A stretch of 64,000 nucleotides of DNA, taken from positions 77,249 through 141,248 of the forward strand of contig CAIKZD010000017.1 in the NCBI GenBank assembly GCA_903831805.1, given 5' to 3'. Both the position numbers and the translations under genes were made by a program. Below, in pieces: positions 1-64,000 of the stretch. This stretch comes from an uncultured bacterium (lineage in GTDB: Bacteria; Patescibacteriota; Minisyncoccia; Moranbacterales; UBA2206). The notes below the pieces were generated by a model. The model was not told where the DNA came from. It searched no databases and saw only the letters and a program-made list of their open reading frames with translations. Positions within the stretch are counted from its first letter, which is position 1. Each line of letters begins with the position of its first letter.

Positions 1-1981
1 AATTTTTGGCGTGGTGGTTTATTTTTTGGGCTTAGTCTCATCGGCGCTTTTGGCGTTTTTCGGCCAGTCTTTCAAAAAAGGTGCGCACCTGTTCATTTTT
101 TCTAACGCCATAGGATTTTTATCCGGGCTGGGATATCTTTTAGCTAACCCAGAAGATAATTTTGTGTTAGCCCATTTCACTTGGTTCTTCCAATTCGCGC
201 CGCGCTTGAATTTTTTGGCGGCCATTTTCTTTTTGGTTATCAGTGGCGTGTCTTTTCTGGTGGGAGTGTATAGTTTGCGCTATCTGGAGCTATACGAAAA
301 AGAATATGATCCACGCTTAGTGCAATTCCTGATGGCTTTTTTTGTTTTAGGGATGCAGGGCGTGCTTCTGGCCAACAATACTTTTGCCTTCCTCTTTTTT
401 TGGGAAGTGATGTCGATGACTTCTTTCTTTTTAGTCATGACCGACAAGAAACCAGAATCAATCCAAGCCGCTTTTCTCTATTTCATCATGACGCACTTGG
501 GCGCGTCAGCCATTTTGGGAGGTTTTTTGATTTTGGGCGGCGGATCATTTATTTTTAATTTGAGTGACATCCACAACGCTTCGCTCAATCTTTCGCCGGC
601 GATGCGCGCCATGGCGTTCTTGCTTTTTGTGTTCGGTTTCGGTTCCAAAGCCGGGCTGGTGCCGTTTCATGTGTGGCTACCGGAAGCTCATCCGCAAGCG
701 CCCAGTAATATCTCAGCCATGATGAGCGGCTTGATGTTGAAAATTGCCGTGTATGGTTTTATTACCATCATGCTAAATCTCGCCCATGTTCCAGCTTGGG
801 CGGGTCTGATCGTGCTATTTCTGGGTCTCTTGTCCGGCGTGGTGGGGGCCTTGTACGCGGCCGTGGAAAGAGATATGAAAAAAGCTTTGGCGTATAGCAG
901 TATCGAAAATATGGGCATTATTTTTACGATGTTGGGGCTGGCAGTGTATTTGTTAGCCTTGGACAACTATACGCTTATCGCCTATTCGATTATGGCCTTT
1001 GCCATTTTCCATGCTATAAGTCATGCGTTCTTCAAAACGGCGCTATTCCTCAGCAGCGGAGTGGTGATAAATCGTGTGCACACCAAAAGTTTGGAAATGA
1101 TGGGCGGCTTGGCCAAACTGATGCCGTTTTTCAGTTTTGCCTTTTTGTTGGCTATTCTGGCTTCATTGCCATTGCCATTGTTTGGCACCTTCTATGGCGA
1201 GTGGGGACTGATCCAGAATATTTTGTCTTTATTGGGCGAGGCAAGGATGGGCGCTGGATCTCTCATCGTCCTGCTTATTATTCTTTCGGTCGTGGCACTG
1301 ATCAGCGGGTTGGCCATTTTCGCCATGGTAAAAGTTTTCGCGATGTCGATGTTGGGCTTGCCGCACAATCTGCCTACGGAAAAAAGAGCAGAAAAAAGGG
1401 ATTATCTTTTAGTCACTCCTATCTTATCCTTAGGAGCTGGCGTTCTGTTGCTCGGGTTTTTGGCTAAATTTTTTATCCCACATATAATTATCAGTCTACA
1501 GGCCAGTTCTTCTTTGACGCCGCTGCCGATTTTTTCTCCGGTGCCGCTGAAACTTTCTTCCATGGCGGTTTCCGGTGCAATCATAGTTTTTGGACTGCTG
1601 ATATACCTGGGCCAGAAAATTTTTATGACTAGCAAGCGAGAAAGATTTTATCACACCTGGGATTGCGGCCAAGCCATTGACGCAACGATGCAATATAGTG
1701 CCACCGCCTTTTCTGCGCCCATCAGATTTTTCTTCTTGACTTTCATCGGTCGGAAAAAAATAATGCAATCAGTTGCAGTTCTAGAAACTAATCCATGGAT
1801 TAGGAAATATAATTTTCGCTTATCTATTCGTCCGAATTGGAGTCATATATTTTACGAACCGATTGCGAAAGGCTTGCTCATAGTGGCGAAAAAAATCCGT
1901 TTCATCCAAAATGGGCGCATCCAATATTATATTTTGTTTTTACTCCTTGCTCTAATTGGCACTTTAATTTTCGCTTTATGA
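1..1981 (+). CDS. NuoL/HyfB/HycC-like proton-translocating membrane subunit (5' end runs off window)
   Basis: 656+ aa polytopic membrane protein; conserved complex-I antiporter-like motif WLPEAHPQAPSNISAMMSGLMLKIAVYGF; ORF is open to the window edge. Confidence 0.8.
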   Translation, partial: IFGVVVYFLGLVSSALLAFFGQSFKKGAHLFIFSNAIGFLSGLGYLLANPEDNFVLAHFTWFFQFAPRLNFLAAIFFLVISGVSFLVGVYSLRYLELYEKEYDPRLVQFLMAFFVLGMQGVLLANNTFAFLFFWEVMSMTSFFLVMTDKKPESIQAAFLYFIMTHLGASAILGGFLILGGGSFIFNLSDIHNASLNLSPAMRAMAFLLFVFGFGSKAGLVPFHVWLPEAHPQAPSNISAMMSGLMLKIAVYGFITIMLNLAHVPAWAGLIVLFLGLLSGVVGALYAAVERDMKKALAYSSIENMGIIFTMLGLAVYLLALDNYTLIAYSIMAFAIFHAISHAFFKTALFLSSGVVINRVHTKSLEMMGGLAKLMPFFSFAFLLAILASLPLPLFGTFYGEWGLIQNILSLLGEARMGAGSLIVLLIILSVVALISGLAIFAMVKVFAMSMLGLPHNLPTEKRAEKRDYLLVTPILSLGAGVLLLGFLAKFFIPHIIISLQASSSLTPLPIFSPVPLKLSSMAVSGAIIVFGLLIYLGQKIFMTSKRERFYHTWDCGQAIDATMQYSATAFSAPIRFFFLTFIGRKKIMQSVAVLETNPWIRKYNFRLSIRPNWSHIFYEPIAKGLLIVAKKIRFIQNGRIQYYILFLLLALIGTLIFAL

Positions 1982-3573
1982 ACCCCATCATTGCCACGTT
2001 GATCCAACTGATTTTTGTTCTGCTCGTTGCGCCATATGCTGCGGGTTTGGTGAAATTTTTGAAAGCCCGCTTACAAGGTCGGGACGGCGCGTCACCTTTT
2101 TTATTCTACGTGATGCTTTTCACCTTGCTGCGAAAAGAAATGGTGATCTCGGAAACCGCTTCGTGGATTTTTCGCGCGGTGCCGTTTGTGGTTTTTGGCA
2201 GTACGGTTTTTTTGGCGGCTATCTTGCCGCTTATCTTTACGGGAGCATATCTTGCACCCCTCAGTGATTTTTTGGTGGTGGCGGGCGTGTTGGCTGTGGG
2301 GTCAATATTTTTAGTCTTGGGCGGCCTGGATACTGGCAGCGCTTTTGGCGGGATGGGGTCGAGCCGAGAAATGACCATTGCCACTCTCCTCGAGCCGGTT
2401 ATAGTTATGGTTTTTGCCACTATCAGCTTTGCCACTAAGCAAGCTACCCTGGATGGCATGCTTCGCGTGCAAACCGGTTTTCATCCTTACCTGATTTTGA
2501 CAATCGCGGCGTTAATCCTAGTGGCCTTGGCGGAAAACGCGCGCTATCCGGTGGATAATCCCGCGACGCACTTGGAATTAACGATGGTGCATGAAGCCAT
2601 GATCTTGGAATACAGCGGGAAATATTTAGCTCTTCTGGAATATGCGGCAGCTATAAAATTAGCGGTCTTTTCTTTGCTGATTGCTAATTTTATTTTTCCA
2701 GCGTCACTCATTGGGGCGCCAGCCTTGGGCGGCGGCGCAATAGCTGCCGGATTATTTTGGAGTACGATAAAAATCATAGCGGTCATGATGGCTTTGGCGG
2801 CTTTGGAATCAGTTTTGACCAAGATGCGCTTTTATCGCATGTCGGAATATTTTTCTATTGCATATGTCGTGGCATTTCTCGGAATGATTACGGTTCTGCT
2901 CGCGACCTTTACGGAAGTCTCTTTGCAATATCACACTTTGTTTTCTCTTTTAACTGTCGTATGCGTGGTGTTGCTTTTCGGCAAAGTGCGCCTGAAAGCT
3001 ATTTTGCGCTACTACGCTGTTTCTTCTTTGGCCATCGCCGCTCTGGCTTGGAGTCTGGTGTCACTCGCTCCGGCCGAAGAAAAAATGCATCTGTGGTTAT
3101 TTGCGATTTTCACCATCCTTACTAAAACTTTCGCCGTGCCTTATGTGATCAATCGGTCCAGCCACGCTAAAAAAAGTCTCACTAACTTATCATCATTCCT
3201 CCGTCCAGGGAAAAGTTATTTCCTGGCAGTGGCGCTTCTAGTGGTGACTTATTTCGTCTTAAGACACATCTCGATCACCGGTCTCATCAGATGGAATTCA
3301 TTGCTGTACGCTTCCATAACCCTCATTGTTTTAGGTATTGCGATGATGATTATTAAGAAAAATATATTTTCTCAGATCGTGGGACTTTTGATTATTGAAA
3401 ATGGAATTGCGGTTTTCGTGCTGGCCACCATTGGCTCCCTCCCTATTGTTATTGAGTTTGGAATTTTTGCTGTGACCGTCGTGACTGCCTATATTCTGGC
3501 TATCCTGAGTGCCCGCATTGCGGAGCTTTGCGGCAGTGCGGACACGGACGATTTGCGCGGACTAACTGAATAA
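1978..3573 (+). CDS. HycD/HyfC (NuoH-like) membrane subunit with ~200-aa C-terminal multi-TM extension (possibly HyfE-like)
   Basis: ATGA overlap with upstream stop gives MNPIIATLIQ... start; ENARYPVDNPATHLELTMVHEAMILEYSGKYLALLEYAAAIKL matches the NuoH/HycD loop motif; the track ORF from 1837 is an upstream over-extension. Confidence 0.75.
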   Translation: MNPIIATLIQLIFVLLVAPYAAGLVKFLKARLQGRDGASPFLFYVMLFTLLRKEMVISETASWIFRAVPFVVFGSTVFLAAILPLIFTGAYLAPLSDFLVVAGVLAVGSIFLVLGGLDTGSAFGGMGSSREMTIATLLEPVIVMVFATISFATKQATLDGMLRVQTGFHPYLILTIAALILVALAENARYPVDNPATHLELTMVHEAMILEYSGKYLALLEYAAAIKLAVFSLLIANFIFPASLIGAPALGGGAIAAGLFWSTIKIIAVMMALAALESVLTKMRFYRMSEYFSIAYVVAFLGMITVLLATFTEVSLQYHTLFSLLTVVCVVLLFGKVRLKAILRYYAVSSLAIAALAWSLVSLAPAEEKMHLWLFAIFTILTKTFAVPYVINRSSHAKKSLTNLSSFLRPGKSYFLAVALLVVTYFVLRHISITGLIRWNSLLYASITLIVLGIAMMIIKKNIFSQIVGLLIIENGIAVFVLATIGSLPIVIEFGIFAVTVVTAYILAILSARIAELCGSADTDDLRGLTE

Positions 3574-3641
3574 TTTATTTTAAGTTTAGGACTTAAACAT
3601 TTTGCCGACTGCAAATGCGTAAGTCTTATAGCTAATTTTTT

Positions 3642-5147
3642 ATGAATCTCTTTTTCTTAAGCCTTCCATTCCTAGTCGCTTTTCTTTCTGCGGTCGTCGC
3701 CAAGACGGAAAAAGTAGCACGGAGAAGTAGCCTAGTCTTTTCGGTGATTGGCGGGCTGGCCTCAATTTTTTTCGCTTGGCCGTATCTCTTTAATCCCCAA
3801 AGCCAATTGCTGGGGACGTGGTTCCGGATGGACAGTTTTTCGGCTTTGATGGTTCTGCTCATCGCGTGCATATATATTTTTGCCTTGATCGTGAGCGTGC
3901 GCTACATCGGACATGAGTATGGCGAAAAAATTATTACTTTTTCCCAATACAAAATGTATTTTGCACTCTTCCAGCTGTTCGTGCTTTGCATGCTGGTGGT
4001 TGTTTTGACCAATAATGTACTGTTACTCTGGCTGGCACTGGAAGGCACGACGCTGTCGTCCACTTTTCTGGTGGGATTGTATCGTAAAAAAACCAGTATG
4101 GAGGCGGCTTGGAAATATATGATTATCTGTTCTACGGGCATCAGTCTTGGGCTTTTGGGTATTTTGCTTTTAAGTTACGGAGCCCACGTCGGTGGCGTAG
4201 CGGAAGGCAATATTTTTCTTTTGAATAAATTGGCGGAAAGTGCGCATCTCATACCGATAAATATTATCAAATTGGCTTTCATCTTTATCTTTATTGGGTT
4301 TGGCACTAAAATCGGCTTGGCGCCGATGCACACCTGGCTGCCGGACGCGCACAGCAAAGCGCCATCACCCATCTCGGCCATTTTTTCTGCCGTACTTTTG
4401 ACGGTGGCGCTTTATGCCGTTTTGCGTTTCAAATTTATTGCTGACAATGCTTTTTTGAGTTCGGTTTGGACGAATCATTTATTTTTGATTTTTGGCTTTC
4501 TTTCCATCATGCTTGCGGCGCTTATGATGCTTATTCAAACCAATTATAAAAGGATGTTGGCCTATTCGAGCATTGAACATATGGGCATCATCATTTTTTC
4601 TGTTGGACTCTCGCCGCTTGGTGCGGTGGCTGCCCTCATGCATATACTGGGACATACTTTTGCTAAGTCGATGTTATTCTTCGGAGCAGGAGAAATTTTG
4701 ATTCGTTGGAAAACTACCAAGATCGCCAAGATAAAAAATATGTTCGAAGAGGCGAGATATACCAGTATACTCTTTCTTTTGGGCATCGTTATGATTGTGG
4801 CTATCCCGCCGTCCGCTTTGTTCGTGAGTGAATATGCCATGTTCGCTCAAGTGATTGTTTTGCATCCGGTGGTGTCCATTCTTTTGTTCATCGCCTTGGG
4901 CATCATCGCTTACGCTATGCTTTCACTCAGCGTGAAAATGATTTTTGCGAAGGAGCCCGCCTCCGCTACGAGTTCTGGCGCGGCGAAGCCCGCCCTCGCT
5001 GAAGCTACGGTGGGCAAGGAAAAATGGAATGTTACGCACACCATCATGAGCGTGGAATTGTGCATGGTAGTGTTTTTGGCTTGGTGGCTTACGACGCCGG
5101 GATCGATGGGTGTTCTCGGCAATATAACGAAAACTTTTATTTATTAA
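3642..5147 (+). CDS. NuoM/NuoN/HyfF-like antiporter-type membrane subunit
   Basis: 501 aa; WLPDAHSKAPSPISAIFSAVLLTVALYAVLRF motif; polytopic. Confidence 0.8.
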   Translation: MNLFFLSLPFLVAFLSAVVAKTEKVARRSSLVFSVIGGLASIFFAWPYLFNPQSQLLGTWFRMDSFSALMVLLIACIYIFALIVSVRYIGHEYGEKIITFSQYKMYFALFQLFVLCMLVVVLTNNVLLLWLALEGTTLSSTFLVGLYRKKTSMEAAWKYMIICSTGISLGLLGILLLSYGAHVGGVAEGNIFLLNKLAESAHLIPINIIKLAFIFIFIGFGTKIGLAPMHTWLPDAHSKAPSPISAIFSAVLLTVALYAVLRFKFIADNAFLSSVWTNHLFLIFGFLSIMLAALMMLIQTNYKRMLAYSSIEHMGIIIFSVGLSPLGAVAALMHILGHTFAKSMLFFGAGEILIRWKTTKIAKIKNMFEEARYTSILFLLGIVMIVAIPPSALFVSEYAMFAQVIVLHPVVSILLFIALGIIAYAMLSLSVKMIFAKEPASATSSGAAKPALAEATVGKEKWNVTHTIMSVELCMVVFLAWWLTTPGSMGVLGNITKTFIY

Positions 5148-5168
5148 AAAAATAGCAATTAACAGCAT

Positions 5169-6731
5169 ATGACTATCCAAGAAATTATTGCAGAATTTAA
5201 GGAAAAAATAACTATCGTCAGTGAGAAAAGCGATTTGATAGAAGCTAAAGTTTCTCGGGACGACTTAGCTGAGGTGGCGACAGCTCTGTTTCATGATCAT
5301 AAATTACCATTGTCCCTGATGTTCGCCACGGACAACCGTACGGAAGACGGTAGTTTTGGAGTGCATACTGTTTTCAGTGTTCCCGCCGAAAAGAAGTGGC
5401 TGAAAATTTCGGTGGAAGTTCCGGCTTCTGATCCGCAATATCCCGCGCTCACCAGAACTATTATGGCGGCGCATTGGTATGAAAGATATTTGCGCGACAT
5501 GTTCGGCATCACGCCCGTTGGCCATCCTGATTTGCGCCGTTTGGTGCAGCATGAAAATATGCCAGAAGGCATTCATCCATTGTGCAAGGATTTCTTGTGG
5601 AACACTAAGTTGGAAAAAGCTAATGTGCCGTATCCGATGCATCATGTGACTGGTGACGGGATTTTTGAAATTCCGGTCGGACCGATCCATGCCGGTATCA
5701 TTGAGCCGGGCCATTTTCGTTTCAATGTGGCCGGCGAAAGAATTTTAACCTTGGAAGGCAAACTATTTTTTACGCATAAAGGCGTGGAAAAATTGTTGGA
5801 AGGCAAGAATATCATGGAGGCACTGCCGTTCATTGAAAGGATTTCTGGTGACGCAGCGGCTTCGCACGCTTTAGCGTACTGCGAAGCGGTGGAGAAAATC
5901 GCCGGTTGCGCGGTCCCGCGGCGGGCGCAAATGTTGCGCGCAATTCTCACCGAATGCGAAAGAATCACTATGCACATTCATGACCTGGCCAATATCGGTG
6001 GCATGGGCACGGGGTATAGTTTTATCGCAGCTAATGGTTTTCGTATCAAGGAAAGAATGATGCGTCTTTCGCAAGAGATTTGCGGCAATCGTTTTTGGCG
6101 CGGCCTGATTGTCCCGGGCGGGATAAAAAAAGATATCACTGATGAGGATTTGAAAAAAATATTAAACGTATCTCAAGCGGCCTGGAAAGAAATGGAAAAA
6201 ATTACCATCATCGCGCTCGACAGCGAAGGCTTTTTGGATCGCTTGCAATATACGGGCGAACTGCCAAAAGAGGCGGCCGAAGCCTTTGGGGCGGTCGGTC
6301 CGGCGGCGCGCGCGTCCAAGGTCAGTCGCGATGTGCGGCGCGATCATCCTTATGCCTCTTACGCCGAATTTCCGATCAAAGTCATCACTAAAAAAAGTCT
6401 GGATGTTTTTGCGCGTTATCGTATGCGGATTAAAGAGATTGAACAATCACTGGTTCTGATGCAAACTTTAGTGGAAAAAATGCCAGCTGGAGATATTATG
6501 GAAAAAGTGGCAGTGCGCGATGGCTTTGCACTTGGCGCCGTGGAATCATGGCGCGGAGAAATCATCTGTGCGCTGCAAATTAAAAACGGCGTGATTGAAA
6601 GATGTGTGCCGCGTGATCCCTCTTTTTGCAACTGGGCCCTCTTCGGCATTATGGGTCCCGGCAACATCGTGCCGGATTTCCCACTCATCAACAAAAGTTT
6701 GAATCTGTCCTATTCCGGGACGGACTTGTAA
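5169..6731 (+). CDS. NuoC-NuoD / HycE-like fused catalytic-module subunit lacking NiFe-binding cysteines
   Basis: N-terminal 30-kDa (NuoC)-like domain, then a 49-kDa/large-subunit-like domain (PVGPIHAGIIEPGHFRF). Expected L1 motif ERxCGxC reads ERISGDAAASH; C-terminal DPCxxC reads RDPSFCNW. Confidence 0.75.
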   Translation: MTIQEIIAEFKEKITIVSEKSDLIEAKVSRDDLAEVATALFHDHKLPLSLMFATDNRTEDGSFGVHTVFSVPAEKKWLKISVEVPASDPQYPALTRTIMAAHWYERYLRDMFGITPVGHPDLRRLVQHENMPEGIHPLCKDFLWNTKLEKANVPYPMHHVTGDGIFEIPVGPIHAGIIEPGHFRFNVAGERILTLEGKLFFTHKGVEKLLEGKNIMEALPFIERISGDAAASHALAYCEAVEKIAGCAVPRRAQMLRAILTECERITMHIHDLANIGGMGTGYSFIAANGFRIKERMMRLSQEICGNRFWRGLIVPGGIKKDITDEDLKKILNVSQAAWKEMEKITIIALDSEGFLDRLQYTGELPKEAAEAFGAVGPAARASKVSRDVRRDHPYASYAEFPIKVITKKSLDVFARYRMRIKEIEQSLVLMQTLVEKMPAGDIMEKVAVRDGFALGAVESWRGEIICALQIKNGVIERCVPRDPSFCNWALFGIMGPGNIVPDFPLINKSLNLSYSGTDL

Positions 6732-6756
6732 AAATATAATAACAGTGTATTTACAT

Positions 6757-6786
6757 CGCGGAGCTTTCGAGCCCCGCGTTTTTTAT
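6757..6786 (+). terminator. Rho-independent terminator after the hyf-like operon
   Basis: cgcggagctttcgagccccgcg hairpin (cgcgg/ccgcg stem) followed by tttttt. Confidence 0.6.
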
Positions 6787-6798
6787 GTACTTACACGC

Positions 6799-6819
6799 AT
6801 ACCCACCTCCATACCCACA
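6799..6819. repeat. Direct repeat ATACCCACC-N3-ATACCCACA upstream of leuS promoter
   Basis: catacccacc tcc atacccaca; the same 9-mer pair with a 3-nt spacer recurs upstream of alaS (47962..47982). Confidence 0.6.
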
Positions 6820-6836
6820 CGCTCACCTCGTTTTAC

Positions 6837-6865
6837 TTGAAAAACGCGGCTAAGTGGGGTAAAAT
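6837..6865 (+). promoter_or_regulatory. Sigma70-like promoter for leuS (TTGAAA-17-TAAAAT)
   Basis: ttgaaa aacgcggctaagtgggg taaaat, about 60 nt upstream of the leuS ATG. Confidence 0.5.
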
Positions 6866-6926
6866 AGAAAAGTAGACAAATTCACCCGCCTTCGCCAATA
6901 GGCTATGGCGTGGCAAGGTCAACTTT

Positions 6927-9509
6927 ATGGAAGAAAACGCTAAATACAACCCTAATGAAATCGAGGCCAAATGGCAGAAATTTTGGCTTGAAAAAGGGAT
7001 TTCTCTGATAGATAAGGATGATGTGACCAAAGAGAAATTCTATATTTTGGATATGTTTCCCTATCCGTCGGGGGCGGGGTTGCATATGGGGCACACTGAG
7101 AGCTATACGGCTAGTGATGCGGTTTATCGCTATAAGAAACTGCAGGGGTTCAATGTGCTGCATCCACAAGGTTTTGACGCTTTTGGGTTGCCAGCGGAAA
7201 ATTACGCCATCAAGACTGGCATTTCGCCGGTGGAAACGACTAAAATAAATATAATCAATTATATCCGGCAGATGCAGTCTTTGGGTTTCGCCTATGATTT
7301 TTCTGAGCAGGCAGTGACGTGCGATCCGGAATATTATAAGTGGACGCAATGGATCTTTGGAGAATTTTTCAAGCAGGGGTTGGTGTACAAAAAAACATCC
7401 AAGACTAATTGGTGTCCTTCGTGTCAAACGGTGATTGCCAATGAACAGGTAGTGGATGGCAAATGCGAAAGATGCGGGACAGAAATCGAACAAAAAGAAG
7501 TGCCGAGTTGGTTTTTTAAAATTACGGATTTTGCCGAAGAACTTATTAATGGTTTGGACAATGTTGATTGGCCTGAATATACCAAGAAGAATCAGAAAAA
7601 TTGGATAGGGAAAAGTGAAGGAGTGACGGTGAAGTTTCAAATTATGCCCTCTCCTGTCCGGAGTACCGGACATCCTCTCCCGAGTACAGGAGAGGATGAA
7701 TGTATTGAAGTTTTTACGACTCGGGTGGATACGATTTTCGGTTGCACCTATGTCGTTCTGGCGCCGGAGAATGAATTGGTTTCTGTGTTGAAGGAACAAT
7801 GCGAGAATAAGGATGAAATAGAAAAATATATCGAGCAGGCGAAAAACAAGACTGAACTGAATCGGATGGAGGCCAAGGAAAAAACCGGCGTGGAGCTGAA
7901 AGGCGTGCGAGCCATCAATCCGTTCAACGATGAAAACGTCCCTGTTTATATTGCGGACTATGTCTTAGCAAGCTATGGCACCGGTGCAGTGATGGCCGTG
8001 CCGGTGCATGACGAACGGGATTGGGAGTTTGCGGATAACCACAATTTGCCGAAAAAAGGCGTTATTATTCCTAGACCTATAAAATCAGGCTTACTCATCG
8101 GTGATGAAATTGATAATGTCGATGAGTCGTATGAACATTTTGACAATTACGCAAATAAAAAAAAGGATAATATTAGAAAAGGCATAGAAATTTTTGTTGA
8201 AGACGGGACCGTAATTGATTCCGGAGAGTTTAATAAATTAAATTCTGACGAGGCGCGGGAAAAAATGGCGGTGTGGCTGGAAGAAAAAAAGCTGGGCAAG
8301 AAAATCGTGAATTATCGTTTGCGGGATTGGTCTATTTCACGGCAACGTTATTGGGGCTGTCCGATCCCGATTGTCTATTCGCCGGACGGTGAAGCGCATC
8401 TGGTGCCGGAAGAGCATCTGCCATGGAAACTGCCAATGGACGTGGACTTTGTGCCGACTGGTATTTCACCTTTGGCCAAATCCGCGGAACTGAAAAAACG
8501 TACGGAAGAAATTTTTGGAGCGGGTTGGACTGCGGAATATGACACGATGGACACCTTTGTCGATTCATCGTGGTATTTTTTGCGTTATCCTGATGCGCAT
8601 AATGACCAAGAATTCTGTTCCAAAGAGAGGCTGAAAAAATGGTTGCCGGTAGACGTGTATATCGGCGGCGCGGAACACACCTACATGCATCTTTTGTTTG
8701 CTAGATTTTTCGTGAAAGCCATGCATCGGATCGGCATTCTTGATTTTGACGAACCGTTTTTGAAGTTGCGGCATCAGGGGATGGTATTGGATAAGGAAGG
8801 AAAAAAGATGTCAAAGTCCAAGGGGAACGTTATCAACCCGGATGATATGGTGGCAAAATTTGGGGCAGACAGTGTGCGGACCTATATGCTTTTTGCGACG
8901 CCACTGGAAGATGCGGTGATGTGGAATGAGAATAATATTGTCGGAGTGAGGAGGTTTTTGGAGAAAGTTTGGAAATTGCAATACAAAATTACAAATTACA
9001 AATTACAAATTACAAATAAAATCCAAAATCCAAATGATCAAAATAAAAAACTAGTTTCGCTCATTAATAAAACGATCAAAAAAGTCGGGGAGGACATTGA
9101 AAATTTCCGGTTCAATACGGCAGTGAGTCAGTTGATGATACTCGTGAATGAGATGGAAAAACAGACAGAAATAGTCGCTGCTGATTATGAAAAATTACTG
9201 CTTTTGCTAGCGTCTTTCGCGCCGCATATTGCGGAGGAAATTTTCCAAAAAGTTTTGGGTCACGAGGAATCAATATTTTTGCAGAAGTGGCCAGAGTTTG
9301 AGGAAGCGTTGACCAAAGACGAAACAATAAATCTAGTATTGCAAGTGAATGGCAAGGTGCGTGATATGGTATCAGTAGGCGCGGACATTGCAGAAGAGGA
9401 GGCGAAAAAAATCGCGCTGGTCAGTGAGAAAATCCAAAAGCATATCGGCGGCAAAGAGGTCAAGAAAATTATTTTTGTTCCAGGTAAATTGGTTAATATT
9501 GTAATCTAA
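6927..9509 (+). CDS. leuS: Leucyl-tRNA synthetase
   Basis: 860 aa; HMGH (HIGH) and KMSKS motifs; N-terminus YNPNEIEAKWQKFW; CP1 editing domain TTRVDTIFG; contains two atypical in-frame insertions (see findings). Confidence 0.97.
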   Translation: MEENAKYNPNEIEAKWQKFWLEKGISLIDKDDVTKEKFYILDMFPYPSGAGLHMGHTESYTASDAVYRYKKLQGFNVLHPQGFDAFGLPAENYAIKTGISPVETTKINIINYIRQMQSLGFAYDFSEQAVTCDPEYYKWTQWIFGEFFKQGLVYKKTSKTNWCPSCQTVIANEQVVDGKCERCGTEIEQKEVPSWFFKITDFAEELINGLDNVDWPEYTKKNQKNWIGKSEGVTVKFQIMPSPVRSTGHPLPSTGEDECIEVFTTRVDTIFGCTYVVLAPENELVSVLKEQCENKDEIEKYIEQAKNKTELNRMEAKEKTGVELKGVRAINPFNDENVPVYIADYVLASYGTGAVMAVPVHDERDWEFADNHNLPKKGVIIPRPIKSGLLIGDEIDNVDESYEHFDNYANKKKDNIRKGIEIFVEDGTVIDSGEFNKLNSDEAREKMAVWLEEKKLGKKIVNYRLRDWSISRQRYWGCPIPIVYSPDGEAHLVPEEHLPWKLPMDVDFVPTGISPLAKSAELKKRTEEIFGAGWTAEYDTMDTFVDSSWYFLRYPDAHNDQEFCSKERLKKWLPVDVYIGGAEHTYMHLLFARFFVKAMHRIGILDFDEPFLKLRHQGMVLDKEGKKMSKSKGNVINPDDMVAKFGADSVRTYMLFATPLEDAVMWNENNIVGVRRFLEKVWKLQYKITNYKLQITNKIQNPNDQNKKLVSLINKTIKKVGEDIENFRFNTAVSQLMILVNEMEKQTEIVAADYEKLLLLLASFAPHIAEEIFQKVLGHEESIFLQKWPEFEEALTKDETINLVLQVNGKVRDMVSVGADIAEEEAKKIALVSEKIQKHIGGKEVKKIIFVPGKLVNIVI
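8983..9050. repeat. In-frame (CAAATTA)n-containing ~65-nt element within leuS
   Basis: acaaaattacaaattacaaattacaaattacaaataaaatccaaaatccaaatgatcaaaataaaaaa; encodes KITNYKLQITNKIQNPNDQNKK. Confidence 0.8.
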
Positions 9510-9515
9510 AAAACT

Positions 9516-10196
9516 ATGCAAGCAGTCATTCTCGCGGCGGGCAAGGGGAAGCGGATGGGGAAGCTGACGGTGGCGGAGACTTCGCTGATGCTGAAAATCA
9601 AAGGCAAGCCGCTTTTGGAATATAAGATTAAGGCGTTGCCGAAAAAGATCAAAGAGGTGATTTTTGTGGTGGGGTATCACAGCATGCACATCATTTCTCA
9701 TTTCAAACATCACTATGATGGCCGGCGGATGATCTATGTTTTGCAAAGCAACTTGAATGGTACCGGCGGAGCCTTGCATCTGGCTAAAAGCATTCTCAAG
9801 GATAAATTTTTAGTGATCATGGGAGATGATCTATATCATAAAAAAGATTTGGAAGAAATGCTGGCCTATGACTTGGCGATTATGGGGCACGCCGTGACTG
9901 ACCCCAGTCTCTTTGGAATGATTAAGGATGATGGTCATGGCCTGATGCTGGACGTCATTGAAAAACCCCAAACCTCGCGCCATAAATTGGCCAACGTCGG
10001 CGTGTATATGTTGAACCGGGATTTTTTCGAATATGAGCTGGTACCGGTGGGGAACGGAGAATTCGGTTTGCCCCAAACATTGGCAGCGATGGCGGCGCAG
10101 CATAAGATAAAAATCCATAAAGCGCGGGCGTGGCATCCGATCGGGAGCCAGGAAGATTTGAAACGCGCCGAAGAGCTTATCCAAACTTTCTTATGA
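9516..10196 (+). CDS. Sugar-phosphate nucleotidyltransferase (NTP-transferase family)
   Basis: N-terminal ILAAGKGKRMG glycine-rich NTP_transferase signature; 226 aa. Confidence 0.7.
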   Translation: MQAVILAAGKGKRMGKLTVAETSLMLKIKGKPLLEYKIKALPKKIKEVIFVVGYHSMHIISHFKHHYDGRRMIYVLQSNLNGTGGALHLAKSILKDKFLVIMGDDLYHKKDLEEMLAYDLAIMGHAVTDPSLFGMIKDDGHGLMLDVIEKPQTSRHKLANVGVYMLNRDFFEYELVPVGNGEFGLPQTLAAMAAQHKIKIHKARAWHPIGSQEDLKRAEELIQTFL

Positions 10197-11218
10197 GCAC
10201 TAAAAACGTCGTCACTATCGGCGGAGGGACCGGCAGTTTCACCCTTCTCTCAGGTCTCAAAAAATATCCGATCAACATTGCGGCTATTGTGTCGATGGCC
10301 GATGATGGCGGTTCGACCGGCGTCTTGCGCGATGAACTCGGGGTGTTGCCACCGGGAGACGTGCGGCAATGTCTGGTGGCACTCTCGGAATCGTCGGAGA
10401 CGCTGCGAAAATTGATGACGTATCGCTTTGAAAAGGGCGGCCTTAAAGGACATAATTTCGGTAATTTGTTTTTGTCCGCTTTGGAAAAAACCGAAGGCGG
10501 GTTCACCCAAGGGGTGGAAGAGGCGGCCAAAATTTTAAACGTGAAAGGGGAAGTCATTCCGGTGACTAAGCAAGACACTAATTTATATCTGCTGCTAAAA
10601 AATGGCAAACTGCTTTCCGGCGAAGAGCAGATCAATCATAATTTTGAAATTGAAAAAGCGGGCATTGCTAAAAACTATTTGCAGCCGCGCGCCGTGGCTA
10701 ACCCGAAAGCTATTGAAAAAATCTTAGCCGCCGACCTGATTGTTATCGGGCCGGGCAATCACTATTGCAGCATCATGCCTAATTTTCTGGTAAAAGGCAT
10801 TGCGGACGCAATTTGTAAATCCAAGGCTAAGGTAGTGTATAACTGCAATCTGGTCAATAAGAAAGGCCATACGGAAAAGTTCACACTAGATGACTATATA
10901 CGTTCGTTGGATAAATATCTGCCGGCGAAAAGGATTGATTTCGTCACTTTTAATGCGACCAAGCCGAATGAGAGTTTGATCCGGAAATATGAAGGGCAGC
11001 GTGCGCTTTTGATTAAATTCAGAGAGAGTGATGAAGAAAGAAGTTATCGCGTAGTGCGGACCGATCTTTTGAGTAAGATAAAACCGAGGTACAGCGCGGC
11101 GGATGTGACCGCTCCGCACCGCGCTTTTATCCGGCATGACAGTGAAAAATTAGCCAAGACCTTGATGATGATTATGGAACTGGGGGAATATGAGAATATA
11201 ATCCGGGATATAATCTAG
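10193..11218 (+). CDS. YvcK/CofD-family (UPF0052) gluconeogenesis-factor-like protein
   Basis: MSTKNVVTIGGGTGSFTLLSGLKKY... GPGNHYCSIMPN; start reassigned to the ATGA overlap; the track ORF from 10130 is over-extended. Confidence 0.7.
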   Translation: MSTKNVVTIGGGTGSFTLLSGLKKYPINIAAIVSMADDGGSTGVLRDELGVLPPGDVRQCLVALSESSETLRKLMTYRFEKGGLKGHNFGNLFLSALEKTEGGFTQGVEEAAKILNVKGEVIPVTKQDTNLYLLLKNGKLLSGEEQINHNFEIEKAGIAKNYLQPRAVANPKAIEKILAADLIVIGPGNHYCSIMPNFLVKGIADAICKSKAKVVYNCNLVNKKGHTEKFTLDDYIRSLDKYLPAKRIDFVTFNATKPNESLIRKYEGQRALLIKFRESDEERSYRVVRTDLLSKIKPRYSAADVTAPHRAFIRHDSEKLAKTLMMIMELGEYENIIRDII

Positions 11219-11227
11219 GTTAGCTAC

Positions 11228-11557
11228 ATGGATATTCGCGCCATTAAAAATGATCGGGTGTATTTTTGGACCAACCACGCCAAGTATAAATTATTGCAAT
11301 ATGGGCTGAGCCCGACGGCTATCAAAAATGTTATGCGGCGGCCGGAAAGGACGGAAGAAGGCATTGCGCCGGAGACGACTGCGGTGATGCGGCGGAAAGA
11401 TGGCAAAAAAGTGAAGCGGGAGATTTGGGTGATGTATCAGAAGTCCGGGATTAAGAAGAAAATTATTTCGGCCTGGATCTATCCGGGAGTCAGTCCGCAA
11501 GATAGGGAAATTTTCGTGCCAGAAGAAGTGTGGGCGGCGTTGAGTAATTTAGAATAA
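11228..11557 (+). CDS. Hypothetical small protein (DUF4258-like?)
   Basis: 109 aa; weak resemblance (HAKYKLLQYGLS...I.NVM) to DUF4258; no partner gene evident. Confidence 0.35.
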   Translation: MDIRAIKNDRVYFWTNHAKYKLLQYGLSPTAIKNVMRRPERTEEGIAPETTAVMRRKDGKKVKREIWVMYQKSGIKKKIISAWIYPGVSPQDREIFVPEEVWAALSNLE

Positions 11558-11567
11558 AAATAAAAAA

Positions 11568-13034
11568 ATGGAAAATAAAAATATTCAGAAAATATCCCAA
11601 GAAAAATTTTTTACTTTGTCGGAATTCCGCCATCGAGTCGGCATCCCTCTCATTATGGCCAAAAAGTTAGTCATGTGGGGCGAGGTTGAAGCGGTGCGGG
11701 CCATTGACGGCACATGGCTCATTGCAGAAACGGAAGTGGTGAAAGTGGCGGAGCTGATCAAAAATCCTTGGAAAAAAATGTACTTTTTCTTTCGCGCCTT
11801 AGGGCCGGGCGTGATTACCGGTGCTTCGGATGATGATCCGAGCGGCATTGGGACCTATTCTTCCGTGGGAGCGCAATTCGGTTTGGGACTTTTATGGATG
11901 GCGGCCTGGATCCTGCCGATGATGATGGCCATCCAAGAAGCGTGCGCGCGGATTGGGATTGTGACCAATCGAGGACTAGCCGGCGTTTTGCAGAAGCACT
12001 ATAGACGCAAAGTGATGGTGGGCATCGTTTCCATCCTTATCCTGGCCAACGTCATCAATATTGGAGCGGATTTGGGTGCGATGGCTAAATCTTTGCAGAT
12101 GCTCATGCATGTCAATTTTTATCTGGCCGCTATCGCCTTTGCGGCGGTCATTATTTTCCTAGAAGTTTTTGTGGGCTATCACACGTATGTCAAAATTTTA
12201 AAATGGTTGGCAATTTCAGTTTTGGCTTATGTGGTAACTGGCATTATTATTAAACCTGATTGGCATGCCGTCCTGGTGGCCACAATTATTCCGAAGATGA
12301 ATTTCAGTCGAGAATATTTGTTTGCGATCGTGGCGGTGTTCGGTACTAGTATCACACCCTACTTGTTTTTTTGGCAGACTTCGGAAGAGGTGGAAGAGAA
12401 CAAAAAAGACAAAAAAATCTTTCGCAGTTTGCATCAGAAAGATGACCGCACGATGGTCAACCGGATTGCCAAAATGCGCACAGACGTCGGCACTGGCATG
12501 ATCTTGGCGAATGTCGTGTTCTTTTTTATTGTTGTTACTACGGCGCAAGTTCTGTTCAAAAATGGCATTTTCAACGTGGATTCGCCGGAGCAAGCGGCTT
12601 TGGCACTTCGTCCGCTCGCCGGCGACTATGCTTATTTGATGTTTGCCTTCGGCATCATCGGGACCGGACTTTTGGCGGTGCCGATCCTGGCGGGCTCCGG
12701 CGCCTATGCCCTGTCTGAAACGATGAAATGGCAAGAAGGATTGGAAGAGAAATTTTCGCGGGCCAAAGGATTCTATCTGGTGATCATTGTTTCCATTCTG
12801 GTCGGACTGGCGCTGAATTTTTTCCATATCAATCCAATCGCGGCGCTCTACTATTCCGCATTTTTGAATGGCGTGATTTCTTTGCCGCTCCTGGTGGCCA
12901 TCATGATCGTGAGTGATGACAAGAAAATCATGGGCCGCGAAAGCAACCCCATGTGGGTCAGAATTTTTGGTTGGTTCGCCGTAGTCTTCATTGCCGGCGT
13001 GCTCACTCTCTCTGGCATATTATATTTCACTTAA
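11568..13034 (+). CDS. mntH: NRAMP-family divalent metal transporter
   Basis: GPGVITGASDDDPSGIGTYSSVGAQFG consensus NRAMP motif; 11 TM; about 60-aa N-terminal extension, so the true start may be an internal Met. Confidence 0.8.
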   Translation: MENKNIQKISQEKFFTLSEFRHRVGIPLIMAKKLVMWGEVEAVRAIDGTWLIAETEVVKVAELIKNPWKKMYFFFRALGPGVITGASDDDPSGIGTYSSVGAQFGLGLLWMAAWILPMMMAIQEACARIGIVTNRGLAGVLQKHYRRKVMVGIVSILILANVINIGADLGAMAKSLQMLMHVNFYLAAIAFAAVIIFLEVFVGYHTYVKILKWLAISVLAYVVTGIIIKPDWHAVLVATIIPKMNFSREYLFAIVAVFGTSITPYLFFWQTSEEVEENKKDKKIFRSLHQKDDRTMVNRIAKMRTDVGTGMILANVVFFFIVVTTAQVLFKNGIFNVDSPEQAALALRPLAGDYAYLMFAFGIIGTGLLAVPILAGSGAYALSETMKWQEGLEEKFSRAKGFYLVIIVSILVGLALNFFHINPIAALYYSAFLNGVISLPLLVAIMIVSDDKKIMGRESNPMWVRIFGWFAVVFIAGVLTLSGILYFT

Positions 13035-13094
13035 TAGCTTTTTAATCCAGAACATCATTGCCAGATCCATCTCCTTGGGGTAAGATTATAGTCT

Positions 13095-14129
13095 ATGAAT
13101 ATTACTAAATTGGAAAAATTTTTAGGAGAAAATGGGCAGCCGAAATTCCGCCTAGAACAGCTCAAAAAAGCCATTTTTAAGGAAGCTGTGGCCAGTTTTT
13201 CAGAAATTTCCACACTGAGCAAAGACTTGCGCGATGAGTTGGAAAAAGAAATGAAAATCTTGTCTTTTTCTGTGGAAAAAGTCTTAGTGGCCAAAGACAA
13301 GAAATCTATGAAAGCTCTTTTGAAATTGAACGATGGCAATCTGATTGAGACAGTCTTGCTTTCTCCGCTGGAAAATACTTGGTCGGTGTGTGTTTCCTCG
13401 CAAGTGGGCTGCCCGCTGGGGTGTGAATTTTGCTCTACCGGCCGCTCGGGTTTCAAGCGTAATCTGACCGCGGAAGAAATAACGGATCAAGTTTTGTTTT
13501 GGAAACAATGGCTGAAAAATAATTTTGAATTTAAAATTAAAAATTACGACGTTAGCAAAGTCGTCTATATGGGGATGGGGGAACCGTTTTTAAATTGGGA
13601 ACAGGTGAAAAAAAGCTTGACGGATCTGACCGATCCGAAATTATTCGGCTTTGGCGCGCGCAGTCTATCTGTTTCCACGGCGGGCATTCCCGAAGGGATT
13701 GCCAAGATGGCCGAGGATTTTCCTCAGATAAATTTAGCATTGTCACTGCATTTCGGCGTGGACGAAAAAAGAAGTGCCTGTATGCCAATCAATCGCCAAT
13801 ATGATTTAACTGAATTACGTGAAGCTTTGCAAAAATATTTTAAATTGTCCAATCGCCAAGTTTTTTTGGAATATGTCATGCTTGACGGAATAAACGACAG
13901 CCAAAAAGACGCGGAAGCGCTGGCACGCTTTGTGAAATCGATCGGAAAATTACAATTGCTGCACATCAATCTGATCCGCTACAACGCTACGGATGCGAAA
14001 TTCAAGGCTTCTTCCAAAGAGCATACGCTGAAATTAAAAAATTATTTATTAGATCAGAATTTGAGCGTAACCATTCGGAAAAGTTTGGGGGAAGAAATTC
14101 AAGGGGCATGCGGACAGTTGGCTGCATAA
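13095..14129 (+). CDS. rlmN: 23S rRNA/tRNA adenine-C2 methyltransferase, radical SAM (RlmN/Cfr family)
   Basis: CPLGCEFCSTG radical-SAM CxxxCxxC; RlmN-like N-terminal domain; 344 aa. Confidence 0.85.
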   Translation: MNITKLEKFLGENGQPKFRLEQLKKAIFKEAVASFSEISTLSKDLRDELEKEMKILSFSVEKVLVAKDKKSMKALLKLNDGNLIETVLLSPLENTWSVCVSSQVGCPLGCEFCSTGRSGFKRNLTAEEITDQVLFWKQWLKNNFEFKIKNYDVSKVVYMGMGEPFLNWEQVKKSLTDLTDPKLFGFGARSLSVSTAGIPEGIAKMAEDFPQINLALSLHFGVDEKRSACMPINRQYDLTELREALQKYFKLSNRQVFLEYVMLDGINDSQKDAEALARFVKSIGKLQLLHINLIRYNATDAKFKASSKEHTLKLKNYLLDQNLSVTIRKSLGEEIQGACGQLAA

Positions 14130-14135
14130 AATTTT

Positions 14136-15995
14136 ATGAAAAAAAATCCTCAAAAATTATTGGACAAAATCAATTTGCCGGCGGACGTTCGGAAATTACA
14201 ACCGGCAGAATTGCCAGCACTGTGCCAAGAAGTGCGGCAGTTTTTGATCGATAGTGTGGCGACGACCGGTGGACATTTTGGTTCGAACTTGGGCGTGGTG
14301 GAATTGACGGTGGCTTTGCATTATGTTTTTGAAACCCCGAAAGATAAATTGATCTGGGACGTGGGGCATCAAAGTTATCCGCATAAAATTTTGACCGGGC
14401 GAAAAGACCGGATGTTTACGATTAGGAAAAAGGATGGTCTCGCACCTTTCCCGCGGCGAGAAGAAAGTGAATATGATGTTTTTAATGTAGGTCATTCCAG
14501 CACATCCATCGGGGCGGCGGCGGGGATGGCGATTGCTAATCAGAATCGAAAAAGTCCGGCGCAAGTAGTGGCCATTATTGGCGACGGTGCGCTGACCGGC
14601 GGCATGGCCCTGGAAGCGTTGAATCATGCCGGCGACGCGGCGTTGGATATACTAGTGATCTTAAATGACAATAAGATGTCCATTTCGCCGAACGTGGGCG
14701 GGATGGGCAAATATCTGACGCGGCTCATCTCCTCGCCGGCCTACGTGAAAACGCGAGCTAAGGGGCGGGAACTTTTCGAGGTGGCGCCGCGCCTCAAGAA
14801 AATTTTGATGCGCGCCGAGAGTCACACCAAGGGCATGATAGTGCCTGGCACATTATTTGAAGAATTGGGCTTTGAATATTATGGACCGATTGATGGGCAT
14901 GATGTTACCGCACTAGTGGAAGTGCTATCCAATCTGAAAAAGATCAAGGGGCCGAAATTTTTGCATATCATCACTAAGAAAGGCAAGGGCTATGCGCCGG
15001 CTGAAAAGGATCGTTTGAGTTTTCACGCCGTCAAACCGTTTGATCCGGTGACGGGCAAAAATATTCCCGGCAAGCAAAAAAGTTTGAGTTACACTGACAT
15101 TTTTTCACAGTGGATAGTTGTGAAAGCCAAAGCTGAAAAAAATCTGCACGCTGTTACGCCGGCCATGTGTCATGGTTCCGGTTTAGTAGAATTTAAGGAA
15201 AAATTTCCGGCGCGCTATCATGATGTCGGTATCGCGGAGCAACATGCTTTAATCTTGGCCGCCGGTTTGGCCGTGGCGGGGAAATTTCCGGTGGTGGCCA
15301 TCTATTCTTCTTTTTTGCAACGAGCCTATGACCAACTCATTCATGATATCGCACTGCAAAATCTGAATGTCCTTTTGGCTATTGATCGCGCGGGGATTGT
15401 CGGACCGGACGGCGCTACGCATGCCGGTAGTTTTGACCTGTCATTCATGCGCATCATTCCCAATCTCGTCATCATGGCGCCGAGCAACAAAAATGAATGT
15501 TACGCCATGCTGGAAGCCGGCTTTAATCATGCTGGACCGGCCGCAGTGCGCTATCCGCGCGGGGGAGATGAAGATGAATTTGATGAGAATAAAAATGAAA
15601 AAATCGAAATTGGGAAAGCTAAAATTCTGCGCACTGGAAAAAAGATAGTTATTCTAGCGTTTGGAGTCATGGTGGAAAGGTGCAAGTCAGTGGCCGAAAA
15701 TTTGGATGCTACTTTAGTCGATATGCGCTTTGTGAAACCCCTTGACGAAAAATTGTTACATGAATTAGCGAAGACGCATCAATATTTTGTGACCGTGGAA
15801 GATAATGCCGTGGCTGGCGGAGCGGGGAGTGCGGTGGCGGAATTTGTGGTGAATAATAAACTTGATGTCAAAGTAAAAAACTTGGGCTTGCCCGACGAAT
15901 TCCTGCCCCACGGCACGCGGGAAGAAATCCTGGCCGAAGCGGGGCTGTCGGGGGAGGGGATTGAAAGGGCAGTGAAAAAATATAATATATTTTAA
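14136..15995 (+). CDS. dxs: 1-deoxy-D-xylulose-5-phosphate synthase
   Basis: GHFGSNLGVVELTVALHYVF..DKLIWDVGHQSYPHKILTGR; TPP-binding and transketolase-like domains; 619 aa. Confidence 0.95.
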   Translation: MKKNPQKLLDKINLPADVRKLQPAELPALCQEVRQFLIDSVATTGGHFGSNLGVVELTVALHYVFETPKDKLIWDVGHQSYPHKILTGRKDRMFTIRKKDGLAPFPRREESEYDVFNVGHSSTSIGAAAGMAIANQNRKSPAQVVAIIGDGALTGGMALEALNHAGDAALDILVILNDNKMSISPNVGGMGKYLTRLISSPAYVKTRAKGRELFEVAPRLKKILMRAESHTKGMIVPGTLFEELGFEYYGPIDGHDVTALVEVLSNLKKIKGPKFLHIITKKGKGYAPAEKDRLSFHAVKPFDPVTGKNIPGKQKSLSYTDIFSQWIVVKAKAEKNLHAVTPAMCHGSGLVEFKEKFPARYHDVGIAEQHALILAAGLAVAGKFPVVAIYSSFLQRAYDQLIHDIALQNLNVLLAIDRAGIVGPDGATHAGSFDLSFMRIIPNLVIMAPSNKNECYAMLEAGFNHAGPAAVRYPRGGDEDEFDENKNEKIEIGKAKILRTGKKIVILAFGVMVERCKSVAENLDATLVDMRFVKPLDEKLLHELAKTHQYFVTVEDNAVAGGAGSAVAEFVVNNKLDVKVKNLGLPDEFLPHGTREEILAEAGLSGEGIERAVKKYNIF

Positions 15996-16027
15996 TGTGA
16001 ATTATTATGGAAAGTGAAAAGGGATTT

Positions 16028-16204
16028 ATGCCGATGTTACAATCGGATAGCAAGAAAAAAGGACGGAAGGTATGTGCGTGGTGCAATAAATATTTGGGCG
16101 AGTAGGAAGGGGAAGGTATTAGTCATGGGATGTGTGAAAAATGTTTCAATGAGGAGATGGAAAAAGAAGATAAAGCTTCTGCGAAGAATGAAAACGAAAA
16201 GTCA
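16028..16204 (+). pseudogene. Small CxxC...CxxC zinc-ribbon ORF interrupted by an in-frame TAG
   Basis: MPMLQSDSKKKGRKVCAWCNKYLGE-TAG-EGEGISHGMCEKCFNEEMEKEDKASAKNENEKSSSEK in one frame; stop at 16103-16105. Confidence 0.35.
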
Positions 16205-16292
16205 TCTAGTGAAAAATAATGTGCGTAGGATTGTCAATTAAGGTAAAAAAGGTATAATTAAGATAGCTAAGAAACAAAAGTAGAAGTACGGG

Positions 16293-17600
16293 ATGAACGA
16301 TCCTATTATTCAAGTCGAGCATTTGAAAGTGATTTATAATAAGGGCAAACAGAATGAGGTGCGCTCGCTTTTTGACGTGAGCGTGAAAATCTATCCCAAG
16401 GAATATGTCATCATTTATGGTCCGTCCGGTTGCGGCAAATCCACTTTGCTCTATTCCATGTCGGGCTTGCAGGCGCCGACGGAAGGACAAGTGACGGTGG
16501 AAGGGCGGAATCTGTCGCAGATATCCAAGAAAGATATGGTGGAATTGCATCAGGTCGGCATCGGCATGGTTTTTCAAGCTTTCTATCTGATTGCTTCGCT
16601 CAGTGTGCTGGAAAATGTCTGTCTGCCAAAAGTCTTTCGGGGGGAATCGAAAAAAGAACGACAAGAAGAAGGTGTTAAGCTTTTACATCGTTTTAGTATC
16701 GTGGAACAGGCTAAAAAATTCCCCAGCGAACTGTCCGGCGGGCAGCGTCAGCGCGTGTCTATTGCTAGGTCACTGGTCAATAATCCGCAGATCATTTTTG
16801 CGGACGAACCGGTGGGAAATCTCGACTCTGAGTCGGCGGAAAATGTGATGCGGATCCTGAAAGAGCTGAATGAAGTGGACAAAAAAACCATCATCTTGGT
16901 GACGCACAATCCTGATCATCTCCATTACGCCGATCGAATCATATATATGAAAGATGGCCGAGTGGTCAAGGAAGAAGTCAACACGGAAAAACGGCCGGTG
17001 GATGCTTTGAAGGTTCCGGATGTCAAATATGAAGAACTTTCCAATGAATTGAAACTTTTGATGCGCACTTTCAAAAATCTCAGTCTGGCCCAGATTGGCT
17101 CGCTGATGGTGCCGTTTAAGGCCAATCAGTTGATGTCGCATATCTTGTCCGAGCTCAGTCGCGAACAAGTTCAGGTGGCGGAAAGTTATCTAAAAGAGTT
17201 TTTGTTTAATAATATTGATGCGGAAACAATGTTCAAAGATCTGGATATGAAATATGAAGATGGCGGCGCGGATTGGAACAAAAGAAGAGCCGCTTCATTT
17301 ATGGAAAGAGTCACTGCCATTACGGATCTTTCACGGGCATTGACTGAGAAGAATGAAACTGAATCATCCGAGGCGATGGCCAAATATCTAATCCATCTAT
17401 TCAAATTGAAAATGGATCAGGATGAGATGCGCGTTCTGGCTTCTTTTTTACGATTGCGGCTCAGGAATAAGATTGATCGCGAAGAATTGGAAAAGAAGTT
17501 GGATGCGCCGAAAAAAGCGGAAGGGGCAGGATTACACAGCGTGACGGCGGAAAAAATTTCCCGCGAAGTGGAAATCATTATGCTTATGAAATATAGCTAA
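16293..17600 (+). CDS. ABC transporter ATP-binding protein (MacB/LolD/FtsE-like) with ~200-aa C-terminal extension
   Basis: Walker A GPSGCGKST, signature LSGGQRQRVSIARSL, Walker B IIFADEP; C-terminal half is non-ABC and charged/helical. Confidence 0.9.
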   Translation: MNDPIIQVEHLKVIYNKGKQNEVRSLFDVSVKIYPKEYVIIYGPSGCGKSTLLYSMSGLQAPTEGQVTVEGRNLSQISKKDMVELHQVGIGMVFQAFYLIASLSVLENVCLPKVFRGESKKERQEEGVKLLHRFSIVEQAKKFPSELSGGQRQRVSIARSLVNNPQIIFADEPVGNLDSESAENVMRILKELNEVDKKTIILVTHNPDHLHYADRIIYMKDGRVVKEEVNTEKRPVDALKVPDVKYEELSNELKLLMRTFKNLSLAQIGSLMVPFKANQLMSHILSELSREQVQVAESYLKEFLFNNIDAETMFKDLDMKYEDGGADWNKRRAASFMERVTAITDLSRALTEKNETESSEAMAKYLIHLFKLKMDQDEMRVLASFLRLRLRNKIDREELEKKLDAPKKAEGAGLHSVTAEKISREVEIIMLMKYS

Positions 17601-17607
17601 AAATTTT

Positions 17608-18816
17608 ATGAAATTTAAAGATTTATTCTTGCTGTCCACTCGTATGTTCAAGGCGCGACCCTCGCGCACCTTTCTGACGATTTTGGGCATGAGTGTCGGC
17701 ATCGGAGCCATTATTTTTTTGGTGTCTTTCGGCTATGGCTTGCAAAATACGCTGTTGCAAAAAATCACTACTTCCGATTCTCTTTTGACGCTGGACGTGA
17801 CGCCAGATCGCTCTAAAGCGACACTGCTTGATCAAGGCGCGGTGGACAAAATCGCCGCAGTTAGTGGCGTGGTGAAGATTAGCCCAGCCTATCAGCTGGA
17901 TACCCGAGGCAATATTAATAATTTGTCAGCGGATTTTACCGCCCTAGTGGCTTCCCCGGATTATCTCAAACTGGGCGGGCTTAAATCCTCGGCTGGCATA
18001 TTGCTGAGCGACGAAACACTGACTGGCATCGCCATGTCCACTGCTACGGCTAAAATTTTCGGGCGTGAGCCGGTGGCATTGATTGGCAAGGACATCACGC
18101 TTTCTTTTTCGACCGCTAAGAATGCCAATGGAAGTCCTGTCAGTAATGGGGAAGCGGAAAAAATCAATATTCCAGCAGGCCAGTTTAAAATTTTAGGCAT
18201 TTTTGAGAGTGATGACAGCCTGATCTACGTCAACCAAAAAGCTTTGTCAGGTGTCCAGACGCCCGTTTTCAGCCAGTTGAAAGTCAAATGCCAGGAAAGC
18301 AAAATCATGCCAAACGTCCAGAAGGAAATAATGGGTTTAGGTTTTTCGGTGTCTTCTATTTCAGATACGGTCGATCAAGCGAATAAAATTTTTGGCATAA
18401 TCAAAGCCGTGTTGATGTTGTTTGGGTGTATTGCCCTCATTGTGAGCGCCATTGGGATGTTTAACACTATGACCATTACTCTTCTTGAGCGGACGGAAGA
18501 GATCGGGATTATGAAATCCATCGGAGCGTCTGACTCAATGATTTCTTGGATGTTCATCATGGAATCCACTATCATGGGTTTTCTGGGCGGTTTCATCGGC
18601 ATTATCATCGGCTGGACAGAAGGTCAAATCTTCAACGTCATGGTCAATCTGATTGCCACTCATTTCGGGGGAGAAAAAGTCAGCTTATTCTATAGCCCAC
18701 TGTGGTTTGTTTCGTCTGTCATTCTTTTTTCCGCTTTTGTCGGACTTCTTACTGGGATTGTACCGGCGCGGCGGGCTTCAAGAATCGATCCTCTGGAAGC
18801 GTTAAGGTATAAATAG
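17608..18816 (+). CDS. ABC transporter permease, FtsX/MacB-like
   Basis: N-terminal TM, large periplasmic loop, C-terminal FtsX-type 3-TM bundle (SIGASDSMISWMFIMES); ATPase located immediately upstream. Confidence 0.85.
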   Translation: MKFKDLFLLSTRMFKARPSRTFLTILGMSVGIGAIIFLVSFGYGLQNTLLQKITTSDSLLTLDVTPDRSKATLLDQGAVDKIAAVSGVVKISPAYQLDTRGNINNLSADFTALVASPDYLKLGGLKSSAGILLSDETLTGIAMSTATAKIFGREPVALIGKDITLSFSTAKNANGSPVSNGEAEKINIPAGQFKILGIFESDDSLIYVNQKALSGVQTPVFSQLKVKCQESKIMPNVQKEIMGLGFSVSSISDTVDQANKIFGIIKAVLMLFGCIALIVSAIGMFNTMTITLLERTEEIGIMKSIGASDSMISWMFIMESTIMGFLGGFIGIIIGWTEGQIFNVMVNLIATHFGGEKVSLFYSPLWFVSSVILFSAFVGLLTGIVPARRASRIDPLEALRYK

Positions 18817-18844
18817 AAGTATTTTACTTTGTTCGAAAACAAAA

Positions 18845-18870
18845 CCAGCCCTTAAAAAGGCTGGTTTTTT
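18845..18870. terminator. Bidirectional rho-independent terminator
   Basis: ccagcc cttaaaaa ggctgg tttttt between the permease gene and the convergent tRNA. Confidence 0.6.
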
Positions 18871-18955
18871 GGTGCCGAAGGAGAGAATCGAACTCTCATG
18901 GAATTGCTCCCGCGCGATTTTGAGTCGCGTGCGTCTACCGTTCCGCCACTTCGGC
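18870..18955 (-). tRNA. tRNA-Leu (anticodon CAA), CCA encoded
   Basis: Reverse complement GCCGAAGTGGCGGAACGGTAGACGCACGCGACTCAAAATCGCGCGGGAGCAATTCCATGAGAGTTCGATTCTCTCCTTCGGCACCA: 7-bp acceptor stem, 3-bp D stem, anticodon loop CT-CAA-AA, long variable arm, GTTCGATTC T-loop. Confidence 0.9.
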
Positions 18956-19011
18956 AAGTTATTTTGTGTTTTGCTCCTTCTATAGTACAATAAGGATAAC
19001 ACTTAGACATT

Positions 19012-19803
19012 ATGGCAAAAATAATTTCATTAGTCAACCAGAAAGGCGGAGTGGGCAAAACCACCTCGGCTATCAACCTGGCGACCTATTTGGCCGCGGC
19101 CGGGAAGTTTGTGCTGCTCTGCGACCTTGATCCACAAGGCAATGCTTCGTCCGGCTTGGGACTAGACGTGCGTAACATCAAAAAAAGCCTTTATCATTCC
19201 ATGATCATTGGGGAGCATCCGTCGAAAATCATTATCCGCACGGAAACTTTTGGTCATGATCTGATTCCGGCTTCGCAAGATTTGGCCGGTGCCGGTATCG
19301 AGCTGGTGCATATGGAAAATCGTGAATTTCGACTGTATAATGTGCTGCGAGAAATCCGCACCAACTATGATTACATCATCATTGATTCGCCGCCGAGTCT
19401 TGGCCTGCTCACAATCAATGGTCTCGTGGCCAGCGATGAAATCATCATCCCAGTGCAGACGGAATATTTCGCGCTGGAAGGACTGAGTCAGCTCCTGAAC
19501 ACAATTGATCTAGTGCGTGACAACTTGCAGCCCAATTTGAAAATTATGGGCGCGCTGCTTACGATGTATGACAAGCGGAACCGTTTGGCGCGCCAAGTAG
19601 TGCGAGAAATTCAGGATCATTTTCCCGGACATGTCTTCGATTCGATCGTGCCGCGCTCGGTGCGGTTGGCGGAAGCCCCCGGTTTTGGCAAATCAATTTT
19701 GAGTTTTGATGCTTTTTCCAAAGGGGCGCGGGCGTATAAAAATCTGGCGCGGGAAATCATTGAATTGGATAAAAAGGATAATAAAAAAGGATTTAGCGTA
19801 TAG
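19012..19803 (+). CDS. parA: Chromosome partitioning ATPase ParA/Soj
   Basis: KIISLVNQKGGVGKTTSAINLA deviant Walker A; 263 aa. Confidence 0.92.
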   Translation: MAKIISLVNQKGGVGKTTSAINLATYLAAAGKFVLLCDLDPQGNASSGLGLDVRNIKKSLYHSMIIGEHPSKIIIRTETFGHDLIPASQDLAGAGIELVHMENREFRLYNVLREIRTNYDYIIIDSPPSLGLLTINGLVASDEIIIPVQTEYFALEGLSQLLNTIDLVRDNLQPNLKIMGALLTMYDKRNRLARQVVREIQDHFPGHVFDSIVPRSVRLAEAPGFGKSILSFDAFSKGARAYKNLAREIIELDKKDNKKGFSV

Positions 19804-19826
19804 GGTCAATTTTAACTTTTATATTT

Positions 19827-20777
19827 ATGGCACAAAACTATGGATTAGGCAGGGGACTCTCCTCCCTTATCCCGCAAAAAAAACCTCCAGTACAAACTTC
19901 AGATGACGTAATCAGCGAGCCCAAAGAAGATTTCAACTATTTTGGGAATCGGGGAAATGTTTCCGCAGGCATCGGAAAGATGGCTGAGGAAAAGAAAGCG
20001 GGTCTCGATGAAAATGTCATTCAAGAAGTGGCGGTGGCCAGCATTATTCCCAATCCGTATCAACCGCGTTTGGAATTTAATGAAGAAAAATTGCAGGAAT
20101 TGTCCAACTCGATTAAGACCCACGGTATCATCCAGCCTTTGATCGTCACTAAAAACGAGGCCGGGTTCGAGCTGATTGCGGGGGAAAGAAGATTGCAAGC
20201 GGCCAAGTTGGCCGGACTCTTAAAGGTGCCAGTGATTGTGCGCGAAGCGAGCGAGCAGAATAAATTCGAATTGGCCATTATTGAAAATGTGCAGCGCCAT
20301 GATTTGAATCTGGTGGAAGAAGCCAAGTCGTATAAAAAGTTGGCGGAAGAATTTGACTTAAGTCAGGAGGAGATTGCTCAAAAAATCGGCAAGAGCCGCA
20401 GTGTGATCGCTAACCGTATGCGCCTCCTTACTTTGCCGATCGAAATCCAAAAAGCGTTGACACTTGGAAGCATAACTGAAGGTCATGCCAAGCTGCTTTT
20501 GGCTATTCCGAATCCGGAAAAACAACGGGCTTTTTTTGAAATGATTTTGAAAGATAAGTTGACGGTGCGCCAGACCGAAAGTCGGACCAATGAAATTTCG
20601 GTGCGCACACACAAACGAAAAATTTCCGTTGACCCGGAAACAAAAAACTTGGAGGACAACTTTTCGGCCGTCCTTGGCACTAAAGTCCGAATCAAGAAGT
20701 CCGGCACTGGCGGACGCATTGTAATTGAATATTATTCGCCGGAAGAGCTGGATGGAATTTTAGGCAAGATAAAATAA
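19827..20777 (+). CDS. parB: Chromosome partitioning protein ParB/Spo0J
   Basis: GIIQPLIVT...GFELIAGERRLQAAKLAG ParB box; HTH; 316 aa. Confidence 0.9.
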   Translation: MAQNYGLGRGLSSLIPQKKPPVQTSDDVISEPKEDFNYFGNRGNVSAGIGKMAEEKKAGLDENVIQEVAVASIIPNPYQPRLEFNEEKLQELSNSIKTHGIIQPLIVTKNEAGFELIAGERRLQAAKLAGLLKVPVIVREASEQNKFELAIIENVQRHDLNLVEEAKSYKKLAEEFDLSQEEIAQKIGKSRSVIANRMRLLTLPIEIQKALTLGSITEGHAKLLLAIPNPEKQRAFFEMILKDKLTVRQTESRTNEISVRTHKRKISVDPETKNLEDNFSAVLGTKVRIKKSGTGGRIVIEYYSPEELDGILGKIK

Positions 20778-20787
20778 ATTATTTGTT

Positions 20788-21768
20788 ATGAATAAAAAAT
20801 ATTTAACGGCCGGGTTTGTATTGGCGGTGGTCTTGGTCGCCGGATTTTTATTTTGGAAAAAAAATAATCAAGCGGCTGTTCTCAAAAATGGCTCTAAAAC
20901 TCAGTCGCTGGATATTTCCCAAGTTGTTCCATACACCGCGCCTAAAACGCCAGTCAAACATATCTTCATTGTGCTGGAAGAAAACAAGGATTATGCCGCA
21001 GTCGTGGGCAACACTAAAGATATGCCGTACTGGAATTCTTTGTCCGGTACATATGCGAGCGCGGACAACTATTATGCCAACACTCATCCTTCGGTGGGCA
21101 ATTATTTCATGTTGACGGCCGGGAAAATCATCACTAATAATGATGGCTATGCCAAGACGATTGACGATGACAATATAGTGCGGCAGCTCATGGCGGCCGG
21201 TAAAACCTGGAAAGAATATTCGGAAGATCTGCCAGCTGTTGGTTACACCGGTGGCAACGTCGGCAATTACAGTCAGCACCATAATCCATTGTCCTATTTT
21301 TCCGATGTGCGCAATAACCCACAGCAGGCGCAAAACCTGGTGCCTTTCTCTCAGTTGGCCACCGATATCACCAATAACACTTTGCCGGAATATGCTTTTA
21401 TCGTGCCCAATATGATTAATGATGCACACAGCTGTCCCGCTAGTGGACCGTGTAATGAACTCGCGGCGGCGGACAAATGGCTGAAAGAAAAAATTGATCC
21501 ACTCGTAAAAAGCCCGGAATTTAGCATGCCCGGCGGGGGACTGCTCATTCTCACTTTCGATGAAGCGGACGCATCAGACAAAACCAATGGCGGGGGACGC
21601 ATCCCCTGGGTCTTGGTAGGCCCGGATGTGAAGAAAGGTTATGTCAGTCATACTTTCTACCAACAAGAAAACACTTTACGTTTTATGGCAGAGGAAGCTG
21701 GTTTGACCACTTTTCCCGGGGCGGCAGCCAACGTAAGCAGTATGCAAGAATTTATGCAAGGCAATTAG
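20788..21768 (+). CDS. Phosphoesterase-family protein (AcpA / non-haemolytic phospholipase C-like), membrane-anchored
   Basis: N-terminal TM anchor; HIFIVLEENKDY and downstream conserved blocks typical of PF04185-type phosphoesterases. Confidence 0.65.
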   Translation: MNKKYLTAGFVLAVVLVAGFLFWKKNNQAAVLKNGSKTQSLDISQVVPYTAPKTPVKHIFIVLEENKDYAAVVGNTKDMPYWNSLSGTYASADNYYANTHPSVGNYFMLTAGKIITNNDGYAKTIDDDNIVRQLMAAGKTWKEYSEDLPAVGYTGGNVGNYSQHHNPLSYFSDVRNNPQQAQNLVPFSQLATDITNNTLPEYAFIVPNMINDAHSCPASGPCNELAAADKWLKEKIDPLVKSPEFSMPGGGLLILTFDEADASDKTNGGGRIPWVLVGPDVKKGYVSHTFYQQENTLRFMAEEAGLTTFPGAAANVSSMQEFMQGN

Positions 21769-21770
21769 AT

Positions 21771-23429
21771 TCAATTCACAAGTTTCGAAATAGACACTTG
21801 CCCGAAATTTTGGCGGCTATCAATTGGGTAGTCGTTTTCTTTTTCAGCTGAAGAATTTTTTACATTAGCCTCTATATAGAAAAGGGGTATATGCAGTCGG
21901 ATATTGTCTGGTCGTGGGGTTTGCAGCAAGGTAAAATTTTGTTCTTCAGCTAAATATTGTAAGGCTTTGGAAAAATTGGATAAATAGCGCGGGTCACCTG
22001 TCAGTTGCGCTTCTTTTTGATTGTCTGAGTTAGCTATAATGTATTGCAACATCGGTTCGATTTCTCCCAGCACGACAAAGTGCTCATTGCTGCGGTTTTT
22101 AGCGGTTAGCTCGTGGGCGTTGGTGGCGATAACTTGTAGATTGACCAAGGCCACCGCTAGAAAAAGCAGGACGATCAGGAAAGAATAAAAACGGGCAAAT
22201 TTTCGGATAGGATATTCAGCCAAAAAACCAAGGAAGAGGAAAGGTAGGAAAAAGATATGGATGAAATAGCGGAAATCCACAAAGCCGGCGTTGACAATCA
22301 TGGTCATTACGAAAAATGACAGGATTGAATAGAGCGCGATCAGATGCAAAAAATATTTTTTACTTTCATCTTTTTCACTGAAACATCGATGGATGAATAA
22401 GGCATAGCCAAGGATTGAAAATATGAGACCCAGGAGCAGGATTTTTTTAGAGTTGGGTAGTTCTTGGGTTCGGAGGCGCACTCCGGAAACGACAGTGTTA
22501 TTCCGGAAGAGAGCTAGGTAGGAAAGTGTACAGGCGTTGGCTCCGTCAGAAGAAGCCATGTAGGTGTTGGCTTCTATGTGACAATCCACTGCATTGACAA
22601 ACATGGTGCGCAGAGAATTTTTTCTATCTTGACCGACCGAGCCATGCGAAGTGAAGTTGTTCAGAAAAATTTTAGTGTTGGAAAAGTTAGCTTGAAACTC
22701 ACTGATGATTTGTGGCACGTTCAGAATAAAAGCGATACATAGCACAGCGGCCATTTTTTTCCACAAGGTTTTATTTTTGAGCCACAAATAAACAAAAGCA
22801 AAAAAAAGCGTGGCTGGCAAGAGCCCCATTAGGATGGCGTGCAATTGGAAGCCAATGCCCAGGGCTATGCCCAGAGAAAGTATCCACATCCAGTGTGTCT
22901 GTTCTTTTTTAACCAATAACTCATGTAGTGAAAGCAAGAACAAGAGGACAAAAAAGGGAATGATATTCGGATTCCACGCGAAGCGCGAATATTGGATGGA
23001 AAAGGAAGAAATGGCGTAAAGACCAGTTAGACTCAGGGATATATTTTGGTTGAAATAGCGTCTAACAAAAAGATAAAAAAGCGGCAGTGACAAAATTGAA
23101 AAGAAAAGGATTGGGTAAACTGTTGTGTCGGGCTGGGTGCCAAAAATCTGGGCACTCATAATTTGGAAATAATAAAAGATTGGGCCGAGGTGGAAAATTT
23201 TACTATGCGGCCCGCCCGAGCCGGTCATATCCGGGCCGAGGAGCGGCCAGGCGGTGTGTCCTTGCACGACATTACGCACCAATGTGGCTTCGGCCACTTG
23301 ATCATTTTCGAATTCCAACCAGGCATGAAAATGATAAGTGCGCAAAAAAATCCCGACCACGATTATTGCAATCAATAGCCATATCTTATAGCTGACTTTC
23401 TTCAGCTGCAAAAAGAAATCCTTGTTCAT
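21771..23429 (-). CDS. GT-C family glycosyltransferase (ArnT/PMT-like, 4-amino-arabinose/mannosyltransferase-like)
   Basis: 552 aa polytopic; N-terminal LRTYHFHAWLEFENDQ...NPNIIPFFVLLFLLSL pattern; paralog of 30996..32615. Confidence 0.7.
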   Translation of the reverse strand: MNKDFFLQLKKVSYKIWLLIAIIVVGIFLRTYHFHAWLEFENDQVAEATLVRNVVQGHTAWPLLGPDMTGSGGPHSKIFHLGPIFYYFQIMSAQIFGTQPDTTVYPILFFSILSLPLFYLFVRRYFNQNISLSLTGLYAISSFSIQYSRFAWNPNIIPFFVLLFLLSLHELLVKKEQTHWMWILSLGIALGIGFQLHAILMGLLPATLFFAFVYLWLKNKTLWKKMAAVLCIAFILNVPQIISEFQANFSNTKIFLNNFTSHGSVGQDRKNSLRTMFVNAVDCHIEANTYMASSDGANACTLSYLALFRNNTVVSGVRLRTQELPNSKKILLLGLIFSILGYALFIHRCFSEKDESKKYFLHLIALYSILSFFVMTMIVNAGFVDFRYFIHIFFLPFLFLGFLAEYPIRKFARFYSFLIVLLFLAVALVNLQVIATNAHELTAKNRSNEHFVVLGEIEPMLQYIIANSDNQKEAQLTGDPRYLSNFSKALQYLAEEQNFTLLQTPRPDNIRLHIPLFYIEANVKNSSAEKENDYPIDSRQNFGQVSISKLVN

Positions 23430-23462
23430 TGTGATTTTAGGGTGGGGTGAGTTTAAATTGTT

Positions 23463-25421
23463 TTAAAATCGACTGATGAGCCAGTCCCAAAAACGCACGA
23501 AGGAGTTGGCGGTTGGATGCACCGATAAAATAAAGCCGTTCCGCGGGGCTTGAGAAAAATCGAAATCATTTTTAAGATCGCCCAAGATTGGGACATTTTC
23601 CCGTACTGTCGGTCGCGGATCGGGGCGGCCATCAGTTGCGGGATCGAGCCGGGCGCCCTGCATAAAATCGTCTTCTATAAATTTTAAATAGGCGTCAAAA
23701 CTCAGTGTTTGATGATCAATGTAACCTTTTTTAGCATACGGGCTAATGACCAGACTCGGAACTCGTAGTCCATAGCCATTTTGATCAACCACTGGCGGCG
23801 TGACATGATCATAAAATCCGCCCCAGTCATCCCAGGCCAGGATAATAGCAGAGTCTTTCCATTCCGGACTTTGCATGACAGCGTTTATTATGCTAGTGGT
23901 GTAAGCTTGGCCATCGCTAATAAGGGCTGGAGAGTGTTCGCTATTAGTCTGATTGGGGACAATCCAAGACACGCTGGGCAGCGTGTCGTTTTTAGCGGCG
24001 GTAATAAATTTATTGATATCTTGAATGTTTTGTAATTGGTTATTTTGTTTCACCGTTTCAAAATCAACCAAGGGATTCCAATAGCTGGAGATGTGGGGAT
24101 TTTGCGGCAAGGGCGCACAAGTCATGGCGTCATCGTCGCAATCCGGTTGCGCACCTTGGTCTAAATAATAGCCCCAACTGACATTATATTTATGCAATAA
24201 ATAAGTGATATCTGTCCAAGCATAGTCCGGGTTGTTTTTGGGTAATTTCGGACTTTGCAATTTATTTTGACAGCTCATTGGGTCACTCGATTTACACTTG
24301 GCTGACCAAGATGAAACCATATAGAGGTGAGCGATCAAGCTCCAGGAGGCGTTCGGTTCGAACATATGGTCTTGTAAGACAAAATTTTTGGCGTAAGTCC
24401 AATAATTGGGAATTTCCGCGTCAGTGTGATAACCCACTACATCCGGTAAACCTTTATTAGTCGCGCAGCTTGGATCAGGATTATTTTTACACGCTTGCTT
24501 AATGGCTGCTTCTTCTTGGACGATAAACCCATCCATCTTGCCACTATTGATGTCACCGACCGCGTCGCTAGCTTGGTGTGGTCCGCCGGAATTTTGATCT
24601 TGCACGTTATGGAAGGGCTTTATGCAAGTCTTAGTGTTAGGGTCGGGAATGCAAACGGTTGGTTGGTCATTCTTCATCGGAATACCATCCGCGCCAGGGA
24701 ACGTGCCGAAATAGGAATCGAAAGAGCGATTTTCCTGCATGATAAAGATGACGTGTTTGATCTTATGGATGTCGTCGTCCGTGGAGGTTTGTAGGGCGAC
24801 GTTGCCCGTAGTGTCCAGATTGTAAAGCTTATTCCAAGGCATCTGTTTGTTCCCAATTATGAAAACAACTAGACCGGCTAAAAAAATAAAACCAATAATT
24901 AATATGAACCAAGAACGCTTGCTTAACTTAGGAAAATGCAAGCGATCTATTTTTGCGATTAAGTGTGGAAAAATTAACTTCCAAGCGAAATAGGCTACGG
25001 CCGCGGAAAGTATCAAACTAGTAGAAATATCCACCCAGTGATGTACGCCGGCTAGTACTCGAGCAGCGCCGACTATGGCGGCGGCCACAAAGAAGAGTGA
25101 GCCAGCTTTTTTTCGGAAACAAAAAATGGCGGCGGCCACTGCGCCTAAAATCAGCGTATGGTCCGAAGGGAAGCCATTATCGGCGTCGTGCGGGATAAGT
25201 GGGACAAAATGGCTAGCCACGAACGGACGAGGATCATAATAAGCCAAAGACAATAGTTTGGCTGCGGCGTAGGTCAGTGGCAGCGCTAGCAGGGCAAAAA
25301 ATAAAAAGCGCCGGCGTTCGACTGCGGGCAATCGGAAAAGAAACCACAGGGCGGCGGCCAAAACCAAAAAGATGAAATCTTTAGCCAGGAAAATTATAAG
25401 CAGGTTGAATAAATTAGACAT
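23463..25421 (-). CDS. PAP2 phosphatase domain fused to phosphoesterase (phospholipase C/acid phosphatase) domain
   Basis: N-terminus: [11 protein letters not shown]...[11 protein letters not shown]2 motifs in a 6-TM region; C-terminus: [23 protein letters not shown] phosphoesterase signature. Confidence 0.75.
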
Positions 25422-25447
25422 GAGGAGTAGTACTTTTGTTAGTTAAA

Positions 25448-26617
25448 TTATTTCTTATACAGATAGAAGAAATCTTTGGCATAGCCGTTCAAATATTCTT
25501 TGGAGCCGTCAGTCAATTCTTTGGTCAAAGTCGTAGAAGTGTATTTTCCTCCGCCGGCCGGCTCGAAAATGTTGAACCGCACCCAGATGGGATTGATGTC
25601 CAACTGGATGGCATTAACCGCGCCGGCGGTTTTTAGAGCAGCGGCCAGGGTGTCTGGGGTGAGATTGTTGCCGACGGCGAAAATCAAATTGCCTTTGGCG
25701 GTGAGGCCGATGCCAGAACGCCAAGTATAGATGCCCACCGTGCCAGCGGCCAAGCGACCCCAAAGCAGTTTATTTTTTGGGTCAGACACGCTGATATTTC
25801 CGTCTTGGATAAGCATTGGGCAATTTTGGCGAATAAACAGCATGTCGCTGCCAAAAGACTGGCCGGAATAATCCACAATTTTCAAGCTCCCGTCTTTATA
25901 ACCAACCAGCGTGCCTAGATCATTTTTGAGAGGCAGGTAAGTGGTGCTGCCGACAATCATCCCGTATTGACCATCTTTATATTGGAAGCCGCCATCAAAA
26001 GCGGAAATAAGATTGCCACTAGCTAAAATATCTTTGGGAATCACGCCCGGTCCGGGTTTTCCCACTGGCCCGCCGGGTTGCTTTGTGCCGGCTACGCTGC
26101 CCATTTGCATGACACTCATATCCATCTGTACTAAAGTCACGCTGGCATAGGACCTGTCCGGATCAGGGCGGACAAAGGTATAAGCCATCACCTCTTGGCC
26201 GGGAAAAAGACTGAGGGGGTGGTCGCGCCATACGCCTTCACCGTCCAGCGGTGGGAAAGAGTTAATAAGACTAATCGGATTCAAATCTAAATTTCCGCCG
26301 CTGATGTTGGATGCGCCGGCATCTTCGAATCGGGGCGGTTTATCGGCGTGTAAGTTGTTAGTCAAACGTTGCAATTGATCGGAAGTATTGAAAAAAATCT
26401 TTTCAAGATAAACGACCCGGTTATCGCCCAATAGTGGTCGCAGAACATTATCCGTAAAAACGGCCGCCGCCCCCAGATTGAGTTTCAAGAAGAATAGAGC
26501 GCCTAGCAAAAGCAAACACCCGGCCAAAATTATTTTTATGACCCAGTGTATTTTTCGGCGTTTCTTTTTTCCAGAATTTTCAACCGGTGTGGCCGGTGTT
26601 TGAGAAGTTTCTTCCAT
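25448..26617 (-). CDS. Membrane-anchored phosphodiester glycosidase-like protein (DUF2233-like)
   Basis: N-terminal TM; C-terminal NAIQLDINPIWVRF-type block resembles the phosphodiester glycosidase family; assignment tentative. Confidence 0.45.
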   Translation of the reverse strand: MEETSQTPATPVENSGKKKRRKIHWVIKIILAGCLLLLGALFFLKLNLGAAAVFTDNVLRPLLGDNRVVYLEKIFFNTSDQLQRLTNNLHADKPPRFEDAGASNISGGNLDLNPISLINSFPPLDGEGVWRDHPLSLFPGQEVMAYTFVRPDPDRSYASVTLVQMDMSVMQMGSVAGTKQPGGPVGKPGPGVIPKDILASGNLISAFDGGFQYKDGQYGMIVGSTTYLPLKNDLGTLVGYKDGSLKIVDYSGQSFGSDMLFIRQNCPMLIQDGNISVSDPKNKLLWGRLAAGTVGIYTWRSGIGLTAKGNLIFAVGNNLTPDTLAAALKTAGAVNAIQLDINPIWVRFNIFEPAGGGKYTSTTLTKELTDGSKEYLNGYAKDFFYLYKK

Positions 26618-26649
26618 AGATAGGCTATTTTTGCACTAAGGATTAAAAT

Positions 26650-28752
26650 TTAGGATTTTTTCCAATATTGCCCCAACCAGGTGATGCCGGCTGGCAAATG
26701 CTTTATCCAGAAAGGCCAATTATGCTCCCCGGGAAAAGGTATTAAATCGGCTTGGAAATCCTTGTTCTTCAATAGGGTGAGTACGTTATTGCCATCGGCA
26801 AGATCAGCTGAGCGCTTATCCGTTATCATTATCACCCTAGTAGTATTATCTTTCAATGTTGGAATGTAGTCAATCGGAGAATTTTCTTGGACTATTTGTT
26901 TGGAAGTTATAAAGGATTTAGTGAGGGGTGTGATGGGAAGTTCGCCGTAGCCGGAAAGGGAGATGGCATAGCCGAAAACATCCTGATGTTTCAAAGCGAT
27001 ATTCAAAGCGCCGAAACCGCCTTCAGATAGGCCGCCAATCGCTCTATGACCAGCATCTGGAATGGTTGGAAAATTATTATCTACGTAATTAACTACAGTC
27101 TTAGCGATAAAATCTTCATTAGGACCTAGCGCGGAATTGATATATTGCGTATCCACGTTATTACTGCCGTTACCATCCGGGAAGACCGCAATGAATGGTG
27201 CAATGCTCCCATCAGCAATCCTTTGATCCAAAGTTTGTTGTGCGCGTCCATGATACAGCCAGTCAGAGGCTTCTCCCGGCGAGCCATGCAAAAGATAGAG
27301 GACGGGATAGTGTTGGCTTTTATCGTTCGGATCGTACCCCTTGGGCAGATAGAGGAGGACTTCACGTGATTTGCCCGGCGCCATTTGTAAAATCGTCTTC
27401 ACGACCAAAGAGCCTTGTTGCAGCCGGGTTTGACTGGCTGTGTCGGCCGCCAATGCATTTGCTTTTAGTAGATCCGAATCATATTGTTTGCCGAAGGGAT
27501 TGTAATTTGGGAAAAAGCGGATCGTGTCGATCAGTCTGTCCGGCCAAAAAGGAAAGATTCGGATATCGTCCGTAAATTGGTCAGGATTCACTTTATACCA
27601 AATGGTCGCTGCAAAAAAAATACTCACCAGAAAAATGGTTATCCCGAGCATGATTTTGGCCATGCCGCCCAAGATTTTTCTGGACATTGTTTTAGGGCGA
27701 TGGACATTGTCTTTACAGCTAGTCCCAAAAAAGCCAGAAACTCTGCCTGATTTTTCTTGGGAAATCAAGCGATGATATAGGCCAAGACTGACCAAAAACG
27801 GGACAAGATAGTAGATGATCCTGAAAAGGACAGAGGCTGCCACAGCGACAGGCAGCGGGGCGCCCAGGATGTGATAGATAGCTACTTCGGACAGGTCTTG
27901 CACGCCCAGGCCGCCAGGAATGAAAGAGACCAAGCCGGCGATAACTGACAGGAAAAAACCAGCCATGAGCGCCATGAACGAAAATGTAAAGCCGAAAGCC
28001 ATGAAGCAAAATTCGAAAATCAAAAGACACAGCAGCCAATCAGCTAGGAAAGTGGCCAACATCCGGACAAAATCTCCTGGTCGTTTCTTGCTCAAAGCAA
28101 GACCGTTGTCCAAGGCTTGGCTGGTGTTTTTCAAGGATACTTGGATATCAATTTTGATGAGGGCGTGGACTAGCCAAGCTATGCTACTAAAAAGTTTCTG
28201 GCGGATTTTTTTCGAGAACAAGAAAAAAGTGAGGGCCAGGAAGAAAACGGCAAAAATCATGAGGGCCGCTTGGAACGCCGGCGCAAAACGCGCGGCAATC
28301 ATCCCGGTCAAAAGGGCATAGGCGACCGAGAAGGCGGAAAAGAACAGAATGACTAAAAAATTCAAATACGAGAAAAAAAGTGAAGCAGCCATGATGTGGG
28401 AGCCTTTATCTTTTTCGTTCTTGAGTAGCATCACGCGTAAGGAATAGCCGACGGTGCCGCCGAGGGTCAGTAGGTTGTTGAAAGCGATGGTGACTACGCC
28501 GATGATGAACAGTTTTTTCCTTTCTGTCGACAGGCCAAAAAGGATGTTGAGCAGGGTGTAAGCTTCGGCCGCTAAGACTAAGGAAACGCCCGTTGCCAAA
28601 AAGGCGGCGATGGCAAAAAACCAATTGGCTCGCGCCAGAACGGACAGGGATTTATTTTTTTCTAAGAATAAAACTAAGCCGAAAGTCAACAGTAAAAGAC
28701 CAAAAATTATTTTGGGCCAGGGCAGGCGCTTAATGGGAGAGGAATTTTTCAT
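26650..28752 (-). CDS. MprF-type flippase (LPG-synthase TM / UPF0104) domain fused to alpha/beta-hydrolase esterase domain
   Basis: N-terminal ~330 aa polytopic (GG..G..L..NLLTLGGTVGYSLRV); C-terminal HYPVLYLLHGSPGEASDW...GGLSEGGFGALNIALKH putative-esterase family motifs (GxSxG). Confidence 0.7.
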   Translation of the reverse strand: MKNSSPIKRLPWPKIIFGLLLLTFGLVLFLEKNKSLSVLARANWFFAIAAFLATGVSLVLAAEAYTLLNILFGLSTERKKLFIIGVVTIAFNNLLTLGGTVGYSLRVMLLKNEKDKGSHIMAASLFFSYLNFLVILFFSAFSVAYALLTGMIAARFAPAFQAALMIFAVFFLALTFFLFSKKIRQKLFSSIAWLVHALIKIDIQVSLKNTSQALDNGLALSKKRPGDFVRMLATFLADWLLCLLIFEFCFMAFGFTFSFMALMAGFFLSVIAGLVSFIPGGLGVQDLSEVAIYHILGAPLPVAVAASVLFRIIYYLVPFLVSLGLYHRLISQEKSGRVSGFFGTSCKDNVHRPKTMSRKILGGMAKIMLGITIFLVSIFFAATIWYKVNPDQFTDDIRIFPFWPDRLIDTIRFFPNYNPFGKQYDSDLLKANALAADTASQTRLQQGSLVVKTILQMAPGKSREVLLYLPKGYDPNDKSQHYPVLYLLHGSPGEASDWLYHGRAQQTLDQRIADGSIAPFIAVFPDGNGSNNVDTQYINSALGPNEDFIAKTVVNYVDNNFPTIPDAGHRAIGGLSEGGFGALNIALKHQDVFGYAISLSGYGELPITPLTKSFITSKQIVQENSPIDYIPTLKDNTTRVIMITDKRSADLADGNNVLTLLKNKDFQADLIPFPGEHNWPFWIKHLPAGITWLGQYWKKS

Positions 28753-30443
28753 TTGTTATAATTTTTGGAGCGCGTCAACTTAGATAGGGTGAAAGTGGAA
28801 GTAATCAGATTGACCGGACTGCCAGCATAGACTAAAAAGCGATCTTCCCAGATTGGTTGGAATTTCTTCTTGTAATTATATATCCCTTCAAAGGAAAATA
28901 AAATAGATGCATTTTTATAAATTTCTTGTAACGCCTTTTCCTTGAGGCTGTCGGACGGAAAAGTATTTTCTTTAGAAATCGGAGACAGCCCCAAGTCGAA
29001 GGTTTTATAACCTTTGGCAAAAAAATAAAAAAACATTTTGATGAAAAGAAAATCCATCGTGCCGTTCAAGGCGTCCAGCTTATGGCGCATCAGATCGATG
29101 GTCGCTTCGCCAGTCTTCCAAGACGGGATCTCGTTGGCGAAAGCAATAATTTCGCCCTGTGCATCTTCCACCACGAAAATGCGACACTCACTCAGATATT
29201 CTTCATCAAAATAGCCGACGGTAAAATTGCGTTCGTGCCGCCCGGATTTTTTCAGCCATTCATCCGACAGCATTTTCAATTTTTCCAACATTCCCGATGA
29301 ATGGGGTGGTTCTAGGCAAATGAAGCTATAGCCTCGCTTTTCAAATTTGCGCACGATCCGTGAGAAGTCCTTGCTCGGGCCTAATTCTGTTACAAACTTC
29401 GCGAGATCGATGAAAGCTTCCTGGCCGATGCGCAGATAATTGAGCTTGGCCACTTTGCAGATGGCGCAAAACTCGGCGGTAACGCAATAAAAAGCTGGCC
29501 GCCAACCATAATCTCTAGTGTAGTGGATAAATTCTTCCACTGTGGCTAGCGTTTCACTGGTTGGCCCGATCGGGTCGCCCAGGGCCATCGCGACGCCATT
29601 GGCTAATTCAAAGGAGATGAAGCTGGTTTTGTTTTTATTGAAAAAATAATGTTTACTCGGCCATAATTTGAAGTAGTCCAATGATGAGCGGCCGAACTTA
29701 TCTAAAATCTCCGCGGCCGCTTGGCGCTCTAGGCCGTAACGTTGCAACTCATAGATCGGAAGAAAAACGCTGTAGGCCGCTAAGCTGAGCGCCGAGATGC
29801 CCAAGAAACGGAGCAGCTCCAAAAAATGAGTGGCGTAATGGCTGTGCGGCACTAGGTCGCTATTACCTAGTAATAGATATTCTCGCAAGGTGCGCAGGAG
29901 CGCTTCGCTCAAATGAAAATTGATGCCAAATTCTCGTTGGTCCAAAAACCAAAAACCAGCGGTGCCGCATAGCACTGCTAGAAGAAAACTGCCGGCAGCC
30001 AATCTCACTCCTTGAAAAATATTTTCTCTGGCATAGCGCACGGTGAAATATTGTCGATATTCAAAAAGAAGGACCAGAGTCAGAAGCGCGGTCATAAAAT
30101 AAACCGGATGAGCATGCAGGATATCCACTGAGGATATGATTATCAACATGCCTATAATTGCCCACCAAGCCACAATTTTTCTTCGATGAATGTGATAGGA
30201 AAGGTAGATTAAGGTAAAACCGAGTACGACTGTCAAAAGACTGCTCCGATGGAAAAGCCCGAATGGAGTTACCGTCAATAGCAAGGTAGAAAAATTATTG
30301 GAATGAAAAAAGAATTCTTCAAGAAGGGCCAATAGCCCGTTGAAAAAAGTGAGAACAGCAATCAAGTCGACCTGCCAAGGCGTGGAAAAATAGACACACA
30401 GGTTTTTGTGGAAAAAACGATAGAGCTTGGAGAGTTTACCCAT
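28749..30443 (-). CDS. mprF: Aminoacyl-phosphatidylglycerol synthase (MprF synthase domain, DUF2156) with TM anchor
   Basis: N-terminal TM helices, then a C-terminal domain matching the lysyl/alanyl-PG synthase catalytic region; overlaps the downstream flippase gene by 4 nt. Confidence 0.7.
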   Translation of the reverse strand: MGKLSKLYRFFHKNLCVYFSTPWQVDLIAVLTFFNGLLALLEEFFFHSNNFSTLLLTVTPFGLFHRSSLLTVVLGFTLIYLSYHIHRRKIVAWWAIIGMLIIISSVDILHAHPVYFMTALLTLVLLFEYRQYFTVRYARENIFQGVRLAAGSFLLAVLCGTAGFWFLDQREFGINFHLSEALLRTLREYLLLGNSDLVPHSHYATHFLELLRFLGISALSLAAYSVFLPIYELQRYGLERQAAAEILDKFGRSSLDYFKLWPSKHYFFNKNKTSFISFELANGVAMALGDPIGPTSETLATVEEFIHYTRDYGWRPAFYCVTAEFCAICKVAKLNYLRIGQEAFIDLAKFVTELGPSKDFSRIVRKFEKRGYSFICLEPPHSSGMLEKLKMLSDEWLKKSGRHERNFTVGYFDEEYLSECRIFVVEDAQGEIIAFANEIPSWKTGEATIDLMRHKLDALNGTMDFLFIKMFFYFFAKGYKTFDLGLSPISKENTFPSDSLKEKALQEIYKNASILFSFEGIYNYKKKFQPIWEDRFLVYAGSPVNLITSTFTLSKLTRSKNYNK

Positions 30444-30978
30444 GAATTATTTTCTTAAGTTTGTTTTTTATCCGGTGGACAGCCACGCGTAGAGATGTTT
30501 CTGATTTGTGAGTTGTCTTGACCATCTCTTTATAACTCAAGCCCAAGACAAAGCGTAGCGTAAAAAGTTGTTGTTCCTTGGGGTGGAGCTTTTTAACCAG
30601 GCGATAAATTTTTTCTACCATTATTTTTTCACTTAAGTTTTCATTTTCATCAGTGAGCGTCTGAATAGTTTCCAAATCGAAGAAAGAAATGGTTTTCTTC
30701 TCTCGATAATAATCAATCAGGCGATTTTTAGCGATCCGCCAGACCCAAGCGGAAAAATCTCCGGCGCTTTCGTTAAAGTGCTGAATATTTTTTAAGATAC
30801 GCAGAAAAACATCCTGCGTCAAATCTTCCGCTACATCCCTATTCATAACTTTTTTGATAAAATGGCCGAAGAAAAGCGGATTGAAATAGCCAAACATGGC
30901 TGTGGCAGCGTGTGGATTGCCTTTTTGGATGGAAGCTGCCAGCGTATTCAGATAACTTTTTTTTAAAAATTTTGGCAT
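30436..30978 (-). CDS. ECF-subfamily RNA polymerase sigma factor
   Basis: Region 2 (DLTQDVFLRILKNIQHF...AWVWRIAKNRLIDYYR) and region 4 HTH (LSYKEMVKTTHKSETSLRVAVHRIKNKL); 180 aa. Confidence 0.85.
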   Translation of the reverse strand: MPKFLKKSYLNTLAASIQKGNPHAATAMFGYFNPLFFGHFIKKVMNRDVAEDLTQDVFLRILKNIQHFNESAGDFSAWVWRIAKNRLIDYYREKKTISFFDLETIQTLTDENENLSEKIMVEKIYRLVKKLHPKEQQLFTLRFVLGLSYKEMVKTTHKSETSLRVAVHRIKNKLKKIIHG

Positions 30979-30995
30979 ATTATAGTAATATTCCC

Positions 30996-32615
30996 TTAGT
31001 TGTTTAATTTTAAAATAGCCATATTTTTATACAACTTATAATTAAATACAGAACGTCCCAGATGAGTTTCACTCTGAAGCTGTTTGTCCGAGGACGGTTT
31101 CTCAAGGAAGATAACTGGGACATTAGGATTAATATTCTTCTCTTTATATGCTCGGATGATTTCCACGCCAGCCTTGGCCGCTAAATAATAAAAAGGTTTA
31201 TAGTAGCGGGAGAAATAAGCGCTGTCACCATCCAAATAAATCTTTCGAGGCGGTTTAATGCCGCTAATAATATAACTTGTCATATCGTACGCTTCTCTTA
31301 GCGATACTGAACGCGTGTCGCTGTAGGCCATCTTAGTGTAGGCTTGGTAGTTTTGTAAGAGCGTTTGAAATTGTAACAGTATTATCAAGAATGTGGCTAT
31401 TCCCAGGGAAATATATTTAAGTTTACCCTGGTTTTTTTTCCAAAGAAATTCTAGCCATAAGCCGGCAAAAACAAATGGCAAGAAAAAAAGAACAATGTAG
31501 TAGCGGATGGAAGCTTGGTCGATGATTGGCACCATCACTAAAAAGGTTACAGTGGCATAGGCGCAGATTAACATTAAAAAATCTTTTCGTTGTGTGTTGG
31601 TTTCTTGTTTCCAAAAATAAACTAGCAAGCCATAGCCGCCCAAGGTAAAGATTAGACTGCAAAGAATCAGGAGAATCGCGTCTAGCTTGAAAGGTTTATT
31701 TTTCTGAAAAAAACTGTTAACAATATTCCCCGTGTCGCATTTGTCGCCAGTGCCCAAGGAAGTCAGGATGTGTAAATTAGCGGTTGATTGGCAAAAAATT
31801 GCCGCTTCTAAATGTGTCATCAGCTTGCCGCCGCCGGCATTCTGCGAAAAGGCGGCTTTAAATTTATTTGCATTCGAATTGCCATGCGTAAAGTTGTAAA
31901 TAAATTGGCTTGTGTTGGCCAGCAAGACGAAAAATAAAATCACCACACCTTTTTTCAAGAGGATCAGTACTGGCATTTTTTTAACGGCGGCCAAGTAAAG
32001 AAAAGTCAGGACCGTCAGAATCGGCAAAGTAAAAATCAAAATGGCGTGCAATTGAATGCCCACACCGACGGCGATGCCGACTAGAACCGCACTCCACCAT
32101 TTCTCATCGCCGCTTTCCAATAGGGATAAAATGCCCAGAAGAAAAAGTAGGACGAAAAAAGGGATGGAATTAGGATTGAATGCGAAGCGAGCATAAGTAA
32201 TCATGAAATAGGAAAGGCTCAGCAAAAAAGTCAGGAGCAAAGAAAGTTCCTGGGTAAAATATTTTTTGGCGAATAGATACAAAAGTGGAATAGTCAGAAT
32301 GGAAAAGAACAAATCAGGATAGGCTAATTGCCAAGGCGAGGCTCCAAAAATTTTCGCCGACAGGATTTCTAAATGATAGAACCATGGGCCGAGATTGAAA
32401 TGGGTGTTGCCAGCTTCCGGTCCGAGCATGATCCAAGAGCTTTTGCCAGCCAAAACATCGTCCACTAGGGCAGCGTCTCGGGCCTGGTCAGGATTGAAAG
32501 TCAGCCAGTCGCGGAAATGATAGGTGCGCAAAAAGACGCCGAAAAAAATGATCGCCAACAGCATCCATAGATGATATGGGCCGGTTCTAATTTTTTTGAA
32601 AAGAGTATTCCTCAT
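30996..32615 (-). CDS. GT-C family glycosyltransferase (ArnT/PMT-like), paralog
   Basis: 539 aa; same N-terminal architecture as 21771..23429 (LRTYHFRDWLTFNPDQ...NPNSIPFFVLLFLLGI). Confidence 0.7.
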   Translation of the reverse strand: MRNTLFKKIRTGPYHLWMLLAIIFFGVFLRTYHFRDWLTFNPDQARDAALVDDVLAGKSSWIMLGPEAGNTHFNLGPWFYHLEILSAKIFGASPWQLAYPDLFFSILTIPLLYLFAKKYFTQELSLLLTFLLSLSYFMITYARFAFNPNSIPFFVLLFLLGILSLLESGDEKWWSAVLVGIAVGVGIQLHAILIFTLPILTVLTFLYLAAVKKMPVLILLKKGVVILFFVLLANTSQFIYNFTHGNSNANKFKAAFSQNAGGGKLMTHLEAAIFCQSTANLHILTSLGTGDKCDTGNIVNSFFQKNKPFKLDAILLILCSLIFTLGGYGLLVYFWKQETNTQRKDFLMLICAYATVTFLVMVPIIDQASIRYYIVLFFLPFVFAGLWLEFLWKKNQGKLKYISLGIATFLIILLQFQTLLQNYQAYTKMAYSDTRSVSLREAYDMTSYIISGIKPPRKIYLDGDSAYFSRYYKPFYYLAAKAGVEIIRAYKEKNINPNVPVIFLEKPSSDKQLQSETHLGRSVFNYKLYKNMAILKLNN

Positions 32616-32699
32616 TTCTAAATAATCTTATTATTGCGCCGCTAGACAATGCTAGAGTTAATAATAATTTTTATAAATGAAGAAAAAATGAAGGCAAAA

Positions 32700-33722
32700 T
32701 TAGTTGTGGAGTTGGGGAAGAAGGACGATAACTTCCGTACCCACGCCTGGGGTGCTGGTTATTTCCAGTTTCCCGTGGTGTTGAGTGACAATCTTTTTGA
32801 CAATCGATAGTCCCAGGCCAGCGCCGCTATACTCTGCGGAGCGAGCCTGATCGGCTTTATAGAAGGCTTCGGTGATGTGTGGCAGATCTTTTTGAGCGAT
32901 GCCGATGCCAGTATCTTTGATGGACAGTTTCAATTGACTACTACTTGTCTGGACGGAGACATGGATCTTGCCGCCTGCGGGTGTGTAGTCGATGGCATTT
33001 TTCAAAATATTTAAAAACAGCCTTTCGACATCCAGTCGGTTGCCGAGCATGTTGCCGGGTGTGTTTCGAACAAACGATAAGGTGAGATTTTTTCTTTTAG
33101 CCAAGCTTTGGAAAGTGGTGGTCATTTTTTCCACCAGTGTGTCTAGCGAGATTAGCTCAAGGGGTTGTTCTGATGTGTAGTTATGCCTGGAGAGAAAAAG
33201 CAGTTGATCCACCATGGCTGACATCCGATCGATCTCTTCTAAATTACTAAGCATGACTTGGCGGAACTCTTCATTGGTGACGGTTTTCTTTTTGAGGCTC
33301 ACTTCACAGTCTGTTTTCATAATCGCCAGGGGCGTACGCAAATCATGCGAGGCGTCGGCTGTAAAACGTTTTTGTTTTTCCAAAACTTCTTCGATTGGGC
33401 GCAAATTTTTGCCCGCTAGAAAAAACCCTAGTCCACTGAAAAAAAAGAGGATGATCACGTTACCAATAATTAGCACTTCTTTCTCTTGCTCGTCAGCTTC
33501 TTCAATGGCCACTTGTCTGAGGGCATGGCCCCTAAACTTGTCATTGATGGTTTCTTTGATATTTTTGGCCAGACTGATGTACAGACCGAAACTAAAAACA
33601 ATCATGATGAGGGCGATAATGATTAAGTAGAAAGTGGCCAGCTTGAGGCGCGCCCACAGGAAAAGATTATTCCTTGAACCGGTAACCCACGCCGTGAATT
33701 GTTTCAAATAATTTTTTGCCAT
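32700..33722 (-). CDS. Sensor histidine kinase
   Basis: Two TM, H-box RFTADASHDLRTPL, HATPase_c N/G boxes (LKNAIDYTPAGG, GAGLGLSIVK). Confidence 0.9.
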   Translation of the reverse strand: MAKNYLKQFTAWVTGSRNNLFLWARLKLATFYLIIIALIMIVFSFGLYISLAKNIKETINDKFRGHALRQVAIEEADEQEKEVLIIGNVIILFFFSGLGFFLAGKNLRPIEEVLEKQKRFTADASHDLRTPLAIMKTDCEVSLKKKTVTNEEFRQVMLSNLEEIDRMSAMVDQLLFLSRHNYTSEQPLELISLDTLVEKMTTTFQSLAKRKNLTLSFVRNTPGNMLGNRLDVERLFLNILKNAIDYTPAGGKIHVSVQTSSSQLKLSIKDTGIGIAQKDLPHITEAFYKADQARSAEYSGAGLGLSIVKKIVTQHHGKLEITSTPGVGTEVIVLLPQLHN

Positions 33723-34341
33723 CGTTTTTTTGGAATTTATTCCTTAAATTTTTCACATGGACATCCACAATGTTGCTGAAAGAGTCAAAAGAAAAGTCCC
33801 ATAAGCTACTGATGATCTGTTCGCGGGTCAGTACTTGTCCGGGATGGCGCATAAAATATTCCAGCAGGCTGTACTCTTTGAGAGTGAGGGAGATTTCTGT
33901 ATCAAGATAAAAAACTTTTCTGGTGCTGCTGTTTAGGTTGATGTGGTGTCTTGTGAGTTCCATTGGTATAACGACAGCCGGTCTTCTTAATAAGGCCCGA
34001 ATGCGCGCCAGTAATTCTTCGAGCGAAAACGGCTTAATCATATAATCATCCGCGCCGGCGTCCAGCCCGATGATTTTGTCTTCGGTCGTGTCGCGGGCGG
34101 TCAGCATCAGGATCGGCAAGGTAATGCCAAGTTGGCGAATATTTTTACAAACCTCCAGTCCGCTGATTTTGGGGAGCATGACGTCTAAAATAGCCAAGTC
34201 ATAATCTTCGCCGCGGCTTCGCAATCTGGCTTGCCCGGTTTCCCCATCTAGCAAGATATCTACCGCAAACCCTTCGTTTTCCAAGCCATTTTTCAGGCTT
34301 TTCGCTAATTTTTGATTGTCTTCAATGAGGAGTATTTTCAT
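33667..34341 (-). CDS. OmpR-family response regulator
   Basis: Receiver domain (MKILLIEDN...LAILDVMLP...K) plus winged-helix trans_reg_C; overlaps the kinase gene by 56 nt. Confidence 0.9.
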   Translation of the reverse strand: MKILLIEDNQKLAKSLKNGLENEGFAVDILLDGETGQARLRSRGEDYDLAILDVMLPKISGLEVCKNIRQLGITLPILMLTARDTTEDKIIGLDAGADDYMIKPFSLEELLARIRALLRRPAVVIPMELTRHHINLNSSTRKVFYLDTEISLTLKEYSLLEYFMRHPGQVLTREQIISSLWDFSFDSFSNIVDVHVKNLRNKFQKNDGKKLFETIHGVGYRFKE

Positions 34342-34513
34342 AGCTATTATTATATACGCAAGTGAAGGAAAAATGAAGCCAGTGCAACTTTTTTCGGCGC
34401 CGCTGGAAATTCATATTTTCTTCATTTGTGGAAGTTAAACTAAACGGGTAATTTTTTAAAGGGTCGATTGAAATGAAATGGTAATAATTAAAATTAATTA
34501 AATAATAATATTT

Positions 34514-34828
34514 ATGGATAAATTTAAAAATCAGAAAGTGTATAGCATTGTTGCGATCGTAATTGTGCTAATAGGAGTGTTTTATTTTTGGCAACATTCT
34601 TCAACTAAGAACACCGCTGCTAAAAGTAAGACGACGCAAGTCGCTGGCGTCAAAAAAAGTAAGATTGGCAAGAAGAAAACCGCTGGTCAAACTACGCCTG
34701 TGGCGCCAGCTGCCGGTACGACGACTATTCCGGCTGCACCGAGCGCGACTATAAATACGCCTGCTAGTGCAGCTCCTAATGCTACAACTTCCGATACTAC
34801 TGCTCCAGATGCGGCCGTTCAGCAATAA
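34514..34828 (+). CDS. Small membrane-anchored Ala/Thr-rich protein
   Basis: N-terminal TM (IVAIVIVLIGVFYFW) followed by low-complexity T/A/P-rich tail. Confidence 0.4.
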   Translation: MDKFKNQKVYSIVAIVIVLIGVFYFWQHSSTKNTAAKSKTTQVAGVKKSKIGKKKTAGQTTPVAPAAGTTTIPAAPSATINTPASAAPNATTSDTTAPDAAVQQ

Positions 34829-34865
34829 AATAATTTAACTATGGCATCATAAAATATCATAAATT

Positions 34866-36185
34866 ATGAAAAATACTATTCCTGGCCGAGGATCAAATGG
34901 GCGAAATGATCTTGATACAAAAGGATTCAAACAAATGCTCAATAAGGTTCCGGAAATAACGATATTTTTTTGGATTATCAAGGTCTTATGTACGACAGTC
35001 GGTGAGACGGCTTCCGATTTTCTGAATGTCAATATGAATCTCGGCTTGGTGGGCACTTCCATCGCCATGGGCCTCTTGCTGTTAGTAGTCTTCTTCTTCC
35101 AATTCCGGGCTACGAAATATATTCCGGGTCTGTATTGGTTGACAGTGGTGTTGGTGAGCATCTTTGGCACTCTGGTGACGGATATTTTGACGGACAGTAT
35201 CGGCGTGCCACTGGAAGTTAGCACTATCATTTTCAGTACTTTGCTAATTGTGACTTTTGCACTGTGGTACGCCAAAGAAAAAACACTCTCGGTCCATTCA
35301 ATTTTCACGCGACAAAGAGAATTTTTCTATTGGTTGACTGTGCTGGTCACCTTTGCTCTTGGTACGGCCACGGGTGATTTGATGGCAGAGAGTCTGGGCT
35401 TGGGTTATGCTTTGACCGGCCTCATTGTTTGTGCAGTGGTGGCGACTGTGGCGATGGCTTGGCGTTTCAGACTGAACGCCATCTTAGCTTTTTGGCTCAT
35501 CTACATTATGACGCGGCCACTCGGTGCCTCACTGGGAGATTATTTGTCGCAAACTCCCAAATATGGCGGCTTGGGCTTGGGCGCGACCAACACGAGTATC
35601 ATCTTTCTCTTAGCTATTTTGGGTACGGTCATTTTTCTGTCGGTCACTAAGAAAGATTTGATTGCTAAAAAAGTCTCTAAGGAAGAAGTTAGAATGGAAC
35701 CTCAAACTGCTTTTTGGCAAGTAGCCGTGACAATGATGGTGCTACTGCTGGCGGCCGGTACGGGATATCATTGGCGCCACGGCGTACTGCAAGCAGAAGC
35801 GAAAGGTAATGTTGCACAAGACTCATCGCAAAGTGCTTCAGCTGACGCGGCTACTCCTTCTACTGCTACTAATACGGCGCCGGATATGGCTAATAACCAA
35901 GCTCCTAAGGCTTCACCGCTCGGGAACGTTTCTAATTTCCAAAAAATTACCCAGGACACACTGGATATGGTGAATGCGGGCAATTTGTCCGGGGCTAAAA
36001 CACGCGTAGATGATTTGGAATATGAATGGGATAACGCGCAGTCTCGGCTCAAGCCGATGAACGGCGCTAAGTGGACTGAAGTTGACGACGCCGTGGATAA
36101 AGTTTTGCGACAATTACGCGCGGTGCATCAAGACGCCGGTGGCTGTAAATCTTCACTGGAAGCCTTATTAGCCACGCTCAATTAA
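34866..36185 (+). CDS. Polytopic membrane protein (DUF347/COG4705-like) with C-terminal soluble domain
   Basis: Repeated TM pairs with GET..D-like motifs (TTVGETASDFL; TATGDLMAESLG; GASLGDYLSQ). Confidence 0.5.
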   Translation: MKNTIPGRGSNGRNDLDTKGFKQMLNKVPEITIFFWIIKVLCTTVGETASDFLNVNMNLGLVGTSIAMGLLLLVVFFFQFRATKYIPGLYWLTVVLVSIFGTLVTDILTDSIGVPLEVSTIIFSTLLIVTFALWYAKEKTLSVHSIFTRQREFFYWLTVLVTFALGTATGDLMAESLGLGYALTGLIVCAVVATVAMAWRFRLNAILAFWLIYIMTRPLGASLGDYLSQTPKYGGLGLGATNTSIIFLLAILGTVIFLSVTKKDLIAKKVSKEEVRMEPQTAFWQVAVTMMVLLLAAGTGYHWRHGVLQAEAKGNVAQDSSQSASADAATPSTATNTAPDMANNQAPKASPLGNVSNFQKITQDTLDMVNAGNLSGAKTRVDDLEYEWDNAQSRLKPMNGAKWTEVDDAVDKVLRQLRAVHQDAGGCKSSLEALLATLN

Positions 36186-36210
36186 ATTATGGCCTTTTAT
36201 TATGGCTATT

Positions 36211-36247
36211 AAAAAAATCACACTGCTAAGTGTGATTTTTTTGGAGC
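36211..36247. terminator. Bidirectional terminator between convergent genes
   Basis: aaaaaaatcacact gcta agtgtgattttttt. Confidence 0.65.
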
Positions 36248-36279
36248 CAAGGGCATTTTGGGGAAGATCAAATAATTCT

Positions 36280-37758
36280 CTAAATCATCCCTTCTTTCTT
36301 CATAAACTTGCGAATATGGGCTTTGGCGTTAGAAGTTTTGACGAAACGTAGCCAGTCGCGGCTGGGATTTTTGTGATCTTTGGACGTGAGAATTTCGATA
36401 ATCTCGCCATTCTTGACTTTATAATCCAAAGTGACAATGTGGCCGTTTACTTTGGCGCCCACGGCCCGGTCGCCGATCTCACTGTGGACTCGGTAGGCGA
36501 AGTCAATCGGGGTGGCTTCTTCCGGCAAGTCGATGATGTCGCCCATCGGGGTGAAAGCAAAAATATGATTTTTGAAAAAATCAATTTTCAGACCTTCCAT
36601 AAATTCTTGATCATCCTTGCCCAGGCCGTTTTGCCATTCGCGCAGCTGTTTGATCCACACCAATTCTTGGTCAGGCACTTTGGTTTTTTTGCGGAAAAGC
36701 ATATCTTTGAAACTACGCTTATTTTCCGAATATATCCAATGGGCGGCAATCCCAAATTCCGCTTCATCATCCATCTTTTTGGTGCGAATCTGGATTTCTA
36801 GGAAGTTTCCTTCCGGTCCAAAAATGGTGGTGTGGATGGATTGATAGCCATTAGGCTTGGGCAGTGAGATATAGTCCTTGATGCGTCCGACCAAGGGACG
36901 ATATTTTTTATGCACGATACCAAGGGTTTCATAGCAATTGACGATTTCCGGCACGATGATTCTCACCCCGACCAGATCATAAATCTTGTCGATATTCATA
37001 TCATGTTTTTTCAGTTTTTGGAAAAGGCTATAGATATGCTTGGCGCGGCCGAAAACATCCACTACGCGGATGCCTTCTTTGCCGAGCTCTTTTTTCAGCT
37101 CAGCCACCACCGTTTTGATATACTTTTTTCTTTGTTCTTGCTCGGTCGCGGACAGCTTAATGATATATTCGTAATTTTTCGGTTCGAGATATTGGAAGGC
37201 CAGGTCTTCCAAGCGAGCTTTAATGTCTCCAATGCCAAGACGATTGGCAATGGGAGCGTAAATTTCCAATGTTTCTCGGGCGATGCGTTCTTGTTTTTCC
37301 GGCGGCAGACTTCCGAGCGTTTCCATATTATGCAAGCGGTCGGCCAGCTTGATGAGCACTACCCGGATGTCAGCCGCCATCGCCAAAAACATCTTCCTGA
37401 GATTTTCCAGATAATTTTCTTCTTTGGTGCCGCGCAGCTTTATTTTTCCCAGTTTGGTGACGCCGTCCACCAATGCGGCGATTTCTTTGCCGAATTTCTT
37501 TTCGATTTCCTCAATGGTCACATCCGTATCTTCGGGCACATCATGCAAAATTCCCGCAGTAATCGTGCGGGCGCCGAGGCCGATCTTGGCCAGATTCATG
37601 GCGGTGTGTAATGGATGGTCGATATAGGCTTCGCCAGATTTACGCTTCTGATTGGTGTGGGCTTTTTCAGCTAAAGCGTAAGCACTGCGAACCATGGCCT
37701 CATTTTTAGAGTCCATTTTTAACTTGATATTTTTTAAGACGTCTTCAATGGTTATCAT
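36280..37758 (-). CDS. rel: Bifunctional (p)ppGpp synthetase/hydrolase, RelA/SpoT family, short form
   Basis: HD domain (HPLHTAMNL...ILHDVPEDT), RelA_SpoT synthetase domain, C-terminal TGS; 492 aa, no ACT domain. Confidence 0.9.
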   Translation of the reverse strand: MITIEDVLKNIKLKMDSKNEAMVRSAYALAEKAHTNQKRKSGEAYIDHPLHTAMNLAKIGLGARTITAGILHDVPEDTDVTIEEIEKKFGKEIAALVDGVTKLGKIKLRGTKEENYLENLRKMFLAMAADIRVVLIKLADRLHNMETLGSLPPEKQERIARETLEIYAPIANRLGIGDIKARLEDLAFQYLEPKNYEYIIKLSATEQEQRKKYIKTVVAELKKELGKEGIRVVDVFGRAKHIYSLFQKLKKHDMNIDKIYDLVGVRIIVPEIVNCYETLGIVHKKYRPLVGRIKDYISLPKPNGYQSIHTTIFGPEGNFLEIQIRTKKMDDEAEFGIAAHWIYSENKRSFKDMLFRKKTKVPDQELVWIKQLREWQNGLGKDDQEFMEGLKIDFFKNHIFAFTPMGDIIDLPEEATPIDFAYRVHSEIGDRAVGAKVNGHIVTLDYKVKNGEIIEILTSKDHKNPSRDWLRFVKTSNAKAHIRKFMKKEGMI

Positions 37759-37790
37759 AGGGAAGAGATGCTAGTAATAACTCTTACAAT

Positions 37791-40049
37791 CTAACTCTCA
37801 TTTTCTTTTTCAAAGGAGCACTCCTTGGAAGAGCATTTAATTTTTCCTTTAGCGGCAAAAACTAGGAGACTTTGGCAAAGCGGACATACGCCCCCAGTCG
37901 GCTTGTTCCAAAGGGCAAAATCGCATTTCGGGTAGCTGTTGCAACCGAAGAAAACTCTCCCGCGCTTGGATTTTCTTTCGATGACTTCACCCACGCCGCA
38001 CTTGGGGCATTTCACGCCGGTCTTAGTCTCGATTTTTTTGATATTTTTGCAAGCCGGGTAAGCGCTGCAACCTAAAAACATGCCAAAGCGGCCCTTTTTC
38101 ACGGTCATCGGGGCACCGCACAATTCGCAAGCGATGACGCCATTCTCTTTTTCAATTTTGTCTTGCTGTTCTTTTTCTTCCGCTGTTTTTTCAGTATAAC
38201 GACAGTTTGGATAGTTGGAGCAAGCGATGAATTTTCCAAACCGGCCGAATTTTACGATTAAATCTCCGCCACATTCCGGGCAAGAGCGATCCAGCTTCTC
38301 TTGAAAGTCTTCTTTTTTCACCTCTTCAGTTTTTGATAGGAGGTTCTTATGAAAAGGTTCATAAAAATTGCGGATGACGGGCACCCAGGTACTGTCGCCC
38401 GCCGCAATCTTATCAAATTCTTCTTCGATATTGGCCGTGAATTTTATATCCACAATATCGGCGAAGTGCGCGACCAAAAGATCACTGACCAGAGTCCCGA
38501 TTTCCAGCGGGAAAAGTCGGCGTTCTTCATTTTTTTCTACGTATTTTCTTTCAATGATAGTAGTGATGGTCGGGGCGTAGGTCGACGGTCGGCCAATGCC
38601 ATTTTCTTCCATGACTTTGATCAGGGTGGCTTCACTGTAGCGGGGTGGTTGAGAAGTGGATTTAGCGGTAGCCGTGGCACTGGTCAAATTCAAGACGTCA
38701 TTTTTTTCGAGCGCCGGTAAAATGTTTTCCGCGATGGTTTGGTCGCTGTATACTTTCAAATAGCCGTCGAAAACTAAGGTTGAGCCATTGGCGCGTAGGA
38801 GATAAGCATTTTTTTTCGCCTTGGCTTCGATATCCATCTTGACGGAATCAAATCTGGCCGGCTGCATCTGACACGCCAGCATGCGGTTCCAGATTAGTTT
38901 ATAGATCTTATACTGGCTGGGCTCAAGAGAATCTTTGAGTTCGGTGGGAGTTTTTTCCGGATAAGCCGGGCGGATGGCTTCGTGCGCTTCTTGGGCGTTC
39001 TTAGATTTTGTCTTATAAAAACGCGGTGTGGGCAGAGCATAATCTTGGCCGAAAAGTTTCGTAATGGTTTTTTGCGCGCTAAGCATTGATTCCATCGATA
39101 GATTGGTGGAATCAGTTCGCATATAGGTGATTAAACCTTGTTCGTAGAGTTTCTGCGCCGCCATCATCGTTTGTTTGGAAGAAAAGCCTAGGCTATTGAT
39201 GGCTCCTTGCTGCAAAGTCGAAGTGGTGAAGGGCGCGCTGGGTGTGCGCAACGTTTCCCTTTTGACAATATCCACAATCTGGCAAGTGGAGGCCTGCAAT
39301 TCGGCGACGATTTCATCCGCCAGTTTCTGACTGCCGATGTTAGTTTTTTTAGTTTTATAATCTCCGGCAAAAAGCTTGAGCGTGATGGACTCATCGATTT
39401 TTTCGCCATTTTTTTGCAACAGGCTGGCGTCGAAAGAAGTTGCATTTTTTTTATCTTCCGCTTGGAACTTGGCATCGATCACCCAGAATTTTTCTGATTT
39501 GAATTTTTCAATTTCTTTTTCACGTTCCACGATCAGGCGCAACGCCACGGACTGAACACGACCAGCGGACAGTCCCCGGCGGATCTTTTTCCACAAAAAA
39601 GGAGAAAGTTCAAAGCCGACCAAGCGATCCAAAATTCTTCTAGCTTGTTGGGCGTCCACCAAATTAAGATCAAGCGTGCGCGGATTTTCCAAGGCTTTTT
39701 CGATAGCCATCTTAGTGATTTCATGAAAGACGATTCTTTTGGTCGTGCTCGGTTCCAAGTTAAGGGCGCTCATGAGATGCCATGCAATGGCTTCTCCTTC
39801 GCGGTCTTCGTCAGAGGCCAGGATAATCTCGTCTGCTTTCTTGGCTAAGATTTTTAGGCTATCCACACGTTCAATGGCTTTGGTTGGAATGACATAGTCC
39901 GGCTGAAAGTCGTTTTCAATGTTAACGCCCATCTTTTTTTCCGGTAGATCGCGGATGTGGCCATAGGAAGATTTGACCGTGTACTTTTTACCCAAAAATT
40001 TGGCAATAGTTTTGGCTTTGGTAGGAGACTCTACGATAACGAGTTTCAT
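37791..40049 (-). CDS. topA: DNA topoisomerase I
   Basis: TOPRIM N-terminus MKLVIVESPTKAKTIAKFLG; active-site region; several C-terminal C4 zinc ribbons. Confidence 0.95.
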   Translation of the reverse strand: MKLVIVESPTKAKTIAKFLGKKYTVKSSYGHIRDLPEKKMGVNIENDFQPDYVIPTKAIERVDSLKILAKKADEIILASDEDREGEAIAWHLMSALNLEPSTTKRIVFHEITKMAIEKALENPRTLDLNLVDAQQARRILDRLVGFELSPFLWKKIRRGLSAGRVQSVALRLIVEREKEIEKFKSEKFWVIDAKFQAEDKKNATSFDASLLQKNGEKIDESITLKLFAGDYKTKKTNIGSQKLADEIVAELQASTCQIVDIVKRETLRTPSAPFTTSTLQQGAINSLGFSSKQTMMAAQKLYEQGLITYMRTDSTNLSMESMLSAQKTITKLFGQDYALPTPRFYKTKSKNAQEAHEAIRPAYPEKTPTELKDSLEPSQYKIYKLIWNRMLACQMQPARFDSVKMDIEAKAKKNAYLLRANGSTLVFDGYLKVYSDQTIAENILPALEKNDVLNLTSATATAKSTSQPPRYSEATLIKVMEENGIGRPSTYAPTITTIIERKYVEKNEERRLFPLEIGTLVSDLLVAHFADIVDIKFTANIEEEFDKIAAGDSTWVPVIRNFYEPFHKNLLSKTEEVKKEDFQEKLDRSCPECGGDLIVKFGRFGKFIACSNYPNCRYTEKTAEEKEQQDKIEKENGVIACELCGAPMTVKKGRFGMFLGCSAYPACKNIKKIETKTGVKCPKCGVGEVIERKSKRGRVFFGCNSYPKCDFALWNKPTGGVCPLCQSLLVFAAKGKIKCSSKECSFEKENES

Positions 40050-40105
40050 GTGTTTGGTTCGGATTATGTGAAATAATACGGTTAAATAGTTAAAAAATAT
40101 ATTGT

Positions 40106-40227
40106 GTCAAATTTTCAATTATCAATTTGCAATTTTCAATGAATTTTCAATGCTCAAATTTTCAATTGATCATTGAGATATTGATAATTTATAAATTGAT
40201 TGAAAATTGATCATTGTAAATTGAATA
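40106..40227. repeat. AT-rich array of AATTTTCAAT / ATTGATCATTG direct and inverted repeats between dprA and topA
   Basis: At least 4 direct copies of (a)attttcaat, one inverted attgaaaatt, two copies of attgatcattg. Confidence 0.7.
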
Positions 40228-41346
40228 TTATATTAGTATATAGTTCTGTCCGCCGATGTTTTTTACCCAGCCTTTCAATTCCATCATTACGAGAGTGGCG
40301 GAGGCGGTAGCAGTTTGAAGTTTAACGAGTTTCGCAATAATGTCAATGTGGAGCGGTTCAGAAGAGAGAATTTTGAGTAGTCGCTCTTCCTCTTCGTTGC
40401 AGGGTGCTTTAGGCAGTGATTTTTTTTGGTGAGTGTTTTTCTCTAGGCCCAGTTCTTCCAAGATATCTTTTATGCCGGTCACGACTTTGGCGCCGCTGCG
40501 GATGAGCCCATTGGTACCGATAGAGCTTTCGGAAAAAATGGAACCAGGTACGGCGAAAACTTCCCGATTGGCTTCCAGCGCCATTTGCGCCGTGATGAGG
40601 GCACCACTTTTTTCGCCCGCTTCTACCACGATGGTGCCGAGCGTCAGGCCGGCCACGATGCGGTTACGGGCCGGAAAAGCCATCCGGCCGGTGGTGGCCT
40701 CAGTTGTGTATTCGCTGAATAGGGCACCGGATTGGACAATTTCCCGCGCGAGATTGACGTTATGCCGCGGATAAATATCTTTTTCGTCCAAACTATTGCC
40801 CAAGACGGCAATCGTTTTCCCACCGCCGTCCAAAGCGCCACGATGTGCCCAGCTGTCGATGCCGAGGGCCATGCCACTGATCACCGTAATGCCGGCAGCG
40901 GAGAGATCCTTGGCCAAATTTTGCGCGACCAGGGCGCCGTAAGGAGTGTTTTTTCTGGCGCCCACGATAGCCACGGCGGGCGCGGCGATGAGGCGCGAAA
41001 ATTCTATCTCATCAAAGGGCTCGGCAGTTTTGATATACAGAAGGTAAGGCGGATGAGGTGATTCCTTGAGGATTGCCGGATAGAGAGGATCGTTCCAGGC
41101 GAGGAGGTGAATATTTTCTTTGGTCATGATTTCCCATTCGCGCTCGGGATGGGTATTTTTTCTTTCGTCAAAAATCCGGCTGGCTAATTTTTCTCCAATC
41201 CCGCTTCTTATCAGGGGCTCTAAATCGCCGTCCCACGCCGCTTCCGCACTGCCGAAAAAGCCCATCAGCTTTCTTAATGTTTGTGCGCCCACGCCTGAAA
41301 TCTTGTTAAGGGCGTTCAGATATTTTAGGTCTTTTGAAGTTGTCAT
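40228..41346 (-). CDS. dprA: DNA processing protein DprA/Smf
   Basis: IVGARKNTPYGALVAQNLAKDLSAAGITVISGMALGIDSWAHRGALDGGGKTIAVLG Rossmann-like DprA core. Confidence 0.9.
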   Translation of the reverse strand: MTTSKDLKYLNALNKISGVGAQTLRKLMGFFGSAEAAWDGDLEPLIRSGIGEKLASRIFDERKNTHPEREWEIMTKENIHLLAWNDPLYPAILKESPHPPYLLYIKTAEPFDEIEFSRLIAAPAVAIVGARKNTPYGALVAQNLAKDLSAAGITVISGMALGIDSWAHRGALDGGGKTIAVLGNSLDEKDIYPRHNVNLAREIVQSGALFSEYTTEATTGRMAFPARNRIVAGLTLGTIVVEAGEKSGALITAQMALEANREVFAVPGSIFSESSIGTNGLIRSGAKVVTGIKDILEELGLEKNTHQKKSLPKAPCNEEEERLLKILSSEPLHIDIIAKLVKLQTATASATLVMMELKGWVKNIGGQNYILI

Positions 41347-41439
41347 ATTTTTTTAAATGTAGCATAATATGCACGCTCTTGACAAATTTTTGATATATGC
41401 TAGAATAGTTTGAAATTTAAAACTATTAAATAAACTTAT

Positions 41440-42507
41440 ATGCATAAGGGCAAAGAAAGCAAAAAAACGGCACCAGCGGAAATTTCGGAAGGAGAATTCA
41501 GTTTTTTGGTCATGGCCGAAAAATTATTGATGGATATGTCGGACCGCAGCGGGGAAATTGTCAGACGACGCTTCGGGCTGACAACGGCGCGGGGGGAAAC
41601 GCTGGAAAAGATCGGCCAACATTACAGCATCACTCGAGAACGAGTGCGACAGATTATCGCGGAAGCGGTGAAAAATATTGCGCAAAAATTGAACCATAAA
41701 GACTTTTTTCTCACCGAAGAAAAAATAATTTTTACAGTAATGGAAAATGGTGGTATAATCAGAGAAGTTGATGCGATTGAAAAAATAAAATACGGTTCAG
41801 TGCAAGAAGCTAATGCGATTAAATTTTTTGCCAGTTGTTCTCGCAAGATTTTTGCCGTTGAGGAAAAAGGCATTTTGGAAAAAGCTTGGGTAGTTTCGCG
41901 TGATCTCATTTTTGAAATCAAGAGACTCATCAGAGAAGCGGAAAAAACTGCCTTGAAAGAAGGTAATCTTCTATCAGACAGCGAAATGTTGGAGAGATTG
42001 ATGGCGATTATGCCGGAAACGCCGAAGGAAAAGATAATGAATTTTCTGTCAGTGGCGGAACGGGTGAAAAAGAATAAATTTGGAAAATGGGGCATGATAG
42101 ATTGGATGGAAGTCTCACCGAAAGGGACGCGGGAGAAAGTGCATTTGATCCTCAAGGAACACAAGAGGCCTTTGCATTTCACCGAAATTGCCGATTTGAT
42201 CGACAAATATGAATTGAGCAAGCGAGGTGCCCATCCTCAGACAGTGCACAATGAATTGATCAAGGACGAACGATTTGTGCTGGTTGGGCGGGGGATTTAT
42301 GCTTTGGCCGAATGGGGCTATTTTTCCGGTACGATCAAGGATATTATCGAAGTGATTTTGAAAAAATCTGGACGGCCTATGAAGAAAGATGAGGTGATGG
42401 CCGAAGTACTGAAAATGCGCCGAGTGAAAAAAACGACTATTATGATAAATTTGAATAATCGAAAATTTTTCAAAAAAGAAGGCGAATTCTACCGATTGAA
42501 AAAATAA
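41440..42507 (+). CDS. Sigma-70 region-4-like HTH protein with long C-terminal domain of unknown function
   Basis: RRRFGLTTARGETLEKIGQHYSITRERVRQIIAEAVKNI resembles sigma70 region 4.2; no region 2; 355 aa. Confidence 0.55.
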   Translation: MHKGKESKKTAPAEISEGEFSFLVMAEKLLMDMSDRSGEIVRRRFGLTTARGETLEKIGQHYSITRERVRQIIAEAVKNIAQKLNHKDFFLTEEKIIFTVMENGGIIREVDAIEKIKYGSVQEANAIKFFASCSRKIFAVEEKGILEKAWVVSRDLIFEIKRLIREAEKTALKEGNLLSDSEMLERLMAIMPETPKEKIMNFLSVAERVKKNKFGKWGMIDWMEVSPKGTREKVHLILKEHKRPLHFTEIADLIDKYELSKRGAHPQTVHNELIKDERFVLVGRGIYALAEWGYFSGTIKDIIEVILKKSGRPMKKDEVMAEVLKMRRVKKTTIMINLNNRKFFKKEGEFYRLKK

Positions 42508-42542
42508 ATAAAAGTTTTATAAATTGAGAAACGATAAATGTT

Positions 42543-43814
42543 ATGAACAACGCTTCAGACATTAGTTCTATATTCGGAGTTTTTATCCAATTTTTCCAGC
42601 TGTTCTGGTGGATCATTCTGCCAGTCTTTTTGTATAAACTTTTTACATTTCTTTGGATAGACTTTTCGGGTTGGTATGGGGCCAATTCTTGGACCGCTCT
42701 CAAAAAATGGACCTTTCTGGAAATCATTCCGCCTCGGGAAATCGAACGCGGACCGAAAATGATGGAAAATATTTTTACGGCTATGACTGGCGTCCTGACG
42801 ACTTACAATACTTTCGACGTCTATTTAAAAGGGGCGTGGTACCATGATCGTTTTAGTCTGGAAATGGTCGGAGAAGAAGGCAAGATGCACTTCTATATTC
42901 GCACCCAAAAAAATTATCGGGCGATGATAGAAGCGCACATTTATGCTCAATATCCGGATGCTAAAGTGCTTGAAGTGGGTGATTATACGGAAAATTTTCC
43001 CAGAGTGGTGCCGAACAAGTTTTGGGATTTGTGGGGGACGGATTTTGAGTTTGTCGGAAAAGACGCTATTCCGATTAAGACCTATGAAAAATTTGAGGAA
43101 ACTGTCACCGGGGAAATGATTGACCCAATTTCGGCTCTGGCGGAAGTGATAGGCGCCTTGGGCCCCGGTCAACACATCTGGCTGCAATATGTTTTGCAAC
43201 CCTTGCCTGAGCCGGACAATAAGTCAGACGAGCATATAAGTGTGGTCAAGAAGTTGAAAGGTGAAACAGTGGTGGAACCGATGGGTTTGGCGGGACACCT
43301 GATGGATGTTATTGCCAATATTCCCGCTGCCTTTTCCGCTCCGGTGGTTTTCGGCGCGGCCGAAAAGAAAGAGCTTGGTCCGCTGGAATTTCGTCTTTCT
43401 CCGACAGAAAAAGATATCCTGAAAGCCACGGAAGAAAATTTAGGCAAGAATCTGTTCCGGACAAAAATGCGGTTCATCTATATCGGCCGCAAGGAAAATT
43501 TCGACAGGTCCAACGTCTCCTCTTTCATCGGCGCCCTCAAGCAATTTAATGATATAAATTACAATAACCTGAAGCCTGAGGATGTCAGTAAGACTTATGG
43601 TTCTATATTTTTCATCAAGCAACGTGTGGATTTTCGCAAAAGAAAAATCTATGCGCGTTACAAAAAACGCAATGTGGATGGTAAGAAAATCATTTTTTCC
43701 ACTAAGGAATTGGCCACAGTGTTTCATTTCCCTGATTTGAGCGTGAAGGCGCCTTCCATTACCCGGACGGAATCAAAACTGGGCAGTGCTCCGTCTAATT
43801 TGCCTGTTGGATAA
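42543..43814 (+). CDS. Membrane-anchored hypothetical protein, partner of downstream ATPase
   Basis: N-terminal hydrophobic segment (FIQFFQLFWWIILPVFLYKLFTFLWI), then ~370 aa soluble domain with no recognised motif. Confidence 0.55.
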   Translation: MNNASDISSIFGVFIQFFQLFWWIILPVFLYKLFTFLWIDFSGWYGANSWTALKKWTFLEIIPPREIERGPKMMENIFTAMTGVLTTYNTFDVYLKGAWYHDRFSLEMVGEEGKMHFYIRTQKNYRAMIEAHIYAQYPDAKVLEVGDYTENFPRVVPNKFWDLWGTDFEFVGKDAIPIKTYEKFEETVTGEMIDPISALAEVIGALGPGQHIWLQYVLQPLPEPDNKSDEHISVVKKLKGETVVEPMGLAGHLMDVIANIPAAFSAPVVFGAAEKKELGPLEFRLSPTEKDILKATEENLGKNLFRTKMRFIYIGRKENFDRSNVSSFIGALKQFNDINYNNLKPEDVSKTYGSIFFIKQRVDFRKRKIYARYKKRNVDGKKIIFSTKELATVFHFPDLSVKAPSITRTESKLGSAPSNLPVG

Positions 43815-43905
43815 TTGTTTGTTTAATAAAAATAATTGTATTGGTACGAGATCCTTCACCCCGCCGCGGCGGGGCTCAGGATGATTTCGTCCATTTTTTA
43901 CCAAA

Positions 43906-45861
43906 ATGTCTGAAATCAATTTTTTCGCCAAAACTAATTTTAGGAACAAGGAGGTGGTTTTTGGCATCAAGGAAGATGACCGCCGCCGCCATATGTATGT
44001 TATTGGAAAAACCGGAATGGGTAAATCCAATATGTTGGAAAATATGGCTATCCAAGACATTCGGAATGGCAAAGGCGTTTGTGTGGTCGATCCGCACGGC
44101 GAATTTGCCGAAAAAATGGTGCGGGCCATCCCGGCTAATCGTATCAATGACCTGGTTTATTTCAATCCGGCGGACAAAGAATTTCCGATTGCCTTTAATA
44201 TCTTGGAGTCTGTTGAGGAGGATAAAAAAAACTTGGTGGCCAGTGGTATGATGGGGGTGTTCAAAAAAATCTGGCCGGATGTGTGGAGTCCGCGAATGGA
44301 ATATATTCTAAATAATACAATTCTCGCCCTTTTGGATTACCCCGGTTCCACTATGCTCGGCGTGAACCGCATGATGAGTGATAAGGATTTCCGGAAGCGT
44401 GTTTATCCGAAAATTAAAGATCCGGTGGTAAAATCTTTTTGGATTAATGAATTTGATCAATGGGATGATAAGTTCAGAAAAGAGGCGGTGGCGGCTATCC
44501 AGAATAAAGTTGGACAATTCTTGTCGTCTTTCGTTATTCGCCACATCGTCGGTCAACCGAAATCTACGATCGATATGCGGGAAATTATGGATAACGGTAA
44601 GATTTTGATTGTGAACCTTTCCAAAGGACGAATCGGCGAAGATGCGATGCGGCTTTTGGGTGGTATGGTGGTCACCAAGATCCAGTTGGCGGCCATGGGA
44701 CGGGTGGACATTCCAGAAGAAGAAAGAAAAGATTTCTATCTGTATGTCGATGAATTCCAAAATTTTGCCACGGAAGCTTTTGCTAACATTTTGTCTGAGG
44801 CGAGAAAATATCGCTTGAGCCTGATCTTGGCCCATCAATATATAAACCAATTGATTTTTGACGGCAACGCGACGGTGCGAGACGCTATCTTTGGCAATGT
44901 CGGCACGATTGTTTCTTTTCGGGTGGGGGCGGAAGATGCGGAAGCGCTGGAAAAAGAATTTGATCCGGTTTTTCTGATGAATGACATCGTGAATCTTTCC
45001 AAATACCGAATATATTTGAAATTAATGATTGATGGTATCGCCGGTGACGCTTTTTCCGCTACGACTTTGCCGCCGGCCGACCTGGCCGATACAATCGGTA
45101 ATGAAGAAAATGCCATCAAAGTTTCGCGCGAGCGATATGGCCGATCGCGCGCGGAAATTGAAGAAAAAATTGCTCGCTGGAGCGGCATGTTTGAGTTTGA
45201 TGAACCCAAGAAAACAGCCCCGGACGCGGTGAAAAATTATCCGGGAGCTTCCAGGATTACGCTTAAACCGACCGGGCCAGCTGTCAGAAAAGATTTTAGC
45301 CCGGCTATGCCGAAGCCAGTGGCGCCTATGTCAGCGCCGCTGATAAGCAAAAATATTTCGAGTAATAGCTATGACCCGGCTCGCGCAGTCAAAGAAAATT
45401 TATCCAAGCCGGAACTTCCGCCGAAAGCTGCTGTCGCAAAAACTGAAGTTGCTGCGGTTGCCCCACCGGCCGAGCGGCAAATGTTTGATACGGTTTGTGA
45501 TAGCTGTGAAGAAAAAATTCAAGTGCCTTTCGCCCCTGACCCCAATCGTCCGACTTTTTGTCGGGAATGCTTGAAAGAATATCAAAGAGCTAGAGCCAGA
45601 TCGCAGCGAGAAAAAACTGAACAGTCGCCAGCCCCAAGCGGAGGTGTGCCGGACCACGCGCGGCCTACTCAGGAAAAACAAATAAGCTCGCCCGAACAAG
45701 TGGATGATTATGAGCCTGTAGCCATGTCGTCAGATGAAAAACCGATGCGGCTGACCCAGATGGTGCATATGGCACCGAAAAAATTTCAAAGTACGCGGAG
45801 AAAACCGGAAATTGACCGGGCGGGCGTACGAGACTTGATAAATAAAACAAAAAATAACTGA
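43906..45861 (+). CDS. HerA/VirB4/VirD4-like (DUF87/AAA_10-type) P-loop ATPase with C-terminal CxxC-x19-CxxC zinc ribbon
   Basis: Walker A IGKTGMGKSN, VDPHGE, Walker B FYLYVDEFQNF, LILAHQY; disordered C-terminal tail bearing CDSCEEKIQVPFAPDPNRPTFCRECL. Confidence 0.7.
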   Translation: MSEINFFAKTNFRNKEVVFGIKEDDRRRHMYVIGKTGMGKSNMLENMAIQDIRNGKGVCVVDPHGEFAEKMVRAIPANRINDLVYFNPADKEFPIAFNILESVEEDKKNLVASGMMGVFKKIWPDVWSPRMEYILNNTILALLDYPGSTMLGVNRMMSDKDFRKRVYPKIKDPVVKSFWINEFDQWDDKFRKEAVAAIQNKVGQFLSSFVIRHIVGQPKSTIDMREIMDNGKILIVNLSKGRIGEDAMRLLGGMVVTKIQLAAMGRVDIPEEERKDFYLYVDEFQNFATEAFANILSEARKYRLSLILAHQYINQLIFDGNATVRDAIFGNVGTIVSFRVGAEDAEALEKEFDPVFLMNDIVNLSKYRIYLKLMIDGIAGDAFSATTLPPADLADTIGNEENAIKVSRERYGRSRAEIEEKIARWSGMFEFDEPKKTAPDAVKNYPGASRITLKPTGPAVRKDFSPAMPKPVAPMSAPLISKNISSNSYDPARAVKENLSKPELPPKAAVAKTEVAAVAPPAERQMFDTVCDSCEEKIQVPFAPDPNRPTFCRECLKEYQRARARSQREKTEQSPAPSGGVPDHARPTQEKQISSPEQVDDYEPVAMSSDEKPMRLTQMVHMAPKKFQSTRRKPEIDRAGVRDLINKTKNN

Positions 45862-45868
45862 AATAAAA

Positions 45869-46054
45869 ATGAAATTTGAATCGAACCGAAGAACGCTGAA
45901 TTATCTGTCGTTGTGCATGCTGATACTTTTTAACGGCGTACTGCTTGGATTTTTGGTGTATGTTGGCCATAATTTAATCGACAGCACTAAACAGTCGCAT
46001 ATATTGGAAGTGTCGCAGGATATGCGCAACGAAACCTTGCCATCGAAACGGTAG
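45869..46054 (+). CDS. Small single-TM protein
   Basis: 61 aa; TM YLSLCMLILFNGVLLGFLVYVG; starts 8 nt after the ATPase stop. Confidence 0.35.
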   Translation: MKFESNRRTLNYLSLCMLILFNGVLLGFLVYVGHNLIDSTKQSHILEVSQDMRNETLPSKR

Positions 46055-46115
46055 GCAGATCCATGAAAATAAAAGCGGGAAAGTCTATTTGCGAATTACC
46101 TAAGATTTTGCTACC

Positions 46116-47261
46116 TTGGAATTTATGAATTCAAAAAAGCCAAAAATTCTAATTGGAATGAGTGGCGGGGTGGATTCTTCTTCTGCGGCCGCCCTGCTCA
46201 AAAACCAAGACTTCCAAGTGAAAGGTCTTTTTTTGAGGCTGTATGGCGAGGAAGAAAAAACGTTGAAAAATATCCAGGATGTGGAAAAAGTCTGCCAAAA
46301 ATTGGACATACCGCTGCAGATCAAAGATGTCAGGCCAAGATTCAAAAAAGAAGTCATGGGCTATTTTTTGGAGGAATATGCATCTGGGCGCACGCCCAAT
46401 CCGTGTGTTTTTTGCAATGAAAATTTTAAGTTTAAAATATTATTAGAAGAAGCGAAAAAGGCGGGAATAGATTATGTGGCGACGGGTCACTACGCGAGAA
46501 TAACCAAAATACAAGAAACGATAAACAAGCAAATTACAAATTACAAATTACAAATTACAAATAAATTTCAAAATCAAAATGTCAAATTAAAGACGGTCTT
46601 CAGATTAAGAACTGCTAAAGATAAAAATAAAGATCAGTCATATTTCCTGTACAGATTGGGACAAAAGGAATTAGCTAGGATTATTTTCCCATTGGGAGAA
46701 TATGAGAAAACCCAAGTGCGGGCGTTGGCGAAAACGTTCGGTCTTGCGGTGAGTGAAAAAAAAGAATCACAGGATGTGTGTTTCATGGCGGGCGTGACTT
46801 TGGACGAATTTTTGAAAAAAAATCTGAAATTGAAAAAAGGCAAGATTGTTGATGCTACTGGGAAAATTTTAGGCATCCATCATGGTTTGCCGCTCTATAC
46901 GATTGGACAGCGAAAAGGCATTCATATCGGCGGCACCGGTCCATACTATGTCGTAGCCAAGGATTTGAAAAAAAATATTTTAACAGTTTCCAATGATCTG
47001 CAAAAATTGCCATTATTTTATAAAGTTGCTATTTTGGAAAAGGTGAGTTGGGTCAGCGCTATACCGCCGCGCTTGGCTCGGGTCTTGGCGCGCAGCCGAT
47101 ACCGAAATCCCTTGGTTTATGCTATAATCAAAAAGCATGGAGCAAATAATGCCGAATGCGAAATAGAGTTTGAAAAACCGGAGAAAGCTCTGGCCAGCGG
47201 ACAGTCAGTGGTGTTTTATGCGAAAACCGGAGAGGTGATCGGCGGCGGGGTGATTGCATGA
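46116..47261 (+). CDS. mnmA: tRNA-specific 2-thiouridylase MnmA
   Basis: PP-loop GMSGGVDSS; GHYAR...KDQSYFL block; carries the heptamer-repeat insertion QITNYKLQITNKFQNQN. Confidence 0.9.
   Translation: MEFMNSKKPKILIGMSGGVDSSSAAALLKNQDFQVKGLFLRLYGEEEKTLKNIQDVEKVCQKLDIPLQIKDVRPRFKKEVMGYFLEEYASGRTPNPCVFCNENFKFKILLEEAKKAGIDYVATGHYARITKIQETINKQITNYKLQITNKFQNQNVKLKTVFRLRTAKDKNKDQSYFLYRLGQKELARIIFPLGEYEKTQVRALAKTFGLAVSEKKESQDVCFMAGVTLDEFLKKNLKLKKGKIVDATGKILGIHHGLPLYTIGQRKGIHIGGTGPYYVVAKDLKKNILTVSNDLQKLPLFYKVAILEKVSWVSAIPPRLARVLARSRYRNPLVYAIIKKHGANNAECEIEFEKPEKALASGQSVVFYAKTGEVIGGGVIA
46528..46592. repeat. In-frame (CAAATTA)n-containing ~65-nt element within mnmA
   Basis: caaattacaaattacaaattacaaattacaaataaatttcaaaatcaaaatgtcaaattaaag; near-identical to leuS 8983..9050. 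Confidence 0.8.
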
Positions 47262-47426
47262 TTGAGAGGTGGGTGTCCCGCACGAAATTCCAATATAAAT
47301 AGAAGTACTATATGGATTTGTGTGCGTAGACGTCTAACGGCTTGGTTTGGAGGTAGATAAAATTTTAATAGCGAATTTCTGCGGGATGCTCATTTTTGTT
47401 GCTTCTCGCTACGCTCAAAGACAAAA

Positions 47427-47708
47427 ATGGCATATACTGACGATGATTTAAAAAATTTAAGCGAGGAAGAGAAGCGGAAACAGTTGCGTAATTTCCAGAT
47501 GGAGATTATCGTAATGGATTCTGATACGCGCAAAATTCAAAATAAAAAGAGCACCTTGGAAATGGAAATCAGGAAGCTGCGAATGGATCAGGAAAGGATG
47601 CGGATTGAGATGGAAAATAAGAAGAAGGAATATGACACGCTCGGTTATCAAATCATCAAAAACGAAGAAGATATGAAAAGATTGAAGAAAAAAATTAATT
47701 TATTATAA
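47427..47708 (+). CDS. Small coiled-coil hypothetical protein
   Basis: 93 aa, highly charged K/E/R heptad-like sequence. Confidence 0.4.
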   Translation: MAYTDDDLKNLSEEEKRKQLRNFQMEIIVMDSDTRKIQNKKSTLEMEIRKLRMDQERMRIEMENKKKEYDTLGYQIIKNEEDMKRLKKKINLL

Positions 47709-47719
47709 ACAATAAAAAT

Positions 47720-47953
47720 ATGGCATCAGAATTTGCCAGCATCGTAATCGCGCAAATTGGCAGTCGAAGCACCGAAGTGGGGAAAGCGGTATATAATTAC
47801 CAAGACAGCGTTAAGGACATTGAAAGAGAGCTGGATCGCGGATCAATTGATGTGGCCGCGGCTATGACAAAGTTACGCGCACGTTTTTCCTATCATTTAA
47901 CTGATGACGATTATCGTAAAATCGAAAAGGAAACTAGGTATAACGTTAAATAG
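47720..47953 (+). CDS. Small hypothetical protein
   Basis: 77 aa; no recognisable motif. Confidence 0.35.
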   Translation: MASEFASIVIAQIGSRSTEVGKAVYNYQDSVKDIERELDRGSIDVAAAMTKLRARFSYHLTDDDYRKIEKETRYNVK

Positions 47954-47961
47954 TTATTCGG

Positions 47962-47982
47962 ATACCCACCCAGATACCCACC
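47962..47982. repeat. Direct repeat ATACCCACC-N3-ATACCCACC upstream of alaS
   Basis: gatacccacc cag atacccacc, followed by tataatatc tataatatc. Confidence 0.6.
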
Positions 47983-48018
47983 TAGACTTTTATAATATCT
48001 ATAATATCTACAACACTT

Positions 48019-49890
48019 ATGACCGCGAACGAACTCAGACAATCATATTTGGAATTTTTCAAAAGCAAAGGACATGCCATCATTCCGAGTGCGCCGGTGG
48101 TGCCGGAAAATGATCCAACCACCCTTTTCATAACGGCCGGGATGCATCCTTTGGTGCCGTACCTGATGGGTGAAAATCATCCACAAGGCACGCGCTTGGC
48201 CAATGCGCAAAAAAGTATCCGCACCATCGACATCGATGAAGTGGGCGACCGCACCCATCACACTTTTTTCGAGATGCTCGGGAATTGGTCGCTGGGCGAT
48301 TATTTCAAGAAAGAAGCCATCTCCTGGAGCTGGGAATTTTTGACTTCGCCGGATTGGCTGGCTCTCGACAAAAATCGCTTGGCTTGTTCAGTGTTCGAAG
48401 GAGACGCAGACGCGCCGTTCGACGCGGAAGCATTCGAAATTTGGAAAGATTTAGGCATGCCGGTTGCACGCATTGCTAAACTCCCGAAGAAAAATAATTG
48501 GTGGGGACCGGCCGGCGTGACCGGGCCGTGCGGACCGGACAGTGAAATGTTCTATTGGATTGGTGACCCCAAGGCCGTACCGGACAGCTTCAATGATGAT
48601 AATGACCTGTGGGTGGAAATTTGGAATGATGTTTTTATGCAATTCAATAAGACTGAGGACGGCCGGTATGAAAAATTGGCGCAGCAGAATGTCGACACCG
48701 GCATGGGACTGATGCGGGTTTTGACGGCCATCAATGGCTTGGACGACAATTATCGCACGGAACTTTTCTGGCCGCTCATCCAAGAAATTGAGAAATTATC
48801 CGGCTTAGAATACGGTGAAAAATCTGATGAGGAATATATCGCCGAAGATCAAAAATGCTGGGTGGATACGCGAAAATCTTTTCGTATCATTGCTGATCAC
48901 ATTAAAGCCGCCGTGTTCATTATGGCGGACGGCGTAGAGCCGGGAAACACTGAACGTGGCTATGTACTTAGGCGCCTCATTCGGCGCGCTATCCGCCAGG
49001 GACACATCCTGGGTATTAAAGAAAATTTCACCACTAAAATTGCGAAAGTGGTGCAGGAAATTTATGGCGCGGTCTATCCGGAAATTTTGGATGACAAATT
49101 AATAGATGAATTAGATAAAGAAGAGGAGAAATTCAGGAAGACATTGGAAAATGGATTGAAAGAATTTGAAAAATTTATAAGTAATCCGGAGGGTAATTAT
49201 ATAACTAGAAAAGTTGGTGATGAGATACAAAAAGCAGATTGGTATGCAAATGATGATACAGCGGATATGGTATTTAATTTGTATCAGTCGTACGGATTTC
49301 CCTTAGAGGTAGTTTTTGAAGAATTAAAAAATAGAAAAATTAATATTGATGAAAATAAATTAAAAGATAAATTTGATAAGAGATATAAAAAACATCAAGA
49401 ACTTTCCCGCACCGCTTCAGCCGGCATGTTCAAAGGCGGGTTGTCCGATACTAAAGAAGAAACGACTGCCTTGCACACAGCGGCGCATCTGATGCTTGCT
49501 GGACTACGGAAAGTTTTGGGCAGTCACGTACATCAAAAAGGGTCGAACATCAACGGTGAAAGATTACGTTTTGATTTTTCCCATGCGGAAAAAATGACTG
49601 ACGAGCAGAAGAAAGCCGTAGAAGAATATGTCAATACAGCTATTGCCGCCAAAATTCCGGTAGAACTGAATGAAATGACCTTGGACGAAGCGCGCGAGTC
49701 TGGAGCAGAAGGGGCGTTTGAAAACAAATATGGCGAGGTGGTGAAAGTCTACAAAATTGAAGGTTTCTCCAATGAGATTTGCGGCGGCCCGCACGTGACC
49801 AACACCGGCGACATCGTCGGCACTTTCAAGATTAAAAAAGAAGAAAGCTCGAGCGCGGGCGTGCGGAGGATCAAGGCAATTTTAGAATAA
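48019..49890 (+). CDS. alaS: Alanyl-tRNA synthetase (short form lacking C-Ala domain)
   Basis: N-terminal FFKSKGHAIIPSAPVVPENDPTTLFITAGMHP... catalytic core; editing domain HTAAHLMLAGL...H..; 623 aa. Confidence 0.92.
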   Translation: MTANELRQSYLEFFKSKGHAIIPSAPVVPENDPTTLFITAGMHPLVPYLMGENHPQGTRLANAQKSIRTIDIDEVGDRTHHTFFEMLGNWSLGDYFKKEAISWSWEFLTSPDWLALDKNRLACSVFEGDADAPFDAEAFEIWKDLGMPVARIAKLPKKNNWWGPAGVTGPCGPDSEMFYWIGDPKAVPDSFNDDNDLWVEIWNDVFMQFNKTEDGRYEKLAQQNVDTGMGLMRVLTAINGLDDNYRTELFWPLIQEIEKLSGLEYGEKSDEEYIAEDQKCWVDTRKSFRIIADHIKAAVFIMADGVEPGNTERGYVLRRLIRRAIRQGHILGIKENFTTKIAKVVQEIYGAVYPEILDDKLIDELDKEEEKFRKTLENGLKEFEKFISNPEGNYITRKVGDEIQKADWYANDDTADMVFNLYQSYGFPLEVVFEELKNRKINIDENKLKDKFDKRYKKHQELSRTASAGMFKGGLSDTKEETTALHTAAHLMLAGLRKVLGSHVHQKGSNINGERLRFDFSHAEKMTDEQKKAVEEYVNTAIAAKIPVELNEMTLDEARESGAEGAFENKYGEVVKVYKIEGFSNEICGGPHVTNTGDIVGTFKIKKEESSSAGVRRIKAILE

Positions 49891-49897
49891 AAAATAT

Positions 49898-51109
49898 ATG
49901 AAAATAATTACCGATGAAAAAATGATTGATGAGTTTTTGGAGCGCGGAGTGGAGGAGATTTATCCCTCTAAACTGGCTTTTCGAAAAAAACTTATGAGTG
50001 GAGAGAGGCTGCGAATCTATCAAGGGTTTGATCCGACCGGTCCCTATCTCCATGTGGGACATGCTATGGGCATCCGGGCTCTCGGGATTTTGCAGAAACT
50101 CGGACATGAAGTGATTTTTTTGGTGGGAGATTATACGGCTAAGGTCGGTGACCCGGACAAAGATACGACGCGGAAAATGTTGACCGACGAAGACATCGAA
50201 AAGAATATGGCCGGCTGGAAAGAGCAGGCGGCCCAACTTGTTGATTTCGGCGGAGACAACCCTGTACGCTTTGAACGGAACAACAAATGGCTTTCAAAAA
50301 TGACGCTGGGAGATATTTTAAAATTAATGTCTAAAGTCACCATCCAACAAATATTGCAAAGAGATTTATTTAAAAAAAGACTGGAAGCGGATGATCCGTT
50401 AAAGTTTCACGAATTGCTCTATCCATTGATGCAGGGATATGACGGCGTAGCCATGGAAGTAGATATGGAGATTGGTGGAGCTGATCAGACTTTCAATATG
50501 CTGTGTGGCCGTGATTTATCCAAGAATTATTTAGGCAAGGAAAAATTTGTGCGGACGAATAAGATGATGGATGCGCCAGACGGAGTGACGATGAGCAAAA
50601 CCAAAGGTAACGGCATAAATTTAGCTGATTCTCCAGAAGACATGTTTGGAAAAGCGATGTCGTATTCTGACAAACACATTTTGTCCGGCTTTGAACTCCT
50701 GACGGATGTTCCTGTAGAAGAAATAAGGGAGATTGAGAAAGCGATGGAACAAGGCGAGAACCCGATGATTTTCAAAAAGAAAATGGCGTATGAAATTGTC
50801 AGGATGATAAAGGGGGCAGAAGCGGCTGCCGCAGCACAGGAAAATTTTGAAAAAGTCTTTTCCAAAAAAGGCACGCCGGATAAAGTGACCTCTATGGAAG
50901 TCACTGCAGAGGCCTCTATAGTGGCCACTATGGTGAGTGTTGGGATGGCGGAATCCAATGCTGATGCCAAAAGAAAGATTGAGCAAGGCGGCGTCAGCGT
51001 GGACGGCGAAAAAATCACCGACATCACCGCCAAAATAACGAAAGAGATGGATGGGCAGATTTTGAAAGTGGGAAAAAGAGAATTTCGGAAATTGAAGGTG
51101 AAAAAATAG
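49898..51109 (+). CDS. tyrS: Tyrosyl-tRNA synthetase
   Basis: HIGH-type motif PYLHVGHAMG; KMSKS-type MSKTKGN; C-terminal S4-like domain. Confidence 0.93.
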   Translation: MKIITDEKMIDEFLERGVEEIYPSKLAFRKKLMSGERLRIYQGFDPTGPYLHVGHAMGIRALGILQKLGHEVIFLVGDYTAKVGDPDKDTTRKMLTDEDIEKNMAGWKEQAAQLVDFGGDNPVRFERNNKWLSKMTLGDILKLMSKVTIQQILQRDLFKKRLEADDPLKFHELLYPLMQGYDGVAMEVDMEIGGADQTFNMLCGRDLSKNYLGKEKFVRTNKMMDAPDGVTMSKTKGNGINLADSPEDMFGKAMSYSDKHILSGFELLTDVPVEEIREIEKAMEQGENPMIFKKKMAYEIVRMIKGAEAAAAAQENFEKVFSKKGTPDKVTSMEVTAEASIVATMVSVGMAESNADAKRKIEQGGVSVDGEKITDITAKITKEMDGQILKVGKREFRKLKVKK

Positions 51110-51129
51110 ATCTGCTTTTGTTATAATGT

Positions 51130-51160
51130 AAAAACCACTCAGAATTTTGGGTGGTTTTTT
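51130..51160 (+). terminator. Rho-independent terminator after tyrS
   Basis: aaaccac tcagaatttt gggtgg tttttt. Confidence 0.5.
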
Positions 51161-51264
51161 GCGCTTGACTTTTTAGCCGGTTTGTGCTATCATTCTGGGC
51201 TAATAGAGCGTTGTCAAATTAATAGAAAAGATGGATAAAATCGATAAAATCGAGGAGGTGCATC

Positions 51265-51801
51265 ATGGTACTTTTTATTGCGTGTACAATTGTCGGGGTC
51301 TGTATATCTTTTAAGATTATTTATTCAAAAAAGAATATAGATTTTTTTGAAAAGATTATATTCTCTATTATGGGTGTGGCGGCAAGCGCATTTATTGGGA
51401 CTGTATCGACAGGAATTGCATCTAAGGTAATTTTGCATTCAATGCAAGAATATGAATACGATAAAATTAATATCGTAGCGATTGACAGCTCGAAGGAGCT
51501 GTCGGGTACCTTCATCCTTGGATTAGGAAATGTCAATCTGGAACAACAGTATGTGTTTTATTATCTGACTGCTGATGGCGGTAAGAAATATGGAGAAGTT
51601 TCAAAATATTCGGCCATTATCTACGAAGAGGAAAGAAGGGATGGCTATATGGCTAAAATCGGTGAAAGAACCGTTTATTCCGACAAGGTTCTCTTCTGGC
51701 TTATCCCCAAGTTCTTGCTGGACGGTAAGGATAGTACGACGTATGCCATACATGTTCCTAAAGGAACGGTTAAGCTTGAGTTCAATATCGATTTGAAGTA
51801 A
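51265..51801 (+). CDS. Hypothetical membrane protein (isolated gene)
   Basis: 178 aa, 2 N-terminal TM; strong SD GAGGAGGT 7 nt upstream; possible promoter TTGACT-17-TATCAT at 51165..51193; terminator downstream. Confidence 0.55.
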   Translation: MVLFIACTIVGVCISFKIIYSKKNIDFFEKIIFSIMGVAASAFIGTVSTGIASKVILHSMQEYEYDKINIVAIDSSKELSGTFILGLGNVNLEQQYVFYYLTADGGKKYGEVSKYSAIIYEEERRDGYMAKIGERTVYSDKVLFWLIPKFLLDGKDSTTYAIHVPKGTVKLEFNIDLK

Positions 51802-51834
51802 AGCTGGCACATGGTGAAAAGCTAGAGGCGTAGC

Positions 51835-51873
51835 GGGCTCTTGAGGATTTCATTTCCTCAAGGGCTCTTTTTT
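51835..51873 (+). terminator. Rho-independent terminator
   Basis: ctcttgagga tttcattt cctcaagggctc tttttt. Confidence 0.65.
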
Positions 51874-51876
51874 AAT

Positions 51877-51905
51877 TTGTCATATTCCCCGATTTATTCT
51901 ATAAT
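51877..51905 (+). promoter_or_regulatory. Sigma70-like promoter TTGTCA-17-TATAAT upstream of ftsA-like gene
   Basis: ttgtca tattccccgatttattc tataat. Confidence 0.5.
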
Positions 51906-51947
51906 TAAATCAAAGTCAGCAAGAGAAATAAAAACTAAAATTAAGTT

Positions 51948-53222
51948 TTGTTTATGGCATTTTTTTCTAAAATTTTAGGCTTTAAGAAAAGTTCTTCGGA
52001 ATTTTATCTGTCATTGGATATCGGCACGGAAGTGGTTAAGGCGCTAGTTTTTAAGATTGATGAAAATTCCGGAGCGGGTATCGTGAAAGGAGCGGGGCGC
52101 GCGCGGCAAGGACTGCGGGATATGCATAGCGGCGCGGTGTCGGATATTTCCGGGGTGATTGTTAATTGTCGGGAAGCCATCAATTTGGCCAAAACGATGG
52201 CGGGCGCCAAGAAAGTGGAAAAAGCCATCGTGGGCATTGCCGGGGAACTGGTGAAAGGCACGACCACGACGGTGCATTATGAAAGGGTTAATCCGGAAAT
52301 CCGCATCGACATTCCGGAATTGAAAAATATCATCCAGAAAGTGCAATGGAAGGCCTTTGATCGTATCCGGCAGCAGTTGGCGTGGGAAACAGGCCACAGC
52401 GAGATTGAAGTGAAGCTCATCAATGCGGTGATTGTGGATGTGCGCATCGATGGATATAAGGTGACCAATCCAGTCGGTTTTCAAGGGCGCGATGTGTCCA
52501 TTTCAGTTTTCAATGCGTATGCGCCGATGATCCATCTGGGGGCGCTGCAAAAAATTGCTGACGAATTGAAATTGGAACTGTTGAACATTGCCGCCGAACC
52601 GTATGCCGTGGCGCGTTCCATGGGCATCGAAGATTCGACGGAATTCAGTGCGGTCTTTATCGACATCGGTGGCGGCACGACGGATGTGGCGGTGGTGCGC
52701 AATGGCGGCCTAGAGGGCACGAAGATGTTTGGTCTCGGCGGGCGAGCGTTCACCAAAAGACTTTCGACTGAATTGGGCATTGGCATCGAAGAAGCGGAAG
52801 TGCTGAAAATCAAATACGCTGAAGGCAAGTTGGGCAAAGATGTGAGCATGAAGATTGAAAAAATTCTGGCCGACGATTGTGATGTGTGGTTGCGCGGCAT
52901 TGAGCTGACACTTTCGGAATTTTCTGAGGCGGATCTGTTGCCCCATCGCTTTTTTCTGTGCGGCGGCGGTTCAGGTTTGCCGGGGATAAAAAAAGCGTTG
53001 CTGAGCAAAGAATGGTGCAAAAAATTACCTTTTGCCAAGCAGATCGAAGTGAGTTTCTTGCAACCGAAAGACGTGGTAAACATCTCTGATGAAACTAAAC
53101 AACTAAAAGATCCGCAAGATATCACACCGATGGGCTTGGCCAATTTGGCGCTGGATTTGGTAGGTGAGGAAAAAATGATGGCCGGAATTTTGCGTCGCGC
53201 TGTGCGAATGATACAAAAATAA
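51948..53222 (+). CDS. ftsA: Actin-like cell division ATPase FtsA
   Basis: LSLDIGTEVVKALV and IDIGGGTTDVAVV phosphate motifs; 424 aa; C-terminal amphipathic helix MMAGILRRAVRMIQK typical of the FtsA membrane-targeting tail. Confidence 0.75.
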   Translation: MFMAFFSKILGFKKSSSEFYLSLDIGTEVVKALVFKIDENSGAGIVKGAGRARQGLRDMHSGAVSDISGVIVNCREAINLAKTMAGAKKVEKAIVGIAGELVKGTTTTVHYERVNPEIRIDIPELKNIIQKVQWKAFDRIRQQLAWETGHSEIEVKLINAVIVDVRIDGYKVTNPVGFQGRDVSISVFNAYAPMIHLGALQKIADELKLELLNIAAEPYAVARSMGIEDSTEFSAVFIDIGGGTTDVAVVRNGGLEGTKMFGLGGRAFTKRLSTELGIGIEEAEVLKIKYAEGKLGKDVSMKIEKILADDCDVWLRGIELTLSEFSEADLLPHRFFLCGGGSGLPGIKKALLSKEWCKKLPFAKQIEVSFLQPKDVVNISDETKQLKDPQDITPMGLANLALDLVGEEKMMAGILRRAVRMIQK

Positions 53223-53231
53223 TTTAAACGT

Positions 53232-55247
53232 ATGCATCAAGCATTTTACATCGACATTGACGAAGAAATCACTTCCATCGTGGAACGGCTGCGACATGCG
53301 CGGGCGAGTGAAATAATTCTGGTGGTGCCTAAACGCGCCTTGCTCATTCAGAGTATCGTTAATTTGCGTATCCTTAAGCGTGAGGCGGATGAAGCCAGGT
53401 TGCAATTGATGATGGTGACGCAGGATAAGCTCGGAAAAATTCTCATTGAAAAAGCTGGGATTTTTGTGCAGCAGAAAATGGATAATATCTCTGATGAGGA
53501 AATCAGTGTGGGCGAAGAAAGTCAGCCGCTGCCGGAGTTCAAAGCGGAGGAGAAGGTCAAAAGTGGTAAGGACCGCTTGAATACTATCGGATCAAGCAGT
53601 TATTTCGATGAAGAGATGGCTAAGGAAAATATTAAAGCCGAACAGATCAAATTACAAATAGAAAAACCTAAAGTGCCAGAGCAAAAATTAGGAAAAGAAG
53701 TTCTGACCAATCGGGAATTGGTTTTAGTTCCGGACAAAGCGGCCGAAAGAAAATTGATGGTGAGACCGGCGTTCGATTTGAAGCCGGCCACACCGGTGGC
53801 AAAAATTCCAGTGATGGCTCCTACGGTGCCTAACGCTAGTGATTTTTTTAATAGAGACGCTAAGTCCAACTCTGTGCCTGCCCCTACTCCTGCTTCTGCC
53901 CCTATTTCTAATCCCAATCTCAACCGTACTTCCAGTCCAAGCTCGAATCCAAATCCCAAGCCAAATTTTCAAGACAAAAAAATAGAAGATTTTTTCTATC
54001 AGTCAAGCGCAATCACGGCGCAGCCGGAAAAAGCGCCGAGTAAAAATAGCAATCCTGAAACTTATAATTTGACCGGCCAAGTGCATCGTTGGTTCTGGGT
54101 TTTTGGTGTTGCCGCATTTCTTTTGGTGGTGGGCATTGGCGGGTATGTTTTTGTTCCGAAAGCGGCCTTGGTAGTTTCAGTCAAGGCGGATTATAAATCT
54201 ATTGATGCGGAGGTCATGGGGAAGATTGCCAGTCCGTCAGTCGACCTCGCCAGCGGCACTATCCCGGCTGCAACCGCTTCTTCTAAACAGGAAGTGACCG
54301 AAAGTTACCCTGCGTCCGGCAGTGGACTTGTTTCCAACCAACACGCGCATGGCACCGTCACGATTTATAATGAATATAGTTCCAGCCCGCAACCACTGGT
54401 GGCCACTACGCGATTCTTGACCGGCGACGGAAAACTGTTCCGCTTGGTCAAAGGCGTGACCGTGCCGGGGACCAGTCTTGAGAATGGTCAAGTTAAAAAA
54501 GGAGAAATAGAAGCTGAGATAGTGGCGGATCAGTCAGGTGATGGCTACAATGTCGGTCCTTCAACGTTCAATATTCCCGGTTTTAAAAGTAGCGGGGTTA
54601 AATATGAAAAAATTTATGCCACTTCAAGTGCGGCGATGACCGGCGGCGGCAATGGAACTAGCGGCGCCAGCGAATCAAAAGTGATAACCGATAATGATAT
54701 AGCCGCGGCCAAGAGCAAAATTCTGGTTTCACTGAATCAAAAGCTCGAAGAAGATATGAAAAAATCCGGCGGAGACGATGCCCTTATTCTGGATGGGGCC
54801 ATAAACCAGTCGGATGTGGTTTACAAACTTTCCAATTCAGCTGGAGACGTGGTGAATTCCTTCCAGCTAACCGCCAGCACCGAGGCCAAAGCTATAGTAG
54901 TCAAACAGAATGATCTTAAGGCGGCCATCGCGGCCATGCTAACTTCGGCGGAGGATGGAAAGAGCGTCGATCCGGGTTCAATTAAAACTGATTTTTCCAG
55001 AGCGGATGTTGATTTTGCCAATGGCACGATCAATATAAAATTCCATGCCACGGGGAAAATTAACTCGGCGGTCACGGCGGAGGTCATTAAGAAGTCTATT
55101 CTTGGCAAGAATGAGGAGCAGGTGAAGGACTATCTTGGCAGCTTACCCAATATTGAAAAAGTGGAGGTGAATTATTGGCCGCCGTTTGTGAGTGGCCGAA
55201 TCCCGCTGATATCCAGCCGTGTAAGCGTGACCCTTGACCCGACTTAG
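53232..55247 (+). CDS. Bitopic hypothetical protein (cytoplasmic N-domain, S/P/N-rich linker, TM, large extracytoplasmic domain)
   Basis: 671 aa; TM WFWVFGVAAFLLVVGIGGYVFV near residue 290; FtsQ/RodZ-like topology but no sequence signature recognised. Confidence 0.5.
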   Translation: MHQAFYIDIDEEITSIVERLRHARASEIILVVPKRALLIQSIVNLRILKREADEARLQLMMVTQDKLGKILIEKAGIFVQQKMDNISDEEISVGEESQPLPEFKAEEKVKSGKDRLNTIGSSSYFDEEMAKENIKAEQIKLQIEKPKVPEQKLGKEVLTNRELVLVPDKAAERKLMVRPAFDLKPATPVAKIPVMAPTVPNASDFFNRDAKSNSVPAPTPASAPISNPNLNRTSSPSSNPNPKPNFQDKKIEDFFYQSSAITAQPEKAPSKNSNPETYNLTGQVHRWFWVFGVAAFLLVVGIGGYVFVPKAALVVSVKADYKSIDAEVMGKIASPSVDLASGTIPAATASSKQEVTESYPASGSGLVSNQHAHGTVTIYNEYSSSPQPLVATTRFLTGDGKLFRLVKGVTVPGTSLENGQVKKGEIEAEIVADQSGDGYNVGPSTFNIPGFKSSGVKYEKIYATSSAAMTGGGNGTSGASESKVITDNDIAAAKSKILVSLNQKLEEDMKKSGGDDALILDGAINQSDVVYKLSNSAGDVVNSFQLTASTEAKAIVVKQNDLKAAIAAMLTSAEDGKSVDPGSIKTDFSRADVDFANGTINIKFHATGKINSAVTAEVIKKSILGKNEEQVKDYLGSLPNIEKVEVNYWPPFVSGRIPLISSRVSVTLDPT

Positions 55248-55320
55248 AAAATTTGCTAAGCTGATTTAGCTGGGAAAACAATAGGAAAAATGAAGGATTT
55301 GAGGCGCGCCGCCTATAGGG

Positions 55321-55349
55321 TTGACAAATAAAAAAAATGGCGCTAGTAT
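55321..55349 (+). promoter_or_regulatory. Sigma70-like promoter TTGACA-17-TAGTAT upstream of infA-ribosomal operon
   Basis: ttgaca aataaaaaaaatggcgc tagtat; about 170-nt leader before infA. Confidence 0.55.
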
Positions 55350-55519
55350 AGTAAAGACATTAAAAATATTGCGAAGTTATAGAGGGAATTTTCCGATACG
55401 CACGAATTTGGTCCGAACACTGTCCTCAAGTATGAAGCTTGCTAAACGCGCGCTTTGTCTTGAGAAAGTTCCGTCTATTTTTTGTTTTCCGGTCGTAATA
55501 TTTTAAGATAAAATTTTTT

Positions 55520-55741
55520 ATGGCAATTGATAAGGAGTTGGTCAAGTTGGAGGGAGAAGTGTTGGAAAATCTTCCTAACGCCACTTTTAAAATAAAATTA
55601 GATAATGGTCACGAAATATTGGCTCATATTTCCGGACGAATGCGCGTGAACTACATCCGCATGATTCCCGGAGACAGAGTGATTGTGGAAATGAGCCCAT
55701 ACGATTTAACTAAAGGTAGAATAGTGCAAAGATTAAAATAA
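55520..55741 (+). CDS. infA: Translation initiation factor IF-1
   Basis: 73 aa S1-like OB fold; [13 protein letters not shown]...IRMIPGDRV. Confidence 0.93.
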
Positions 55742-55742
55742 T

Positions 55743-55856
55743 ATGAAAGTTCGAGCATCTGTGAAAAAAATTTGTGATAAATGCAAAACGATAAAGCGCA
55801 AAGGCAAGCTTTATGTGATTTGTTCTACGCCAAAACATAAACAACGCCAAGGTTAA
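55743..55856 (+). CDS. rpmJ: 50S ribosomal protein L36
   Basis: [37 protein letters not shown]; 37 aa; zinc-ribbon CxxC...C..H; absent from the ORF track because shorter than its cutoff. Confidence 0.9.
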
Positions 55857-55857
55857 G

Positions 55858-55926
55858 TTAGCCATTAGCCATTAGCCATTAGCCGTTAGAGCTAAGAGCT
55901 AAGAGCTAAAAGCTAAAAGCTAAAAT
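55858..55926. repeat. Heptamer tandem repeats (AGCCATT)x4 + (AGCTAAG/AGCTAAA)x5 immediately 5' of rpsM
   Basis: ttagccattagccattagccattagccgttagagctaagagctaagagctaaaagctaaaagctaaaat ATG. Confidence 0.85.
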
Positions 55927-56313
55927 ATGTTACGAATTTCCGGGGTTAATATCCCAGACGAAAAAAGAATAGTTATTTCCCTGACCTATATCTACGGAAT
56001 CGGTCCGGCCACAGCCCAAAAGATTTTGGATGAGCTTAAGATTTCTCCCGAAAAAAGGACTAAGGAGCTTAATGAGAGCGAAGAGAATGAAATCAGAGCT
56101 TATGTGGAGAAAAAAATCAAGACAGAAGGTGATTTGAAATATGAGGTGCGCAACAATATCAAGCGCTTGAAAGAGGTGGGTTGCTATCGCGGTACGCGCC
56201 ATCAGAAAGGCTTGCCGGCGCGCGGCCAACGGACCAAGACCAATAATCGGACGGTGCGAGGCAATGTCAGACATACGATGGGCAGCGGTCGAGTCAAGAC
56301 CGAAAAGACGTAG
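55927..56313 (+). CDS. rpsM: 30S ribosomal protein S13
   Basis: MLRISGVNIPDEKRIVISLTYIYGIGPATAQKIL. Confidence 0.93.
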   Translation: MLRISGVNIPDEKRIVISLTYIYGIGPATAQKILDELKISPEKRTKELNESEENEIRAYVEKKIKTEGDLKYEVRNNIKRLKEVGCYRGTRHQKGLPARGQRTKTNNRTVRGNVRHTMGSGRVKTEKT

Positions 56314-56349
56314 ACCTTACAAATAGGAATAAATTTTTTAGAAATTATT

Positions 56350-56826
56350 ATGGCAGAGGTAGATAAAAAAAATGAGGCAGAAGAGAAAGCAGAAATAGTC
56401 GCAGACACTGATGTTTTAGCTGTGGAAAATGAAGCGGCGGAAAATCTAGCCAAGAAAAAAGTCAAGAAAGGGAAACGTCAAATCACGCGGGGCCGAGCGG
56501 TCATCAGATGCTCTTACAACAATACCGCAGTGAACATCGCAGATGCGCAAGGCAATATTCTCGCTTGGGCCACTTCCGGCCTGATGGGCTTTAAGGGCGC
56601 TAAGAAAGCCACGCCTTATGCGGCTACGCAAGTGGTGGCGAGCGTGACGGAAAAAGTGAAAAAATACGGACTGAAAGAATTGGAAGTTTTTGTCAAAGGA
56701 GTGGGCAGTGGACGAGAATCTTCGATTCGCGCGCTAGCCAATAATGGTTTCGATTTAATTTTAATTAAAGATATAACGCCTATTCCGCACAATGGTTGTC
56801 GGGCTAAAAAACCTAGAAGAGTATAA
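56350..56826 (+). CDS. rpsK: 30S ribosomal protein S11 (with ~35-aa N-terminal extension)
   Basis: AVIRCSYNNTAVNIADAQGNILAWATSG...GVGSGRESSIRAL. Confidence 0.93.
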   Translation: MAEVDKKNEAEEKAEIVADTDVLAVENEAAENLAKKKVKKGKRQITRGRAVIRCSYNNTAVNIADAQGNILAWATSGLMGFKGAKKATPYAATQVVASVTEKVKKYGLKELEVFVKGVGSGRESSIRALANNGFDLILIKDITPIPHNGCRAKKPRRV

Positions 56827-56828
56827 AT

Positions 56829-57461
56829 ATGGCACGAGATACTGAAGCAAAATGTAGAAAATGTAGACGAGCTGGCGAGAAGCTTTTTCTCAAGGGTGAT
56901 CGTTGTGGCACGCCGAAATGCGCGGTGACTCGTCGCGCCTATGCGCCGGGAGTGCATGGTAAGAAACCAGGCCGCGGCTTAAGCGAATATGGCTTACAAT
57001 TGGCGGCTAAACAGAAGCTGAAGAGAGTGTATGGCATTTTGGAAAGACAATTTAGGAAGCATTTTGATGATATTAAACATAAAAAAGGCATCACCGGGGA
57101 TCTGCTTCTGGCGCGCTTGGAAATGCGTCTGGACAATGTGATTTACCGTACTGGCCTCGCGGCTTCACGCGCACAAGCAAGACAGTTGGTGAATCATGGC
57201 CTCATCATTGTGGACGGGAAAAAGATGACTATTCCTTCTTATGAAATCAAGATCGGTCAAACGGCTGGGATGAATCCGAATAAGGCCGGTAAGAATTATT
57301 TCAAGAATCTAGAGCAAGCTATTAAAAATAAGCACGATTTTCCTTCTTGGTTCACTTTTGACGCCGCTACGGCGCTAGCCAAGATCGTGGCTGTCCCGAA
57401 TAAGGACGAAATCGGCGTCAATGTGGACGCACAAATCATCGTTGAATATTATTCTAGGTAA
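56829..57461 (+). CDS. rpsD: 30S ribosomal protein S4
   Basis: MARDTEAKCRKCRRAGEKLFLKGDRC... zinc-binding N-terminus; S4 domain. Confidence 0.93.
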   Translation: MARDTEAKCRKCRRAGEKLFLKGDRCGTPKCAVTRRAYAPGVHGKKPGRGLSEYGLQLAAKQKLKRVYGILERQFRKHFDDIKHKKGITGDLLLARLEMRLDNVIYRTGLAASRAQARQLVNHGLIIVDGKKMTIPSYEIKIGQTAGMNPNKAGKNYFKNLEQAIKNKHDFPSWFTFDAATALAKIVAVPNKDEIGVNVDAQIIVEYYSR

Positions 57462-57472
57462 ATTTAAAATAA

Positions 57473-57538
57473 AGCCGTTAGCCGTTAGCCTTTAGCTCTT
57501 AGGAGCTAACAGCTAATAACTAACAGCTAATAACTAAT
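57473..57538. repeat. Heptamer tandem repeats (AGCCGTT / AGCTAAC-like) immediately 5' of rpoA
   Basis: agccgttagccgttagcctttagctcttaggagctaacagctaataactaacagctaataactaat ATG; related to the block at 55858..55926. Confidence 0.85.
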
Positions 57539-58513
57539 ATGCAAATATCTCTTCCTCAAAAACCAAAATATACCCCGACTGACGAAAAAACGGGCTTATT
57601 TGAAATTGAAGGATGCTATCCGGGCTATGGCACTACTTTGGGTAATGCTATTCGTCGCGTGCTCTTGTCTTCTATGCCTGGAGCGGCCGTCACATCAGTC
57701 AAAATTAAGAATGCCAAACATGAATTCTCAACTTTGCCGAATGTTATGGAAGATATCATTCAGATAATCCTTAATTTGAAACAAGTCCGATTCAGATTGT
57801 TTGATGAAGGACCGGTCAAGGTCAATTTGAAAGTGAAAGGTGAAAAGGTCATTACGGCTGCAATGATCGAATGTCCATCGAACCTGGAAGTGGTGAACTC
57901 TGATGCGCATATTGCGACCATCACCGGAGCCAAAGGCGAGTTGGAAATAGAAATGGAAATTTCGGCCGGTATCGGTTATGTTCCGGTGGAGCAACAAGAG
58001 CGCAAGGAAAAAGAAGTGGGCGTCATCGCTTTGGACGCAATCTATACTCCGGTGCGCCGAGTGAACTATACTATTTCCAATATGCGCGTGGGCAAGAAAA
58101 CCGATTTTGAAAAAATCAGCTTGGAGGTTATGACTGATGGCAGCGTTTCTCCCTTGGATGCTTTTTCTAAGGCCGTAGACATCCTGGTGAAGCAATTTTC
58201 TACATTAGTTGAAATGGAAGCACCGGCGAAAAAGACAAAAGTGACAGAAGTGTCCGCTCCGGAAGTCGTGATCGAAAAAGAAGTGGAAACGGTGGTCGCT
58301 TCCGACCCCAAGAGCGTTGAAATAACCGAACTGAAAAATTTATCCACCCGTACTTTGAATGTTTTGGAAAAAGGCAAGATTCGCAAGGTGGGTGACATCA
58401 TTAAATTGGATGAAGCCGCGCTTATGGAACTGGAAGGCATGGGCGCTAAGGGGGTAAAAGAGATTAGAAAAGCGATCGGTGATTTCGGATTGAATTTGAA
58501 GAAAGCAGAATAA
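57539..58513 (+). CDS. rpoA: DNA-directed RNA polymerase alpha subunit
   Basis: N-terminal dimerisation domain (GYGTTLGNAIRRVLLSS) and C-terminal alphaCTD. Confidence 0.95.
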   Translation: MQISLPQKPKYTPTDEKTGLFEIEGCYPGYGTTLGNAIRRVLLSSMPGAAVTSVKIKNAKHEFSTLPNVMEDIIQIILNLKQVRFRLFDEGPVKVNLKVKGEKVITAAMIECPSNLEVVNSDAHIATITGAKGELEIEMEISAGIGYVPVEQQERKEKEVGVIALDAIYTPVRRVNYTISNMRVGKKTDFEKISLEVMTDGSVSPLDAFSKAVDILVKQFSTLVEMEAPAKKTKVTEVSAPEVVIEKEVETVVASDPKSVEITELKNLSTRTLNVLEKGKIRKVGDIIKLDEAALMELEGMGAKGVKEIRKAIGDFGLNLKKAE

Positions 58514-58551
58514 TATAAAGTAAAAGGTGAAAAGTAAAAGTTAAAGCGAAT

Positions 58552-58917
58552 ATGCAACATTTAAACAAGACAAAAGAATTTGGAAGAACCGCCAGTCAGA
58601 GGAAAGCCTTGTGGCGCACAATGCTGGGCAGCTTGATCATGAGCGAGCGCATTGAAACGACGGAGGCGAAAGCCAAGGAACTGAAAAATCAGATTGATCG
58701 CATCATCAATAAGGCCAAAAAACATCCTAAAGAAGGGGCACAAAAATTGGCCGTGAGAAGAGACATCAAAAAAGACATTCCGATGGCGGCAGTGGAAAAG
58801 ATGATGGGAGAATTTTTGAAAAGATTTGAAGGTCGCCAAAGCGGTTATACGCGAGTAATTAAACTGGCTCCGCGGAAAAGCGATAATGCAAGATTGGCTA
58901 TAATCGAATTCGTATAA
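58552..58917 (+). CDS. rplQ: 50S ribosomal protein L17
   Basis: LNKTKEFGRTASQRKALWRTMLGSLIMSERIETTEAKAKEL. Confidence 0.93.
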   Translation: MQHLNKTKEFGRTASQRKALWRTMLGSLIMSERIETTEAKAKELKNQIDRIINKAKKHPKEGAQKLAVRRDIKKDIPMAAVEKMMGEFLKRFEGRQSGYTRVIKLAPRKSDNARLAIIEFV

Positions 58918-58924
58918 AAGCTTT

Positions 58925-59320
58925 ATGAAAAATATTACTAGAAAATATCATTTGTTCGATGCTAAGAGCAAACCCTTGGGCCGTTTGGCGACCGAAATTG
59001 CCACTGTCTTGCGCGGGAAGAACAAAGTTGACTTTACTCCGCATATCGACGGGGGAGACATTGCGGTTATCATCAATTCGGATGAGCTGGTTGTGACTGG
59101 CGCGAAACTGCGAGACAAGATGTATCATTATTTCAGCGGTTATCCCGGCGGCGTACGCAGCGTGCAACTCAAAGACAAGATTGAAGCGGATTCCCGGAAG
59201 GTCATTTCTGAAGCGGTCTATGGCATGTTGCCGAAAAACAAATTGCGTAACAGAATGATGACTCGGATGAAGATTTATAAAGACGATAAGCACGAGCATA
59301 AAATAGAAATAACCCACTAG
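58925..59320 (+). CDS. rplM: 50S ribosomal protein L13
   Basis: YHLFDAKSKPLGRLATEIATVLRGKNKVDFTPHID.GD..VIIN. Confidence 0.93.
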   Translation: MKNITRKYHLFDAKSKPLGRLATEIATVLRGKNKVDFTPHIDGGDIAVIINSDELVVTGAKLRDKMYHYFSGYPGGVRSVQLKDKIEADSRKVISEAVYGMLPKNKLRNRMMTRMKIYKDDKHEHKIEITH

Positions 59321-59334
59321 ACAAGTTTAAATTT

Positions 59335-59793
59335 ATGGCGACTAAAAAGACAGTTGAAAAAGAAAAAACAGAAAAAGAACCTGCCAAGACTAAGGTCGCG
59401 GAGCGGTATTTTTATGCCATCGGCCGACGGAAGACTTCGGTAGCCAAGATAAAGCTTTTCCCTTCTAAGGAGGAGAATAATTCCATTGAAGTCAATGAAA
59501 AAAAAGTGGAAGACTATTTCCCGATAGAACGACTGTGGGTAATTGCGGCGTCTCCTTTGGAACTGATGGGTGACGCTAAATTTAGAGTAGTAGTGAAGGT
59601 TTCCGGCAGCGGGGTGAGTGCGCAAGCTGACGCTGTCCGTTTGGGAATTTCTCGTGCACTTGTAGTTTTTGATGAAACTTTGAAAAAGACTTTTAAAGAC
59701 AAAGGTTATCTGACGCGCGATCCGCGTGAAGTGGAACGCAAGAAACCGGGTCTCAAAAAAGCCCGCAAAGCTCCGCAGTGGGCGAAGCGCTAG
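59335..59793 (+). CDS. rpsI: 30S ribosomal protein S9
   Basis: YAIGRRKTSVAKI...GGGVSAQADAVRLGISRAL...RDPREVERKKPGLKKARKAPQWAKR; N-terminal K/E-rich extension. Confidence 0.93.
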   Translation: MATKKTVEKEKTEKEPAKTKVAERYFYAIGRRKTSVAKIKLFPSKEENNSIEVNEKKVEDYFPIERLWVIAASPLELMGDAKFRVVVKVSGSGVSAQADAVRLGISRALVVFDETLKKTFKDKGYLTRDPREVERKKPGLKKARKAPQWAKR

Positions 59794-59833
59794 ACTAGCG
59801 CCACAGACCAAACACACAATCGACTATTCCCTA

Positions 59834-59867
59834 GGCGGAGTCTCTCGTAAGAGGACTCCGCCTTTTT
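59834..59867 (+). terminator. Rho-independent terminator after rpsI
   Basis: ggcggagtctc tcgtaa gaggactccgcc ttttt. Confidence 0.7.
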
Positions 59868-60044
59868 GTGAGGACACGCGAATTGAACGAATGGGAGGCG
59901 AATAAAAACGAATATGTGCAACGCGTAGAGACGCAGCACTGCCTCGTCTCTACGGTGGCGAGAAATATGTTATCCACAGGCTGGATGGTTGACGGGGATA
60001 GTTAAGATGATATAATATCATTACTAAGTATTAATAAAATAAAA

Positions 60045-60878
60045 ATGAAAAAAGAGTTGGTATTTTTCGAAAATTTTAAGATTCGCCGCCATTATGATGA
60101 AAAGGCGGAAATTTGGTATTTTTCGGTGGTGGATATTATCGCTGTGCTTTTAGAACAAAAAGATTTTCAGGCTGCTAGAAATTATTGGAAAGTTTTGAAA
60201 AATCGCCTTAAATCTGAGGGTAGCGAAGTGGTTACAGAATGTAACCGGTTGAAAATGAAGGCAGAAGACGGAAAAATGCGTGAAACGGATGCCGCAAACC
60301 CAGAAACAATTTTTCGTCTAATTCAATCTGTGCCCAGTCCTAAAACTGAACCAATCAAATTGTGGTTGGCTAAAGTGGGTTATGAAAGAATCCAAGAAAT
60401 GTCCGATCCGGAAAAATCTTTGGATCGTGCGCGCGAAAATTGGGAGAGACATGGGCACACTAAGAAGTGGATCCAGCAAAGGATGATGGGACAGGAAATT
60501 AGGAATAAGCTGACTGATTATTGGCAAGATAACGGCGTCAAAGAAAAAGAAGAGTTTGCTATTTTGACCAATATCATTCATCAAGAATGGACAGGGCTAA
60601 CCGTCAAAGGACATAAGAAGTTAAAAGGTTTGAAAACACAGAACCTGCGCGACCATATGAGCGATGCGGAGTTGGTTTTCACAGCTCTCGCGGAATTGTC
60701 CACGCGTCAAATTGCCCAAACGTTGGAAGCTAAAGGTATGGGTGAAAATAAGGTGGCTAGCAAGCGTGGCGGGTCAGTCGCTAAGAAGGCAAGAATTGAT
60801 TTGGAATTGAAAACTGGTAAAAAAATAGTTTCGAAGGATAATTTTTTGCAAAAGCGACGTGTTGAGAAATTGAAATGA
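60045..60878 (+). CDS. DinD-like DNA-damage-inducible protein (Bro-N domain family)
   Basis: N-terminal FENFKIRRHYDEKAEIWYFSVVDIIAVLLE...EPIKLWLAKVGYERI resembles Bro-N/DinD; 277 aa. Confidence 0.6.
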   Translation: MKKELVFFENFKIRRHYDEKAEIWYFSVVDIIAVLLEQKDFQAARNYWKVLKNRLKSEGSEVVTECNRLKMKAEDGKMRETDAANPETIFRLIQSVPSPKTEPIKLWLAKVGYERIQEMSDPEKSLDRARENWERHGHTKKWIQQRMMGQEIRNKLTDYWQDNGVKEKEEFAILTNIIHQEWTGLTVKGHKKLKGLKTQNLRDHMSDAELVFTALAELSTRQIAQTLEAKGMGENKVASKRGGSVAKKARIDLELKTGKKIVSKDNFLQKRRVEKLK

Positions 60879-61107
60879 CGCAGCTGTGGATAACTTCCTG
60901 CAAAATAATGTTTCATAAAAAGGAAAAATCGGGTATAATAAAAATAGCGCTTCTGTCATTCCTGCGTAGGCAGGAATCCAGTCACATATCATTAAGTTTC
61001 TACACTAGATTCCCGTATACACGAGAATGACAAATACGCGTAAGACTATTCCTAATAACATAAAGCATAATTTTTTTAAGCCTAACTAAATCTTTGCACT
61101 GCATGCA

Positions 61108-63597
61108 TTGAGCGCTATGCGCTGGTGCCTAAAAGGTGCGGGAAACAACAAAATAAATGAAAAATCTACTCTCTCTCTCTCTCTCTCTCTCTTAACTAAG
61201 AAAGTAAACTTTTTCCACCGAAACTTTTTCCGACTGGCGCTCATCATTTTCTGTGCCGGTTTTTTTGTGTTTGGATTTGGAGGTGAGGCGAAAACTAGTG
61301 TGGGTTCAAATTATTGGAAAACATATTTTTCCGGCCCGGAGCTGGAAGCGGTCAAGAAGAATGCGCAGAAATATACTCTGGCGCAAATCAAAAACAAAAG
61401 CGATCAATGGCACGGTGTCATTTCGGGTTTCAACATTAAAAACGGTTCTGTCACCAATGATGATATTGATAGCGTGGATGCCGGCAAAGTTAAAAATCTG
61501 GGAGATGTCATTGATAAAAGAATTTCTGAAAGTTCAACCCCTCAAGATTTTTCAGCTAGTCATTTGACTGGAACATATGCGGCGCTGAATGGTTCGAATA
61601 TCACGGGTATCACGGCAAGTCAAGTTGGGGCCATTCCATATAACGGCGACGGGTCAAGTCTATTAGGAGTTCAGCGAGTTGCAAATGTAACTGATTTTGG
61701 AGCGACAATGGATAATAATTCAGATGATGATATTGCTGCATTTGAGTCGGCAGCTTCCCATTCTTCAAATATCGTTGTACCTGGCAGTGGCACATATTCA
61801 ATTTCAAAATTTACCATTCCAGCTAATAATATAACAATATCGTGTCCAGAAAGGGCAATAATTAAACTTAAAGACGGTACAGATGATAATCTTATATATG
61901 CGCATCAAAAATCAGGAATTACAATTAATAATTGTGTACTAGATGGAAATCAAGCAAACCAAACTATTTATTCAGGATGGGCGATTTACGTAGAAGGAAG
62001 TTCGAATATTAAGATAGAAAATAATGAGGTGATGAATTCAGCAAATGAAGGTATAAGAGTTGTCGAATCGACTGAATGGTGGATAAGTAATAATTATACG
62101 CATAACAATGTTAATAGTGGCATCGTTTCATTAGGTGGTACCACAAACAATAGTGAACGTGGTCATATTATTGGAAATACGTCAGTCGAGGATGGTAATA
62201 TTGGCAATGGAGCTTCTTGCATTAGTGTTAATAGTCAATATACCGATGTAGCAAATAATACTGTGAAAAATTGTGGCGGATCGGGAGTTGGACATGGATT
62301 TACTATTGGGCACTACAGTGTTACGGGTCCAACATACGATGCATCATTCTCAACTTTTAGTAATAATATTATTGATACAGTAGTGTCTAGCTGTTATTTC
62401 ATAGATTCAGTGCAAGGAATCGAAATTGCAGGAGGTATTTGTAAAAATACAGGAAGTTTAGGACATGCCATTTCGGGATATACAGGTGCGACGTCATTGC
62501 TTCATCATGATATTAAAATTCATGACGTAATAATACAGTCTCCATATATAGGAAAAAATGCGATATCTCTTTATACTGGTTACAACTATTCAATTACTGA
62601 TAATATTATAACTGGTGTGCATAATGGAACTGGAATTGCTTTATATGGTGTTCAAGATTCACTCTTATCAAATAATATTTTGACAGGTAGTACTGGTGGA
62701 GGAAATGGCATAAATTTAGCAGCAACAGGTGGCATAGAATCAACCGGCAATGTGATTTCCGGCAATAAGATAAACACATTCAACCGTTGTCTTGCGAGTG
62801 CAAATTCCTCAACAAATAATAACTGGACAAGTAATGAATGCGTTGGTAGCGCTCAAATAAATAGTCTCGTTGGTACTAATAAACTTTGGGATGTTGGAGG
62901 TATTCCCGGCGGGCAGTCTATTACGGGCAGTACTGTTTCAACAGAGGGATTAATGCTACATTCTAACACTAGCAATAACGGTCTGATATCGTTAGGGTCA
63001 AATATTGTAGCGGATGAGGCTCATACTCGATTTGGAATAGGTATTGCGCCTTCAACAACATTGCAAGCAGTATCAACAACTGAACAACTGCGACTCGGCT
63101 ATGACTCTTCTAATCATGCATCATTTACTGTTGGATCGGCTGGAGCATTGACCATCCAGAATTCCGGCAGTGATATGCAACTTTATACTGGCGGAGTAGG
63201 AATTGTTCGAACGGGCTCTGCTACTGGAGACGCTGGGCAATTAAGAGTAAGAAGTAACGCGAAAGATGTTGCCACTCTGGGTGATACCGGAGGAGTTAAT
63301 GATGGTGGATTATTTTTATATAATAGTGATGGAACGACAAATAATGTCCTTCTTAGATCAAATGGAATGAGTTTTATTAACGGAGGCAACGTCGGCATTG
63401 GCACGACAACGCCTGCCGCCGCACTCGATGTCAACGGTCAAGTGAAAATCCAAAAAAGTTCTTCGCAGCCTTTTGCTTGCGATATGACGCACGATGCAAC
63501 TCTAGCGGTCACTAGCGCGTATCGAACTTGTATTTGCAAAGGTACGTCCACCACCTGGGTCTTCACCACTGACGGCACGACAAGTTGTATTTGGTAA
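61108..63597 (+). CDS. Large secreted/surface protein with right-handed parallel beta-helix (pectate-lyase-fold) repeats
   Basis: 829 aa; signal-anchor FFRLALIIFCAGFFVFGFG; many N.I..N/G.G.G beta-helix repeat units (e.g. NNCVLDGNQAN, SNIKIENNEVMNSANEGIRV, NNYTHNNVNSGIVS); ATG start uncertain. Confidence 0.6.
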   Translation: MSAMRWCLKGAGNNKINEKSTLSLSLSLLTKKVNFFHRNFFRLALIIFCAGFFVFGFGGEAKTSVGSNYWKTYFSGPELEAVKKNAQKYTLAQIKNKSDQWHGVISGFNIKNGSVTNDDIDSVDAGKVKNLGDVIDKRISESSTPQDFSASHLTGTYAALNGSNITGITASQVGAIPYNGDGSSLLGVQRVANVTDFGATMDNNSDDDIAAFESAASHSSNIVVPGSGTYSISKFTIPANNITISCPERAIIKLKDGTDDNLIYAHQKSGITINNCVLDGNQANQTIYSGWAIYVEGSSNIKIENNEVMNSANEGIRVVESTEWWISNNYTHNNVNSGIVSLGGTTNNSERGHIIGNTSVEDGNIGNGASCISVNSQYTDVANNTVKNCGGSGVGHGFTIGHYSVTGPTYDASFSTFSNNIIDTVVSSCYFIDSVQGIEIAGGICKNTGSLGHAISGYTGATSLLHHDIKIHDVIIQSPYIGKNAISLYTGYNYSITDNIITGVHNGTGIALYGVQDSLLSNNILTGSTGGGNGINLAATGGIESTGNVISGNKINTFNRCLASANSSTNNNWTSNECVGSAQINSLVGTNKLWDVGGIPGGQSITGSTVSTEGLMLHSNTSNNGLISLGSNIVADEAHTRFGIGIAPSTTLQAVSTTEQLRLGYDSSNHASFTVGSAGALTIQNSGSDMQLYTGGVGIVRTGSATGDAGQLRVRSNAKDVATLGDTGGVNDGGLFLYNSDGTTNNVLLRSNGMSFINGGNVGIGTTTPAAALDVNGQVKIQKSSSQPFACDMTHDATLAVTSAYRTCICKGTSTTWVFTTDGTTSCIW
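61169..61192. repeat. (CT)12 dinucleotide microsatellite in the 5' coding end of the beta-helix protein gene
   Basis: ctctctctctctctctctctctct read in frame as LSLSLSLL between the ATG and the signal-anchor. Confidence 0.9.
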
Positions 63598-63607
63598 AGA
63601 AAAATTT

Positions 63608-64000
63608 ATGACAAAGAAAAAAATAGTTATCATTATTGTTGGCGCGGTTGTTTTAGTGATTTTATTCTTTGGCATTTGGAAAAAGTTTTCAGCTAAAAAT
63701 AATCTCAAGCAACAACCGACAGTCGCAGTTGAATACAAAAATCCCAAAGCAGGGAACGCTGATGCCTATTCGCAGTGGCAGACCTATGACAACAAAAAAT
63801 ATGCTTTTCAGACGAAATATCCTTCTGATTGGCATGTTTTTGCTGACGACGCGGAGGCTGACTTGACCGAGCAAAAGCTGAACGGCGAAGTAATCAACCA
63901 AGGCGGTTCGGTTTTTTGGTCAAACAAGGATGATATAAATTACACTCAAGAATCCAAGCCGGCTGATTTTCATCTCTTGGGGCTTATGGTTTATGAAAAA
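63608..64000 (+). CDS. Hypothetical membrane-anchored protein (3' end runs off window)
   Basis: MTKKKIVIIIVGAVVLVILFFGIW... open to the window edge; not in the ORF track. Confidence 0.4.
   Translation, partial: MTKKKIVIIIVGAVVLVILFFGIWKKFSAKNNLKQQPTVAVEYKNPKAGNADAYSQWQTYDNKKYAFQTKYPSDWHVFADDAEADLTEQKLNGEVINQGGSVFWSNKDDINYTQESKPADFHLLGLMVYEK

Follow-up and report, generated by a model that had tools for sequence, protein, structure and literature searches.

We found that an uncultured freshwater bacterium encodes a split MprF in two overlapping minus-strand open reading frames (ORFs), of which the second joins the MprF flippase domain to a PF00756 α/β-hydrolase in a single 700-aa protein. The gene pair lies in a stretch of 64,000 nucleotides, the whole of which was analysed and is called the window here; coordinates are counted from its first letter. 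With moderate confidence, we regard the two coupled genes as a three-activity lipid-aminoacylation module, in which a cycle of synthase, flippase and hydrolase sets the level of aminoacyl-lipid. The module itself is not new, as relatives encode the same activities as separate genes. The flippase–PF00756 fusion is rare, a one-off fused form of the known pairing of a synthase with an amino-acid-removing enzyme.

28749..30443, minus strand: synthase gene (564 aa), an aminoacyl-lipid synthase without flippase subdomain 1, from the ORF and its PF09924 match
26650..28752, minus strand: flippase–esterase fusion gene (700 aa), with both Pfam domains in one frame
28749..28752, minus strand: ATGA overlap of the synthase stop codon and the flippase–esterase start codon, read …aat tat aac aaA TGA aaa…
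30436..30978, minus strand: ECF-type sigma factor gene, sharing 8 nt at its 3′ end with the start of the synthase gene

ORF calling returned both genes at exactly the coordinates given in a preliminary description of this DNA, and the ATGA read at their junction bears out the 4-nt overlap that it had claimed. Its statement that the synthase and flippase domains are encoded separately also agrees with the Pfam assignments, which place DUF2156 in the upstream protein and LPG_synthase_TM in the downstream protein. Relatives have their esterase gene where the window has the ECF-type sigma factor gene. Other neighbours encode envelope glycosylation and phosphoester enzymes (two PMT_2 proteins, a NAGPA-like protein and a PAP2-phosphoesterase), and these showed no conservation with the module in the relatives compared.

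29712..30413, minus strand: membrane part of the synthase (aa 11–244), equivalent to MprF subdomain 2 (TM9–14) by hydropathy, HMM and alignment with P. aeruginosa MprF (PaMprF)
28827..29708, minus strand: catalytic domain LPG_synthase_C/DUF2156 (aa 246–539) by Pfam, cytoplasmic

The upstream protein was the place where DUF2156 had to be found for the initial reading to stand, and the scan detected it there as PF09924, the tandem-GNAT domain (E = 2e-63) over 296 of the 298 model positions, far above the gathering score. In a sequence comparison with the PDB, the B. licheniformis LysPGS structure 4V36 matched the synthase protein (E = 1e-53), and the nearest solved catalytic domain is that of a Lys-PG synthase, with 186 bits for 4V36 (LysPGS) versus 121 bits for 4V34 (AlaPGS). 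For the transmembrane boundaries we used the published definition of the MprF subdomains (PMC8131360). The hydrophobic segments of the synthase lie within aa 23–231, directly N-terminal to the catalytic domain; a purpose-built HMM, 'synTM', matches aa 11–244, and alignment and hydropathy together place at least six TM helices before the catalytic domain, as expected of subdomain 2, which MprF-type synthases require to make the lipid in vivo. The protein covers positions 315–836 of the 841-position bifunctional MprF model NF033480 and aligns with PaMprF residues 353–869 (start ~353–366). From these matches we infer tRNA-dependent aminoacylation of PG or a related lipid by the synthase protein and, likewise, the identity of the amino acid.

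27790..28707, minus strand: LPG_synthase_TM domain (aa 16–321, PF03706), equivalent to MprF flippase subdomain 1 (TM1–8)
27679..27774, minus strand: cytoplasmic linker after TM8 (aa 327–358), with K+R = 7 versus D+E = 2
27589..27684, minus strand: ninth TM helix (predicted helix aa 357–388; hydrophobic core ~366–388; hydropathy peak 2.35)
27424..27588, minus strand: juxtamembrane segment (aa 389–443), with the lineage-conserved motif FPFWPDRLIDTIRFFPNYNPF from the alignment
26653..27423, minus strand: α/β-hydrolase domain, PF00756 'Putative esterase'/CE1-like (aa 444–700), by Pfam, PDB and Foldseek comparison; predicted to be extracytoplasmic

The scan of the downstream gene for LPG_synthase_TM was equally clear. 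PF03706 matched over its full model length and far above the gathering score (E = 7e-22), together with TIGR00374 (1e-21) and NF033480 (5.5e-29). Hydropathy delineated eight hydrophobic segments in this domain, and a profile of its homologues matched only MprF chains in the PDB (PaMprF residues 47–204 and 242–334). The sequence PGGLGVQD (aa 279–286) corresponds to the MprF TM7a–7b loop and Arg311 in LFRIIYY to the MprF TM8 arginine; P279, G281, G283, Q285 and R311 are invariant across 27 homologues. Neither protein reached the full-length cut-off of NF033480 (600 bits; synthase protein 350, flippase protein 101); the MprF functions are divided over two polypeptides. On this homology, we propose that the flippase domain would move aminoacyl-lipid to the outer leaflet.

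All three modules of MprF (S. aureus, P. aeruginosa) and of R. tropici LpiA are thus present in the window and can be aligned: subdomain 1 with its PGGxGxx[D/E] loop and TM8 arginine, the 6-TM subdomain 2, and DUF2156. Unlike in MprF, they are spread over two polypeptides in reversed order, synthase part first, and the flippase half is extended by one more TM helix and a predicted external esterase. The halves of S. aureus MprF cut after TM8, MprF(-8) and the N-terminal domain, still work in trans (PMC2774229). The gene boundary in the window falls at the same place (TM1–8/TM9–14) as in that construct of Ernst et al.; in contrast to the engineered version, the window has a naturally occurring split with translationally coupled genes and an added hydrolase. 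The architecture had been called unusual, which holds for the fusion, whereas the synthase/flippase split is itself common in this branch of MprF.

That an esterase is fused to the flippase, as first claimed, was evident from a PF00756 match at aa 459–690 (E = 5e-30; 105 bits versus a cut-off of 22) in the same frame as PF03706. The identical 700-aa product was present on at least 18 contigs (25 index blocks) from several samples in ENA and Logan assemblies, and this recurrence of the exact product in more than one assembly source shows that neither chimeric joining nor an assembly artefact produced the fusion. One JGI contig departs from this sequence past codon 443 and runs for only another 36 nt, its ORF stopping two codons after residue 443; we ascribe this divergence either to a rare variant or to an artefact at the contig end. 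Of the best 150 matches among 1.84 billion representative proteins, not one carried both domains in one protein, and the flippase–esterase architecture was restricted to one 90%-identity cluster.

AlphaFold2 modelled the whole fusion with a mean pLDDT of 83.7 as two confident domains; the linker (aa 339–356) and the juxtamembrane segment (aa 392–433) both fell below 50, the latter without confident structure. The stand-alone flippases of relatives terminate at the position equivalent to aa ~332–335. The ninth helix lines up with the hydrophobic anchor at the N-terminus of the esterase P0010 and of the esterases at three further loci (L010, L012 and L014) and, by this alignment, corresponds to the putative N-terminal signal-anchor of stand-alone esterases. 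The initial reading presupposed a hydrolase facing the periplasm. The succession of eight hydrophobic segments, a K/R-rich loop, the ninth helix and then the esterase is consistent with such a topology, and the esterase domain is predicted to face outward, past the ninth TM helix.

27025..27027, minus strand: Ser576 codon; this residue of GGLSEGG matches the nucleophile elbow (GLSMGG) of 5VOL and 7XRT in the alignment and is the predicted nucleophile
26803..26820, minus strand: loop after strand 639–645 with Asp645 and Asp650, candidate catalytic acids, the latter by HMMER alignment to 5VOL
26722..26724, minus strand: His677 codon; this residue of PGEHNW lines up with the histidine of GGHDW in 5VOL and is the predicted catalytic histidine

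The best matches of the esterase domain were CE1 feruloyl/acetyl-xylan esterases and esterase D/FrmB. By sequence, the closest solved structures are the CE1 feruloyl esterases 7XRT and 5VOL (E ~ 1e-21); the closest solved fold is again 5VOL (Foldseek TM-score 0.84, normalised to the target). Both motifs quoted in the preliminary description were found, LLHGSPG at aa 487–493 and GGLSEGG at aa 573–579. At the position aligned with Ser576, PDB entry 7XRV carries an S150A mutation. Ser576 was invariant throughout the alignments of synthase-linked esterases, and Ser576 and His677 were kept together in 12 of the 12 that were aligned; in a wider set, His677 was present in every full-length sequence but P0031, whose C-terminus diverges. 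Alignment to 5VOL makes Asp650 the canonical DxGxxD aspartate, an uncertain assignment of the catalytic acid because conservation of this position does not extend to the nearest relatives. The Bacteroides CE1 feruloyl esterases 5VOL and 7XRT and C. thermocellum XynZ and XynY share the elbow and the histidine with the window esterase. These CE1 enzymes are secreted, act on carbohydrate and are often joined to CBMs or xylanases; all lack both a lipid-flippase tether and linkage to DUF2156 genes.

We also considered two other hydrolase families. A relationship to enterochelin/siderophore esterases (Fes, IroD/E), raised at the outset as a clustering that would speak against an aminoacyl-lipid role, was rejected: NF007758 scored 20.1 bits versus a cut-off of 222, feruloyl esterases scored far better, and the nearest structures by both sequence and fold are of the CE1 feruloyl type. 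The PA0919/VirJ type, first named as the class for comparison, proved to be the wrong one, with no PF06057 match at E ≤ 0.01 and a BLASTP E > 2 against the VirJ part of P0032, a flippase–hydrolase fusion described below. The domain belongs instead to the 'putative esterase' class of PesT, which we take to be a PF00756 member.

The association between these synthases and the esterase subfamily is conserved. In all four of the closest synthase relatives (44–52% identity), a PF00756 esterase, the synthase and the flippase follow one another in that order on one strand. Identity to the window esterase is 50–51% for three of these upstream esterases and 45% for that of L008, so esterase and synthase diverge roughly in step. 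PF00756 esterases also adjoin flippase-less synthases in Rubrobacterales (Actinomycetota MAGs) and Nostoc, with the gene order synthase–flippase–esterase at one Rubrobacterales locus (L017). Six of the eight best-ranked metagenome relatives of the esterase (L095, L096, L098, L101, L102 and L103) are adjacent to a synthase, and P0066 contains synthase, TM helix and esterase in a single protein.

On one metagenomic contig (L175), a synthase gene is followed by that of P0032, which consists of a flippase, a TM segment and a domain of AcvB/VirJ, a characterised Lys-PG hydrolase family. The flippase parts of P0032 and the window protein are 35% identical over 335 aa and the hydrolase parts are unrelated, so two hydrolase families occupy the same position. 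Natural fusion of the flippase to two unrelated hydrolases argues for hydrolase action on the outer face, at the flippase itself. By analogy, the conserved esterase–synthase–flippase operons and the flippase–AcvB/VirJ fusion behind a split synthase strengthen the original suggestion of a homeostat for membrane charge.

Comparable operons are known. Like the window, mprF/lpiA–acvB operons (atvA, PA0920–PA0919) co-encode a synthase/flippase with an extracytoplasmic α/β-hydrolase, and AcvB physically binds its MprF partner LpiA (PMC13197417). Their hydrolase belongs to PF06057 and that of the window to PF00756, with no detectable similarity; the resemblance to AcvB/VirJ/PA0919, in predicted outside location and shared operon, is functional only. 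In alaDAGS–pesT of Corynebacterium, as in the window and its relatives, a 'putative esterase' shares an operon with an aaPGS homologue (PMC6103681); PesT is a separate protein whereas the window esterase is fused, and the two are likened by description and operon, not by sequence. Co-expression of C. glutamicum PesT is needed for Ala-PG to appear, which is not the behaviour of a simple hydrolase, and transfer from Ala-DAG to PG is among the two roles proposed for it (PMC6103681). The 'putative esterase' is the third of three hydrolase types of aaPGS systems, AhyD of Enterococcus being another, which have been called structurally unrelated (PMC6103681), and dedicated α/β-hydrolases beside aminoacyl-lipid synthases are general from bacteria to fungi (PMC6103681, PMC7334510). 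With the synthase–hydrolase pairing already known, the novelty is limited to an architectural variant, and the established picture of MprF biology is unchanged.

We suggest the following mechanism. The product of the first gene, a membrane-anchored tRNA-dependent synthase, would aminoacylate PG or a related lipid at the cytoplasmic face. Subdomain 1, the first 335 residues of the second product, would combine with subdomain 2 of the synthase into a flippase or scramblase that brings the aminoacyl-lipid to the outer leaflet, and the positive cytoplasmic loop and ninth TM helix would lead to a CE1-type serine esterase outside. By analogy with the systems above, this esterase most likely deacylates the flipped aminoacyl-lipid and so sets its outer-leaflet level, cleaving the aminoacyl ester and regenerating PG. 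The resulting cycle would fix the steady-state aminoacyl-lipid and hence the surface charge, with the fusion holding flippase and hydrolase side by side at 1:1.

Against deacylation, the closest solved structures are carbohydrate (feruloyl) esterases rather than lipid esterases, PesT, the one studied aaPGS-linked esterase, did not act like a simple hydrolase, and the canonical Asp is not positionally conserved. A co-transcribed 1:1 pair of synthase and hydrolase would, moreover, run a futile cycle unless regulated post-translationally.

An alternative that we regard as unlikely is that the esterase is an aminoacyl transferase, which would pass the lipid aminoacyl group through Ser576 to an outside acceptor such as a second lipid or a cell-wall glycopolymer. 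The PDB list of PF00756 relatives includes mycobacterial MPT51/antigen-85-type proteins and Corynebacterium PS1, which we take to be acyl transferases, and the nearest solved relatives work on carbohydrate esters. The requirement for PesT in Ala-PG formation, with transferase as one of its two proposed roles (PMC6103681), and the adjoining envelope glycosylation and phosphoester genes point the same way; however, those genes do not accompany the module in relatives, no acceptor-binding feature was found in the domain, and in L175 the esterase position is taken by AcvB/VirJ, a demonstrated hydrolase. It is quite improbable that, in a more specific form of this scheme, aminoacyl-PG serves as the carrier from which the fused domain, as an outward transacylase, delivers an L-amino acid to a wall glycopolymer or second lipid. 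Such a pathway would be the L-amino-acid counterpart of Dlt-type D-alanylation and would settle the role of PesT-type esterases.

We also give little credence to an esterase substrate unrelated to aminoacyl-lipids (wall polysaccharide or another lipid ester), with the flippase as a mere anchor. The CE1 and esterase D/FrmB matches would fit such a substrate, as would the joining of PF00756 to various further membrane domains (P0005 has OpgC_C, L095 and L098 an unassigned 5-TM domain), but any esterase of the subfamily that lies within 6 kb of a synthase directly adjoins the synthase/flippase pair, lineages differ in which half of the system bears the fused esterase, and divergence of the esterase follows that of the synthase. 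A recent one-species fusion accident, with an esterase that is inactive or degenerating or a protein that is cleaved again into two chains, is very improbable: the single 90%-identity cluster, the one ORF that stops after residue 443 and the variable acid position would suit it, but at least 18 contigs carry the same unbroken ORF, the fold is retained throughout (pLDDT ~90), as are Ser576, His677 and the HG motif, and the 64-kb window holds no second esterase of the family as a replacement.

For an outer-face site of hydrolase action at the flippase, the natural flippase–hydrolase fusions provide independent genomic evidence besides the binding of AcvB to its MprF partner, and they offer the first contextual argument for the role of PesT-type 'putative esterases'. 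In the compact two-gene construct, changes as simple as S576A or truncation at residue 335 would separate synthesis, flipping and removal.

The preliminary description of the window had placed two minus-strand ORFs at exactly the positions at which we find them:

28749..30443 (-), synthase gene, 564 aa
26650..28752 (-), flippase–esterase fusion gene, 700 aa

The overlap of 4 nt claimed for the two genes is an ATGA common to the stop codon of the synthase gene and the start codon of the fusion gene. Pfam searches bore out the domain assignments as well: the upstream protein contains LPG_synthase_C/DUF2156 (aa 246–539, E = 2e-63), and the flippase transmembrane domain is encoded apart from it, in the downstream protein (LPG_synthase_TM, aa 16–321, E = 7e-22), with the esterase domain fused behind (PF00756, aa 459–690, E = 5e-30). 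The motifs quoted for the fusion were located at aa 487–493 (LLHGSPG) and aa 573–579 (GGLSEGG).

One JGI contig (L001) raised the suspicion of an assembly chimera: it carries the same genes as the window and is identical to it as far as fusion codon 443, where the esterase fold starts, and breaks exactly at the domain border. In this contig (L001:6940-7007, compared with window 27390..27460) the last 36 nt differ, a stop codon is reached two codons past the break and the contig then ends; the foreign 29-mer at its end had no other occurrence in the window or in 175 other loci. At least 18 other contigs (25 index blocks) encode an identical 700-aa product; they come from Logan single-run assemblies and from ENA assemblies of several lake-metagenome samples, and the ORF has constant neighbours on all of them. 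On this evidence we reject a chimera for the window fusion. The divergence in L001 is regarded here as either an artefact of the contig end or a rare truncated allele.

The synthase aligns with positions 315–836 of the 841-position bifunctional-MprF model and with P. aeruginosa MprF (PaMprF) from residue ~353–366 to 869, and thus spans MprF subdomain 2 (TM9–14) and the catalytic domain. The N-terminal 335 residues of the fusion match PF03706, TIGR00374 and the N-terminal part of the MprF model. Searching the PDB with the whole fusion by phmmer returned esterases only, and a profile was required to reach MprF with the flippase half; built from 27 homologues, it matched MprF chains only, over PaMprF residues 47–204 and 242–334, that is, subdomain 1. 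This places the gene boundary between TM8 and TM9, at the site where S. aureus MprF had been divided in experiments, yielding halves that cooperate in trans (PMC2774229; PMC8131360); the split in the window is a natural one. In the R. tropici MprF structure (PMC8131360), the lipid path is gated by the TM7a–7b loop and an arginine on TM8; their counterparts in the fusion are the PGGLGVQD loop and Arg311 (in LFRIIYY), both invariant or nearly so across the family. The best solved relative of the synthase is the B. licheniformis Lys-PG synthase domain (4V36, 186 bits, versus 121 bits for the Ala-PG synthase 4V34), a difference in score that hints at lysine as the amino acid attached.

Hydropathy analysis of the fusion revealed eight hydrophobic segments (residues 10–326), a 32-residue loop after the eighth with seven K/R and two D/E, a further strongly hydrophobic stretch (core ~366–388) and a 312-residue tail. 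The AlphaFold2 model (mean pLDDT 83.7) contains two confident domains (~10–335 and ~440–700, mostly above 90) connected by a helix at 357–388, with poorly predicted stretches at 339–356 and 392–433. The end of TM8 is cytoplasmic in MprF because six more helices come before the cytoplasmic catalytic domain, and from such an end the ninth helix should place the esterase outside, in a predicted extracytoplasmic position. In alignments, this helix coincides with the signal-anchor at the N-terminus of relatives' stand-alone esterases; no Shine–Dalgarno-like sequence was found before Met353, which was searched as a possible internal ribosome-binding site. The motif FPFWPDRLIDTIRFFPNYNPF (window 27490..27550 (-), aa ~401–425) follows the membrane anchor and precedes the esterase fold, in a low-confidence part of the model; it is kept in the esterases of this lineage and absent in those of Rubrobacterales and Nostoc.

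The architecture had also been called unusual, which holds for the fusion but not for the split. A word-indexed homologue search with the fusion gave 9 hits and was replaced by an exhaustive search with phmmer across 1.84 billion cluster representatives; among the best 150 of the 13,000 hits of the latter, which we inspected, no protein had both domains. The best matches were both stand-alone proteins, an anchored esterase (P0010, 351 aa, 48% identity over fusion residues 365–699) and a flippase (P0011, 338 aa, 48% identity), and the 90% cluster of the fusion holds only itself and fragments. In the present data, the flippase–esterase fusion is confined to the window organism. The split, by contrast, is common. 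The best 120 synthase homologues were all ~540–590 aa, with PF09924 as sole domain, and scanning GTDB species genomes gave 80 loci, about 18 of which had a separate flippase gene directly after the synthase gene (the synthase alone retrieved no loci, and an alignment query was used for this 80-locus set). These split loci were the closest ones, from unclassified bacterial MAGs, Chloroflexota, Rubrobacterales, Dehalococcoidia and one Eisenbacteria MAG. Two cyanobacterial MAGs encode a permuted single-chain MprF (L081:5965-8604 and L088:5845-8526) in the order subdomain 2, catalytic DUF2156 and C-terminal PF03706, Pfam-confirmed for L081; this reverses the canonical MprF order and is the order of the split genes in the window.

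The esterase is linked to the synthase and flippase beyond the window. All four of the closest synthase relatives (44–52% identity) have a PF00756 esterase, the synthase and the flippase in this order on one strand, one of them with an additional, convergent esterase. Compared with fusion residues 360–700, three of the upstream esterases show 50–51% identity and the fourth (L008) 45%, values which, set against those of the synthases, indicate that esterase and synthase diverged to a roughly matching extent. In the window, an ECF sigma-factor gene holds the upstream slot, and the esterase, having moved, lies at the 3′ end of the flippase gene. In Rubrobacterales, PF00756 esterases directly adjoin flippase-less synthases, and one locus (L017) has synthase, flippase and esterase as three genes in the order of the window. 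Three Nostoc loci (L089, L091 and L093, at about 3.6–5.9 kb of each) have a flippase-less synthase immediately preceded by a tandem pair of PF00756 esterase genes; still further upstream, L091 and L093 carry a divergent gene whose flippase-like match is weak. Across the 80 genome loci, a family esterase was found within 6 kb only when immediately next to the synthase/flippase pair. An esterase-first search of metagenome relatives gave synthase adjacency for 6 of the 8 best-ranked and 13 of 80 overall, many contigs being too short to judge. A synthase–esterase fusion also exists: P0066 (862 aa; L176:6001-8589) joins subdomain 2, LPG_synthase_C, a single TM helix (564–582) and a PF00756 esterase. 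Other synthase-adjacent PF00756 esterases of ~495–520 aa (L095:6311-7792, L098:6260-7789, L101:6264-7754, L097 and L099) have in common an N-terminal domain that is conserved, spans ~220 aa, contains about five TM helices and matches no Pfam family.

By sequence, the esterase domain is closest to the CE1 feruloyl esterases 7XRT, 5VOL and XynZ (PDB search, E about 1e-21 to 1e-19); by fold, CE1 feruloyl esterases again came first (5VOL, target-normalised TM-score 0.84), followed by esterase D/FrmB-type enzymes. A siderophore/enterochelin esterase was ruled out by a model score of 20 bits against a cut-off of 222, and a VirJ/PA0919-type hydrolase by the lack of a VirJ (PF06057) Pfam signal and of similarity to the VirJ part of P0032, a flippase–VirJ protein. 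The predicted nucleophile, Ser576, falls within the nucleophile elbow, on the site mutated in the 7XRV S150A structure, and His677 aligns with the catalytic histidine of solved relatives; both are retained in 12 of 12 aligned synthase-linked esterases. The identity of the catalytic acid is uncertain, with Asp650 and Asp645 as candidates: Asp650 falls on the canonical DxGxxD aspartate in the HMMER alignment to 5VOL, but the nearest relatives lack an aspartate at this site, and in several an acidic residue is instead present at the Asp645 site.

We suggest, as the most likely working model, that the synthase attaches the amino acid to PG or a related lipid at the inner face, that its subdomain 2 and the separately encoded subdomain 1 pair to move the product outward, and that the tethered esterase would strip the amino acid from lipid reaching the outer leaflet. 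Such a built-in cycle, with a fixed flippase:hydrolase stoichiometry, would set the aminoacyl-lipid level. The data establish the domain identities, the split point, the linkage of the esterase and the rarity of the fusion; topology, substrate, reaction direction and amino acid are inferred. Antigen-85-type acyl transferases are members of PF00756, and the esterase could instead be a transacylase (aminoacyl transferase), the main alternative, which we consider improbable. The window esterase resembles PesT by description, as a 'putative esterase' linked to aaPGS, and PesT is required for Ala-PG to be seen in Corynebacterium, where it may act as a transferase and not as a hydrolase; it is also counted, with AhyD and VirJ, as one of three hydrolase types encoded with aaPGS genes (PMC6103681). 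The pairing of synthase and hydrolase has been described as general, fungi included (PMC7334510). The fusion provides a useful Rosetta-stone argument about the site and substrate of PesT-type esterases, but would not surprise specialists; new are the covalent flippase–esterase architecture, the conserved three-gene esterase–synthase–flippase operon in an uncultured lineage and a convergent flippase–VirJ counterpart.

This counterpart, P0032 (800 aa), consists of PF03706, a short hydrophobic segment and an AcvB/VirJ domain, and its gene follows a 544-aa split-synthase gene (L175:4008-8050, JGI 3300036760). It shares 35% identity with the window flippase part over 335 residues with one gap, but no similarity was found between the hydrolase parts; two different alpha/beta-hydrolase families were thus fused, independently and rarely, at the same flippase site. 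Among the 120 best VirJ hits, this architecture occurred only in P0032 and one 80%-identical cluster (P0285). AcvB/VirJ is an experimentally established Lys-PG hydrolase family, and AcvB binds the MprF partner LpiA in vitro (PMC13197417). Two proteins of ~1250 aa from Thermoanaerobaculia MAGs (P0288 and P0289), annotated as AcvB/VirJ family hydrolases, additionally carry a PEMT (PF04191) domain.

The synthase and fusion genes belong to a longer run:

21771..34341 (-), nine same-strand, tightly spaced envelope-related genes

It comprises a response regulator, a histidine kinase, a PMT_2 glycosyltransferase, the ECF sigma factor, the synthase, the flippase–esterase, a NAGPA-like phosphodiester glycosidase, a PAP2-phosphoesterase and a second PMT_2. 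The end of the sigma-factor gene overlaps the synthase start by 8 nt, and no anti-sigma gene was recognised. Promoter and terminator scans performed no better than on shuffles, and an Rfam scan returned only a tRNA. Two genes downstream of the flippase–esterase gene, 23463..25421 (-) encodes a 652-aa protein with a PAP2 lipid-phosphatase membrane domain (aa 41–151) and a phospholipase C/acid phosphatase-like Phosphoesterase domain (PF04185, aa 221–586); a second PF04185 gene lies at 20788..21768 (+). Elsewhere in the window, 11..6731 (+) holds a complex-I/Mrp-like membrane module with two antiporter-like subunits and unusual fusions, one ORF joining 30-kDa and 49-kDa (NiFe-hydrogenase large-subunit-like) domains and another NADHdh (NuoH-like) with a 4L-like C-terminus. 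The alanyl-tRNA synthetase at 48019..49890 (+) is 623 aa long and comprises the catalytic core and tRNA_SAD without a long C-terminal extension.

Follow-up and report, generated by a model that had tools for sequence, protein, structure and literature searches.

Canonical type IV coupling proteins (T4CPs), such as TrwB of R388, VirD4, TraD and DotL, possess a P-loop motor and a C-terminal adaptor tail. They are poorly conserved in sequence. They have their own N-terminal TM segments, are devoid of a large VirB4-like N-terminal domain and are linked to relaxase or mating-pair-formation genes. Another arrangement is found in the TrsD-TrsE cluster of pGO1 and in the VirB3-TrsD-VirB4 clusters of Patescibacteria. 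In these clusters, a separate gene resembling the VirB4 N-terminal domain is located directly 5′ of a DUF87 ATPase gene, and a small membrane protein is encoded alongside. VirD4-type homologues are near-universal in Patescibacteria, with 5,713 of them in 2,918 of 3,035 genomes (96%); 148 of the 5,713 are near virB4, and VirB4 itself occurs in 2,417 genomes (PMC12102498). It was suggested that these orphan T4CPs, encoded away from virB4, were possibly exapted (Quinonero-Coronel et al. 2025, PMC12102498). In one Moranbacteria genome, VirB3-TrsD-VirB4 correspond to genes 360-362 and the T4CP matches to genes 192 and 722. Of the genes of S. epibionticum, those of the T4SS are essential, whereas the T4CP homologue is not (PMC12102498).

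The locus described here was identified in a 64-kb window, that is, the whole stretch of 64,000 nucleotides that was analysed, from an uncultured bacterium of the Moranbacterales. The proposed operon would contain, in this order, the genes of a Sigma70_r4/HARE-HTH protein, of a DUF8128 protein, of a T4CP-type ATPase and, in Moranbacteria, of a mini-TM protein (Table 1). A preliminary description had singled out the last three, with the coordinates and lengths found in the ORF list. The cluster opens with the HTH gene, which is conserved in this place and stops 35 nt before DUF8128; in its product, Pfam recognizes Sigma70_r4 (5.5e-10, residues 30-80) and HARE-HTH (8.3e-12, residues 235-292). 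A candidate promoter is located 34 nt 5′ of this gene, inside the divergent spacer shared with dprA. The promoter call is suggestive only, because the regional count of such sites is not above the shuffled expectation. The spacer between DUF8128 and the ATPase gene is unusually long here, 91 nt versus a median of 28 nt in relatives, so that the palindrome and hairpin element within it would be local to this lineage. Downstream of the ATPase are found the mini-TM protein, then MnmA, and the surrounding genes are housekeeping ones. The GC content is flat across the locus, and the sole tRNA of the window is at 18.9 kb.

Table 1. Features of the locus (positions in the 64-kb window)
Feature	Position	Strand	Size or residues	Basis or remark
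Candidate operon promoter	41379..41406	+		Sigma-70-like TTGACA-16-TAGAAT with TG; best match, 11/12
Sigma70_r4 + HARE-HTH / winged-helix DNA-binding protein gene	41440..42507	+	355 aa	Pfam
DUF8128 protein gene	42543-43814	+	423 aa	ORF list
Predicted single TM helix of DUF8128	42570..42626	+	Residues ~10-28	Kyte-Doolittle 19-mer score 1.96
Conserved C-terminal junction of DUF8128	43704..43811	+		ELATVFHFPD...VKAP...SAPSNLPVG
GC palindrome CCCCGCCGCGGCGGGG, then weak hairpin and T-run	43859..43898	+		Within the DUF8128-ATPase spacer
T4CP-type ATPase gene	43906-45861	+	651 aa	ORF list
T4CP-type P-loop motor domain	43906..45189	+	ATPase residues 1-428	Pfam, PDB-sequence matches
Walker A	44005-44028	+	G34-S41	ATPase motor domain
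Walker B	44737-44754	+	Residues 278-283	YLYVDE; ATPase motor domain
Variable low-complexity ATPase tail	45190..45861	+	Residues 429-651	Two conserved islands
Zinc ribbon CxxC-x17-CxxC	45475-45579	+		Island of ATPase tail
Terminal PMRLTQMVHMAPKKF-like motif	about 45739-45795	+		Second conserved island of ATPase tail
Mini-TM protein gene	45869..46054	+	61 aa	ORF list

Judged from its sequence, the ATPase is a relative of the TrwB/VirD4-like T4CPs. The motifs on which its initial assignment was based are all present in the translation (IGKTGMGKSN, residues 33-42; VDPHGE, 61-66; DEFQNF, 282-287; LILAHQY, 306-312). Its membership of the FtsK/HerA/VirB4/VirD4 superfamily is borne out by Pfam, NCBIfam and PDB-sequence matches, the best scores being those of T4CPs. 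TrwB_AAD_bind (PF10412) matches residues 23-341 (3.6e-12, 46.3 bits, cut-off 20.5). The Pfam cut-offs are also passed for T4SS-DNA_transf (PF02534, 26.8 bits, cut-off 20.1), for TraG-D_C (PF12696, 26.7 bits, cut-off 22) and for DUF87 'Helicase HerA central domain' (2e-9). The T4CP profile matches cover the nucleotide-binding domain and the region of the all-alpha domain. Among PDB sequences, the nearest solved structures are TrwB (7e-6) and DotL (2.8e-4), and the NCBI name of the protein is 'type IV secretion system DNA-binding domain-containing protein'. The ATPase is far below all NCBIfam T4CP equivalog cut-offs (SXT_TraD, 52 bits versus 366; conju_CD1115, 44 versus 250). Within the superfamily, a VirB4 identity was rejected (AAA_10, 14.6 bits, cut-off 27.5; VirB4_plasma, 24.5 versus 590; CD1110, 19 versus 325; hhalign probability against TrwK, 1.9%), as was an FtsK/SpoIIIE motor (PF01580, 12.9 bits versus a cut-off of 24). 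The ATPase almost certainly belongs to the same set as the orphan VirD4-type T4CPs of Patescibacteria, in a study that is silent on a DUF8128 partner, a split architecture, a zinc-ribbon tail and fused Bacillus relatives (PMC12102498).

The locus ATPase thus has in common with canonical T4CPs a homologous motor and a C-terminal adaptor tail. A small DNA-binding gene is found just 5′ at the locus, as is TrwA for TrwB in R388; we take the ORF upstream of trwB, named 'hypothetical protein' in the R388 record, to be TrwA. Unlike canonical T4CPs, the ATPase has no TM-like segment, nor do 120 homologues in a hydropathy scan, and the anchor sits on the separate DUF8128 protein.

The latter had been regarded as belonging to no known family. 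In large databases it is a member of PF26449 (DUF8128), according to the precomputed Pfam annotation of an identical protein (P0001), and this annotation is common to all 120 homologues listed for it. The family comprises 2,576 clusters at 50% identity; no mention of DUF8128 or PF26449 was found in the literature searched. The membrane anchoring proposed at the outset is supported by the single N-terminal TM-like segment seen in a hydropathy scan. Such a segment is present in 116 of 141 full-length DUF8128 representatives; the charges flanking it in family representatives do not discriminate between membrane orientations. The AF2 model of the protein (pLDDT 87.4, pTM 0.83) was compared with the PDB using Foldseek. 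The top 13 matches, at probability 1.00, are all full-length TrwK/VirB4 structures (E 1e-5 to 1.5e-4); the following match is at 0.18, and no TrwB, FtsK, HerA or other ATPase-domain structure is among the 50 matches listed. From this model, DUF8128 may be described as a putative cytoplasmic VirB4-N-terminal-domain-like fold behind a TM anchor. The match to that particular domain is one that we infer, because the TM-scores with TrwK are just 0.33-0.38 and the aligned VirB4 ranges are not given by the output. In sequence comparisons, hhalign found no match of DUF8128 to TrwK, TrsD or TrsE, and a permissive Pfam scan of 51 members gave no VirB4 N-terminal family signal. The tag 'VirB4-like', originally applied to the ATPase, would suit the fold of its partner instead.

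At the C-terminal end of DUF8128, E(L/M)A(T/S)x(F/Y/W)HxP is kept in 114 of 141 representatives. In 106 of the 141, P..NLP lies at most 4 residues from the C-terminus, and this terminal motif persists even with 50-150 variable residues inserted ahead of it. The final ~25 residues are modelled with lower confidence (pLDDT 54-60), consistent with a flexible tail.

The two genes correspond to the halves of one protein, as shown by proteins encoded by Bacillus plasmids, by phrog_5156 and by phage G gp156. These fused proteins of ~825-910 aa, found in Bacillus plasmids and phages, are collinear with DUF8128 followed by the ATPase, and both halves are homologous to the locus pair, a relationship borne out along five independent lines. 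A tblastn search of 72,556 plasmids with DUF8128 matched (E 6e-5) the N-terminal end of a protein named 'DUF87 domain-containing protein'. In pairwise comparisons, residues 34-313 of the fused Bacillus protein align with residues 86-420 of DUF8128 (E 4e-12) and residues 346-704 with residues 27-375 of the ATPase (28% identity, E 3e-40); with the DUF8128 profile, hhalign gives a probability of 98.4% (E 4.5e-15). PF26449 and PF01935 are also annotated in one polypeptide, P0391, a fragment that is 86% identical to the N-terminal region of the fused protein. In phrog_5156 (824 positions), DUF8128 is found at 76-357 and the ATPase at 395-818 (2e-62 for the ATPase match). For phage G gp156 (825 aa), the match to the DUF8128 model was obtained with Foldseek (E 6.7e-19) and that to the ATPase with tblastn (5e-41). 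The Bacillus proteins WP_229762801.1 (904 aa, NZ_CP086062.1) and WP_144625398.1 (913 aa, NZ_OX419581.1) are of this same fused type. A junction motif (EELA..H.P ... P.LP) is common to the locus pair and the fused proteins, which also have the TrwB-like motor with Walker A and B, and the linker between the two domains of the fused Bacillus protein aligns with the C-terminal junction of DUF8128. The fused proteins are, however, single polypeptides with neither a TM segment nor a CxxC-x17-CxxC tail, and they are on mobile elements; in the plasmids, their neighbours are a relaxase gene and genes of a Tcp-like channel. In contrast, the locus version is split, membrane-anchored, chromosomal and core. 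On Bacillus plasmids, a Tcp-like conjugation operon begins with the fused gene, the relaxase gene (Replic_Relax) being its neighbour, and continues with genes for TcpC, TcpD/TcpE, a VirB4-like ATPase and a lytic transglycosylase. This slot of the fused gene is the one normal for a coupling protein. Further non-CPR relatives are on haloarchaeal plasmids and on a Sulfitobacter plasmid.

The TrsD-TrsE and VirB3-TrsD-VirB4 clusters offer a precedent for the gene order of the locus and for its small membrane protein. However, DUF8128 has no sequence similarity to TrsD, the locus ATPase scores as a T4CP and not as a VirB4, and secretion genes are not adjacent. The small membrane protein, noted beforehand as a single-TM ORF within 8 nt of the ATPase, is separated from it by 7 nt and has one TM segment, at residues 15-33 in a hydropathy scan; its ORF is apparently translationally coupled to the ATPase gene. 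In 34 Moranbacteria-level loci, a small TM ORF begins -25 to +52 nt from the ATPase stop, and 33 of the 34 share the motif N[QR]K.S..LAF...SFL.AWF...G.KI...NS.AFN..KR. No comparable conserved ORF was found in distant loci, its conservation being among Moranbacteria only, and Pfam, NCBIfam, PADLOC and PHROG profiles gave no family match.

The C-terminal zinc ribbon of the ATPase was correctly recognized from the start, but its spacer is of 17 residues (C531-x2-C534-x17-C552-x2-C555) and not of 19. Residues 524-558 match PF23477 zf_Tbcl_2 (4.7e-11, 42.6 bits, cut-off 27), and the ribbon also matches TIGR04272 (5.2e-12, 45.3 bits, cut-off 36). CxxC-x17-CxxC is present in 99 of 119 ATPase orthologues, with a spacer of 17 residues in 99 of 99. 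The partner and the ribbon tail, initially presented as foreign to the classical families, both fall in catalogued families, the ribbon being regular in orthologues.

The preliminary description had proposed examining whether the pair is co-conserved. It is kept together, with the ATPase directly 3′ of DUF8128 in 75 of 76 genome loci and in 61 of 67 distant metagenome loci (~9% of the distant DUF8128 loci are without an adjacent ATPase), and it was found again in ~150 independent loci. This arrangement is far beyond chance. A homologue of the Sigma70_r4/HARE-HTH gene is upstream of DUF8128 in 77 of 79 genome loci and directly 5′ of it in 53 of the 59 distant metagenome loci with room; this gene may be tied to the pair by synteny alone. 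Across Moranbacteria loci, identity is mostly 83-91% for the N-domain of the ATPase, ~50-77% for DUF8128 and ~61-70% for TopA; in distant loci it is 54-77% for the ATPase and 30-47% for DUF8128. Of the genes in the neighbourhood, conservation is highest in the ATPase core, the motor domain being nearly invariant among orthologues. Such extreme conservation sits awkwardly beside the non-essential T4CP homologue of S. epibionticum, which may not be the DUF8128-partnered one.

The trio had first been viewed as a minimal translocation machine, a view that is not borne out, and a search for nearby pilin or VirB6-like genes had been advised. Nothing channel-like accompanies the pair: a search of the 64-kb window for VirB4, VirB6, VirB8, pilin and relaxase genes found none, and neither did one of the flanks of 159 related loci (1.73 Mb in all), whose sensitivity is limited because single-sequence tblastn was used. 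In this the locus differs from canonical T4CPs. These observations bear on the idea that the locus is accessory mobile DNA rather than core, left over from, or still at work in, a conjugative or phage-like element that became integrated. The relatives on plasmids and phages, the closest outside CPR, would fit such an origin. Yet in many Moranbacteria genomes the locus occupies one and the same syntenic slot, with dprA/topA on one side and mnmA/alaS on the other; neither an integrase nor a tRNA boundary was found, GC content does not vary, and identity levels are as high as those of the housekeeping genes nearby, or higher. The region belongs to the core chromosome and not to a mobile element, and the idea, largely refuted, is extremely improbable. 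It is very improbable that the ATPase is a helicase of the HerA type or acts in anti-phage defence (e.g. as mad8 of MADS or in a HerA-partnered system), DUF8128 being the effector or sensor that goes with it. In PADLOC, residues 15-347 do match mad8 (3.3e-18), and several HerA models are matched as well (4e-8 to 5e-4), to which the Pfam DUF87 match can be added. However, HerA equivalogs reach 16-17 bits versus cut-offs of 800-970 and NurA is not among the neighbours, a combination that the preliminary description had set against a translocase. Neither Sir2, a methyltransferase nor another MADS gene is nearby, DUF8128 has no PADLOC match, and the neighbours matched no PADLOC model except for one sigma region-4 match. 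MADS membership was rejected, the mad8 match standing without other mad genes. Moreover, defence systems are patchy and fast-evolving, whereas the pair is syntenic and its ATPase highly conserved.

A more serious alternative, although we consider it rather unlikely, is that the pair is the distantly encoded coupling protein, or substrate receptor, of a chromosomal VirB3-TrsD-VirB4 T4SS, feeding effector proteins or DNA into its channel for epibiont-host exchange. The T4CP-like motor and the fused relatives in conjugation operons beside a relaxase argue for it, as does the tail with its two conserved islands, since T4CP tails commonly bind substrates or adaptors. In addition, t4cp genes are often far from virB4, and Moranbacteria carry VirB3-TrsD-VirB4 elsewhere (PMC12102498). 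On the other side, T4CP homologues are in more Patescibacteria genomes than VirB4 and few are near virB4, and essentiality in S. epibionticum separates the T4SS genes from the T4CP homologue (PMC12102498). The conserved linkage of the pair is with an RNA-polymerase-type HTH gene, not with secretion genes. Finally, the conservation of the ATPase is far above the level usual for coupling proteins.

On balance, the explanation that we favour, with some reserve, is that of a domesticated, split, membrane-tethered T4CP-type translocase of the ultra-small Parcubacteria, encoded by a vertically inherited operon. That DUF8128 and the ATPase together make up a split T4CP is itself very probable. DUF8128 would supply the only TM helix of the pair, followed by the VirB4-like domain suggested by its model, and the ATPase would supply the TrwB/VirD4-like P-loop motor and the flexible zinc-ribbon tail. 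The conserved PPxNLP peptide at the extreme C-terminus of DUF8128 would be the counterpart of the linker between the two domains of the fused protein, and the prediction is that this peptide probably docks onto the strands at the N-terminus of the ATPase. Such docking would tether a hexameric motor at the cytoplasmic face of the membrane, with the mini-TM protein as a possible lineage-specific extra anchor. The NTP-driven motor would then engage a nucleic-acid cargo at the membrane, most likely DNA; as between DNA and protein, the odds may be taken as about even. The tail with its zinc ribbon and the HTH protein encoded upstream may be adaptors for cargo or partners, by analogy with TrwA/TraM serving TrwB/TraD. 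Whether the pair works with a distant VirB4 system or independently of it is about evenly balanced.

Orphan T4CPs of Patescibacteria were already known. To these, the present analysis adds the DUF8128 partner, the split, the ribbon tail and the fused relatives. The motor would have come from a conjugative element of monoderms and, once domesticated, would serve a chromosomal function without an obligatory tie to the VirB4 secretion system, whose genes lie elsewhere in the genomes.

The ATPase gene and the DUF8128 gene that precedes it belong to a conserved operon, and the pairing put forward in the preliminary description is confirmed across related genomes. Among 79 genome loci, where the DUF8128 proteins are 32-81% identical, the ATPase gene lies directly downstream in 75; of the other four loci, three stop at the end of a contig. 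In a further 80 distant metagenome loci (DUF8128 30-47% identical), this arrangement is found in 61 of the 67 with room for it, and a gene encoding a Sigma70_r4/HARE-HTH protein directly precedes DUF8128 in 53 of 59. The median spacer between DUF8128 and the ATPase is 28 nt. The homologues carry the names Candidatus Moranbacteria, Parcubacteria or Patescibacteria. The 61-aa ORF is a genuine gene, although restricted in its lineage: at 34 Moranbacteria-level loci, a small ORF with a TM segment begins -25 to +52 nt from the ATPase stop, and 33 of these ORFs share a motif.

Features of the locus and of the surrounding window
Feature	Coordinates	Strand	Basis or remark
Mrp-antiporter-like/NADH-dehydrogenase membrane subunits and fused 30-kDa/49-kDa subunit	11-6731		
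Sigma70_r4 + HARE-HTH gene	41440-42507		co-conserved directly upstream of DUF8128
DUF8128 gene, 423 aa	42543-43814	+	ORF call
Perfect 16-nt GC palindrome (CCCCGCCGCGGCGGGG), then weak hairpin and T-run	43859-43898		in DUF8128-ATPase spacer
ATPase gene, 651 aa	43906-45861	+	ORF call
Mini-TM ORF, 61 aa	45869-46054	+	ORF call
Two small charged ORFs (93 and 77 aa)	47427-47953		after mnmA
671-aa ORF	53232-55247		directly after ftsA; zero Pfam matches
Bro-N domain protein and 829-aa beta-helix protein	60045-63597		GC 0.39 vs ~0.45

All members of the trio proposed earlier were retrieved in the ORF listing at the same positions, and the Walker A, VDPHGE, Walker B and LILAHQY motifs are all found in the ATPase translation. 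The ORFs are separated by 91 nt (DUF8128-ATPase) and 7 nt (ATPase-61-aa ORF). As assessed by hydropathy, DUF8128 has one TM-like segment (residues ~10-28) and the 61-aa ORF another, and the ATPase has none. The palindrome-bearing spacer is long as compared to the ~28 nt of most relatives, and the palindrome could have been inserted here or could serve as a local attenuator. Promoter and terminator scans gave counts not above the shuffled background.

The ATPase matches TrwB_AAD_bind (residues 23-341), DUF87, T4SS-DNA_transf and TraG-D_C above the Pfam cut-offs, and TrwB and DotL are the sole solved structures that can be reached from it by sequence. On the other hand, the NCBIfam equivalogs of type IV coupling proteins (T4CP) remain far under cut-off, so that the protein is T4CP-like while standing outside every curated T4CP equivalog. 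HerA equivalogs score only 16-17 bits against cut-offs of 800-970, and the FtsK_SpoIIIE and VirB4-type models are also under cut-off. Thus, from the initial HerA/VirD4/VirB4-like (DUF87/AAA_10) label, the coupling-protein part is retained and the HerA and VirB4 parts are abandoned. A replacement of FtsK was considered here and rejected because the FtsK motor model is under cut-off; the one lead towards it from CPR bacteria is that FtsK is reportedly mentioned in papers on the Saccharibacteria TM7x.

Residues 1-428 of the ATPase are almost invariant across orthologues, and this N-domain is the best-conserved product of the neighbourhood (mostly 83-91% versus 61-70% for TopA and 50-77% for DUF8128). 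Conservation in the otherwise variable tail is limited to the zinc ribbon and to a terminal '...APKKF' motif. The ribbon, kept in 99 of 119 orthologues with a spacer of 17 residues in every one, reads CxxC-x17-CxxC (C531...C555), not x19 as first counted, and it matches zf_Tbcl_2 (Pfam) and TIGR04272 (NCBIfam). SPO1-like phages carry a relative (gp27.4), and the ATPase matches the PADLOC mad8 model fairly strongly (3.3e-18), with no further MADS gene nearby. In one related locus (L158), a second, divergent copy (11120-12346, 45% identity) is found 2.5 kb downstream of the DUF8128-linked one, which is consistent with roughly two T4CP homologues per Patescibacteria genome (PMC12102498). The closest relative found in PLSDB is a stand-alone 395-aa protein of the Sulfitobacter mediterraneus plasmid NZ_CP081110.1 (5935-7122 of locus L166; 41% identity, E 1e-90), devoid of DUF8128 and of the zinc ribbon and located among recombinase and transposase genes.

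The 423-aa partner had been considered to belong to no known family. Public databases annotate it as DUF8128 (Pfam PF26449); local Pfam and NCBIfam scans of this protein and of the 61-aa protein returned zero matches, which for DUF8128 is explained by an older local Pfam copy lacking the PF26449 model. Hence families already catalogued account for both features formerly seen as novel, the partner and the zinc-ribbon tail. The DUF8128 family comprises 2,576 clusters at 50% identity (E <= 1e-3), or 820 at E <= 1e-30, and the source labels of 20 divergent representatives are only 'Parcubacteria' or 'Patescibacteria group'. Among 141 full-length members, the N-terminal TM-like segment is found in 116, an 'EELATxxHFP...VKAP' junction in 114 and a C-terminal PPxNLP peptide in 106. 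This peptide is kept even after 50-150 variable residues, as expected if it were a flexibly tethered docking peptide. Long-linker members (e.g. P0169, P0179, P0189, P0211 and P0237) share another short motif, 'YDNDYFEKRFA', located after the domain and before PPxNLP. Its presence suggests an extra docking site, which the DUF8128 of the window lacks. A full-text literature search found DUF8128 or PF26449 in none of the papers it covered.

An AlphaFold model of DUF8128 built from a deep alignment (pLDDT 87.4, pTM 0.83) replaced a first one from a shallow alignment (pLDDT 64.7). The Foldseek search proposed earlier for this protein gave 13 significant PDB matches, all of them full-length TrwK, the VirB4 of R388 (E 1.2e-5 to 1.5e-4, probability 1.00), the next match having a probability of 0.18. 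The weaker model led to the same outcome, and the TM-scores against TrwK are just 0.33-0.38. The predicted fold would correspond to the VirB4 N-terminal domain, since other ATPase-domain structures (TrwB, FtsK, HerA) are absent among the 50 matches listed and since DUF8128 lacks a P-loop and shows a beta-alpha-beta-beta-alpha-beta topology. At the sequence level, the DUF8128 profile retrieved nothing from PDB sequences even at E 10, hhalign gave no signal against TrwK, a Bacillus VirB4-like protein, TrwB, TrsD, TrsE or TrsK, and VirB4-N-terminal families were absent from a permissive Pfam scan of 51 members. A precedent is found in TrsD of pGO1, a separately encoded VirB4-N-terminal-like protein just upstream of its own ATPase, which DUF8128 does not, however, resemble in sequence.

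When DUF8128 was compared by tblastn to all PLSDB plasmids, it matched the N-terminus of ~900-aa Bacillus plasmid 'DUF87 domain-containing proteins'. In the 904-aa representative (WP_229762801.1, plasmid NZ_CP086062.1), residues 34-313 align pairwise with DUF8128 86-420 (E 4e-12) and residues 346-704 with ATPase 27-375 (E 3e-40); profile comparison assigns the DUF8128 match a 98.4% probability. PF26449 and PF01935 occur in one chain in a fragment 86% identical to the N-terminal region of this protein. In phages, phrog_5156 is matched by both window proteins, in order, and for gp156 of phage G (825 aa) there is a match with the ATPase as well as with the DUF8128 model (Foldseek E 6.7e-19). As judged from these alignments, DUF8128 and the ATPase are homologous to one polypeptide found in conjugative and phage contexts. 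In the Bacillus plasmids, the fused gene comes first in a Tcp-like conjugation operon, before genes for a Replic_Relax relaxase, TcpC, TcpD/E, a VirB4-like ATPase and a cell-wall hydrolase, and occupies the position of a coupling protein. These plasmids are 25-28 kb in size, and PLSDB types them as non-mobilizable. Hydropathy detects no TM segment in the fused proteins. Identity with the VirD4 of pLS20 was ruled out, the latter being a 786-aa protein that has two TM segments at its N-terminus.

The window consists of ordinary core chromosome with flat GC content. The locus follows a hydrogenase/Mrp-like cluster, LeuRS, Dxs, ParA/ParB, RelA, TopA and DprA and precedes MnmA, AlaRS, TyrRS, FtsA, ribosomal proteins and RpoA. 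The fused subunit of the first cluster also matches NiFeSe hydrogenase large subunit, and this cluster looks like a group-4-type membrane-bound hydrogenase, notable for a reduced CPR genome. Other assemblies of the same organism likewise annotate the two ORFs after mnmA as genes, and in another locus (L078) a similar ORF follows mnmA. The Bro-N/beta-helix region is possibly a small insert of mobile or phage origin. No VirB4, VirB6, VirB8, pilin, relaxase or integrase gene occurs in the 64-kb window. Of the earlier interpretation, the T4CP-like ATPase and the co-conserved pair hold, but a minimal, self-sufficient translocation machine does not, as VirB4, VirB6, VirB8, pilin and relaxase are missing from the window.

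Patescibacteria represent a large share of bacterial diversity and are host-dependent. To our knowledge, experiments have shown no genes other than those of type IV secretion to be essential for their epibiotic growth. The ATPase is a TrwB-like motor without an anchor of its own; the adjacent DUF8128 gene supplies the anchor and an extra domain, and both are co-inherited with the HTH protein, through a functional tie or perhaps through synteny alone. By docking on the motor, the PPxNLP tail would hold the ATPase hexamer at the membrane; adaptor roles for cargo or partners would fall to the zinc-ribbon tail and to the HTH protein, and the cargo would be DNA. The system would be a domesticated one and need not depend on the VirB4 apparatus. 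It may be imagined, tentatively, that the near-universal orphan T4CP homologue of Patescibacteria is no part of a secretion system and has been domesticated as a DNA motor encoded by two genes, tethered to the membrane and carrying a VirB4-like module at its N-terminus. Together with an HTH protein of the RNA-polymerase type, it would serve in housekeeping or in dependence on a host, e.g. by handling or importing DNA at the membrane in cells unable to make nucleotides.

The main rival is that the pair is a remotely encoded coupling protein of a VirB4 apparatus, which is possible though less likely. VirD4-type homologues number 5,713, in 2,918 of 3,035 (~96%) Patescibacteria genomes, and just 148 of these homologues lie near virB4; VirB4 is found in 2,417 genomes (Quinonero-Coronel et al., 2025, PMC12102498). 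In one Moranbacteria genome, VirB3-TrsD-VirB4 are genes 360-362 and the T4CP matches are elsewhere (PMC12102498 tables). In S. epibionticum, the T4CP homologue is dispensable and T4SS genes are essential, and the same authors consider that exaptation of these homologues 'cannot be ruled out' (PMC12102498). A remnant of a mobile element, for which the plasmid and phage relatives might speak, as well as a HerA (HerA-NurA) or defence (MADS) role, are largely excluded, being contradicted by synteny, conservation and context.

DUF8128 and the split or fused architecture are unmentioned in PMC12102498, and a term search of a 2025 T4SS nomenclature review did not find them in the text covered. New here are the split/fusion relationship, the conserved operon and the fold predicted for DUF8128, which is VirB4-like: the Parcubacteria T4CP homologue analysed is half of a conserved two-gene protein, the other half being DUF8128. 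The pairing of a T4CP-like motor and an N-terminal module resembling VirB4 is an unusual architecture, which could inform the relationship between coupling proteins and VirB4. Single-chain relatives sit in genetically tractable Bacillus plasmids and in phages, and taken with the two-gene nature of the homologue and the identity of its other half, they offer a concrete and testable handle on function. If this function does not depend on the secretion system, the pair would clearly exemplify how a motor of conjugation can be domesticated for core cell biology.

Follow-up and report, generated by a model that had tools for sequence, protein, structure and literature searches.

Phase variation by repeat tracts is textbook knowledge for pathogens adapted to a host, among them Helicobacter, Neisseria, Haemophilus and Campylobacter. 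In Haemophilus influenzae, loci of the lic1/lic2 type, whose products are cytoplasmic enzymes of LOS biosynthesis, carry tetranucleotide repeats and alternative ATG codons in different frames, and the number of repeats sets strong, weak or no translation. In Neisseria, the opa genes, which encode outer-membrane beta-barrel adhesins, harbor CTCTT pentamer repeats in the region coding for the leader peptide, while in Helicobacter pylori slipped-strand switching of hopZ and sabA involves CT repeats in the region coding for the signal peptide. Bacteria of the Candidate Phyla Radiation (CPR), for their part, are thought to live attached to other microbes. The oipA gene of H. pylori also carries CT repeats in its signal-peptide coding region and undergoes slipped-strand on/off switching, with both states and many tract lengths being found in natural isolates (PMC10564699). 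Within the CPR, a hypervariable surface protein with PTD repeats has been described in a Gracilibacterium (BD1-5), with a proposed role in attachment (PMC6851277). A full-text literature search found no report of repeat-tract phase variation in CPR bacteria.

The locus considered here lies in a 64-kb stretch of DNA from a Moranbacteria-like CPR bacterium (the window, by which the whole analyzed stretch is meant), and consists of a (CT)12 tract that probably acts as a slipped-strand translational phase-variation switch for a secreted, modular surface protein. Its likeness to oipA lies in the CT unit, in the 5' signal-peptide coding position within a surface-protein gene, and in the frameshift-based ON/OFF logic, and is one of mechanism only. 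Whereas oipA encodes a Hop outer-membrane protein of an animal pathogen, the present gene, from environmental CPR/Moranbacteria of lake and groundwater metagenomes, encodes a secreted beta-helix protein whose N- and C-terminal modules are constant; Pfam and NCBIfam scans, in which only beta-helix models matched, revealed no homology to the Hop/OipA family. A further difference from oipA is the existence of two starts in two frames, which leads to three states. As in lic1/lic2, the tract lies shortly 3' of two starts that differ in frame, but the unit is a dinucleotide instead of a tetranucleotide, the product is a secreted protein instead of a cytoplasmic enzyme, and a grading of expression is here a prediction. 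With opa, the locus shares a pyrimidine repeat translated within the signal peptide, the mature protein presumably being left as it is, and membership of a multigene surface family with variable regions; the pentamer unit, the beta-barrel adhesins and the host-restricted pathogen are all features of opa. The Gracilibacterium PTD protein is likewise repeat-bearing, N-terminally anchored, extracellular and of CPR origin, but it is a different protein, whose in-frame array of 9-mers is under amino-acid conservation and involves no frame switching (PMC6851277). The mechanism is known in kind, as in H. pylori oipA, and no report of it in a CPR setting was found.

The tract is real, non-random and unique in the window, where it is the only dinucleotide run of more than 4 units (the next-longest has 4), its chance expectation under a first-order Markov model being approximately 3e-12 copies per window. 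It lies within the 5' coding region of a frame that is open over 61108..63597, with a product of 829 aa if read from TTG 61108 and of 826 aa if read from ATG 61117, so that both the 829-aa open reading frame and the perfect 24-nt CT run between ATG 61117 and the hydrophobic segment, as described in the first-pass annotation, were confirmed. Because a CT unit comprises 2 nt, which is not a multiple of 3, each unit gained or lost shifts the frame between start and body; enumeration of in-silico alleles with n = 6 to 18 units revealed three reading states with a period of 3 and two ATG codons in play. The second of these, ATG 61157, is located 12 nt 5' of the tract in a frame different from that of ATG 61117, and is in frame with the gene body at n = 8, 11 or 14. 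In the assembled allele (n = 12) this family-conserved start does not share the frame of the body; its own frame reads MKNLLSLSLSLS and ends at the TAA at 61193..61195. Loss of one CT unit (n = 11) moves the body onto this canonical start and therefore causes no truncation, while gain of one unit (n = 13) closes all frames, n = 1 mod 3 being the sole class that does so. The earlier expectation that a change of one unit would truncate the protein is thus correct for a gain but not for a loss, and the frame switch that it implied holds, albeit with three states and two starts in place of a simple on/off pair.

Table 1. Coordinates of the features of the locus within the 64-kb window (n, number of CT units).
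Feature	Position	Strand	Basis or remark
Sigma-70-like promoter match, TTCATA-16-TATAAT	60912..60939	+	Only upstream match; weak evidence
Alternative in-frame starts, TTG 61108 and ATG 61117	61108..61123	+	In frame with the body when n = 0 mod 3, so that the long ORF stays open
Open reading frame of P0001 (826 aa), the call of the public assemblies	61117..63597	+	Start ATG 61117 chosen by gene callers
Family-conserved ATG 61157 (MKN...), short frame to TAA	61157..61195	+	Frame enumeration, DNA alignment
Perfect (CT)12 tract	61169..61192	+	Proposed slippage-prone switch; encodes (LS)n in signal-peptide n-region
Signal-peptide hydrophobic core / anchor, LALIIFCAGFFVFGFGG	61234..61284	+	Hydropathy maximum, homolog N-termini
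Family-conserved N-terminal domain (YWKTYFS...AVKKNAQKYTLAQIKNKS...LTGTYAALNGS), ~125 aa	61285..61656	+	Alignment A1
Right-handed parallel beta-helix, pectate-lyase superfamily	61675..62859	+	Profiles, AF2 model, Foldseek
Family-conserved C-terminal domain, four Cys (GIGTTTPAAALDVNGQVKIQKSSSQPFACD...RTCICKG...CIW), then stop	63385..63597	+	Alignment A2
Start of conserved partner gene, ~217 aa, N-terminal TM segment	63608..64000	+	tblastn, gene table

The two ATG codons differ in conservation and in context. ATG 61157 shares its column of the DNA alignment with the starts of four relatives (L010, L003, L008 and L019), and its leader, with 73% A and 80% AT, is typical of this genome, in which a Shine-Dalgarno-like motif precedes only 2 of 40 genes. 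ATG 61117 is absent as a conserved start in the aligned relatives; its leader, whose AT fraction of 0.47 at positions -15..-1 is matched or undercut in only 1 of 40 genes, is the second-poorest among 41 starts, and the codon sits in a small GC hairpin of the predicted fold (AGCGC, 61111-61115; TAT; GCGCT, 61119-61123). At n = 12, the long ORF survives only by way of this non-conserved upstream start in its poor context, and the 26 open codons 5' of the tract would be expected approximately once in four times by chance, according to a rough estimate. Because the assembled tract does leave the body in the frame of an ATG, this frame may nevertheless yield a protein that is stable and extended at its N-terminus. 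Further upstream, the promoter scan yielded one site where 1.4 are expected in shuffled sequences, which is no better than chance; if used, this candidate could place both ATG codons on the mRNA. The overall stability of the leader RNA fold is not significant (z -1.76), and a riboswitch or known leader was rejected at this site, since an Rfam scan of 60800..61350 returned chance hairpin matches only, far below gathering scores.

In the mechanism proposed, replication slippage would add or remove CT units, 2 nt at a time, and rotate the gene body through three frames, each with its own inferred level of expression. At n = 2 mod 3 (such as 11 or 14), the body would be read from ATG 61157 and fully expressed. 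At n = 0 mod 3, which includes the assembled allele, the frame of ATG 61157 would run into the TAA at 61193 and the body would be reached only from the GC-embedded ATG 61117 or from TTG 61108, probably with weak or no expression, while at n = 1 mod 3 the body would be reached by no start, leaving the gene OFF. Since the repeat residues belong to the n-region of the signal peptide, tract length should leave the mature protein unaltered; this would comprise the conserved N-domain, the pectate-lyase-type beta-helix and the conserved Cys-rich C-domain. Conceivably, the protein serves to attach the cell to a host, to degrade glycans, or to avoid recognition by phages or hosts.

The protein called in public assemblies, P0001, is composed of a signal peptide, a conserved N-domain, a beta-helix and a conserved Cys-rich C-terminal domain. 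In relatives, A-x-A type cleavage motifs directly follow the equivalent hydrophobic segment, and the signal peptide is presumably cleaved. The N-domain displays a mean column identity of 72% in alignment A1, and the C-terminal domain, which shows invariant columns in alignment A2 and which relatives also carry, OFF alleles among them, has no Pfam match. Beta-helix models were the sole families recognized on the protein by Pfam and NCBIfam, with PF13229 (Beta_helix) at E 6.9e-8 and 32.7 bits (cutoff 25.9), and TIGR03804 at 20.2 (cutoff 19.45); NosD (PF05048) stayed under its cutoff. The AlphaFold2 (AF2) model of this domain (pLDDT 78, pTM 0.81) contains a low-confidence stretch at residues 209-237, and its comparison to the PDB with Foldseek yielded 171 matches with E<=1e-3, led by the mannuronan C-5 epimerases AlgE6 and AlgE4, the adhesin PfbA, phi29 gp12 and the CBA120 tailspike TSP3. 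All of these share with the model a beta-solenoid fold that is right-handed and three-stranded (E 2e-10 to 1e-6 in Foldseek, with TM values of up to 0.6-0.7), but sequence identity is only 8-19%, and here the domain sits between family-specific N- and C-terminal modules. Foldseek also returned 341 viral matches, including phage depolymerases. Relatives carry PF13229 plus PF12708, and an N-terminal cap motif, 'DFGA..D...DD..A', is common to this protein and the PF12708-bearing relatives. The profile matches, the AF2 model and the Foldseek results all speak for the pectate-lyase-fold, tailspike- or adhesin-like body that had been proposed from the sequence, and the body is accordingly modeled as a right-handed beta-solenoid akin to solved members of the pectate-lyase superfamily; such a domain is likely to bind or cut polysaccharide. 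Next to the low-confidence stretch, at residue 206 in the middle of the domain, lies the motif GHGFTIG, which we take to bear only a loose resemblance to GHGxSIGS of GH28. No matches were found for the protein in a sequence search of the PDB, or for the central domain in a word-indexed homology search, and PHROGs gave one marginal match; full-length AlphaFold2 modeling with a 7-member family alignment gave a mean pLDDT of 32, which is too low for conclusions.

The gene is a member of an unnamed modular family of Moranbacteria (CPR), defined in this analysis by the pattern 'YWKTYFS...CTW', whose members follow a common plan: a signal peptide, a constant N-domain of ~125 aa, a middle part that varies, and a constant C-terminus with four Cys residues, to which a conserved partner gene of ~220 aa is added on the downstream side. 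Within this family, the beta-helix domain is specific to the gene described here. Fourteen related loci with the conserved N-terminal domain were retrieved, from genomes whose titles name Moranbacteria, and a profile search with the N-domain added just three short fragments. A scan of viral contigs with the same domain found no relatives and therefore no evidence of a phage-borne family. The partner gene starts 10 nt past the stop codon and adjoins nearly every family member, with tblastn identities of 47-82% in L004, L005, L008, L010-L012 and L016-L023.

Repeat tracts recur at the same position in many of the relatives, with differences in both length and type. CT tracts are present as (CT)10 in L003, which is an ON allele, (CT)9 in L008, (CT)8 in L019 and (CT)16 in L006, while L010 and L020-L024 carry (TTACTC)3(TC)8, and L005, L017 and L012 carry a G9 tract. 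In 117.5 kb of non-redundant DNA, 8 of the 9 long repeat tracts are located 88-187 nt 5' of the YWKTYF motif. L008 and L019, which come from different assemblies, show 0 mismatches over 6,456 bp and a single 2-nt gap that corresponds to one CT unit. In addition, the syntenic ortholog is found in both states: at least 12 contigs, with flanks that are 100% identical, have an OFF allele with (TC)8, and 3 contigs have an ON form, protein P0009. The body of P0009 and the truncated OFF calls P0004, P0008 and P0010 are identical, and the sequence of P0009, read back to DNA, points to a (TC)7 allele. The OFF alleles retain intact bodies of 456-604 aa through to the conserved C-terminus, with the tract as their sole lesion; truncated bodies are found in two relatives, L006 and L009. 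The four members with a short tract or none are all in frame. The original suggestion of a slipped-strand switch gains support from these relatives, which vary in tract length and type and occur in and out of frame with intact bodies, and the comparison of orthologs clearly indicates that the LSLSLSLL peptide is not a conserved coding feature.

At the exact locus, the 90% cluster of P0001 contains no other member, and the 11-12 contigs that carry the gene all give an identical 826-aa product; the DNA of L001 and L002 is 100% identical to the window, (CT)12 included. These 11-12 public contigs, which are consensus assemblies, all have n = 12 and thus no tract-length polymorphism on record, and look-ups for truncated OFF products (V- or M-initiated from GTG 61267, or from GTG 61300) found none. 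Because all of them carry n = 12, we infer, rather than observe, switching at this particular locus.

This uniformity, with the same 826-aa product on every contig, no truncated calls on record and an ORF that is open from 61108, is also what would be expected if the tract were a fixed, in-frame, low-complexity coding feature, with ATG 61117 as the true start and LSLSLSLL as part of a long n-region, possibly as the relic of an ancestral switch that a new start further 5' has rescued, leaving the tract stable in effect. We regard this explanation as unlikely: a dinucleotide run of 24 nt, perfect and without interruption, is by its nature unstable and tracts of the same kind vary in relatives, the start that it requires is the non-conserved codon with the second-poorest of 41 leaders within a GC hairpin, the stretch of 26 open codons is roughly what chance allows, and the conserved ATG 61157 has been kept intact together with its A-rich leader.

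Repeat tracts are error-prone in sequencing, and the truncated bodies of L006 and L009 could be taken as signs of decay; yet tracts of 16-32 nt are far shorter than reads, the alleles are repeated in independent contigs (12 with (TC)8, 3 with the ON form and 11-12 with (CT)12), and the OFF alleles have full-length, intact bodies with a lesion at the tract only, which makes assembly or sequencing errors and pseudogenes hardly credible as an explanation. A role at the RNA level, in which the pyrimidine tract would, for instance, bind ribosomal protein S1 through its CU-rich sequence, enhance translation, or provoke frameshifting or slippage during transcription, is very improbable, if slightly less so. 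It would fit with a genome lacking Shine-Dalgarno motifs, with the location of the tract right at the initiation region, and with the fact that out-of-frame states could in principle be corrected on the RNA. However, the replacement of CT by G9 at the same place in other family members argues for mutability and not for pyrimidine content; moreover, tract-less members exist and are in frame, length differences are present in the DNA of otherwise identical genomes, and Rfam places no known RNA family at the site. The reproduced alleles, the intact OFF bodies and the varying tracts of relatives have thus led to the rejection or down-weighting of the pseudogene, assembly-error and fixed-coding-repeat readings in favor of a slipped-strand switch.

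With somewhat less confidence than for the single locus, we favor the idea that the whole family of modular secreted Moranbacteria proteins is run as a set of contingency loci, through interchangeable tracts at one position and with swapped cargo domains. In such a scheme, (CT)n, (TTACTC)n(TC)n or Gn at one fixed position of the signal-peptide coding region would provide stochastic switching, while constant N- and C-terminal modules would frame an exchangeable cargo, be it a beta-helix glycan binder or depolymerase, an SGNH hydrolase or fibre-like repeats; the gene in the window would be a three-state member caught in a non-canonical state. If true, evidence of repeat-tract phase variation would here be available for the first time, in the light of the literature found, for environmental bacteria that are ultra-small and presumably episymbiotic; beyond the world of animal pathogens, it would point to bet-hedging in how such cells attach to hosts or escape phages or host defences. 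A secreted family that is switched, and whose central domain is swapped between genomes, is an obvious candidate for the interface at which CPR cells choose, hold or release their hosts. Lastly, gene callers start the genes of this family at internal GTG or ATG codons or at spurious upstream ATGs, and the family and its signal peptides are therefore systematically mis-annotated.

A perfect (CT)12 tract occupies 61169..61192 of the window, in which all other dinucleotide runs have at most 4 units; as ~3e-12 such tracts are predicted for the 64 kb by a first-order Markov model, it is not a chance occurrence. Public gene calls begin the ORF that holds it at ATG 61117 (P0001, 826 aa, 100% identical). 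On the 3' side of the tract lie a basic stretch and a 17-residue hydrophobic core (LALIIFCAGFFVFGFGG), which places it in the n-region of a signal peptide or anchor, in agreement with the first-pass annotation. The same annotation had described the body of the protein as pectate-lyase-fold and tailspike- or adhesin-like, and this description holds by profile matches, structural model and structural neighbors. Pfam Beta_helix and TIGR03804 match the body above their cutoffs. An exhaustive HMMER scan yielded no more than 76 relatives, all of them weak (best E 7e-11); PF13229 and PF12708 (rhamnogalacturonase/epimerase, pectate-lyase-like) occur in the highest-scoring of these. AlphaFold2, with a 33-sequence alignment, predicts a confident right-handed beta-solenoid (pTM 0.81; pLDDT >90 across the first ~200 residues), whose Foldseek neighbors include AlgE4/AlgE6 mannuronan C-5 epimerases, an alginate epimerase/lyase, pneumococcal adhesin PfbA, phi29 gp12, CBA120 TSP3, polygalacturonases and RbmB, as well as phage EPS depolymerases and tailspikes among viral models.

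Homologs share with this protein only the signal peptide, the N-terminal domain and the C-terminal domain. The middle is variable, being a beta-helix in the window's protein, an SGNH/GDSL hydrolase in the related protein P0005, and in still other members a set of fibre-like GIGT[TS]P repeats. The relatives' genome records bear the name Candidatus Moranbacteria/Moraniibacteriota, and the samples with the family are lake and groundwater metagenomes. Nearly every member is followed by a gene for a ~217-aa protein with an N-terminal TM segment (47-82% identity; loci L004, L005, L008, L010-L012 and L016-L023), which is more conserved than the middle of the surface protein, has a weak PsbP_2-like match, and is probably its functional partner. 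The closest relative (L010, L020) has the same downstream synteny as the window's gene, namely partner gene, then L31 and S2. At L018, the 3' end of another member (430..600), ending in the conserved ...PFACDSDHDG...CVWQ domain, directly precedes the family gene, so that members of the family are arrayed in tandem in some genomes.

Features of the window and tracts at related loci (L numbers; ON/OFF, body in or out of frame with the canonical start; n, CT units)
Feature	Position	Description	State
ORF holding tract	61108..63597	829 aa from TTG 61108	
N-terminal domain		~125 aa; YWKTYFS...	
C-terminal domain		~60 aa; four invariant Cys, ...PFACD...RTCxCKG...CxW	
Partner gene	63608..64000, runs off end	begins 10 nt after surface-gene stop	
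n = 0 mod 3 (assembled 12 included)		body read from TTG 61108 or ATG 61117	
n = 2 mod 3 (8, 11, 14)		body read from ATG 61157	
n = 1 mod 3		body reached by no start	
L003		(CT)10	ON
L008		(CT)9	OFF
L019		(CT)8	OFF
L006 (= L015)		(CT)16	OFF
L010, L020-L024		(TTACTC)3(TC)8	OFF
L005	101..109	G9	ON
L007 (= L017)	L017 697..705	G9	ON
L012	2894..2901 and 2919..2927	A8 + G9	OFF
L013 / L016	L013 2908..2915	A8	ON
L004, L014, L018		no tract	ON
L009		(TC)4, short	ON
Complex-I/Mrp-like membrane subunit cluster	11..6731	window start	
Leucyl-tRNA synthetase	6927..9509	(AAATTAC)x4.6 between catalytic and anticodon-binding domains	
VirD4/TrwB-type coupling-protein homolog	43906..45861		
MnmA-like tRNA thiouridylase	46116..47261	second (AAATTAC)x4.6 copy	
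Intergenic heptamer array	55858..55925	directly 5' of rpsM (ATG 55927); TTAGCCA x4, then GAGCTAA/AAGCTAA x5	
Intergenic heptamer array	57473..57539	directly 5' of rpoA (ATG 57539); AGCCGTT..., then AGCTAAC...	
Bro-N-domain gene	60045..60878	directly 5' of surface-protein gene, after rplQ-rplM-rpsI	
Long imperfect inverted repeat	60954..61033	TGTCATTCCTGCGTAGGCAGGAATCC ... GATTCCCGTATACACGAGAATGACA; in 230-nt gap 5' of surface gene	

The comparison covered 14 related loci at their 5' ends, and 5 more reached via protein look-ups. At the same position, many of these carry tracts of differing length and type, in both ON and OFF states, and judging from these sequences two repeat chemistries, homopolymer (G9, or A8 plus G9) or CT, serve an equivalent place in the signal peptide. 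When long tracts are defined as dinucleotide runs of >=7 units, G/C runs of >=8 or A/T runs of >=9, 8 of the 9 found in 117.5 kb of non-redundant sequence stand 88-187 nt 5' of the YWKTYF motif. L008 and L019, from different assemblies, align over 6,456 bp with 0 mismatches and a single 2-nt gap, equal to one CT unit. The syntenic ortholog (L010, L020-L024) is OFF with (TC)8 on no fewer than 12 contigs, which represent several samples and have flanks 100% identical, and is called there as proteins of 602-609 aa from internal GTG codons (P0004, P0008, P0010). Its ON form, the 645-aa P0009 (MKNLLLLLLSLSLSNSK...), occurs on 3 other contigs with a body identical to the truncated calls, and its N-terminus, as read from the protein, would require exactly one TC unit fewer. 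The bodies of OFF loci L008, L019, L010 and L012 are intact (456-604 codons, through the conserved C-terminus); these are genes in a switched-off state rather than pseudogenes in decay. It is of note that L013/L016 also display, at 2690..2720, ~200 nt 5' of the family gene, a start-plus-tract (ATG-AAA-ATT-TC(AG)6) that stops immediately (MKISERES*) and may be either what is left of a 5' module or another locus with a tract, in addition to internal ~195-nt direct repeats.

The consequences of tract length in the window depend on the start codon employed. A second ATG at 61157, 12 nt 5' of the tract and in another frame, reads MKNLLSLSLSLS and ends at TAA 61193..61195. Enumeration of alleles n=6..18 reveals a three-state system, so that the expectation that any one-unit change would truncate the protein stands for a gain, which is a true OFF, but not for a loss, where n=11 moves the body onto ATG 61157 and thus changes the start codon. 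Within the window, Shine-Dalgarno-like motifs lie within -16..-6 in only 2 of 40 clear genes, and gene starts follow A/T-rich leaders (mean AT 0.78 over -15..-1), both of which bear on start-codon annotation throughout this genome. The leader of ATG 61157 is typical (AT 0.80, 73% A), whereas that of ATG 61117 has an AT of 0.47, as low in just 1 of 40 genes, and RNA folding predicts that the latter codon is enclosed in a small GC hairpin (AGCGC-UAU-GCGCU). Furthermore, ATG 61157 shares a column with the ATG-AAA starts of L010, L003, L008 and L019 in a DNA alignment of 5' ends, and L004 has a leader (AACAAAAATAAAATG) similar to that of ATG 61157 (AACAACAAAATAAATG); no counterpart of ATG 61117 was found in any relative by 5'-end comparison and DNA alignment. 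Genome-wide context, local context and homology all favor ATG 61157, and our conclusion is that this start is ancestral and canonical; the assembled n=12 is out of frame with it.

A fixed-position hypermutable tract, interchangeable repeat types, one-unit differences between genomes that are otherwise identical, and ON/OFF alleles with intact bodies together make up the signature by which repeat-tract contingency loci are ordinarily recognized in genomes. The proposal of a phase-variation switch is thus supported by tract and frame variation in the relatives, but the logic has three states and, with n=12, the canonical start is not in frame with the body. P0001 has no fellow member in its 90% cluster and occurs on 11-12 contigs; those compared at the DNA level, L001 and L002, are 100% identical to the window, n=12 included, and protein look-ups found none of the truncated proteins expected from OFF alleles of this gene. 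Variation at the window's own tract is therefore inferred from relatives, not observed. In a rival reading, less likely but still a serious one, translation from ATG 61117 yields a stable, N-terminally extended protein. In a phase-variable gene, slippage of the DNA polymerase along the CT repeats would alter n and rotate the frame between canonical start and body. The tract would be translated as (LS)n within the n-region of the signal peptide, so that changes of length that keep the frame should leave the mature protein unaffected; A-x-A motifs that precede the conserved domain in relatives suggest that this peptide is cleaved. The cell population would then be a mix of expressers and non-expressers of a putatively glycan-binding or glycan-degrading surface protein, and a plausible role would be bet-hedging, either over attachment to a host or to escape recognition.

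Known systems offer several parallels. The lic loci of H. influenzae employ alternative ATGs in two frames, and opa genes of Neisseria carry a repeat of pyrimidines in the part that encodes the leader peptide, both of which are features of the window's gene. Closest of all is H. pylori oipA, which is alike in its CT repeats in the signal-peptide coding region and its ON/OFF alleles, generated by slipped-strand mispairing and spanning many tract lengths (PMC10564699). The proteins are unrelated to those of oipA, lic and opa, and the likeness is therefore one of mode of action rather than of gene family. Searches of full-text literature turned up no account of phase variation by repeat tracts in CPR, Patescibacteria, Parcubacteria or Saccharibacteria; the nearest CPR case is a Gracilibacterium surface protein whose PTD repeats are in frame (PMC6851277). 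Mechanisms of this kind are well known; what appears to be new is the family-wide presence of one in a CPR lineage, where tract types are interchangeable and cargo domains swapped.

Other features of the window deserve mention. The Bro-N-domain gene matches phage family phrog_15286 (E 6.6e-91), and the ortholog locus (L010/L020) has an NTP_transf_2/HEPN pair in its place, indicating that the upstream neighborhood is a variable spot. The neighboring inverted repeat is single-copy in the window, gave only chance miRNA-like hairpins far below threshold against Rfam, and is perhaps the relic of a MITE-like element, or else a structure of the leader. Perfect (AAATTAC)x4.6 tracts (8986..9017 and 46530..46562), each followed by a similar A-rich tail, lie in frame in two housekeeping genes and look like a shared insert of ~60-70 nt coding for a KITNYKLQITNK-like low-complexity peptide; slippage of the 7-nt unit would cause a frameshift. 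The halves of the intergenic heptamer arrays are near reverse complements (TTAGC / GCTAA) and could thus form long imperfect hairpins in the ribosomal-protein operon. Finally, the fused 30-kDa/49-kDa subunit of the complex-I/Mrp-like cluster also matches the NiFeSe hydrogenase family, by which the cluster resembles a group-4 membrane-bound hydrogenase; both this cluster and the VirD4/TrwB-type homolog are notable for a small CPR-type genome.
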